From contig JAUCBJ010007099.1 in assembly GCA_032718475.1 (NCBI GenBank), positions 1 through 47,399 on the forward strand: a stretch of 47,399 bases of DNA, in the 5' to 3' direction. Below are positions 1 through 47,399 of this stretch, in pieces. The translations under genes and the position numbers were made by a program. This DNA is from Nemertoderma westbladi (lineage: Eukaryota > Animalia > Xenacoelomorpha). Position 1 is the stretch's first letter; every line of letters begins with the position of its first letter. Under the pieces are notes generated by a model. It searched no databases. It saw only the letters and a program-made list of their open reading frames with translations, and was not told the DNA's origin.

Positions 1-2055
1 TAACTGTTGAACAGTCCCTTCTAACTCTCGGACCTGTTGAGAGGAGCGTGTTTGATTCTCCTCCATCTTTCTGAGGAGAATGTCCATCCCCCGCCGTCTC
101 TCGTCCACCCAATCAACCGCCGAAACGGGATCCGCCAACGTCGTAGCGGGCGGACGAGGGACAACGGGCGACAAATCTGGAATATTTCGCTCGGGGTCCA
201 GGACCTGAACTGTCTCCTGGGCAGTTCTACTGGGCACAGGTAGCTTAGTGCTAGGTAGAGGGAATTTAGAAGTAGCTTCAGGGAGCACAGGTGTGTCTAT
301 CACCGAAGGGGTGATTTCAAGAACAGGCCTAATTATTTCAGGCTCATCTACTATAGTAGGGAGTCTTTCTATTGTAATTATTTGGTCTGTGGGCTCTGTA
401 CTACCTAAGTTGGTGTTATTTAGTTGCCTTCTAACAGCTGGAGGCAAATCAGGCAATTTCTGACGGTGGAATGTTCTTTTACGTCTGCTTAGGCGAGGTC
501 GATTTCCTCCGCCTTCGGTGTCGGTGGTATCGCCTTCCTCAGATGATGTATACCCCTGTCTCTTGGGAGTAGATCGACTCATCATCTGCATATTGCTCGC
601 TGTTAACTGTTTATTGAAGTTGTCTTGCTTCTCTTGAAGAATTTCCAACTCTAGTTGGGTTGTTTCTTCAGCCGCTTTCCGTTCTGCTTCTGCCACTTTT
701 GCCTCTGCCGCTGCCTCTGCCTCTGCCGCTGCCTCTGCCGCTTTTGCCTCTGCCGCTGCCTCTGCCGCTTTTGCCTTAGCCGCTGCCTCTGCCGCTTTTG
801 CCTTGGCCGCTACCTCTGCCGCCTTTGCCTTGGCCGCTGCCGCCTTTCTTTCTGCTTCTGCAGCTACCACTGCTGCTTTCTTTCTGTCTTCTATGCGTTT
901 TTTCTTTACTTGTTCTTCCCTTTCTCTAGCGATGCGGAGTTGTTCATCGAATTTAGCTTGGTTCGCCGCTAACCTATCCACATCAATCGCATCTAACACA
1001 AGTTTGGCTCCTTCGCTATTAGGGCTAAGTCCCTCTAGCCTTCTCCTCAACTCTTCATCTCCCACAAAACGCTGATAGTCTGACAGATAGATATCAATGG
1101 CATCCTTCTTATGCGGTTTCTCTGCCGTCGCTTCACTTTCCACTTGGGAAAAAGTAGCGTCTGTTGATTCTCCATGGGTTGAGCGCTCCTCCAACTGAGC
1201 CTTCCACTGAGCTGCTCCTTGAACCTGGCGACTCACCCGTTGAAACCAAGTCTTTACGGCAACTTGCAACGACGTGTCTTGTCTTCTTTTAGAAGCCTCC
1301 TCAAAGGCGGATAAGATTAGCCTAATTCGTAGAACTCTTTCTCTAACTTGATAAAGCAGCGATCCCTGCTCTTGAGGTCCTTGAGGTTGTTTAAACAGTT
1401 GTCTTTCTACTCGCTCCATAGAGCTGAAGAATCCCTGGGCGTATCCGGCTGCGGACCTCTTCCATACAGCTGGATCGATGGTTTCCTTGGCTACTCCCAT
1501 CCGGTGTATGTCTTCCCAGGCAGCTTCTGATAAATCAAACGGGAGTCCGGGTCCGGGGAAGTTCCATTGCGACTCGACAATAGACTTCAGTTCTTCACTA
1601 GTGTATCCCGCGTAGCTATCTCTAGTTGACCGTTGACTTCTCGCCCAATCGATCTGGTGTTCTTCCACCGCGATCAATAACCCAGCGAGCACGGCTGCAG
1701 GAAGGATGAGAAGGGGATCCGTATAAACCGCATCCGTCATCTCTGCTCCGCTCTCGGGTGTCAGCTCTACAGTATCCTCACTACTGGAGCTGCTGGGCCG
1801 CTGAGGAATAAGTTCTTGACTAGTGGGTTGTTGCTGTTCCGCTGCCTTTTGGTCCCGCTTGACCTGAGCTCGAGTGCCTATGATAGACCTACGATGTTGG
1901 ACCAGCCTAGGTTCTGTTATTACTACTGGAGGGATGACCTTCCTCACAGTGGGAGGTGAACTGGATTTACGACCAGACGGTTGTACGTCTCTATCTGAGT
2001 CGCAGATAGTTACATCTAATAAACTGTCTGACAGGTTCTGCTTAGTATCAGACAT
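1..2055 (-). CDS. BEL/Pao Gag N-terminal part (open to the window edge, so absent from the ORF track)
   Basis: ATG at 2055 gives MSDTKQNLSDSLLDVTICDSDR..., homologous to MSDTQQNLSDSLIDTTICDSDR of 13379..17233. Same frame at base 1 (...QVRELEGTVQQL). Contains an expanded AEAKAA-type repeat at about 690-850. Confidence 0.85.
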   Translation of the reverse strand, partial: MSDTKQNLSDSLLDVTICDSDRDVQPSGRKSSSPPTVRKVIPPVVITEPRLVQHRRSIIGTRAQVKRDQKAAEQQQPTSQELIPQRPSSSSSEDTVELTPESGAEMTDAVYTDPLLILPAAVLAGLLIAVEEHQIDWARSQRSTRDSYAGYTSEELKSIVESQWNFPGPGLPFDLSEAAWEDIHRMGVAKETIDPAVWKRSAAGYAQGFFSSMERVERQLFKQPQGPQEQGSLLYQVRERVLRIRLILSAFEEASKRRQDTSLQVAVKTWFQRVSRQVQGAAQWKAQLEERSTHGESTDATFSQVESEATAEKPHKKDAIDIYLSDYQRFVGDEELRRRLEGLSPNSEGAKLVLDAIDVDRLAANQAKFDEQLRIAREREEQVKKKRIEDRKKAAVVAAEAERKAAAAKAKAAEVAAKAKAAEAAAKAKAAEAAAEAKAAEAAAEAEAAAEAKVAEAERKAAEETTQLELEILQEKQDNFNKQLTASNMQMMSRSTPKRQGYTSSEEGDTTDTEGGGNRPRLSRRKRTFHRQKLPDLPPAVRRQLNNTNLGSTEPTDQIITIERLPTIVDEPEIIRPVLEITPSVIDTPVLPEATSKFPLPSTKLPVPSRTAQETVQVLDPERNIPDLSPVVPRPPATTLADPVSAVDWVDERRRGMDILLRKMEENQTRSSQQVRELEGTVQQL

Positions 2056-4255
2056 GACTAGGTATGTACAGTTGAATGCCTACTGCTATATTACAGTCTA
2101 AGCAAGTCTAGTAACTCAGTATGAACTGCTAGCCTAGTAATTAATTACCGTTACTGCTACTCAGTGTAGCGTGATATATATATAATATATTAGAATACCG
2201 GTATACTTATAGTATATATAACTATATAAGTATTATTACAGACTAGGTTTATCACAGAATACCGGTATAATTTTAGCACAAATATATATAAATATATAAT
2301 AGGCCTATCGGAATACCGGTATACAGCTTACAGTTTGTAGGATATATAATTCTGAAATAGAATTAATTACAAGTACCGGTATAATTTCAGCCTAGATTTA
2401 TAGAAATAAAGATAATAGGCCTATCGTAAATACCGGTATATCAATTATTTCAAATAATTGAATTTCTGTTACTTTAGGGTTACTTTGTTACTTTACTTAC
2501 TTTATTACCGTTATTTGAGCAGTAATCCAACTGATATTGAGACCTAATTGTTATATGGTAGGCCTACTATTTATAAATCGTTAGATTTGATTTATAATTT
2601 ATATATACCCGTTTTAATGGGTTTTGTCAATGTTTGAAATAAATGTTATTATTTCTGGGGGTAATCACTACACAAAGCGGTGCGCTTTCAGTGAAGTGTT
2701 ACATATAGGACACTAAAACAAATAATTCTAATTTACCTAAGTTACTTAATACTACAAATTACGTACAATTCGGGTGAGATTACAATCTCTAAATAAACAC
2801 AAAAATTTACGAAAACACAAATACGAATTTTTAGGGTAATTTTACAAGAAGTCTACAAACCAGCCTAACAAAGGGTTAGATAACCGGTTATTACAACGGA
2901 CAGGGTACTACGGTATTTGAAATAATAAGTAGTAGTAAATACACTGCGTTGTCTAGATAGGAAAATACCACCGCCTGACGACCTATAGCCGTATCGCTAT
3001 AGGTTCTACGTTATGTATCACGGAGTGTTCCTACCTAGAAGTTAATAGAGCTAATCGAATGTGCCTATCAACCACTTTACAACACAGATATAATGCCTAC
3101 ACTAATTACTTCCGGAAAGCACTGTACACTAAACCCTAAATTAGGTACGAGTACTTGTACAACAAATAATCAGTAGTTAAATATACTTGAACAGCTAAAA
3201 GAACCACGGCATCTGCTGGAGTGACCGATGCACAAAATCACCAGTCTTTACCTACGCCGAGCAGCCCGTATAGTACCGAGGTTAATTTAACTATAGCGGT
3301 ATGTATAACAAACACAATTACTGTAGGAACAAACTTGGGGAATGAATGTTGCGGATAATCGCATAAACTCTGAATAATAAATATTACGCTACGCGTACAA
3401 ACTACTCAAACAAAATACAGACCGAACACTGACAGACTACTATCAAGCCTAAACAAACTACGGTATATGCAGACTCCGAAATGATTAGGGAGTATGCGCT
3501 CTAACCCAGTAGTGCGACTTATTCTTTAGTTGGGGGATTACCTTACAGCGTTCGCTGCCCCTACTGCCTAATCGTACTTAATCGGACAGATGATCTACAC
3601 ACGCGGCAATCCGTTCAGACCTAATAACAGCCAGACAACTATCCAGCCTACAAATTATCTAAATAAAATTATACGCTACCCATACAGACTTACACAAACA
3701 AAGTACAGACTAAACGATGGCAGACCACTCTCAAGCCTAAATAAACCACAGGACATGCAGACTCCGAAATGATTAGGGAGTATGCGCTCTAACCCAGTAG
3801 TGCGACTTATTCTTTAGTTGGGGGATTACCTTACAGCGTTCGCTGCCCCTACTGCCTAATCGTACTTAATCGGACAAGTGCTCTACACACACTGCAATTC
3901 GTTCGGAGCTAACAGCAATCAGACAACAGCTCAGCCTACAAATTGTCTGTCCAATCTGATCAGGTTTACACGCCTTCTGTTCAATACTGGCCTACAAACA
4001 AATAAAACTTGACAGAAATAAGTAAAAATCTCAATAAAAAACCAGGGCTGCAGTCCCTGATAAATTATTAAGGCCTACTGGTATATAATAATCAAAATCG
4101 AATAATACTGCTATACCTGTACTGCTGTAGGTACCGGTCCGGGTGGTTAGGTAGTCAGGCCTACTGGTACCGGTTCTGGCAGTTGGGCCTACTGACCTAC
4201 AGATGTACCGGTTGACCGGTACTTTCAACTTTATTGCTTACTGCAACAAAGAAGC

Positions 4256-4267
4256 TATATCCTTTAA
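4256..4267 (-). promoter_or_regulatory. Non-tRNA primer-binding site of copy A (TTAAAGGATATA), complementary to LTR 4988-4999
   Basis: Abuts the LTR end; 12/12 reverse complement of TATATCCTTTAA in its own LTR; no TGG start. Confidence 0.75.
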
Positions 4268-5389
4268 TGTTCGCGCTTTCAGACCTTTGGCAGTTTAACC
4301 CACCAAATTAAGATGTCTTCTAGATATTAAATCTGTTTTTTAGTCTATGACAAGTATTTGATTCACTACACTAGTCGAAACCAATCCGTGCGCGACCATT
4401 CACCCGCTGGATATTCCCGGGAGATTGGGTTCGACGGTTTAATTTTATTGCTATGTAAGCCTAATGTATTATTCGACTGACAGTACTATATAATCTCTGA
4501 CAATATTATTCACCTTCGGTAATATTAACAGTTCCTTTAGGACGTGGCGCTTTATCTATATAAACAGAGTTATGACTTAAACTACTCACAACGATATGGC
4601 TTAATTATAATTCACATATATGGCGCATTCTTTAGGAATTGCTTCTTTAACAGACTCACTCATACACAATGCTGCACAATACTGCACACTAATCTGCCAA
4701 TCTTCACTGATTTTAGTCACATATAAAAGGAACACAGGCTGACTCATGTAGGGTCTATCAAATAACATTAGATTCACTTCAAACCACTTTAACACAAGTC
4801 ACAATCGTTATTGGTAACCTTTCTCTCTTACCTTCGGTATATCAAGAATATTGGGTTGCGGGGTTATTTATCGTTATTCCAAATATAATAATTCATCAAC
4901 CATATTATGAAGAACTGACAGTAAATAGCAGTATAAAACAACAACTGAACAGTTAGGTAGATCGGTACGTCAGTACCGGTATGTCAGTTAAAGGATATAT
5001 GCCCTTTATAATTAAACCTACCAGTGTACGACTAAAAAACAGTACAGCACAAAATACTTCCAAGCCGTTCTTTCTTTGGCTCAAGACTGAATGTCAACAC
5101 TGCACATAGGCATTGCGTCATTTCTCGGAAATTTTCTGTACAAGGAGCCACAAAAACGCTCTCATTGGCTGACTGAACTGAGAGACGCCGTAGAACAAAG
5201 GAAATCAACACGTATGAATGTCAGCTGTTAACCGTAGTCATAGTAACTACTGTTCAAGAGTAGCTATCACCCCTTTGCGTCACGAATTGCCATAGAATCA
5301 TAAAATATGCCTTTCACAGTACACATACGGAGGAAATAGGTCTTAGATCCTCTAAAAACACCGATACAGCAATAATACGGTCTCTTACA
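4268..5389 (-). repeat. 5' LTR of BEL copy A (about 1.12 kb)
   Basis: 3' end ...AAAGCGCGAACA matches the copy B LTR end. 5' end placed at TGTAAGAGAC (5389) by the TG rule only; the partner LTR is outside the window. Confidence 0.7.
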
Positions 5390-5777
5390 CTTATTAAATC
5401 AACTACAGAGTATTTTAATGTAAAAGATAATAAAAATAACGGGGCAATTCAGCAAAGGCTTTTACAAATTCCATCGAATTGCTAACACCAAAAAACCGGT
5501 GTAAATCAAAAATAGAGATGTTACAATTAATATTTAATGAAATGTAATTTTCAAAAAACGTCTCAAAAAAAGTGCCAAAAGTAGGGTTAAAAAATGGTGC
5601 TATAACTCGAAAACTACCCAATATTTTTGAAAACGGTTTTCACTACTAGGAAGACAATAGATTTTTAGGAAAAGTCGTAAAATTTCAGATTCCAAACTGC
5701 GTTTGTTTTAGAATTATAACAAAAAAACCACGGGGGGGGGGTCATATTGACCCCCCCCCCGGGTTTAATAGGGTTAA
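5390..5777. mobile_element. piggyBac-like MITE terminus
   Basis: Ends ...TTTAATAGGG|TTAA (CCC terminus plus TTAA site), with a subterminal poly-G/TCATATTGA/poly-C hairpin at about 5732-5760. Confidence 0.5.
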
Positions 5778-8190
5778 TTGATTATTAAACATTGAGGCGG
5801 GATATTAATTCTCCGAGGTGGGAGTTTACTACTGTGTCTCAAAAAGATAATTATAATAATATAACGGGGATATTTATACTAAACTCATTTGCTGCAATGG
5901 ATTTTTAATTTATGTTATTTTGTTATTTTAGATGCATCGAGAGCGGTGAGGTGTTTGCCGTTATTGCTAACGACGGCAAACAGTCGGCAAGGCTGTTTAT
6001 GGACAGAAAGAAGTGTTGGCGTGGGGTCCCAAGTCCACATCATAGACCCTGTTCTCATAGGGAAAGAGAACTCCGACCTCGTTGTTGTCGGGGTAGACGA
6101 TATGCTGGTACTGGTAATCCAGCCGTCCAATGTGGAGAAGTCGGCCGTTACTTGGGACCCCGAGTCGACAGCGATGGGTTCCTTCGCTATGAGGGCGACA
6201 GCCCTCAACCTGAACCGAATCAAGGTGGTGGAGGATGTCTGTGGCGGGGCAGTACGGGAGGGACTGTCCCTGTCTGGTGTCCTGCCCCCCCAGTGAAGTG
6301 GGGATTCTATGTGGCTGTTAAGCCGGATTTCCTCCAGGCCATAGATCGGGTCACGTCGCGTCGCTTTCTAAACAGCTTTATAGGAGGTAGATGCCTCAGC
6401 CTGGATGAGGTCCCTCAGTGTCGCGAGTATATCCGGCAGATGTTAAGGGACCTTAACGTCTTGGAGGGGGTTCACTGGATGGTGTCTGGGTGGATGCGGC
6501 CAGCGTTGAAGGAGGGTGATGAACAAGTCACTCTTCCTTCCTACCACATATCATCCATCTGGCTGCTGGATTATCCAGTGGGCGTCTTCCCAGTTTGTCC
6601 TTTCAATGCTGGACACATATAACTCGTTACACATCCCATAGGGGCAGCAGGGCGCATAATTAATCAATTATGATCTTTTATTTGTTCTTTATTTTTCGTT
6701 TTTCATAGTCCATAGCTTTAAATTGTCCATAGGACCTGCTAGCGTGTTATTAATAATTAGTGATGTTTTTGGAATATTTATTTTGTTATTATAGTTTACT
6801 TAAAATGCGTTCTACCAAAATCATAATTAATGATCGTATTATATCAGGCCAAATAAGTATTAAATGTAGTTATATCACATTTTGTAACACGCCGAGACAG
6901 TTTAATGTTTTGGTTTGTAACGTGGGTAATCTGGTAAAACCCCTTAAGTCGATTTTTGGCCATTTTCAGGTTTTTGGTGATTCTGGTACCTTAGATTGAT
7001 ATCCACCTTCTGACAAAACCCCAGAAGTTAAACAGCGATAATAACGGAGAAAAACGCAAAATAAGATCCCGTCTAAATATCGCTTGATCTGTTAAAACCC
7101 CCTAAGTAGTAGTGAGTTTTGAAGTAGGTCTACGGTATTAGTATTAAATGAATAGGTTGCCTACTCAACACCTAACAGTATTTTTAAATAGCTGCAAATT
7201 TGTAATGCTTATTTTAACCTTTAAAAAAAATACAGTAGTTGCACAGATTCGGTCGTATCGTCCTTACCTTATGTTAGAGGCAATGAGTGCGGAAATTAAA
7301 AAAATCAAGGAGAGCTACTTGTAACAAGTACGAAAAATAGAAAAGAAGGTCTCACCACTCATTTCCAGTATAGACCCCTCAGAACTAACTCCTCTCTAAT
7401 GGTACTACTACTAAAGGCTACTTCTCTAAAGGAAACGATAATCAGAGAATATTCAGAGAAAGTATACTTGGAAATATTTACTACAGTTACTAGGCAACTG
7501 TATGTACTGTAGGCCTATGTTGTGTACCAGTGTAGGCAATTCCTTACATTATATTAATTGTTTTTTATTATATTAATTGTTTTTTAATGTATTATACAAA
7601 ATTCATGCGCTTATACATAAACTGAGTCACAGATCGTTGAAAATTCTTATAAAAATAATACAAAGATGGAAGTGATATTCTGAGAGTCAGAATTTATACT
7701 TTCGCTTTCAAACTTTTCTACTACAGTAGCTTATTATGTTGTGACAAAAACCGAAGCAAAGTTATAATATTCTTAGCAATTAGGAAAATAATATTTACTA
7801 AAATAAATTGTCATTTCTTCAATATAATTGTAATTATTTATTTAACAGCAACAAATTTTGTTTACCAGAGGGAATATAATTTGTCATAAACGAAACGTAC
7901 AGAACAGAAATGCCATACAATCAATGAATATATTACAATATAAGTAAGTAGGTATATCAGTAAATCTAGTGTATTAAAGTAAAAGTAATATCTTATATAG
8001 TTTTCTGTAAGGTATTAAATATATCAACATTGGAAGGCGTGTAGGATGGTAAAATACTATTAAATGTCCTTGTACAAACTCTTATAGAACTCTGTTTAGT
8101 CGAATTGGGGGTTCCATCATTAAGGTAACGTATTCTTAAGCCTATGAAAAATTTTATTACATAAATGTTTAAGAACATAGATATGGATGG

Positions 8191-8345
8191 ATGGATATTC
8201 CTTTCCACTGTATATTCAAATTATGTAAGAATGAAAACACTTCTGGTTATAAATTACTTAATTCTTCATTAGTCTGTCAGTGCGACAACTCAGCTGTACA
8301 GGACGAACATCATGTTCTACTTCACTGTCCTACAGTATGTCTCCA
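8191..8345 (+). pseudogene. Possible decayed non-LTR retrotransposon ORF2 C-terminal zinc knuckle
   Basis: VCQCDNSAVQDEHHVLLHCP resembles the C..C...EDExHxLxxC end motif of LINE ORF2. Confidence 0.35.
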
Positions 8346-8540
8346 CATATACGTAGTAAGTTTAGCATCCGGTAGTGCAATCAGATTTGCAGAGCCTTTT
8401 TGCCTTGTCGCCAGAACTTTGGTGCTTATTTAACTATTTAATTTTAGTAATTATCAATTAATATAATATATTACTACTAATACAGTATAATGTAAATGCA
8501 TTGGCAATAATGCCAAATGAATCATGAAAGTTGTCCTAAA

Positions 8541-10004
8541 CTAATCACTTGCTTCATCCTCATCGCTCGTTTCACTATCTTCGCCATTATCTTTGCCGCC
8601 TTCTTGTTCCTCGTCACAATTTATCAAAATATTGCTGATGTCATCAGGGAAATACTCATCCGACCACTGGATGGATCCATCATCATTCCAGCCATGATCT
8701 GTGAATCTATTTATCGCGATAATATTATTTAGTGATGCTTTCCAGAGGTAAGCAACATAGTTGGCTCGTTTTATATGGAGACTAAGTACTCTTTTACAAG
8801 GGGGCATTGTTGACAAGTCATGGCATCTATGTTTCTTTAGGCAGTGCAAATTAAAAATCTGGTATCTAAGCTCATTGACAGTCCAATGTTGTTCTTGTTT
8901 GGTTGAATACAGTGAGCCCACATACTTCTCTAACACCAATTCCGTCTCTGCAGTTAATATTATCGAGCTTCCAAGCTCGGCAAATATTCTTTTGAAGTTC
9001 GAACACTTTTCAGCTATCTTCCAACAGCGTTTTTTAGATTTTCCAAAGAATGATGAAACCTGATCGTCTCCTGTAAAAGCGTGTACTCCTAGTACGCAGT
9101 CTTTTAGTTCTGTTGGCATTTCGAAATCACTAATTCGCAATACCTTGCGGGATTTGTTCCTTCCATTATCTAAAATAACATTTTAATCGTGAGGATGTCG
9201 AAAAAAATGTACATTATTATGTAGATTATTTCTTTAGAATCATTACAAGAATCTACAAATTCAACAATATTTGTGATATTAATGTTTCCATGGCCAGTAA
9301 CTGAATCGACTTTCTGGTTGAAGTTATCAAACCACCAAAACGCACCTAAGTTTTGGTATTTTCGCTGTGGTCAGGAGCCGATTCCACCACTCTAATTCAG
9401 CTTCTGCTTCATCAGACTCAATCTCACAAACCAACTTATAATTAATACTATGACCTAAGTGAGACAGTATTCTAATTGGAGTTTTCATTCCTATCATGTT
9501 ATGCAAGCCAAGGCCAACAAGAAAATGTTTCAATGTTACGAGTTTGCCGTTAGAAATAGCTTTGATGACATCTGACATAAGGGAATTGATGTAAACCTTA
9601 CTTTTGTCGGCACTGAAATGGCCCTTTCTTTTTAATATTGAGTTAAAGAATGTCTCAAGTGATTTTGGGAATTCTTTCTGTATATCTTTCAGCGACTCAA
9701 TATTTGGTATATTACCACCACTTATGTTTTCATGTTTGTCTATAAATTCCACAACATCATCATGGATATATTCAGCCGCATTCCTAATTATTATATTCTT
9801 ATCTTTGGAACTGGCTACAAGTTCTGGAGTTTTCCCATCAACCTGTAAGAAGGTAATTCTATCCTTATACTCTTGTTGGATCCGCTTCTTTAATGTACTG
9901 CGATAACTTCTTTCATTGTCTGTACCAAAACCTGTTCCATATGCTTTGTGTAAATTCAGAATCGACAATATTCCTTCTCTGTGTATTATCTGGTTGTTGA
10001 CGAC
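8541..10004 (-). pseudogene. Academ-type DNA transposon 1, central and C-terminal part (XPG/FEN-like nuclease region)
   Basis: Motifs HAFTGDDQVSSFFGKSK, VNELRY, MPPC...HIKRANYVAYLWK, HGW and LHNMIG.K...LSHLGHSINY. Internally deleted and frameshifted. Confidence 0.7.
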
Positions 10005-11196
10005 TGTAAAAGCTTTTGTGGGATAACTGATACGTTTGCCTTTGCTGGCCAGTTCCCCCCCAGTCGCTAGAATACTCTCAAAGGGATTTATAACTAAAAT
10101 AGTGCAAGCTACCAGCTTATTGGCTGATGTGCTGTACGGAGATATCTGGGCTCAGTTTAATCGGCCAACTAGCTTAGAGAGGTTGCCTTAGCCTTGCTGT
10201 TCGTGTCGGCCAATAGAATTTGCGTAGGCGTTGATTTCAACCTATCCCAGCGCTACTGAACTGAATTTCCTATCTTTATGCTCATCCTCTGTGTTGAACG
10301 GGGCTTCGTGGAATAAGAGTTTTTGGTATACTCGTATAGTAGTAGTAGTCATATGATTTTATATGATTCTGTTGTTGTGTTCCCATTTTCGCCATAACAC
10401 CGGCTTTTTGGGAAGAACTCTAGTAAAACTGCTTAAATTATCGAAAGTATAAACTGTTACCTAACCTACCGATCAATCTAATCAATCAACCTACCTATTA
10501 ATCATATTGTTTGTACTGTTATTTACTGTCAGTTATTAATTGTACCTATTTGTTGATGGAAATATTGCTCTTTGGATAATACGGATAAATCACCCAAATT
10601 CCCAATTTTCTTGATACACTACAGGTTAGAGAGACCGGCTATACATAACAATTGCGATTTATATTAATGTGGTGTGTATTGAATCCAATGTTATTTAGCA
10701 GACCCTACGTGAGTCAATTGCTGCTCTCTTTATGTGTGATCAAATATACTGACGGTCGGCAGAATAGTGTGTATGATTGTGATTGGTAACAAAGTATTTC
10801 CTAAAGAATACGCTTTATACTTTAATCATAAGCGGTATCGTTGCGTTTTAGTATAAGTCTTAGTTCTGTTTAAATAGATAAAGCGCCACGTCCTAAAGGA
10901 ACTGTTAATATTTCCCGAAAGCCAATAATATCTGTCAGAGATTAATTATTAACGATCTATCGAATAATACAGTAGGTATACACTGCAACCTTACACTGCA
11001 ATAATACAATTTAAGCAACCGAATTCAGCCTCCCGGGTGTAGATCCATCGGGTGAATGATCGCGCATGGGCTGCCTTCGGCTAATGTTTTGCATATTAGC
11101 ATAAAATATTGTCGTATGCTAAAGGTGTTTTAATTAACTAAAAGACATATAAATTTTGGCGGGTTAAACTGCTAAAGGTCTTCAAAAGCGCGAACA
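10005..11196 (+). repeat. 5' LTR of copy B
   Basis: TGTAAAAGC...GCGCGAACA; direct repeat of 21092-22283 with only two substitutions found by eye (CCCGAAA/CCCTAAA; TTGCATA/TTGCGTA). Confidence 0.97.
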
Positions 11197-11209
11197 GTAA
11201 CAGTTTATA
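11197..11209 (+). promoter_or_regulatory. Non-tRNA primer-binding site of copy B (GTAACAGTTTATA), complementary to LTR 10448-10460
   Basis: Starts at the first base after the LTR; 13/13 reverse complement of TATAAACTGTTAC. Confidence 0.8.
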
Positions 11210-11547
11210 ATCTTATTGCAGTAGGCAATAAGGTTGCAAAATACCGTAGTGACTGGTAAAACTGAACCGGTACTTCTGTAGGTCAGTAGGCCTAACTGTC
11301 ATCACCGGTACCGGTACTGCTGTACAAGTACATTTGGTATTATTCGATTTTGATTATTGTATACCAGTAGGCTGTTTAAGAGATTAGGGACTGTACACCC
11401 CTTGTTTCTTTTGGAGCTTACTTATTTCTGTCGGTTTTATTTCCTAGTAAGTTAATATTGAGCTGAAGACGTGTAAGTCTGCTCAGATTGTTCAAATAAT
11501 TGTAGGCTGAACTGCTGTCTGACTGTGTTGAGTTTGGAGAGATTACG

Positions 11548-12010
11548 GCGTGTGTAGAGTTTGTCTGATCAAGTGCCGTTAGTAAGTTGGGGCAGCCATA
11601 TGCGGTAAGGTCAATCCCCTCTTAAAGAATAAGTCGTACTACCGTGTTAGAACGCATACTAACTAACTGTTTCAGAATCTGCATATACTGTAGTTTATTT
11701 AGGCTTGATCGTAGTCTGCCAGTGTTTTAGCCTGTGTTTGTTTGTGTGGTCTGTTCGGGTACCGTAATAGTTATTACTCAAATATTTTGTAGGCTGGATT
11801 GTTGTCTAGCTATTCTTAGGCCTGAAGGGATTGCTGCGTGTGTAGAGTTTGTCTGATCAAGTGCCGTTAGTAAGTTGGGGCAGCCATATGCTGTAAGGTC
11901 AATCCCCTCTTAAAGAATAAGTCGTACTACCGTGTTAGAACGCATACTAACTAACAGTTTCAGAATCTGCACATACTGTAGTTTGTTTAGGCTTGATAGT
12001 AGTCTGCCAG
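11548..12010 (+). repeat. Duplicated block with 288-bp period in the 5' leader
   Basis: GCGTGTGTAGAGTTTGTCTGATC... starts at 11548 and 11836; the same 288-bp period occurs in copy A (3467 and 3755). Confidence 0.9.
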
Positions 12011-13378
12011 CGTTTAGTTTGTATTTTGTTTGAGTATTCTGTACGGGTAGCGTAATATTTATTATTCAGAGTTTATGCGATTATTCGCAACATTCATGTC
12101 CCCAAGTTTATTCCTACAGTAATTGTGCTTGTTATACATACCGTTATAGTTAAATTAACTCCGGTACTACACGGGCTGCTTGGCGTAGGACATGACTGGT
12201 GACTTTGTGCTCTAGTCACTCCAGCAGATGCCGTGGTTCTTTTAACTGTTCAAGTATATTTAACTACTGATTATTTGTTATACCGGTACTTGTACCTAAT
12301 TTAGGGTTTAGTGTACAGTGCTTTCCGAAGTGATTAGTGTAGGCAGTATATTTGTGTTGTAAAGTGGTTGATAGGCACATTCGTTAGCTCTATTAGCTTC
12401 TGGGTAGGAACAATCCGTGATACATAACGTAGTACCTATAGCGATACGGTTATAGGTCGTCAGGCGGTGGTATTTTTCCTATCTGGACAGTACAATATAT
12501 TTACTACTACTTATTATTTCAAATACCGTAGTACCCTGTCCGTTGTAATAACCAGAATTCTAACCCTTTGTTAGGCTGGTTTGTAGACTTCCTGTAAAAT
12601 TACCCTAAAAATTTCGTACGTAATATTTTTGTTGTGTTTAATTAGAGAATTAATCTCACCCGTATCGTAAGTAATTTGTAGTATTAAGTAACTTAGGTAA
12701 ATTAGAATTATCAGTTTTAGTGTCAAATAAATAGCACTTCACTGAGAGCGTTCAGCTTCTGTGTAGTGACTCCCCCAGAAATAATAACATTTATTTCAAA
12801 TATTGACACAACCCATTTTAAAAGGGTATATATATATTATAAATCAACTCCAACGATTTATAAATAGTAAGCCTGCCATACGACAACTAGGTCTCAATAT
12901 CAGTTGGACTACTGCTTAAATAACGGTAACAAAGTAAGTTAAAGTAACCAAGTAGCCCTAAAATATTCAGAGATTCAATTATTCTAAAATAATTGACATA
13001 CCGGTACTCACTATAGGCTTATTATATTTATCTCTATAAATTTGAGCTGAAATCATACCGGTACTCTGTAATTAATTCTAGTTCATAATTATACTTACAT
13101 GCTGTAAGTGTAAGCTGTATACCGGTATTCATTATAGGCCTACTATATATATATATATATATTTGTGCTAAAATTATATACCGGTACTCTGTGACAAATC
13201 TAGTCTGTAATAATACTTATATATTATAAGCATACCGGTATTCTAATATATTGTGTATATATCACGTTACACCGAGTAACGGTACCGGTAATAAATCGCT
13301 AGGCTTGCGGTCATACTGAATTACTAGACTTGCTTTAACTGAAACTATAGTAGTAGACATTCAACTGTATAACTAAAC

Positions 13379-16300
13379 ATGTCTGACACTCAGCAAAACC
13401 TGTCAGACAGTCTGATCGATACAACTATTTGTGATTCAGATAGGAGTGTGGAGCGAATAAGAAAGGAGTTCGGCTCACCTCCTACTGTAAAAAAGGTCAT
13501 CCCTCCAGTAGTATCAGACCCTAGGCTAGTCCACCATAGGTCCATCATAGGCACTCGGGCACAGGTAAAACGGGACCAAGAGGCAGTTGTCCTATCGCAG
13601 CAACATCTTGGTCAAGAACCTACTTCCCAGCGACCCGATAGCTCCAGCAGTTCGGATACTGTAGAGTTGACTCCCGAACATGGAGTGCAGATGGCTGATA
13701 CAGTCTACTCGGACCCCCTTCTTACTCTTCCTGCTGCAGTGCTAACTACTATATTCATTGCGGTGGAAGAACATCAAGCCGACTGGGCGAAGAATAAGCG
13801 AGCGACCCAAGATAATTACGCGGGATACGCCAGGGAAGAATTGATATCTATTGTTGAATCACAATGGAACTTTCCCGGACTCGGACTCCCGTTGGACCTG
13901 TCCGAGGCTACTTGGGAAGATATACACAGGATGGGAGTGGCACAAGATACAATGGATCCAGCTGTTTGGAAGAGGTCGGCATCAGGATATGTGCAGGGAT
14001 TCTTCGGCTCCTTGGACCGATTGGAAGAACAACTGTTTCGACAACGTCAAGGACCTCAAGAGCAGGAAGAGTTACTATATCAAATACGCGAAAGAACCCT
14101 ACGCATACGACTAATCCTCTCAGCCTTTGAGGAAACTTCCAAAAGAAGACAAGACACGTCGCTGCAGGTTGCTGTCAAAACTTGGTTACATCGGGTAGAT
14201 CTCAAAGTCCAGGAAACGGCCCAGTGGAAATCCCAGCTGGCTGAGAGATCAACCTATGAAGAACCAACTGATGTCACCGAACCAACTGATGTCACCCTTT
14301 CTCAAGCGAAAAGCGAAGAGGCCGCCGAGGAACCGCGAACTAGAGACGCTATCGACATTTATTTGTCCGACTATCAGCGATTCCTAGGAGACGAAGAGTT
14401 GAGGAGACGGCTGTCTGGACTTTCCCCTAATAGTGAAGGAACCAAGCTTGTGTTGGACTCAATCGATGCCGAAATGTTAGCTGCAAACCAAGCTGAATGT
14501 GATGAAAAACTCCGCCTCACTAGAGTCCGAGAAGAACAAATAAAGAAAAGAAGGATAGAGGAACAAAAGGCGGCGGCTATGGCGGCGGCTATAGCAGATG
14601 CAGAAGCAGAAAGAAAAGCAGCAAAGGCGGTGGCAAAGGCAGTGGCAGAAGCAGAAAGGAGAGCATCTGAGCAGACTACCCAACTGGAGTTGGAGAATCT
14701 ACAAGAGACACAAGACAGTATAAATAAACAGTTTACTGCTAATCAAATGCAGATGATGAGAAAATCTACTCCCAAGCGCCAGGGATACACATCCTCGGAG
14801 GAAGGCGATACTACTGATCCTGAAGGCGGAGGAAATAGATCTCATCTAAGTAGGCGTAGAAAAACATATTACCGTCGCAAATTGCCTGATTTGCCCCCAG
14901 CTGCTAAAAGACAGCTAACTAGCACAGATTTAGGTAGTGCAGAACCCATAGAACAATTTATCCAGGTCAAAAGACTCCCTACTATAGTCGATGAACCTGA
15001 AATAATTACGCCTGTAGTTCCCAAAGTCACTTCTGTGCTAGAGACCCCTACACTTCCAGAGCTTAACTCTAAATTCCCTTTACATAGCACTACACTGCCT
15101 GTACCCGGTGGAACAGTCCATGCAAATACCCCTGTCCAGATAGCAGAGAGAGAAATCAATAATTTGTCTCCCGTCGTCCCGCGTCAGCCCGCTACTATGT
15201 TGGCGACTCCCGCTTCGGCGGTTGAGTGGGTGGAAGAGGGACGGCGGGGGATGAATCTCCTGCTAGGACAGATGCAGGAGACTGTCCACCAACTTAAGGG
15301 AACAGTGAGGGAAGGTAGAGCAGAGTTGCAAGAAGTGCAGCAAAGTATCGCGCTAGAACGCGACAAATTAGTCAATATACAAAAAGGCATACCAATGCCC
15401 CCTGTAACATTGTGTCAACCCGTTAGGTCTGAAGTATTACATGCGCAAGGTGTGGAGCCTACACGCATCTATACTGCTAGTGAAGTTGAAACTCCTATAG
15501 CAAACCCTATTAAGGGTGATTATAGACCTGTTATTAATGATATTCCCTATAGACCTGATAATGATCCGAGAAATTTGTATACCGATAATTCGATATTAAA
15601 TAACACGATGGCCCAAGAAAGTTTTACGCGTCAGATGGCTAGAACAGAAGCCCGCCAAGCGGTCAAAGTGGGAGAGATCGTCAAATTCAATGGAGATGAG
15701 ATGAAATGGTCACCTTTCAACGAATATTACAAAGATAGCATACAGAATTCTGTACTATCTAACGGAGAGAAACTTAGATTCCTCATCAAGTGTTTGGAAG
15801 GACCTCCCAAGTTAATGGCGTTAAAGTTTATTGGACATCCAGATGGATTAAGACAAGTTTGGGATACATTAAACATCAGGTATGGTAACAAGGATAACAT
15901 AGCTAAGTATTTGTATGCAAAATTAGTAGCCCCCCGACACTTCCTTAGTAGTGGGATTATAGAGTTTTCCGATGAAATTCAAGAGATCTGTAGACAACTG
16001 GACTGGTTAGGTAAGTCGCACGAATACCAGAGTTCCATGGTTATTGGAGCCGTAGTCTCTACTTTACCAAAGGGTGGAGTATGTACACGCTGGGACAAGA
16101 AAGTGTTGTACATGAATGAACAACAACGACGAAGTCCAACCATGGCTGATCTCATGTCTTTCTTAGATGGTGAAGTCAAACTACAACTCATCAAGCAGTC
16201 CAGAGAGAAAACATCGGAAAATAAGGTAAGTGAGAAACCCACTTCTAGGAGAAGAGTAACACCGGTGTGTTACACTGACGACGGCGAAAGCCAAGCTTCC

Positions 16301-17233
16301 CAAGAAGAGGACAGCGGGAAAGATACAGATCGATCGTATTATGTTGACAAAACCTCCAAGGACGTAAGTAAATACAAAGCTCGAACCAATAATAGGAGAG
16401 AACAAGTTACTAAGACCCCTCCTCAGTCTCCTAGCAGAATGCGCGGAAGAAAGCCCGAAGAAAGAACGAGAGTGCATCAGACTACCCAGGGTAAAGTAAG
16501 TAACATAAAACCTAACTGTGCGCTGTGTGACGGGACCCACCGTTTGAGTGCGTGTGCGGAATTTCTAAAGAAATCCCTTGTAGACAGACGTACAGTTGTG
16601 TGGGACAAGAGGTTATGTTATAATTGCCTCAGACCAGGACACCAACGGCGAACCTGTTACTCCGACATAAAGTGTGAAAAGTGTGGTGCGAAACATCACA
16701 TCTTGTTACATAGTGAGTTCGAACGAGACAAGCCGAGTCAGGTAAGTGAGTCCGAACTACATGTCCAATTCAGTGATGTAAACGACACTGATCAGGAGTC
16801 TGAGATGGAAGGATTTTATACTGACGAATTCTCCGACGCCAATGAATCCTGTTATCTAATAAACACCACGGTGTATCGAGCACTTACTTACGAAAAGGAT
16901 ATCAACGAGGAGTTCCCCCCTACTACTTTTACCAAACAATTATCTTGGAAAGCTCCAACTTCCAACGTAGGAATTAGAGAATTTCCTGTAGTTCAGGTAA
17001 GAGTTCACGGTATTAACAAAAGCTACATAGTGAACGCCCTACTTGACTCAGGCAGCACAGGAACATTCATAGATCAAGAGCTAGCCGAAGATATCTTTGC
17101 TGGACAACCCAAGTTCCGGACTAAATTGAATATGTCAGGAATTATGCAGGTTTGGAAATCTACCCTGATGGTAGATTACTATGTAGGTGTGTTGTCCACC
17201 CCCCAGGATAAGTTAGGAACGCAAGGTCAGTAA
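13379..17233 (+). CDS. gag: BEL/Pao Gag-aspartic protease polyprotein (1284 aa)
   Basis: DUF1759-like region (KFNGDEMKWSPF...LSNGEKLRFLIKCLEG); three BEL knuckles CALCDGTHRLSAC, CYNCLRPGHQRRTC and CEKCGAKHHILLH; protease motif ALLDSGS. Confidence 0.92.
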   Translation: MSDTQQNLSDSLIDTTICDSDRSVERIRKEFGSPPTVKKVIPPVVSDPRLVHHRSIIGTRAQVKRDQEAVVLSQQHLGQEPTSQRPDSSSSSDTVELTPEHGVQMADTVYSDPLLTLPAAVLTTIFIAVEEHQADWAKNKRATQDNYAGYAREELISIVESQWNFPGLGLPLDLSEATWEDIHRMGVAQDTMDPAVWKRSASGYVQGFFGSLDRLEEQLFRQRQGPQEQEELLYQIRERTLRIRLILSAFEETSKRRQDTSLQVAVKTWLHRVDLKVQETAQWKSQLAERSTYEEPTDVTEPTDVTLSQAKSEEAAEEPRTRDAIDIYLSDYQRFLGDEELRRRLSGLSPNSEGTKLVLDSIDAEMLAANQAECDEKLRLTRVREEQIKKRRIEEQKAAAMAAAIADAEAERKAAKAVAKAVAEAERRASEQTTQLELENLQETQDSINKQFTANQMQMMRKSTPKRQGYTSSEEGDTTDPEGGGNRSHLSRRRKTYYRRKLPDLPPAAKRQLTSTDLGSAEPIEQFIQVKRLPTIVDEPEIITPVVPKVTSVLETPTLPELNSKFPLHSTTLPVPGGTVHANTPVQIAEREINNLSPVVPRQPATMLATPASAVEWVEEGRRGMNLLLGQMQETVHQLKGTVREGRAELQEVQQSIALERDKLVNIQKGIPMPPVTLCQPVRSEVLHAQGVEPTRIYTASEVETPIANPIKGDYRPVINDIPYRPDNDPRNLYTDNSILNNTMAQESFTRQMARTEARQAVKVGEIVKFNGDEMKWSPFNEYYKDSIQNSVLSNGEKLRFLIKCLEGPPKLMALKFIGHPDGLRQVWDTLNIRYGNKDNIAKYLYAKLVAPRHFLSSGIIEFSDEIQEICRQLDWLGKSHEYQSSMVIGAVVSTLPKGGVCTRWDKKVLYMNEQQRRSPTMADLMSFLDGEVKLQLIKQSREKTSENKVSEKPTSRRRVTPVCYTDDGESQASQEEDSGKDTDRSYYVDKTSKDVSKYKARTNNRREQVTKTPPQSPSRMRGRKPEERTRVHQTTQGKVSNIKPNCALCDGTHRLSACAEFLKKSLVDRRTVVWDKRLCYNCLRPGHQRRTCYSDIKCEKCGAKHHILLHSEFERDKPSQVSESELHVQFSDVNDTDQESEMEGFYTDEFSDANESCYLINTTVYRALTYEKDINEEFPPTTFTKQLSWKAPTSNVGIREFPVVQVRVHGINKSYIVNALLDSGSTGTFIDQELAEDIFAGQPKFRTKLNMSGIMQVWKSTLMVDYYVGVLSTPQDKLGTQGQ

Positions 17234-17235
17234 AA

Positions 17236-17940
17236 ATGGTGGCTATAAAGAACTTCGCTACTACCCAAGCAGACCTTTACAATTGGGACGAGGATGAGAG
17301 CGTCCAACATCTTAAGATACCTCGATTCCGGACAGACTATCCTGGAGTGCAAATACTTATCGGCCAAAACGCGCACGAGGCGCTCGAAACATTAGAGAAA
17401 CGGCCTGCTCAACCACAACCACTACAAACCTATGCGGTAAGAACTAGAGTAGGTTGGTACTTCACTGGCCCTTCCCGTAGAACTCTCAAAGAGAGATTAC
17501 CTCAACAACAGGTATACCAAGTAAAGGGGGAAGTGGAGAGCAGTGATGTGGACGATCCAACTGAGGGAACACCATACTCCTCAGATAATGACGATATTAA
17601 CTCCAATGTAGATCAATGGAGACATTGCCTTGGGACGATTAATCCAGCCGACATCGCTTCCAGAGGAGCAACTCCTCAAGAACTGATAGATACTCCAGGC
17701 TGGTTAGGTGGATCCGACTTCTTAAGTAAAGAAGAAGAAGAATGGCCTCCTCATCTTACCACGGCGGAGGTTAGACAGGCCAAGGGAGCGGAGAAAGTAA
17801 CACAACCACTCAATCGCCCAGCTAGTCGTTTATGTTTACTGGAAAGAGACCGAAAACTGTCCGGAAACTATGGAAGGCAAGATACTCTTCCTACGACTAC
17901 TTCCCTAATCCGACAAATATCTAGGGACTCCATAACGTGA
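17236..17940 (+). pseudogene. pol remnant: protease C-terminal half fused to the RNase H C-terminus (RT, most of RNase H and integrase deleted)
   Basis: ILIGQN...AVRTRVGWYFTGP is followed by QWRHCLGTINPADIASRG...WLGGSDFL...WP. No RT YxDD and no integrase DDE. Lies in the -1 frame relative to gag. Confidence 0.85.
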
Positions 17941-19564
17941 TAGCATGTGGAGTGGGCGTGTGACTATATCATTTTATATTTGTTTTTATTTTATATTTAT
18001 GTATGTATTATTATGTAATTTTATTATAATCGTTTTCTTTAATTTTATTTAGTAGAATGTTATTTTAGTGATTATTTAGTAGATTAGTGCAATATATTAG
18101 TGTTTATTACGTATGTAATTACTTATAATATATATTTAGTGCGACGGCGAGAAATAATTATTTTTCTCTTTCCTTACTGTCCGTATCATATTATAAATAC
18201 GTGACTACAGTAAGATGAAATGTCCGTACTTATTAAAGTACAATAAAGCTCCTACTATATTCAAGTATTATTGGTAGGCAGAGTATTAGGAATGCAAAGT
18301 TCAGATCCTCGTGTCTCGGCTAAACCAAGCTCTGGGTAGACCTTGGAAACGACTTGCCTCTTCACACTGACATTGCTTCGTGCGATATTGCTCTTCTACC
18401 TTATAACAAATAATACATATAGTAGCGTGATGTCCCTCTAACAGTAGCGTCAATCGCAAATAAATCTGTTAAACTTTTGACCATCTGTAATTCTAGTCGA
18501 TTAAGATATCGTGGCACCCACCGATATACTTGAAAGACAAATTCTAGAATCAGTGGTTAACGTCCCCAGACAAGTTCTGGAATAAATTGGTGCCCATCCT
18601 AAATATTAATTTAATATTTGTTAAAATCTGTAAAATCCCGATCCTTTAAAATTTCTAGTCAATTAAGATATCGCAGTATTTACCGATATTCTTAGAAGGA
18701 CTATTTTATAGAATTAAGGATCCTAAGTCCCCAGATATGCTCTGGAATAAAATTTATGTCAATTTAACATCAAATAATAAAATTCACGGGAATAAATTTA
18801 AATTCATATTCAAATGAATTTCATAAATTGTCATTTTGTGCAATTTATAACATTCCCAAAATTCCAGTAATTAATAGATCATGGGAGCGGAGATTCATAT
18901 TGAGTGTATTAGAGTGCGAGAATCTCCAACATATAGTCAATAGCCGATAAAATTTATAAAATCATGCATAAAGAGGATATTGACAATTAAAGAATTACTA
19001 TTAAATAACATCCCAGATCTGTATGCATGAGAATTGCCCTAATTCTACCGCTAGTTTTCCATAATGTCACCATGGCAACACCCACGCTAGAATTAGAAGC
19101 AAGTTAAAAGGAACAATAAAAAGCTTACCCCATTGCGTAGCATAAGAGTATACATAACGCACTATTAGTATCCAAGGATACATAGTAATAACGTGACATT
19201 CTGGAAGACACTGACTAACGGACAAATGGCATGCATGTGTGCAGTAAGTAATGATTGTATGGAATTTGTGCGTTTATAGGTGAATGTTACTACTAAAGTG
19301 TGTTTACAGTAGCTAATCGCAATTGTAAAATAGCCCTAACTCTACCGAGATAACCTCAAGTGGATTCAAACTTTTGGGACGGACAGTGGTGGGACTTGTG
19401 CCGGTTATCGTTGTCGTGCTGTTGCTACATGTTGGCGTAAACACTGCGACAACGGTACATCGGCGCTGAGAAACCCACTGTCCGGGGGCAAAGCCTAGTA
19501 GGCAGCGACGCCCGCTTGCCTAAATATTAACTCATATTAATATTAATAAACTCAGATAGCAGAT

Positions 19565-21013
19565 ATGACGGAATTGATAGAAGATGACCTTGGTATTAGA
19601 GAGTGATATACTCTACCTTTGCAAGCGTTTGTGGATAGCTTGATACGCGGTGAAGCCGATCCGACTATTACGGAGGACGATGGTCGTTATATCGAACCGC
19701 CGATGTCCCAGGAACAACTTACGCGTGAAGCGGACTATAGAAAATTAACCGCTCGCTATACGCATTGTAATGGTACGTATATGGACTTCTTAACTACCGG
19801 CCATCCTATCGATTTACATGATACGGACGATGTAGACACCGAAAGGGAAATGGTTCTATTTAAATATCATACCCAGCGGCGTCGTAACGATAAACCGAGA
19901 ATAGATCACGAAAATTCTATTCGTAACAGACTGGGAAGACGAACCAATATGTCTAGAATCTGAGGAGATTCAGCCTATCGCGCTCGGAACAGCGACAACG
20001 ATTACATCCTAGAATGGTATCAAAGTCCACAGTGTCTCACTGCGTACGATTATCGCCATGCCAATTATGTTTCTAGACAACGTTGTCGGCTGTGCGCATC
20101 GAGAGACCATATTACGTCTATGGACACCAACGATCTTTGTTCCTATTTCCACGAGCAACCGTCGATGGAAATCTATTGTGCATATTGTCGGCTTAATAAT
20201 TTGCACATTTTTGCTGTCTGCCCCCAATTTATGACTCAATGCCATCATTGTCAATTAAAAGGACACGCCAGCTTTGATTGTCCCTTTAACCATGATTTAG
20301 AGAGCGTAGATGAAATGATTGTACTACGTTATATCAGAGCTTGGGAAGCGAACGCTGATTTACATTGTGATTCACGCCATCGCTATTATCCTGGACGCGC
20401 TTACGAAGGAGTTTATGCGTTCCATCCTTATTTGTTTGCCTCCGTCGAGCAGAAATCGCGCCTATCAAGTTATGAACTATTGAAGCGCGTTGGAGAATGT
20501 ATTTCAACCAAATATGTACGCAAATTTCTCAGGAGCATTAATCCGAGTGACATCCATTCTTATAACTTAATAAACTTTATCCGTCAAGACCCTGCCTATG
20601 GAGACTTATTCGTCAACTCACACCCTGAGTTACAAGAAGTATATCGACGGCCTTACGAGTACCGAGCCCGCGAACGCGAGTTGGAAAGAACCATTAAACC
20701 AAGGAAGTTTTTAACTACCTATGGTCCACCCACGGCCCTCGTGCAGACCACTCGTACAGGACCCGTAAGAGCGGCTGTCTTGAAACGAGCTCTCAAAGCC
20801 GTTAGACCCCTCTCCCCGGACGTTGATGTCAATCAACCCGGTACTTCGACCGGCGGATATACCGATCGCAATCCCATACCTTCTGATGCAATCATATTGC
20901 ACCCTTCACCCAGGAGTTATAGCCCTCCTCGTAAAGTGGCTCGCCCCAAAGAGAAAAGGACTCTTGCTAGCTTTAAAAAACTGCGTAAATGCCGTCCGTG
21001 CAAGAAAGACTAA
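19565..21013 (+). pseudogene. Accessory 3' ORF (about 482 codons) with Cys/His zinc knuckles, interrupted by two in-frame TGA
   Basis: ATG 19565, ORF 19619..19963 and ORF 20120..21013 share one frame. Stops only at 19604 and 19961. Motifs CRLCASRDH...C, CAYCRLNNLHIFAVC and CHHCQLKGHASFDC; basic C-terminus. Confidence 0.7.
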
Positions 21014-21091
21014 CTGTTTAGAGTATTTTTATATTTTAGAAACTGTGATTTTGTATATTTTATAGACTTAAATCCCATTTTCTGGGAGCGG

Positions 21092-22283
21092 TGTAAAAGC
21101 TTTTGTGGGATAACTGATACGTTTGCCTTTGCTGGCCAGTTCCCCCCCAGTCGCTAGAATACTCTCAAAGGGATTTATAACTAAAATAGTGCAAGCTACC
21201 AGCTTATTGGCTGATGTGCTGTACGGAGATATCTGGGCTCAGTTTAATCGGCCAACTAGCTTAGAGAGGTTGCCTTAGCCTTGCTGTTCGTGTCGGCCAA
21301 TAGAATTTGCGTAGGCGTTGATTTCAACCTATCCCAGCGCTACTGAACTGAATTTCCTATCTTTATGCTCATCCTCTGTGTTGAACGGGGCTTCGTGGAA
21401 TAAGAGTTTTTGGTATACTCGTATAGTAGTAGTAGTCATATGATTTTATATGATTCTGTTGTTGTGTTCCCATTTTCGCCATAACACCGGCTTTTTGGGA
21501 AGAACTCTAGTAAAACTGCTTAAATTATCGAAAGTATAAACTGTTACCTAACCTACCGATCAATCTAATCAATCAACCTACCTATTAATCATATTGTTTG
21601 TACTGTTATTTACTGTCAGTTATTAATTGTACCTATTTGTTGATGGAAATATTGCTCTTTGGATAATACGGATAAATCACCCAAATTCCCAATTTTCTTG
21701 ATACACTACAGGTTAGAGAGACCGGCTATACATAACAATTGCGATTTATATTAATGTGGTGTGTATTGAATCCAATGTTATTTAGCAGACCCTACGTGAG
21801 TCAATTGCTGCTCTCTTTATGTGTGATCAAATATACTGACGGTCGGCAGAATAGTGTGTATGATTGTGATTGGTAACAAAGTATTTCCTAAAGAATACGC
21901 TTTATACTTTAATCATAAGCGGTATCGTTGCGTTTTAGTATAAGTCTTAGTTCTGTTTAAATAGATAAAGCGCCACGTCCTAAAGGAACTGTTAATATTT
22001 CCCTAAAGCCAATAATATCTGTCAGAGATTAATTATTAACGATCTATCGAATAATACAGTAGGTATACACTGCAACCTTACACTGCAATAATACAATTTA
22101 AGCAACCGAATTCAGCCTCCCGGGTGTAGATCCATCGGGTGAATGATCGCGCATGGGCTGCCTTCGGCTAATGTTTTGCGTATTAGCATAAAATATTGTC
22201 GTATGCTAAAGGTGTTTTAATTAACTAAAAGACATATAAATTTTGGCGGGTTAAACTGCTAAAGGTCTTCAAAAGCGCGAACA
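21092..22283 (+). repeat. 3' LTR of copy B
   Basis: Direct repeat of 10005-11196, followed by TSD ACGAC. Confidence 0.97.
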
Positions 22284-22927
22284 ACGACTTCTTTAACTTT
22301 ATCAAAATCCCAAACTTGATTTTCCGATTTATCCTTAGTTTGAGTTTCACGTATAATTCTTGTGTATGATGCATAACAATCATCATGGACACACACACCT
22401 TTGGCAATTAAATCTACACTCTGTAACTCCAAAAGTAATTTAGAATCGTTTTGTTGGAAAGCAGCATCTTTTATTCTTTTATCGGCATCAAGAGTTAAAA
22501 TCCGGTGAGCAGATTTCCATTTACTTTTAAAATACCTTCGCCTTTTGTGACAAAAAATGCAAGAATCCGGGAATAAGTCGCGCGAATTCTCCTTATCTGG
22601 ACGATAACGGTTCGGCCTATCCGAATTCCCTCCCAGCATGATGAAATTCTCGTTATCCTGACTCTTTCTTTTTGTGCTGATAGAAATAATTTTAGTAAAT
22701 TTTTTATAGCATGTGTCATCATGAAGTCCATGCTCTTCAGTACTGTAATTATCAATTGGAATAGACTCACATTGGTCCAAATGGTTATTTTCTGGTACTG
22801 CATTATTGATTCTCAAAGTGCGAGCTTGCAAAATTCGTTGGTATTGATGCTGAGTAATTGGTTTTATAGGTTTTAATATGTTGATGTCTTATAGTGTACA
22901 ATGCAAACTGGTTTGGATGTAGTCAGG
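22284..22927 (-). pseudogene. Academ-type transposon 1, N-terminal part
   Basis: CIFCHK...DLIAKGVCVHDDCYASY. Removing the LTR element and one TSD restores the frame: DKVKEVV-NNQIIHREGILSILNLHKAYG. Confidence 0.75.
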
Positions 22928-23684
22928 TAGACAGAGGGGTCCACCGTGACTTTGGGTCATCACGCATTTTTATTTGCTTAAAATTTAGTCGGACCTTAGA
23001 GTAATCAAAATCCGTCGGGTGCCACTTCGGCACCTTTGGGGAACTTTTTATAAAGCACTTAACCTAAGTTTCCATAGCAACCGGCATACAAGGTTTTATT
23101 TTGAGATATCTGCGACCTTGCACCTATTGCCACAGCTCTTATTAATTATTCTGAATAAGATTTCTAGAAGATTAGTTCCCATAGCAACATTATTAATCAT
23201 AAATTTTGGCCTTTGGGATGTTTATTAAGATATGCCAACTATTAAACTTTAGATTATTTATGTAACTATTTATAAAATCAAACAATTATCATCACTGGGG
23301 GGTTATTAATCACATTTAGTTTTTCATTTAATTAGATGAGTTAGTTTTTTCCTTTCAAATTCAAATTTTGACGTTTATCTATCCAACGTTTGCAGAAAAT
23401 AGGTACAGTAGATTCAATGTGCCATCATTCTTTACTGATTATTGATAGTAACAATGTGTTGGCAAGCTGTATTTTTCGAGGTGTTTGTTATTATACATTT
23501 TATTATAAGAAGGGATCTAGGGGTCTTAACCTCGAATGATAAGTTTATTTTACCGAAATTAACTTATCTTTTATTGGCGCAATTGTAGGACTAATCCCAT
23601 CACATGCGTACTTTTTTACCGGGTAGTGTACAAATTTAGGAATCGCGTAATTTTTCTTGAAATTAATATCTCATATCTCTCCAA

Positions 23685-23727
23685 ACCACGTACGCGTTTC
23701 GACCTTACTGGGTCTCATCAGCGTGGT
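23685..23727 (-). ncRNA. Minimal type I hammerhead ribozyme
   Basis: ACCACG-CUGAUGA-GACC(CAGUAA)GGUC-GAA-ACGCGU-A^-CGUGGU: full catalytic core, 6-bp stem I, 4-bp stem II, palindromic stem III, GUA cleavage triplet. Confidence 0.88.
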
Positions 23728-23790
23728 GTCGGATTCGAACCTGGGACCTTGAGGCGGAAGCCGAGACTACAACCACTAGGCCACAGGTTC
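23685..23790 (-). mobile_element. tRNA-derived SINE/retrozyme-like element (Pol III A and B boxes followed by a hammerhead)
   Basis: A box TGGCCTAGTGG (23783-23773) and B box GGTTCGAATCC (23741-23731). Acceptor and T stems do not pair, so it is not a tRNA gene. Confidence 0.75.
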
Positions 23791-23945
23791 TTGAGATATG
23801 GAGTATTAATTTCAAAGACAGCTGCCATTTTATTATGTTTATTAAATTATTTATTTAAACGGAACATTGCTTTAAACATTGTATTTATTTTTACAGTTTG
23901 AAGTGGTGCAGGTGCATATTGTAGTACATGGTTGTGGTAGAGCGG

Positions 23946-26329
23946 CTATAGAGCAGCCGCATCGATTGGAAGACCAGGCGCAGAACAATTACAAGATATA
24001 GTTTTGAGGATCGAAATTGGGGCAATGGATGAGACGCCAGGATCCGGTATCAGTTTTTCATTGATCGCCATCCAACCAAACTTGTTAACAGCCAACAGTG
24101 GAGGTGCAGGATCATCAGCAGCTCTCCACAACAGAACTTGCAAACGAGCCCGTTTTACATGTTGTACAGCGGCACTCTGTGTGGGGGGAAGGTTGAATAC
24201 TTTAGGGTGTTGCTTCTTTGAAGTGAATACGGATGAATAGCCTATGTCGAAGTTCATTCAGAGTATCCGATATGCCACCACCATAGAGCTGTAGTTGTAA
24301 ATTTACAGCACCCATTCCGCAAAATTTAATGGAATTCAAATCTGATTTCGAAATACGAGGAAAAGATATGTTATTAGGAACTCCTCCAGAGTTCCCTGTG
24401 GACGTCTGCAGTAACTCTATAGCTGTTGAGTGGGAGTTACGAAGACCATTTGGGGTAAATACATTTAGGTCAAAGTTATCAATCAACGCGCTAATTGGTT
24501 GATGGTTTTTGTTAAAATCATCCAAAATATCGCCAGATAAAAACCACGTTCTCCTGTAAATTTTGCAGCAGACTTTCTAAAACGTAGCACTTCATCATAG
24601 CTGGCAATATATCCTAGTGAATGCAAGAAATCTATAAGTTCCCGGCTTCCAAATAGATAATGAAGCTTTATAGCCATGTGTTGCCAACTGTTGTCTGGTT
24701 ATACACTCCACTTATTAGTGCCTGTATAGACTGCGCCAAGGATACAGGTTTGTACTTTGCATTAGTGCCTGTATAGACTGCGTCAAGGATACAGGTTTGT
24801 ACTTTGCATTAGTGCCTGTATAGACTGCGCCAAGGATACAGGTTTGTACTTTGCATTAGTGCCTATATAGACTGCGCCAAGGATACAGGTTTGTACTTTG
24901 CATTAGTGCCTGTATAGACTGCGCCAAGGATACAGATTGTTTGGTTTCTTCTCCATTAGAAACTAATTTGGAAATTAGACTTAGTAGATTTTTGCTAGTG
25001 GACTCTATTGCTCGGTCTCTTGTAAATTCTGACAAGTTGTATTCAACTATAGATCGTTCTTTCATTATGCCATTCACTTCATTGACAATTTCTTGGGATA
25101 TATTTTCGACAGTGTTGTCTATGGAAACATCAACCGTTTCAACCGAAGATATTACATCAGATAATGCATCTTGGATACATATAATGCTAGCAGCACAATA
25201 AGGGCCGGTTTCCATACCATTCTTTCAGCTTTATAGCCAATTTTGAACGCTCTTTACGATATCATGGTCTCTTAATGGTCTCATGTTCAGCATCGCCTTA
25301 AATAAAATATAAATTAATTATTATTAAAAATTAATGATTAAAAATCATTTAGCAGAGTTTTGCTGCTGGAGACAAGTACTTAAAAGAACTTAACAGATTA
25401 AAGTACTTAAAGAAAAAAGTATTAAACATAAATAAAACAAGCTAGAAAAAAATACCAGCTAGTAAAAAAACACTAGCTTCCATTAAATATTATTTACCGT
25501 TAAATATTATTTACCGTTAAATATTATTTACCATTAAATAAATAGTTATTACACACTCTTTAAAATTTGTTAGTTAGGACTTACCTGAACCATTATTACG
25601 ACATGTAGATGTTGAAGAGAATTCGAAATCCAAGATGCGACAGTACACTGAATGTAATTGTACCGATGTCCATAACCTATTTTTGTTCTGTTCCATTTCC
25701 TTTACAACTTCTCTAAACGCAACGTCCTTATTTGCATCTGCAAAGGGTATTGCTTTACGGAGAGCCAATAAAATTCTTCGTGGGGCCCGAAATGAACTAT
25801 AGCAGGATTTATGATATTGGGCTGACACAGAAGTTAGGTCTATGCCTTCCAGACGAAGTTTGATAGTTTCTGCTAAATTATCACCATGAGTTAGAATTCC
25901 CAAATCACAAACCCGGAGTAATTATTCCTAACCTTGGTCTTGCACTGAACCACACTCTCCCAGCTATTAGAATGCCTATCATCTTTCTTTAGACAAACTT
26001 TACTACATATGACACAATCGCGCTCAAATTATATAAGCCCATCAGAACGCAACTTTTTCACAGGTGGTTCTGGTAATTTCTGTGAGTTGGAAATGTGTCG
26101 TCGTTTTAACTCACGCTCTGTGTTGTTTCGAAGTATATGTAGAAATGCACTGTTTGTGAAAAATAACACTCAGTTCCGAATCGTTATTAAGTTTTCGCTG
26201 AAGAATTTCATTGAGGTTATCACTTTCACGGGCTGCACTACAAGCTATGATTTTCTTTATGCGAATTGGTCCTCCAGTGATTAGTGTTCCAGATGTTTTT
26301 TGGCAAAACAGACAGGAATCATCCATCAT
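23946..26329 (-). pseudogene. Fragmented Academ-type transposase/nuclease gene
   Basis: Fragments CLFC, YHKSCY, LHYLFGSRELIDFLHSLGYIASYDEVLRF, DNFDLNVFTPNG...H and LPPTQSAAVQHVKRARLQVLLW...FGW...CNC. Confidence 0.7.
24715..24935. repeat. 47-bp tandem repeat, about 4.7 copies
   Basis: TTAGTGCCTGTATAGACTGCGCCAAGGATACAGGTTTGTACTTTGCA at 24715, 24762, 24809, 24856 and 24903 (partial). Confidence 0.95.
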
Positions 26330-26643
26330 TTAGCGCCGACTATAAGTCGATTATACTTTTATAACAGTATATGATGTTGGGATGTTGGGATGTAAATAGG
26401 GTACTAGTTCGTCATGTCGAAACCCCCATCCAATTGTTTTCCACGAGCTAAAGCTTCTTTGATTTTTATATATTATTTTCTTGAACATAGTCAACATTCT
26501 ATAATATTTTTTATTCTTTTTTTGCTTCTCTTTATCAAAATACTATCTATTAAACAATAGAACAAACAATAAATAATAAACAATAAAAAACCACGTGGTA
26601 AAAAATCCATGATAAACCATGAAAAACCATGATAAAAAATCAT

Positions 26644-26742
26644 GGGATAGGAGTAGCGCCCACCCCTACCCTCGGGTAGCAGCTATCGAAAGAGGAGCCT
26701 TCGGGTCGCCTCCGGCTTCGGCCGACTGTTTGCTTGCTTACT
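26644..26742 (+). other. Compact structured GC-rich insert, probably a retroposon 3' end
   Basis: Hairpins CTACC(CTCG)GGTAG, TC(GAAA)GA, GCC(TTCG)GGT and CGGC(TTCG)GCCG, then a TTGC-repeat tail, in AT-rich flanks. Confidence 0.5.
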
Positions 26743-27049
26743 AAAAAACCAAAATATTTTATTGGCACGTTTTGCATATTCTGGAATATTTTAGAAATTT
26801 CAATTTAGCTAAATTCATTTTCAACACAACTAAAACTGCTACCAACCATAAAAAACACTAGCTATGTAAAATACAAAACAAGTTACGTAATATAATTTTT
26901 TGATTTTTTTTAATGAATAAATGTGCCGCTGTGTGCTGCCATAAAAAATACTAGCTATATCAATTTTACTAAATAATACTAATGACCAATAAAGTGTGTG
27001 TGTAAACCAAGTTAAATTACGAGGCGGTAGGCAATATATAAACGAAGCG

Positions 27050-29262
27050 TGTTACGGTATATGGCGCTGTACCTACATTATGTAATATATTAGTCCGTTA
27101 TACTGTACATATATTAGTCCATCATACAGTATAATATATTAGTTCATTATATAGTATCATATATTAGTCCGTGATGCAGTATAATTATTTAGATAAGGCA
27201 TAACGCGCAATGATATTTAGATAAGGAAATTGAAACGCCCATATATTTTGAACTCATCCATTTTGTATAGTATGTAGCCCTACCTATGTAATTTGTTAAT
27301 AGGATATAAGTAGATAGTTCCAGGGTAGCAAGTTCTTGTTGGACCCTGGATATGGGCTTGCTGTTATTAGCCTTGATGGGGCTAGCTACTGGTTTTAATT
27401 TTCTCTATAATTGCGCTAAATTAACATTTGTGCATGATATTATGAGTACCGCTAAATTAAGCATCGGGAAAATTACCTTTTATGGTGATAATTTGCGATT
27501 TCAGGGAGCAATAGGTTCACAATCCGGCTCTCTTATTGGCCTAACTGCTTCCAGGTTGGTCTAATGATAGCTCGGATTGGGGAGCCAATGAGAGATCGAT
27601 TGCATCACCCTTCTCAAATCACCTATAAATTGGCGTTTTGCCGCTTATCCCTTATTACCACACCACCCAGCCTTATCACTGTTCAACTATTATTCGATGC
27701 TTAGTTTTTGTGTAAATTACTGCCCTTTTGATTTTCTTGCAATGATTCGCTAATTTGCAATTTCTGTTGATTCTTGTTTGTGTTTCTCAATCAATCCCAA
27801 CGATTACTGTTAATTACAAATTGGAACTATGATTTCTACCCTTTAGTAAATGGTTCTATGTGATTCCTTTCGACACAATAATCCTACGGGATTCCTTAGA
27901 CTGTCAGACTTTGAGATTTGCATGTGCCGCTACGGTAGCTATTCATTCTGATGGAGGGCTAGGTTACCGGTAAGCGCGGCGGGCGCATTGGGGGGTTAGC
28001 GACGAAAGGAGTGCGGAGGATTCAAAGGCGAGCAACATTGGTGGGAGTACTATTGCGGGTGCAAGTTTGCGGTGTAGAGCGGGTCAGGTGCGCCGGTACA
28101 GTAATTAGGGGCTGATGATCCAGATTTTGTCTCTATTTTGTAGTATTAGGGGGACAGGAATTGGGTTAGTTAGGAAGCCTGGATGTAGCCGGAGAGATCT
28201 GCGTGCTTTACGTTGCGAATTGTGAGCTAAACTGTAGACTATGTCACAAGCTACATGCGAACTGTAGGTTGCGATTGCTATCTGACTGTTGATTGTGAAT
28301 TGTGCGTTAAGAACTAAATTGGTAAGTATAAACTATAGATTGTTACGCTGATTGGTGTGTTACTAAAGTGTGCCTAATAAATCACGAATGCTTGGATAGG
28401 CGCTCTTTTCCCTTTGATTGATTTCTATTTCTTAGTTTGCTGTAATTAATTACTGATTAGGTCGAAAATAATACGGTAATTTAGGCTGTTGCTAGTGTAA
28501 CCCGTTGCGTAATAAATTAGAATTACGCACTCTGGAATACTTAGTAATTAGTACGCCGTTACATATTTGTGACTGTAATTATTTAGTAAAATTAAGAATT
28601 TGTACGCAGCATAGCGGAGGGTAGTGAAGGTAATAAATTTAGAGTACCGTACACTATTCACGCTGGGCGGTTATTTGAATTAGCGGACAAAATTCACATC
28701 GTAGTATACAGTATATAGCGCGCATCAGTAAATTGCTGGTCTAAAGCCAGCCGCAGATAAGTTTGAGTCCCGAAATAAACACTGCACCGATTTTGATTAT
28801 TTTAAATATTCTCACATTCACACATTCCGTTAGGGAACCCCAGTATTGCGATTAGATGCGATTAGATTAGATTAAAAAGGACGTAATTGTTAACGCGTTT
28901 TAGCAGTAAAGTAAAATTAGGCCATAGGAATACACTCTGAGTGTAAAATCTCTCACACTCGTTTTAAGTCAGCTTAGGGAGCCGATTCGGGTTTTTTGTT
29001 TTGGTTATTCCCGCGTGGCTCATATATTCGAACAGTTAGCTCTCTATCGAGTAATCGGTAGAGAAAGAAACAAGAAATTAGCAGGAGCTGTAGAAAGTTA
29101 GTAAAATATATTAGCGGACGGCAGGTTAGCGCCATCTAACGGTGAGTAGCGGTTTTGTATTTAGCAGCCCTATATTAGCAATAATACGCTCCTGATTGAC
29201 CTGTCTAATAAATAGAGCAGTTTTGTGTCTTTATTGGTTAGGCTGGGGTAGTTTGTTTAACA
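27050..29262. mobile_element. Solo LTR or LTR-bounded insertion, 2213 bp
   Basis: TGTTA...TAACA termini; exact 5-bp TSD AAGCG (27045-27049 and 29263-29267); no convincing ORF. Confidence 0.8.
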
Positions 29263-29811
29263 AAGCGGTTAACGAAACGGCGCTGAACAATAAATAAAAC
29301 AAACGAGCATGGGGTTAGGCCTACATACCGTTTAAAAGATTTGCAAAATATGGGTAATCAAAGCTTTCATAACACAGCTAAGTATACTGCAATTACAGTA
29401 TATTGAGATCTAAACATACAGATATACGTAGTTGTTTATCTCTGTTCTAGAACACTTAATTTAATTACTCCAGTAACAAACGTTTATAATTTAATGTAAT
29501 TTTTGGAATAGATTGACTAATTTGTACTTGTATTTTATGCTGTAAAAAAATTCCCCAAGGTATCCCAACTGGCACCCGGTGAATATTTACATTATTATTA
29601 TCAGGGAAGACATTGAGAAAATAAAATTGCGTGATGACTCAAGTTCACGGTCCTCCCTTGAGCTCTATTGAGCGTCTACTGGACTAATGTCATCATTATA
29701 AATAATGTATAGAGTATAGTATACACTTTTCTAAGATTTAGTACATCCATATTCCATAATGTATTTTATATTCAATATACAGTATAAACTGTTCTAAAAA
29801 TATCAGCTATT

Positions 29812-30148
29812 TTTTAACAGTTCCGCATAGCACTACATTTTTATAACATAAGTCATTGTTACCATGGCAACATTGTAGAGTTCTAGAACACAAAATATAT
29901 AATATACACTATTCTAGAACATAAATAATATAAAAAATATAACGTTATAGAATATATAGCTTGTTATTTTTCAAATTTAAAATAGCTACTATAAAGATAT
30001 ACAATTAATATAAAAAAAAATTTTCTTCTAGAACAAAATTTTTATATTAAATTAATAGATCATATGTTCTAGAACATTAAAAGTAATAAAAACTAGCTAG
30101 TATAACAAATTTGGGGGGGAGGGGGGGGTGCACAAAACACACTAGTAC
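29812..30148. mobile_element. Foldback/MITE fragment with GTTCTAGAAC motifs (right end)
   Basis: About 30050-30148 is an inverted repeat of 33816-33915; about 29815-29990 is a direct repeat of 34113-34290. Confidence 0.6.
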
Positions 30149-30324
30149 GACCATCCACGGTGGACGGCCTTCACATACGATCGCTGCGAATATAAGTATT
30201 AAATAGCTAACATTTTTAAGAACATCGGCGGTACATACTGTAAACTAATAATTTCTTATTAAAAAAAAACACAGGGGGCTGCTTTAAAACGACTTGATTG
30301 TGCCTGCGTGTTTAGTGTATACAG

Positions 30325-33042
30325 TAGGGTGTAGTGAATTTTCGAAATTTCTGATTTTCGTTCCAGAACTCAGTCAAAATATGAGGTTGGATATCAATAG
30401 CAACTATGCCAAATATTTTTTCAATCTGAAAAGTAGAAGTCATGTCTCCGTGCCATTGAAATTTTCATATTAATTAACAAAAATGTCGTATTTGTCTAAA
30501 CCTAGATGGCTCTAGAAAGAGAACCAATTATCGGATTTTGTAGAAATCCTGTTTTTTGGAATCTATGGACAAAGTAGAATGCGATAGGAAGACGCAAAAT
30601 TAATTTTGGCCGAGTTGAAAAAATTTTTTTTTTTTAATTTTCAACTTTTTCTGAATTGTTGTTGGAATGTTTATGAAATGGTAAATTGCAAATTAAGAAA
30701 TAGCAAAAAAAGGTTAATATGCGACAAAATACTTCAGTTGTGATGTTTTTAGAATATAATTAAGTAATAAATTTTAATAAAGTTTTCAGAAGACAAATGC
30801 TCTAATATAAGTTCAATAAGGGTTGTCAGAATACACTGTTTATGAATGATTAAGACTATCTCATGTAATTTTCAGAATACAAATTGTTTCTTAGTGTTAA
30901 ACGCTTTCCGTTGTTTCCTGGCATCAATCCTCGAAAGTATTAGTTTATCTCTCTCATTACTCCCAACAACTTCCATCGACACTTCAGTGACGATTGGGAC
31001 CATCCTTTCAACAACCTGAGTGTGCCATGGGTAGTCAAGATTAGGAAGATCGAGATCTTTAGAAACAAATATGCTACTGAGATCGCAATCTAAAATATCC
31101 TTAGTCAATGGTGGTTCAGTGATGATATTAACACTCCAATCAATCAGACTGATGTAATAATCATTGGCTTCAAAATTGATCAATGGTGGCTAAAGCTTTC
31201 GAACATTGCTTGTTAACTTGATGGAGTTTAAAACCCGAGCTTTCTTAATCTTGCATACAGCAAGATTTCGAAGGTGAACTCGCTAATCCATTAACATGGA
31301 TATCAGTCGATTTTCAGAGTGTGCAAAGAATGCATTACGTTGGATTGTTGAATCGACTGTAGCTTTATGTTCACCATCAAGGTAGAGGGGTCACTTCACA
31401 AGTTGAAAAAGGTTTAGTGATCCATCTTTAATACTATTGTGGCATTTAATCAGGAACCACATGGGAGAATTAACAATAACAGTAAGTCCCTCACTAGGTG
31501 AATGATATGATATATATGCGGCATATACGATTTGCGGTGGTAACCCATCTTGAATGACTGAGCTTACCAGGATCAAGTCGAGACAATATTTCATCACAAT
31601 GTCCATCAATGATCATGCATGTAATTAAATAAAGATATTTTTGGTCCGTTGACAATTCCTTGATTACTGATTGTGGAAGTTTTGTGAAGGTTTCTGATGT
31701 GAGCGGCATATATTCAATCACATCCATTCTTGGTAGATTACCATTTGCAATTTGTTCTCCAATTAAACCTTTGAATGCTTTAGGACCTGAAGTAGGCCCA
31801 TCAACTAAGGTAAAAAGGTGGTGCAGGGGGAGTTCATTCATATGCACCAGCAGATATACCACTGTAAAGGTCTTTCAAGTTTCAATTCTAACAAATGAAT
31901 CACACCAGCATGAACTCCAGTATTTAAAGGAGTACCATCACAACCAACAACTACAATATCTGACAAAGACAAGGATCTTTCCTGGAAGAAATTTAGTATT
32001 GATGTTAATATATCCTCAGATCGGCCTCCCTTAGGACTAACCTGACCAAGATAGCATCCTCCTGGTTCTGTTACCATTACATAATGTTCTTCTAATTTGG
32101 ATTTTACATGGTTAGATGTGGATTCATCTTTTATTAGAGTTAAATCCTTTCGGCCATCAAAATATAATCCAGTGATTGATCGATTCTTACCGAGAAAGTA
32201 ATGATTCAAATATAGATGATCGACGTTTTGCTCGTTTTCTTCTGATATTGTGATGATCAACAACATCTTTTGATGAGAAGCTCTCCCCTTTTATGTCTTG
32301 AGATGTTGCTGAAATAATTGCAGTTGCAGCGCGATCTGGAATTGCATATCTATCAGCTTCCCTACAAGCAGAAATGTATAAATTCCTATTTTGAGATGTA
32401 CTGGAATGACTGGCTGTTGATGGTTCAGGAGGAAATACATCCATCGGACTTTGATCTTCAGTTGGGTTAGAAGATTCAGTTACTGTAGAAGATTTGGCAA
32501 CCCTTTCATGTTCGATGCACTGCCTCTTATACACTGCCTCGATAAACTGCCTGTGTTCAGATTTATTATGTTTCTCAGTGGCAATCCTTGCTGCATTACC
32601 ATCTATACCTCCAATATGTAACAAACGTCCTGCTCTCTGATCCTCCAGAAAATATACTTCAGCATCATTTGGTTCCTTGGCAATTTCAAATAATTTCTTA
32701 AAATGTTTCTGATATTCTACTACTAGCTCAGAGTACAACGTCTCCAATTCTCGCGCCTTGGGTACTTTGCTAACATCATCACGAATATTGTCCAACTCAC
32801 TCAAGATTTTCTTAGTCACTCCTTTTAAGGTATAGGAGGGAATGCTGGCACGGATATAAACCGAAATAACATCCTTGGCAGAATTGTGCAACATAGGATA
32901 GTTTTGGGTTGGAAGGAATTGATGCTTGCCTCAATTTAAAATGACGTAGAACATCACCAATAGTCGGAAGTTGGGTCAGTGGCAACTGCATTGGACACCC
33001 AAATAATGAAGTGTTAACCTTTTGACGAGTTCCTTTCGACAT
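30325..33042 (-). mobile_element. hATm-type DNA transposon 1 with frameshifted transposase (30872-33042)
   Basis: TAGGGTG terminus at 30325. Motifs FDGRKD.TL, GCDGT..NTG...GVI..LE...RPLQW.IC, HMNELPL, DGPTSGP, LSTDQKYL, SHSRWVTTANR and HTQVVERMV. Second TIR not found. Confidence 0.75.
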
Positions 33043-33815
33043 TTTAGAAATATAATTAAATCGTCAGAATTTAAAAGTCCTATATAATAGTCTATAGTTT
33101 ACAGCAGTAGTAGCAGTTTAGTTTTTAATGCATACCGGTACAAATCAGATTAATGTCATAATGTCATAAATTAATTACACACTAAAGTATGTACTACTAA
33201 AGAATAAATGTGAAAGTGAAAGTAAATAAGTGTATGCCTAGCCCTTGTCCGGTACAACATAGAGATAGATTTTAGGTCAGAAATAATAAATGCTTGTTGG
33301 GTTGATTTATCCAGACATAGAGGTGGGAATTTTGAAATCTATGAATCAAAAGTTGTCATATTAAATGCTGGTTAGCGAGCTGTCATAAACTGTGTGTTTC
33401 TTTAAACTATTCAATAAATTTAAATAATAAATTATTAATTAAATTAAATTAATTAAGGCCTGTTGGCAGTTGTTTTCTAAAAACTCTTAGTTATTTTCTA
33501 TAAACTTCATTATCGTATTATAAGTACTTGTATATTTCTTAGGTTCGGTAGGGGTCGGCTAGCTAGCTTGTTTTTGGCCTGTAGTTCTAGAATGCAAATT
33601 AGCTATACCGATCACCAACTGTGTTCTGACGTCTAACATGGTCCTCCATCCAAAAATAATAGTTTCGTTAATTTACCGAAGGTATTGCGCTTAACGCCGC
33701 CAGAGCCCGTACTAAATAAATAATTATAACAATTATATATTTTTTGAAATATATTGAATATATAGGTGGCACGGCAAACTGTAAGAGAGCCGATTTTTCA
33801 TAATGCAAATTTTTG

Positions 33816-34340
33816 GTACTAGTGTGTTTTGTGCACACGCCCCCCCCCCCCCCAAATTTTTTATACTAGCTAGTTTTTTTTTTTTTTAATGTTCTAGAAC
33901 ATATTATCTATTCATTTTTTTATTAATTTTGTTCTAGAACAAAATTAATTAATTAGGTATTTTTGAAGTTATTAAAGCTAGTTTTTCTTACTTTTTTTAA
34001 AACGTACTGGAACATATCGTCTATTTATTTTTCAAAAACGTAATGTTCTAGAACAAATATTTTTTGTTCTAGAACATTAAAAACAATGTTATTTTGTGGT
34101 GTTGTTTATTTGGAACAGTTCCGTATGCAGTCGCCTTTTTATAACATAAATCATTGTTACCATGGCAACATTGTAGAGTTCTAGAACAAAATGTAATTAT
34201 TATACACGATACTAGAACATAAATAAAATAAAAAATATAATGTTATAGAACATATACCTAGTCATTTTTCAAATTTAAAATAGCTAGTAATATTACTAGC
34301 TAGTCAATTAGTTAATGTTCTAGAACACAATATTTAAAAA
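33816..34340. mobile_element. Second copy of the GTTCTAGAAC foldback/MITE (left end)
   Basis: Starts GTACTAGTGTGTTTTGTGCAC-poly-C, the reverse complement of the end at 30148. Confidence 0.6.
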
Positions 34341-35027
34341 AAAAATGTTGCAATGAAGTCAGTGGTCATATTACTATGCAAAAAGTACATCATTTCGTTA
34401 ATTAATATCAAAATATCAAATGATTCTGATTACTCAACGTTAAATAATTAAATGTTCTCGAATATTTATTACGTAACTAGAGAGCCACTAGACTACATAA
34501 ACCAATATTGGGTTCCATTATGGAGTACGCCTTGTAAATACTAAAGTTACAATAACTTTTGAGTGTGTGCATAGATTTAGCACAAATTAGTTTCAAACCT
34601 TTTCTACGTCGATGCTCTTGCAATGTAAGGTCCAGTAGTATACCGCGTACCGAATCCTAGTAACGAAAATACCTTACTGTAGAATCCAGTAGTGTACACG
34701 GGTTCGTACAGTATCTGACAAGAAATTCCAGTCCAGGGTGTCTAAATAAACAGATACCAAGTACACAAACTACTACTGGCGAGGAACGAAGCCTGATATC
34801 TCTTCTAATACTTGGGTGAATCAATTGCCCGGGCTAACTAGACAAACAGGATACCCGGCCTCTAACCAGTGATGCAGATGTACAGTCTACAGATACAGAC
34901 CAGACTCATGGGAAAACAATCCCTGCGTAGCGAATCCCAACTACCACTAATGGACCTAAATACTGTAGACTTGCTGCGGTGTGATTTATATGGGTATAAT
35001 ATGAGCTAGCGGGTCAACCGACTTAAG

Positions 35028-35140
35028 GCGTGCGTGCGTGTGTGTGTGTGTGTGTGTGGGGGGGGGGGGGGGTGTGTGTGTGTGTGTGTGGGGGGTGTGT
35101 GTGTGTGTGTGTGTACGTGTGTGTGTGTGTGTGTGTGTGT
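35028..35140. repeat. (TG)n microsatellite interrupted by poly-G
   Basis: Seen directly. Confidence 0.95.
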
Positions 35141-35648
35141 AGGTGAACTGGTTCAAACAGGGGACAATTGTATGAATACACAGCGACAAACCGGGGACGA
35201 TCTACAATCCGGGGACGTCCCCGGAATGAAATGATATCAAAAATGGAATCTACGTACTAAAATTAATGGATTCTGAAAATTTCAGATCATTTCGGCGATG
35301 TCCCCTGTTCCACCCAAACCTGTCAAATACGTGTGTAAATTTGTGTTTGAGTTTTGAAAATTTCACCGACCCCAGTATAATGCGATGGTTTCAAGTGTCC
35401 CCATTTCCATACAGTTAATATAACATTCCAAACACTCGTTGTAGTATGGGTGCTGTTGTTCAATGTGGGGACTGGAATCTACAATGTCATTAATATTTTG
35501 TGATCTAATTAACATTTTGACCACACGCAGCAGTATGTGTGGCATGGTTCAAAATGGGGACTAGGAATTCATTGTCCCCTAAAAAGTAGAGATTAATTTT
35601 AAGTAAGTAGAATATATGTCAAATGTTGCAATTTGGGAATCAAATACT

Positions 35649-36372
35649 ACTACTACTACTAAGATCGGCATGCTGCATTGCAGCTGCATTTTTAAGAATG
35701 CTGTGCCGGCTTGTCAACAAAATTGCACCGCCACAACTCCCTATCACCCATGACATTTGCTAGATCATCCGCATCTTTAAGGCCAGTGTCCTTTAAGATG
35801 CGTCTCAAGAAAGTCATGGGCTGTCCACCATGCTTATTAACTCCATGAGGCTGCCAAAGTACAAGATTATGCACTGGCTGGTCCTCACGGCGAAAGCAAT
35901 GTCCTGCAAAGCGGAGGCGATTTTGTTCTAGTGTCAAGCTTGGGGGAACCAATGAGACACCTCCAATGTTATATAGTGTCTGGTTGGAGATGTGTGCATT
36001 GTACTTGACACAATGAACCCGGCGTAGCATTCTTGTGAATGTGCCATCCAGAGATTTGGTGTCCTCAGCAGTTAGAGCCCAGCATGGACTCCCGTAGAGG
36101 AGTACTGGAACTACTGCTGCTCTAAATAATCGGACCTTAAGTTTCCGATTAATTCTCGGTGACTTCCAAATCCTGGAAAGCCTATTCAAGGCTGCCCATG
36201 CCTTTCCCTTACGTATTCGAAGGTCCTCACCTGACTTCCGGATCCATGATCCCAGGTAACAGAAGTCGTCCACATGCTCAAGCATACCATCCTTTGAGCT
36301 TATGCTCATTCGATCACAGACTTGCTGAGGACTTTCAAAGTTAACTGTCAGAATTTTGGTCTTTCTGGAGTC
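35649..36372 (-). mobile_element. 5'-truncated RTE-clade LINE
   Basis: ORF 35692..36309 has FCYLGS, KAWAAL..L..IWKS, RLFRA.V.PVLLYG..W and LDGTFTRMLR. (TAG)n tail; 15-bp TSD TGGGAATCAAATACT at 35634-35648 and 36373-36387. Confidence 0.9.
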
Positions 36373-36616
36373 TGGGAATCAAATACTTTAGTAATAGTGT
36401 TTGTTTTAAAGCAGAATGACGCCCCCCACTCCCCTGTATACATATTATTTCAACAAATATTAAGAAATCAAATCGAATATATAATTTTTTGGAAAAGTTT
36501 CCTGATAAAAAACTTGATTTACATTTGCATATTGATTGCCTCGATACATTTATAGAAAGAGCAAGATTTATAATCAGTATAACTTCAATGAAGTCTCTAC
36601 TAAATGTCTATACAAT

Positions 36617-38227
36617 TTAATTTTGGAGAAGGCGTTCGCGGTTGTTGCGGCAGTAATCTTTTATGTTTCTCCATGTCCTAGATTGTAGAATTGGGTCACT
36701 TTTCTGGAGATTTTCAATCTCCCTTTTCCCAGGAAGCCTACGATGAAGTGTGCAGCGTAGACTGATAAGAGCGGCTATTTCGTCTGGTAACCACTTTTTC
36801 TTTATGATAGGAGACTTCCCTTTCCTTGGCGTGTAAGATTTCATCGGTGTTGGTGTGGGATCGACTTCTGGGTGGATATCATAGACGTCTTCCAACTCTT
36901 CCATGTCGCTCTCGGTTGTACTATAGACGACACAAATATCTACAATAGAAGATGCGGGGTTAACCCACTCCTTCAACTTCTGGCGACCCTGCCCCACTCA
37001 CTCCTTCAATCTCCGATGACCCTGCCCCACCCACTCCTTTAACCTCCGACAACCCTGCCCCACCCACTCCTTTAACCTCCGACAACCCTGCCCCACCCAC
37101 TCCTTCAACCTCCGACGACCCAGGTCCACTCACTCTTTCAACCTCCGACGACCCAGGTCCACTCACTCTTTCAACCTCCGACAACCCTTCTCCACCCACT
37201 CCTTCAACCTCCGACAACCCTGCCCCACCCACTCCTTTAACCTCCGACAACCCTGCCCCACCCACTCCTTTAACCTCCGACAACCCTGCCCCACCCACTC
37301 CTTTAACCTCCGACGACCCAGGTCCACTCACTCTTTCAACCTCCGACAACCCTTCTCCACCCACTCCTTCAACCTCCGACAACCCTGCCCCACCCACTCC
37401 TTTAACCTCCGATGACCCTGCCCCACCCACTCCTTTAACCTCCGACAACCCTGCCCCACCCACTCCTTTAACCTCCGACGACCCAGGTTCACTCACTCTT
37501 TCAACCTCCGACAACCCTTCTCCACCCACTCCTCCAACCTCCGACATCCCTGCCCCACCCACACCTTTAACCTCCGACAACCCTGCCCCACCCACTCCTT
37601 TAACCTCCGACAACCCTCCCCACCCACTCCTTTAACTTCCGACGACCCAGGTCCACTCACTCTTTCAACCTCCGACAACCCTTCTCCACCCACTCCTTCA
37701 ACCTCCGACAACCCTGCCCCACCCACTCCTTTAACCTCCGACAACCCTGCCCCACCCACTCCTTTAACCTCCGACAACCCTGCCCCACCCACTCCTTCAA
37801 CCTCCGACGACCCAGGTCCACTCACTCTTTCAACCTCCGACGACCCAGGTCCACTCACTCTTTCAACCTCCGACAACCCTTCTCCACCCACTCCTTCAAC
37901 CTCCAACGACCCTGCCCCACCCACTCCTTTAACCTCCGATGACCCTGCCCCACCCACTCCTTTAACCTCCGACAACTCTGCCCCACCCACTCCTTTAACC
38001 TCCGACAACCCAGCCCCACCTACTCCTTTAATCTCCGACAACTTAGGCACTTCATTATCACTCTGGATCTCTGCTTTATTGTCCAATCTTCTATTTGCTC
38101 TGCTTCTTTTTGGGTAAGATTTGATAACTTCAGTGATATTCCTCTTTCTTCTTGTTGTTTTCATTACCACTTCTCCTTCCTTATCAAACCCCATAAAGAT
38201 GTCAGCATCCATGTATATGACTTCCAA
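36617..38227 (-). pseudogene. Frameshifted ORF: 11-aa repeat tract plus C-terminal Myb/SANT-like helical domain
   Basis: Three overlapping ORF pieces (37493..38227, 36960..37613, 36617..36997); a short deletion at about 37617 shifts the frame. Confidence 0.5.
36962..38042. repeat. 33-bp minisatellite, about 33 copies with several unit variants
   Basis: Unit CCTGCCCCACCCACTCCTTTAACCTCCGACAAC (e.g. 37021, 37054), encoding GLSEVKGVGGA on the minus strand. Confidence 0.95.
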
Positions 38228-40208
38228 GTATATAGTGAACTATAATAAGACTGGTTAAGCGCAATAATTAATTCAGTATAAACATGACATACTTTATATA
38301 TAAAAAAAAATATGACGATTATATTTTCTATTAACACATTTTGTAAAAAGTAGCACTTTTTAGAGGTCGGTCAGAGTGTGTTTAATACCTGAACGAAGCG
38401 AGTGAGTGTTAGAAAAAAAGTAGCTCAGAACGCAATAAAATGCTTCTTTCTTATGTTTGTAATTTTCTATAATTATATCAACTTTACACATATAAACATG
38501 TTTGCACTTAACTTGAAATTGTAAATCCCAGGCATAACATATATATACATATATAAGTTCAACTTTTTGATCCTATGACAATTTTCCAAGAACTGTACAA
38601 AGTTGATATTATTAGAGAAAAACATTTAAAATAATACATAAGCCAACGTATCGTATGTTTTCAAATATATATATATATTTAGTACTAAAGAATTTAACTT
38701 GCTTAGTACCATAACATTTACCCTGTCATGCAATCATATGTATTCAATAGTATACATACATTACATACGGATTACACAGGAATATGTTGTGCCTGATTCA
38801 AACCGAGGACAATTGCATGAATACACAACGATAAACAGGGGACGATTTACAATCCGGGGACGTCCCCGGTATGAAATGGTAGCTAAAATACAATCTACAT
38901 CAACATCATGTTCTTCTCCATTATTCAGCACGTAATAAATGAATCTCTTATTAAAATGTAACAATTTAGAAACGAAATGATACATGTATTGTTTTTTCTT
39001 ATATATTAAGTAATTCAGAATTAAAGTATTAAACTATATTATCGACTGTATTAATGTTACGAACATCATGTAGGCCTAGTCAATAATATACTTTTAGGCC
39101 CTGCATACTGCGAAATTAAATGAATGTTTCTTAGGTTCAGTTATACATATTTATGTAAAGTTAATTGATCATTATCACAAATAGCAATAAAAATATTAAA
39201 ATATTTTGTTTCAAAATTGCAATGCTTTTCAAAGTAAACGCACCCTAAAATTAACTTCGTGCCTGACATACAGATCTACATACATACATGAAAACATTGT
39301 CTACTGGTTCAAAGCGGGGACAATTGCATGAATACACAACGACAAACCGGGGACGATCTACAATCCGCGGACGTCCCCGGAATGAATTGGTAGCAAAAAT
39401 GCAATCTACGTATGGTTTCCTCACATATTCAGTACGCAATCAAAATCATATTGCAGAGTTAGTTACGAATACAAGGGTTTGAAGATTATGGCTGCCTGCC
39501 CATTGAACCCTTTTATTACTCATCAAGAATGTTAGAGAACATTATTTGTTATCCAATCACATATCGTCTGACACGGCAGCACATTGTTTAATGTTTAATA
39601 TTCGGTAGAGTTAATGATTGTGTAAACTCTACCTGAAATGTGCTCAATCACACTGGGGACCGGATCGTGATTGGACAAAAAAATTAAACACACCAGAGAA
39701 ATGTGTATGTTTGAGGTCCCCACTTCAACCCATGAGTGACAAATTAGCAATCTTTAGAGTTGATAAATTTTGAAACAATAGAATGACGTAAAATGGTCTC
39801 CTGAGTCTATTGGTGCCAAAATAATTTAATTTAAACCAAGAATAAAGAAGTTATAAGGGAATCAATATCGACCCCAGAACCGACCGATAGAAATATCGGT
39901 CCCCAGAATGGGGGTTGTACAAAGAGGGGTGTGTCCAGGACGGCGTCACACATTCCCCTGATCTACGGGCTTACGGCGGGCAAGGGCATCAAACAAAGTC
40001 TTACCTCCTCTGGCATGGGTGCTCTCAGGCTGTCGAGTCATGTTTCAAATGGGTGTGGGCGAATGGTGCGGGTTCCTTTATGCAATGTGGACATTCCTCC
40101 CCCTTGCGTTGCTGTGTCCTAAAGATTTAGGCAGCCATTCCTCAAAGCGTTTGACTGTTCAAGATAGATACGCTAAAAGCTACATGTTATAAGTTTGCAG
40201 TATATTTA

Positions 40209-40926
40209 GGGGGGGGGGGGGGGGGGTACACCATTTTGGTCAAAAAAATGTCGAATTTTTTTTATGATCCATTATAATGCACCATTATTTGTTTCCAAAT
40301 CTGAAAACCGCTATTTAATAGCTCTTTTAGTTTTCAAGTTATAACAAATTTCATTTAGGGAGACCTATAGAAATTACTTTTATTATGTATAATGAAAGGT
40401 CGATTATCTCCAAATATTTTTTTTATGAAATTGTTAACTTCAAAACCCTACTAATTCTACAATTTTTGAGCAATTACACTGAAACTTTCTGTGGGTGTCT
40501 AGATAGCCACCCTGCATAAAAGTATCAGGCCACTTTTCGAAATTTTTTGTTAATAAATTTTAATACTATTTAAAACAAATCTAAAAATTTAGCATAAATT
40601 TGCAGCGCCACCTAGCGGTGCATAATTATTATCACAAAATTTCGCCTGATAGTTATGTTGCCCCATCTTTGATCTATCATATAAAAAAACTTTCATGTGA
40701 TTAGATTCAAAACTCTAAAAGCCTTAGGGTTTTAAGCGCAACCAAGTTTTTTTTATTGTTAACTAGTATTAACTAATATTAAATAGCGAAAATTTTTTTT
40801 TCTAACCTATCATGTAGAATAGCATCTTAGGCACCTATATTCAAAATTTTACTCAAAACCGAACAATTTTGAAACGCTGAGAGTAATAAACCGAAGAGTT
40901 GTCCGAAAATGGTGTACCCACCCCCC
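40209..40926. mobile_element. MITE with terminal inverted repeats
   Basis: poly-G-GTACACCATTTT.G.CAA at the left; TTG.C.AAAATGGTGTACCCA-poly-C at the right; TA on both flanks. Confidence 0.75.
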
Positions 40927-41292
40927 TAAAAGTAAGTAACCAAATATTTATCGAATTAAACTAAATAAACTTTACAAAATAATGCAAGAATAAAGTGTAA
41001 ATTAAGAGTGATAACTAGGATTAAACAATGAGACTAGAATGATAAACGAAGGGCAAACGGCACCTTATATAGGAAATCGTAAGCATAGAATCGCACTAGA
41101 ACATTCTACCACATTCCATGGGCTCGCATTGGACCCATAAATTATTAAACACCTATGATTGGCCCAACTAATCAGTTCATGTGTTGTACGCACTCCATTG
41201 GCTTATCTAAACTTAACGAAACGTCACATTAAGCCGTCACGTAAAGGGCGTCACATTTAGCCGTTTTGTCGGGATGTTCGAGCCGAAAAAGC

Positions 41293-41918
41293 TTAGTTAG
41301 CGTCATGGTTGCGTCCGCACAGAGGACAAGTGTCGTCTCCCAGACAGTCCTTTCGGACGTGCCCAGGCATGGTACATTTCCAACAAGAATCCAACGGACG
41401 GATTTGGAGTCTTCTCTCCTCCACCCCTAGATCCTTGAAAGCGCGACATCCGTGCAACTTGTGTCCACCGTATCGTCCACCGTTCCTTTCGCAGAACTGG
41501 CATCCCATGAATTCTGCGGGCAGCTGTTGTCGTGATTGTTTAGCACCAATGGGTGTCAGAACCTTGGAGGTATCTGTCGGGGTAGCGTAGGTCATGGCCT
41601 TCGCGTTTGTCATTTGTTTAGTCCAGTTTGGTGCAGCAATTGTAATCTCTTCTGCTGCGATATGATGGTCCGTATAGTTCGACCGCGTCTCCACTACAGC
41701 CTCCTGTGAGATCAACTGGTAGACATCCGTCAGTCGCAACAATCCACCGGCCTCTTCTCGCCAGTACTCTACCCTGCGCCATTCTCGACACAGTCGATGA
41801 CGTCAGCCAACAATCCTAATCAGAACTGTCGTCGCGTTGGCGTACTCGAGTTGACCGATAGACCGCAAGGTTCCTATAGCGTTTTTAATCTCGTCCGCCA
41901 GTTGAAGAAGATCTATAG
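41293..41918 (-). pseudogene. BEL/Pao gag fragment from a third family
   Basis: DLLQLADEIKNAIGTLRSIG..., then knuckles CQFC...HKLHGC, CWKCTMPGHVRKDC and CPLCGRNH. Confidence 0.7.
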
Positions 41919-44112
41919 GTTTTGAAAAATATATTTTAAATCACGGTATTCAATCATAATAATATACTATTATTACATAGATATAATAAGCTCTTAGCCT
42001 ATGTGATATCTATATAGGCTATCTCCTAAATAAAACTGAGACGAGACAATAATAATACAATGAGGTGGAATTGTGTCAAGTTTTCCACTCTCATAGAATC
42101 CTCACGATACACTCATCTACGGAATTTCTAACTACTAATGTATTTCAATTTGTTTTTAGGATATTGTCGAAAACATAATACATATTTATGTAAAAATTGC
42201 GGTGGAAGCTGTGGGAAGTGCATTAAAGAATGAAAATAACCAAGTTTATCTCATCTGTGATTAATAATTCATTAATAGATTCAATAATAAAATTACTAAG
42301 TTCTTGTTGCTAATGGAGTTGTCAGTACTTTCTAAATTTCTAAAACTTAGAACGATTATCACGTTTGTAATAAAACTTGTCAAGTTGTTTCATTTTATTC
42401 GAACATACTTGTGTTGCAGACATTTTTAAAATAATATTGCATATATTATAATCCAATTATATTATAACTCAAAATTATAATTCTATATTATTGTCTATAT
42501 TATGTGCGGCCGGTAACCGTGAGGGTTAAGATTTGGTTTGTTTTCACTCGTTTTGAAGGGATGAATGTTTCGATCTAGATGTTGGGAAAAACTAGCTTCT
42601 TGTTCTTCCTTCCATGTATAATATAAATATCGTAGGTAATAAACAGTGACCAGTAATAGTACAAGTCTGAGTCTGATATTTGCACTGAGATACTAATAAT
42701 CGCCCTTTATACATAAGCCACATATACCGTTAAAACTAAAGCCGTCTCTCGGGTTCAATGGACACATGTGATTGAAATATAAATTGATATTACAGCAGTA
42801 TAAACTACTATAGCTGAGAGGGATTTGTGTTATTGCTATCCTGCCCAATGGGAGATCGCGTGTGCTACTCCGCCATTGGCTGTTGCCTTGACGATTGTTT
42901 GGTTAGTTTGCTGATTATATCCCTCTCTCACTATGTGTTGGCAATCGCTTGTGGTTAGTAAGCCGATGTCAATAGTAGGTTGATACATGCACCAATAATA
43001 ATATACACATAGGACAATATTTAGTACACAATGATAGCTTGCGCAGCCATCTAACTGTCCAGCTTGGTTACTTTGGCAAGGCTCCCTGATTGTAAGTTGA
43101 CCTTTCGGGTTGGCATGCAATCAGGGTGCTAACAGATTTTCCCACTTTGGTTAATACCTTACCTTGAGGTGACATATTTTTTTTGTCAGTGATGAAGTGC
43201 CTCACTTGAATTTCACGAGTAAATGGACATAGGGTCTCAGAAAAATCCTTTGCAGTTAATCTTTTAATGTTTGGATATCATGCCTAACATACTAAAGTAT
43301 CTGAAATGAGAAATTGGAAGCAAATTCCATTATGTGTGGGCTCATAGTACTTGCAAGTTGAAATTGACTACATTTTTTAACATTTTCCAAAATCTCGTGC
43401 GAATTTTGCCTACAATTAAGGCGAAAATACAGTCATTATAAATAACATTAATCCTAGTCTGTCTAATTGCCTGTGTAAGTGATGGTTCAACCTCGGTTGT
43501 AGTTAAGAAATAAATTAATTTTGGTTTCCTAGAGATCAATCAACTTCGTTAGAAAAAATAACAAAACGCTATTGCGAATTTCGTAATTCCGTAACGAAAA
43601 CATGACATTTTTTAAAATAGCTTTTAAACTACTCAACATGTGACATTTCAAATTTTAAATTCTCTTCCTCTAAGCGCTGGGCAATACGCAATTATTTTCC
43701 TTTTGTGGCAATGTGATATATAAGTCGAGATATTTGCGTTACGGAATTACAATTTCACGTTACGGAATTACAATATTCAATCGGTATGCAATAGAAACAT
43801 AGTAAAGTGAGCGTGAGTTGATTCCATTGGTTATCTGAGAACTGAAGTAGCAGGCTTCCATCCAATGCTAACATGTATTGTAACTGTAGGCCTACAATGC
43901 AATGTTGTTATTGAATGAAACTGAAACAAAATATGAGGGAGCTCCCTTAGTTAGTCAATTAGGAGCGTGCCGCAGCCAATGCCGTAAATATTCATCCCAG
44001 AACATGTATTTATTTAACATAACAAAAGTATTTATAAGTAGGCTATGTAGCAGTACCTTAATAGCGAGTGATAAGCATTTTTTTATCAGGGATTAATTAA
44101 ATAGTATTTAAT

Positions 44113-45047
44113 ATGGCCCCTAAGTCAAATGCACAACGTCAGCGTGAGTTCCGTGAACGTCATAAAGAGAGCTACAAGAAACATGATCGTGAGAGAAAAA
44201 GAAGTCTGCTATCACCAAGAGGTTTGAGGGAATTGCGAAGTAAAACTAACATTCGTGTCATTAAATGCCGTCAAAATAAAAAAAGTGGTGGAGTTATTGT
44301 GGGCACAGTTAGTCCTGTAAACGGTCAAAGTCATTCTTATTTGTGCCATCAGTCATTGGGGAAAGCTGTTGCTCGAGCCAAGCAGGCGTTGCCTAATAGC
44401 CCACGTAAATGGCGAGATGGTGTTCGAAAGCTGGCTATGGACCAAAAGCTTGTCAGGGAGAGAGAAGTTGATACCATTAATCGGCCACGGTTAGATGATC
44501 GAGTTATATTAAAAGTCAAGGAGCACTATCTATCCGACGAGATATCGCGACAGGCCCCAGGGAAAGCAGACGGTTTGACAGTCTATATCGATGGAGAGAA
44601 AGTAAAAAAACAAGAGACATATGGTTCTTACTTTAAGTGAGGCATATGAAGATTATAAGGAAAAACATCCTTCCATTGAGGATGATATAGGTTTTACAAA
44701 GTTTACTACACTGCGACCCTGCCATGTACTATTATCATCCCAACTCCCTCGAAACGTCTGCAATTGCATTTATCACCAAAACATTATAAGACTTCAGCAA
44801 GCCTTACATCGAGATCTACCAGCGACCTTCCCACTTTATTCTGATGATTTTATAAAGAGGTGTGTTTGTGATATCGATAACAAGAAATGTATGTCATCCA
44901 CCTACGATCTCTGCGAATGTAAATTTGAAATTAATTTCATTGAGAAAGTGACAAGTGGTCTTTTTCATGGTGGGAATGGAAAAAAATCTTAATGAGAATG
45001 GAACGCCCAAGTCGATGAGATCGATTTAACGATGTGAAGATATCCGT
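44113..45047 (+). pseudogene. Sola-type (Sola2-like) transposase N-terminal half, frameshifted and cut by an hATm insertion
   Basis: SLGKAVARAKQALPNSPRK, YLSDEISRQAPGK, L.EAY..YK...P...IGFTKF..LRP.HV and VCNCIYHQN. Possible GAG terminus at 43166. Confidence 0.6.
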
Positions 45048-47399
45048 TAGGGTAGATCGAAAAAAAATAATTTTAGAAATGGAACTTTTCCCTATGTTAG
45101 AAATGTGTGAAATTGCCTAAAACCACATAAAAATGTCACTTTCCCAATTTTTGACCATGCATGACCCCCGCACAATTAGTTCAAACAAACAACATTTTTT
45201 GCAAAACTATGTAAAATGAAATCATTTTGACAGAAATTTTTTTTTGAAATGTGAGTTTTCCCAGTGCTATAAGTGTATGAAATGGCATAAAACCGCAAAA
45301 ATCACCACTTTTCAAATTTTGACAAATGTAAGACCCCCGCACAAATAGTACAAACAAACAACAATTTTTAAAAAATATGCAAAATTAAATCATTTCGACA
45401 GAAATTTTGTTTTTTAAATATGACTCTTCCCAGTAGTGCTAGATGTATCAGAAATGGCCTAAAACTGCAAAAAAACACCACCTTTTCGAATTTTTATTTT
45501 TGAAAATGCAAGACCCCTGCACAATTAGTGCAAACAAACAACTTTTTTGGAAAACTACAGTATGTTGTGATATAATTATTATTAATTATTAGTTTTTGTA
45601 GCAGTTCCTTGTTTACCAACCCAAATCCATCATGTACTGTAATACACTTATATTTTATTTTCTACCGGGTAGTACTTAATAAGTATGGCGGGAAATTTAA
45701 ATTACAACATTTTGACTTCCAAAGACTAGGCCAAGGCCAACCAGAATGTTGAATTGCAAACGGAGCTGTACCTTCTATTTCAGGTAATGCAGCGATGCCG
45801 GCGATGGTACACATTACATAGGCCTACTTATCCACTCGGGCCTCCACATACAGTAATTTCAGTCTTAATTACAGTTTATTCAAACTCTATTCAAGTTGCT
45901 TCTTACAGTCCTATCTTAATAAAACCCTAACCCTATTTGAAACCACAATACTGCAGTACTGCACTGCTAGTAGATTTACTTTCGAATCAGATTTAGGCCT
46001 ACTTGCATCCCTCTGCTATACTACATACCTTTGTCCTACTGTATATTGAAATAAATATGTTTTGTAGTATTCTGTGTATTAGGCAATGGTAGGATGCTTC
46101 GATCTAATTCACAAAAGTATGAATACTTTGGTTATTCTAAAGAACTCGATGTCAATAAGACATCTGTTTTACCCACAGGATTTGATTGTGTTCAGCATAT
46201 CTTATTTTTACGGGAGCAGAAGAAACATGGAACTTATAATACATCTGTTGAATCTCGGGATTGCGCGTGTAAAGTAATGGCTATGTGGTTTAAAGCTGGA
46301 ATCCCTACGGTGAATTCTTCTACAAGGCTCGCAGAGCGGATTAAAAATATGTTTGACAAACGGGTTTTGCTAAACAAAATCCCAAATAATAGAGGGGAGA
46401 AAAATTTTAAGAAAGTTGAGGCTTATAAGAAAGAACTCGGAAAGTTACTAGATATTGCAGCTTGTAAATGTCCTAATAGTTATATTTGTAAATGTGAAAT
46501 ATCAAAAAAGATACCAGATTGTGAATGGCCATTTATAAAAGATCAAAGAACTCATCGTAAAATGGTGATTTCAAGTTCTATTGATGTGATTGAAACCGTT
46601 AAACGTAGGAAGTATTTCAAACGGAAACAGATAATTGTAAAGCAAAAAACTGGTGCCAAAAATCAATCAAACGACGAGAAACCGGATATTAATATAGCAG
46701 ATACAGGAGGGGCATCTGGAATTGAACCGATCGATATAAGTAGTACTGATACGGATGACTCCTCAGACAGTGAAGACTATCAATCCCAGATATCAAACTA
46801 CCATCTTGGACAGACCCCTGCTTCCGTCACTAAAGGATGTATGAATTCTAGTGTTTCCCTTTCTATTGTAAGTAAACTAGCAGATCGCCTTGAAGTTAGC
46901 GATGTAGCAACAGCAGCAATGGTCTCAGGAACTTTGCACGATATCGGCCTCAATGTTATAGTTGACAGAAATAAGATACGCCGTGAACGTGAGAAAAGTC
47001 GGGATCAGTTTAATAACCAAAAAAGTTCACCAATTGCTTTATTCTTCGATGGCAGGAAGGACAATACCTTGGTTGCACCTAGTGTAACTTCAAGAGAAGA
47101 ACATTGTTTTAGTTGAGGAACCGGGATCGGAATTTCTTGGCCATACCACCCCCAATTCCGGAAATGCTGCTGATATAGCATCTTCAATTATTTCATATTC
47201 TAATTCGAATTATATTTCATTGGATCATTTAAAATTAGGTGAGTCATTCGAAAAACGAAATTTTTACAATACATTATATAAATATTTACCGGCACTAATA
47301 TATAAAACAAACTAAATTATGTTTAATTCAGCGATTCCAATTTTTTTTTCCAGTTTTGAGGGATAACCTTGCAGGTCAACCTATTACACTCGGGGGTGG
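45048..47399 (+). mobile_element. hATm-type DNA transposon 2 (5' part)
   Basis: TAGGGTAGATCG terminus; about three subterminal 170-180-bp repeats (GACCCC.GCACAA at about 45163, 45332, 45512). Confidence 0.7.
46094..47235 (+). pseudogene. hATm-type transposase, frameshift near 47105
   Basis: WFKAGIPT, LLDIAACKC, EWPFIKDQR, ADRLEVSD, DRNKIRRER, FFDGRKDNTL, EEH; continues in another frame as VEEPGSEFLGHTTPNSGNAADIA. Homologous to 30872-33042. Confidence 0.75.

Follow-up and report, generated by a model that had tools for sequence, protein, structure and literature searches.

Two BEL/Pao retrotransposons of Nemertoderma westbladi with a putative PBS complementary to their own LTR: a case for self-primed reverse transcription

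Here, we describe two BEL/Pao elements, A and B, in which the bases directly past the 5' LTR are an exact complement of a site within the same LTR. Both are found in a 47,399-nucleotide stretch of N. westbladi DNA, which was analysed as a whole and is referred to as the window. We consider it likely that these elements prime reverse transcription with 12-13 nt of their own RNA, in a manner similar to Tf1, and not with a host tRNA. This proposal goes back to a sequence-only reading of the window and is partly supported by our analysis: a spliced form of the RNA, kept helices flanking the PBS and the presence of the same signature in distant relatives speak for it, whereas element B turned out to be non-autonomous and the covariation within the family is that of two sequences.

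Structure and coding content of the two elements

The following features define elements A and B.

10005-22283, plus strand: element B, whole, 12.3 kb
10005..11196, plus strand: element B 5' LTR, 1192 nt, TG..CA, 2 mismatches to 21092-22283
21092..22283, plus strand: element B 3' LTR, with the same self-primer site inside at 21535-21547
10000-10004 and 22284-22288: 5-bp target duplication of element B
21080..21091, plus strand: polypurine tract of element B
13379..17233, plus strand: long gag ORF of element B, with BEL/Pao capsid domain, zinc knuckles and the first half of the protease
17212..17940, plus strand: second frame of element B, with the C-terminal part of the protease, then a short RNase H end
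19565..21013, plus strand: extra Cys/His-rich ORF of element B, interrupted in this copy by in-frame stops at 19604 and 19961
4268..5466, minus strand: element A 5' LTR, 1199 nt, first 9 and last 9 bases identical to the element B LTR
1..2079, minus strand: N-terminal part of element A gag, 75-77% DNA identity to B, clipped by the window start

The long ORF of element B contains Pfam domain DUF1759 (E 5e-12), and the 23 protein relatives identified for it, which are 21-41% identical, are all BEL/Pao polyproteins (23/23); no protein relative with a full length of at least 2250 aa was found. In a tblastn comparison with the 23 relatives, matches in the second frame were confined to 17347-17472 and 17581-17835, and the RNase H end comprises about 60 residues that are 25-48% identical to BEL/Pao relatives. 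The same comparison gave no match to RT or integrase anywhere in the window, and most of RNase H is missing from element B. We conclude that element B is non-autonomous and that any RT and RNase H has to be supplied by a partner element. Related Gag/Pol sequences, paired LTRs, a polypurine tract and a target-site duplication are all present, as expected for BEL/Pao, and a complete pol (RT, RNase H, integrase) is missing; the Ty3/gypsy chromovirus Pol of the Tf1/sushi group is absent, the window proteins being of BEL/Pao type. Taken together, element B is a young, recently inserted, non-autonomous BEL/Pao copy.

Element A is truncated by the window edge upstream of pol and has a single LTR within the window. 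Because its 3' LTR falls outside, the LTR end at 4268 was set by homology to element B alone. The two LTRs share about 70% identity over their right 60%.

A self-complementary site at the LTR end

The sites proposed to pair with each other are as follows.

10448..10460, plus strand: candidate self-primer of element B, 13 nt, exact complement of 11197-11209
11197..11209, plus strand: putative PBS of element B, beginning at the first base past the LTR, no TGG
4988..4999, minus strand: candidate self-primer of element A, 12 nt, 4999-4988 complementary to 4267-4256
4256..4267, minus strand: putative PBS of element A

The sequence-only reading had claimed exact pairing in both copies, and this is confirmed in position and in letters for 13/13 pairs in B, where comparison with the second LTR sets the LTR end at 11196, and for 12/12 pairs in A. 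In this pairing, the first base past the LTR is matched by the 3' end of the site. The distances reported from the primer end to the LTR end, 736 nt in B and 720 nt in A, are likewise correct, and a TGG-type tRNA PBS is lacking as described, the first TGG being found at +58 in B and at +224 in A. It also holds, for the two sequences compared, that the sites of A and B differ while each pairs perfectly within its own element. Read from the sequence, at least 3 substitutions and 1 indel separate the two sites, each mirrored in the PBS, and in cross-pairing only 5 nt of the B site are matched in the A LTR and only 6 nt of the A site in the B LTR. Since the two LTRs of element B differ at 2/1192 sites, the arrangement appears to have worked recently. 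None of the variant rows listed falls inside the primer or the PBS, an observation to which we attach no evidential weight.

A perfect 13-mer inverted repeat is not rare as such, with about 0.65 expected per LTR when the position is free, and the LTR of A holds an unrelated one. The significance of the match is due to its anchoring at the first base past the LTR: the analytic expectation for an anchored match is 6e-5 in B and 3e-4 in A. The observed length was attained in 0/5000 dinucleotide-shuffled LTRs for B (13 nt), in 1/5000 for A (12 nt), and at 0/1970 other leader positions in each element. A further suggestion, that the similarity between the A and B LTRs begins at the primer site, stands in part. 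BLAST-level similarity sets in at 10510, some 50 nt past the site, but a patchy likeness is seen around the site, amounting to 43% at LTR 421-480 and 72% at LTR 481-540.

Predicted RNA structure around the PBS

For an RNA starting at the site, the PBS-primer helix was predicted with a probability of 0.92-0.94 at 37 C. With 5-30 nt of extra upstream LTR the predicted value drops to 0.20-0.33 in B, and with at least 20 nt it is 0.05 or less in A. These predictions count against a start much further upstream, which would disfavour the helix, and are at most a hint that the model is suited by a start close to or at the site. Additional helices are predicted next to the PBS.

11060..11065, plus strand: U5 arm of element B, predicted to pair with 11188-11193, adjoining the PBS
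11155..11176, plus strand: hairpin just 5' of the LTR end of element B, 8/8 pairs kept between A and B, 2 via a one-sided change
11210..11234, plus strand: hairpin directly 3' of the PBS of element B, 9/9 pairs kept, with 1 two-sided and 2 one-sided changes
4229..4251, minus strand: hairpin 3' of the PBS of element A

The U5 helix has 6 bp, is predicted in both elements and ends 3 nt before the LTR end. In the two hairpins flanking the PBS, 17/17 pairs are kept between the two sequences, through 4 one-sided changes and 1 two-sided change. On the 3' side of the PBS, the helix forms locally as a hairpin and does not pair back to the LTR. Both folds also contain a helix that would compete, formed by the U3 end with LTR 805-870, but it was rejected as not above shuffles (89/500 and 77/500).

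Transcription and splicing of element B

Seven public runs were available, all as contigs and none recorded as RNA. Four of them, X1, X3, X4 and X5, were compared, X4 being labelled 'DNA?'. The following signals were located.

10624..10626, plus strand: splice donor in the LTR, exon end 10624, GT 10625-10626, GT kept in A
19348..19350, plus strand: splice acceptor of a subgenomic RNA, AG 19348-19349, exon start 19350, branch-point-like CTAAC just upstream
10584..10589, plus strand: candidate poly(A) signal, a GATAAA variant, with a motif at the matching place in A

The GT..AG joint from 10624 to 19350 has a depth of 1108 in X4 and of 0 in X1, X3 and X5, the counts for X1 being incomplete. It follows from this joint that RNA of the element B family starts before about 10590 and that its starts cannot be restricted to the LTR's right half; a sole promoter further downstream, near 10900, was ruled out in the same way. 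Starts at 10448, about 10478 or 10531 are all compatible with the joint. Expressed relative to X1, the summed depth of X4 has a median of 15.8 per thousand over 10398-10621 and drops to 1.0 per thousand over 10622-11181. Depth read from contigs is an unreliable measure, with a threefold spread between two DNA runs, and the drop exceeds this spread, which suggests that X4 is RNA. A twofold step in X4 depth at 10398-10621 over the upstream LTR lies inside the threefold spread and was discounted. RNA of the element B family probably ends in the 3' LTR before position 620. As side observations, X4 contig depth falls after 10622, past the candidate poly(A) signal, and an AATAAA stands just before 10599 in other copies, at a loose end of X1.

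Distant BEL/Pao relatives

A scan of metagenome contigs, from which the best 80 of at least 563 matches were taken, gave 76 BEL/Pao loci. Some flank was present in 51, and 35 were left once 6 near-duplicates and 10 loci without a leader had been removed; all counts over 35 loci refer to this best-80 sample. The survey rule was fixed after the sequences of the relatives had been viewed. A self-complement of 11-16 nt, 0-5 nt past an ACA, was found in 10/35 loci, 2 of them with a contiguous site and 8 with a site split by an LTR intron; in one of the split loci, L042, the best match overlaps its ATG and is doubtful. Among the ten loci listed, only L063 has its LTR end set by a second LTR. A tRNA-type TGG site past the LTR is present in 5/35 loci, none of which scores above 9 for the self-complement, and the remaining 20/35, many without a full LTR, have neither signal. 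As a control, 3306 coding-region ACA sites were scored, 10 of which reached at least 11 nt and 0 at least 13, so that about 0.85 self-complements would be expected among the 280 leader sites of the sample, compared with the 10 observed.

The split loci that were examined all have canonical donors (7/7, GTAAGT in 6) and pyrimidine-rich acceptors. A C directly follows the site in 9/11 relative sites examined and in both window sites, and the site ends in AC in 9/11 relative sites examined and in B. In several relatives, a TATA-like box precedes the primer site or its donor by 50-145 nt, and a start exactly at the primer may thus not be required. The loop in the relatives measures 23-275 nt, far shorter than the about 720-740 nt of A and B; an LTR end at position 774 in L012, which would have given a loop of 710 nt, was dropped in favour of a better ACA end at 447.

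In an integrase tree (42/44 rows, quick search), self-complementary and tRNA-type loci fall on opposite sides of one branch with a support of 98. The protease and RNase H remnants of element B score best against the self-complementary side of this tree. Its gag forms a long branch outside the self-complementary relatives in the best trees, and a grouping with them is not rejected (p-AU 0.19). Judged by their sequences, the distant relatives establish the signature as real within BEL/Pao, and a shared origin of element B with them is neither shown nor rejected. A conserved 22-nt LTR motif had no match in viral or metagenome contigs, nor was any relative detected when viral contigs were scanned at the protein level.

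We see an even chance that self-priming has replaced tRNA priming in much of aquatic-animal BEL/Pao, with a primer that is either contiguous, as in A and B, or made by splicing out an LTR intron; the long-gag lineage would perhaps be of separate origin, and the choice of start site could switch the helix.

Discussion

We propose that transcription of element B would start at or slightly before 10448 and that the 5' site would fold onto the PBS over a loop of about 740 nt, aided by the kept helices flanking the PBS. The RNase H of the partner element, as none is encoded by B, would cut after 10460. RT could then extend the new 3' end through U5 and R, which may end near 10600-10620, and jump to the 3' LTR. 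In LTR elements in general, each cycle of replication copies the plus-strand PBS from the primer. A change in the primer would thereby pass into the PBS, and this would account for sites that differ in their letters and still pair perfectly.

A mechanism of this kind is known from other elements. In Tf1, the RNA pairs with the PBS through its first 11 bases and is cleaved by RNase H after base 11 (PMC7175516), and extra duplexes by the PBS are described for the Tf1 structure (10.1101/2022.12.06.519325). Self-priming has been described for Tf1/sushi and Tcn1 and predicted for the plant TAR copia elements, as stated in five sources (PMC6317226, 10.1101/2022.12.06.519325, PMC4600332, PMC5341516, PMC6934838). 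The Ty3/gypsy chromoviruses of the Tf1/sushi and Tcn1 groups, including Tf1/Tf2 of S. pombe, Tj1 and Tosmo1-3, resemble A and B in having no tRNA PBS, an 11-13 nt perfect complement in their own 5' LTR and a PBS adjoining the LTR end; their further PBS-flanking helices may correspond to those predicted here. Tf1 also has the same polarity, with the 3' end of the site on the first base past the LTR (PMC7175516). In contrast to these groups, A and B have a BEL/Pao gag and RNase H end, a loop of about 720-740 nt and a splice donor in the LTR, and the RNA-5'-end primer and the RNase H cleavage, demonstrated for Tf1, are proposed for A and B. For the TAR lineage (Houba, Osr-1), which belongs to plant Ty1/copia and not to BEL/Pao, self-priming was predicted from sequence with the criterion that also fits A and B, given in PMC6317226 as a complement of at least 10 nt, 0-5 nt past the LTR. 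With self-priming proposed in these two superfamilies, BEL/Pao would be the third.

The ICTV profile of the Belpaoviridae describes an 18-nt PBS for host tRNA-Arg or tRNA-Gly and calls BEL/Pao replication poorly understood (PMC8742986). Element B agrees with this profile in its DUF1759 Gag, 1.2-kb LTRs bounded by TG..CA, polypurine tract, target duplication of 5 bp and overlapping gag/pol frames, and both A and B differ in the absence of the 18-nt host-tRNA PBS; element B differs further in its 12.3 kb, the lack of RT and integrase and an extra spliced ORF without known relatives. We found no paper announcing self-priming in BEL/Pao, in a search that left most subscription journals, Repbase Reports, GyDB and supplements outside. 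Priming terms are absent from the available parts of four BEL/Pao surveys (PMC3118150, PMC554778, PMC6238403, PMC2774666), and the available parts of PMC13524379, PMC3286476 and PMC3601003 contain nothing on the subject. A and B would represent an established mechanism in a superfamily for which it has apparently not been described.

Several observations count against self-priming, namely the length of the loop, the predicted loss of the helix with upstream LTR, the placement of B gag in the trees, the reliance of the splice evidence on the single run X4 and the 20/35 loci without a signal. In addition, the B site opens with TATAAA and an initiator-like TCAGTT is kept at 10529, either of which could shift the start downstream. 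In that case the site would be U3 and present only at the RNA 3' end, where it would pair with the PBS end to end; either the cut 3' copy would prime, or the pairing would circularise the genome for strand transfer. This is unlikely in our judgement, though it is the strongest competitor. It fits with a TATAAA that forms the start of the B site, at 10448, and in A lies 11 nt before the site, with TCAGTT being part of a 15-nt block identical in A and B, with the beginning of BLAST-level similarity at 10510 and with a splice joint that demands no more than a start before about 10590. Against it, the TATA-like hexamers of A and B are out of register, and circularisation alone makes no prediction of a start at the first base past the LTR and leaves no primer. 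Moreover, in the 7 relatives examined for this an LTR intron bounded by a canonical donor and acceptor interrupts the site, and such a site must lie in the transcribed 5' part.

It is less probable still that a host tRNA half, a tRNA fragment or a small RNA acts as primer, with the LTR complement in a structural or regulatory role, masking the PBS. Priming by tRNA is what the ICTV profile states for the family (PMC8742986), and half-tRNA priming is described for several Ty1/copia lineages in PMC6317226, but the first 57 nt past the LTR in B and the first 223 nt in A contain no TGG, and the AT-rich sites of A and B differ, such that two RNAs would be needed, each also matching the LTR exactly. 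Finally, a chance match or a one-time inverted duplication without function is very improbable: unanchored 13-mers do occur in LTRs of such size and the letter-level comparison covers only two family members, but the anchored expectations are as low as given above, the pairing has survived at least four differences between A and B and the same signature is seen in distant lineages.

If A and B indeed prime with their own RNA, a mechanism proven only in fission yeast Tf1 would extend to a third LTR superfamily, self-priming would reach animals beyond the Tf1/sushi group, and elements of this type would be freed from the host tRNA supply. They would also escape tRNA-fragment silencing, which is aimed at the PBS. 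Self-priming would further account for BEL/Pao copies to which annotation tools assign 'no PBS'. From the paired sites follow exact predictions for the RNA start, the cut site and a strong-stop DNA of about 736 nt in length.

Other content of the window

No tRNA genes were detected in the window (ARAGORN) and no Rfam matches in 3800-13400. The extra Cys/His-rich ORF of element B had no Pfam match and no relative among 1.84 billion representatives; a weak zinc-knuckle lead was noted. The window self-comparison gave no LTR pair for a third BEL gag fragment, which is located at 41260-41910.

Possible alternative pairing of the U3 end and the candidate primer

In element B, the plus-strand BEL/Pao element at 10005-22283, the first half of the candidate self-primer (10448-10460) lies within a longer stretch of the 5' LTR, 10433-10453, which is predicted to pair with 10812-10834, and in the related minus-strand element A, which is cut by the window start, LTR positions 449-472 are predicted to pair with LTR positions 846-869. 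In both folds, the U3 end and the first half of the candidate primer are placed on the same U5 region, with letters that differ between the two elements. The energy of the U3 end/U5 pairing is not above that of shuffles in either A or B, and it is possible that this predicted pairing acts as a switch or as an end-to-end pairing.

Candidate primer sites divided by LTR introns

Among the distant BEL/Pao loci from metagenome contigs that were surveyed for priming sites, L013, L018, L021, L054, L060, L061 and L063 form a complement to the PBS, of at most 16 nt, only across a GT-AG intron within the LTR. The downstream half of this divided complement is itself an AATAAA/ATTAAA hexamer in L021 and L054. 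Neither a self-complementary nor a tRNA-type site was found in L066 and L076, for which the LTR ends are backed by a second LTR.

Coding and leader regions of the window elements

An additional, Cys/His-rich ORF of element B (19350-21013, plus strand), which is reached via spliced RNA from the LTR donor at 10624, contains two in-frame stops in the window copy. It has weak zinc-knuckle look-alikes and no relatives among 1.84 billion representatives. We regard it as a putative accessory gene, and its position is env-like. The element B protease is divided over two overlapping frames at 17212-17233, which may be due to a programmed frameshift or a mutation.

The leaders are unusually long, at approximately 2.2 kb (11197-13378 in B and 4267-2080 in A), and both contain a 288-nt tandem duplication and many copies of the palindromic motif ACCGGT.

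Other repeats and copies

A further gag fragment and further repeats are present in the window:

41260-41910, minus strand: third BEL/Pao gag fragment, degraded and without an LTR pair
36860-38100: minisatellite with a 33-nt unit, approximately 31 or more units, several frames open
29816-30148 and 33816-34289: 130-180-nt repeats, both direct and inverted, separated by approximately 4 kb, which may be DNA transposon ends

Closely similar copies across the element were seen in the public sequence run X5, which is labelled as a second organism (organism B); this organism may be a close relative, or the family may be common to both organisms.
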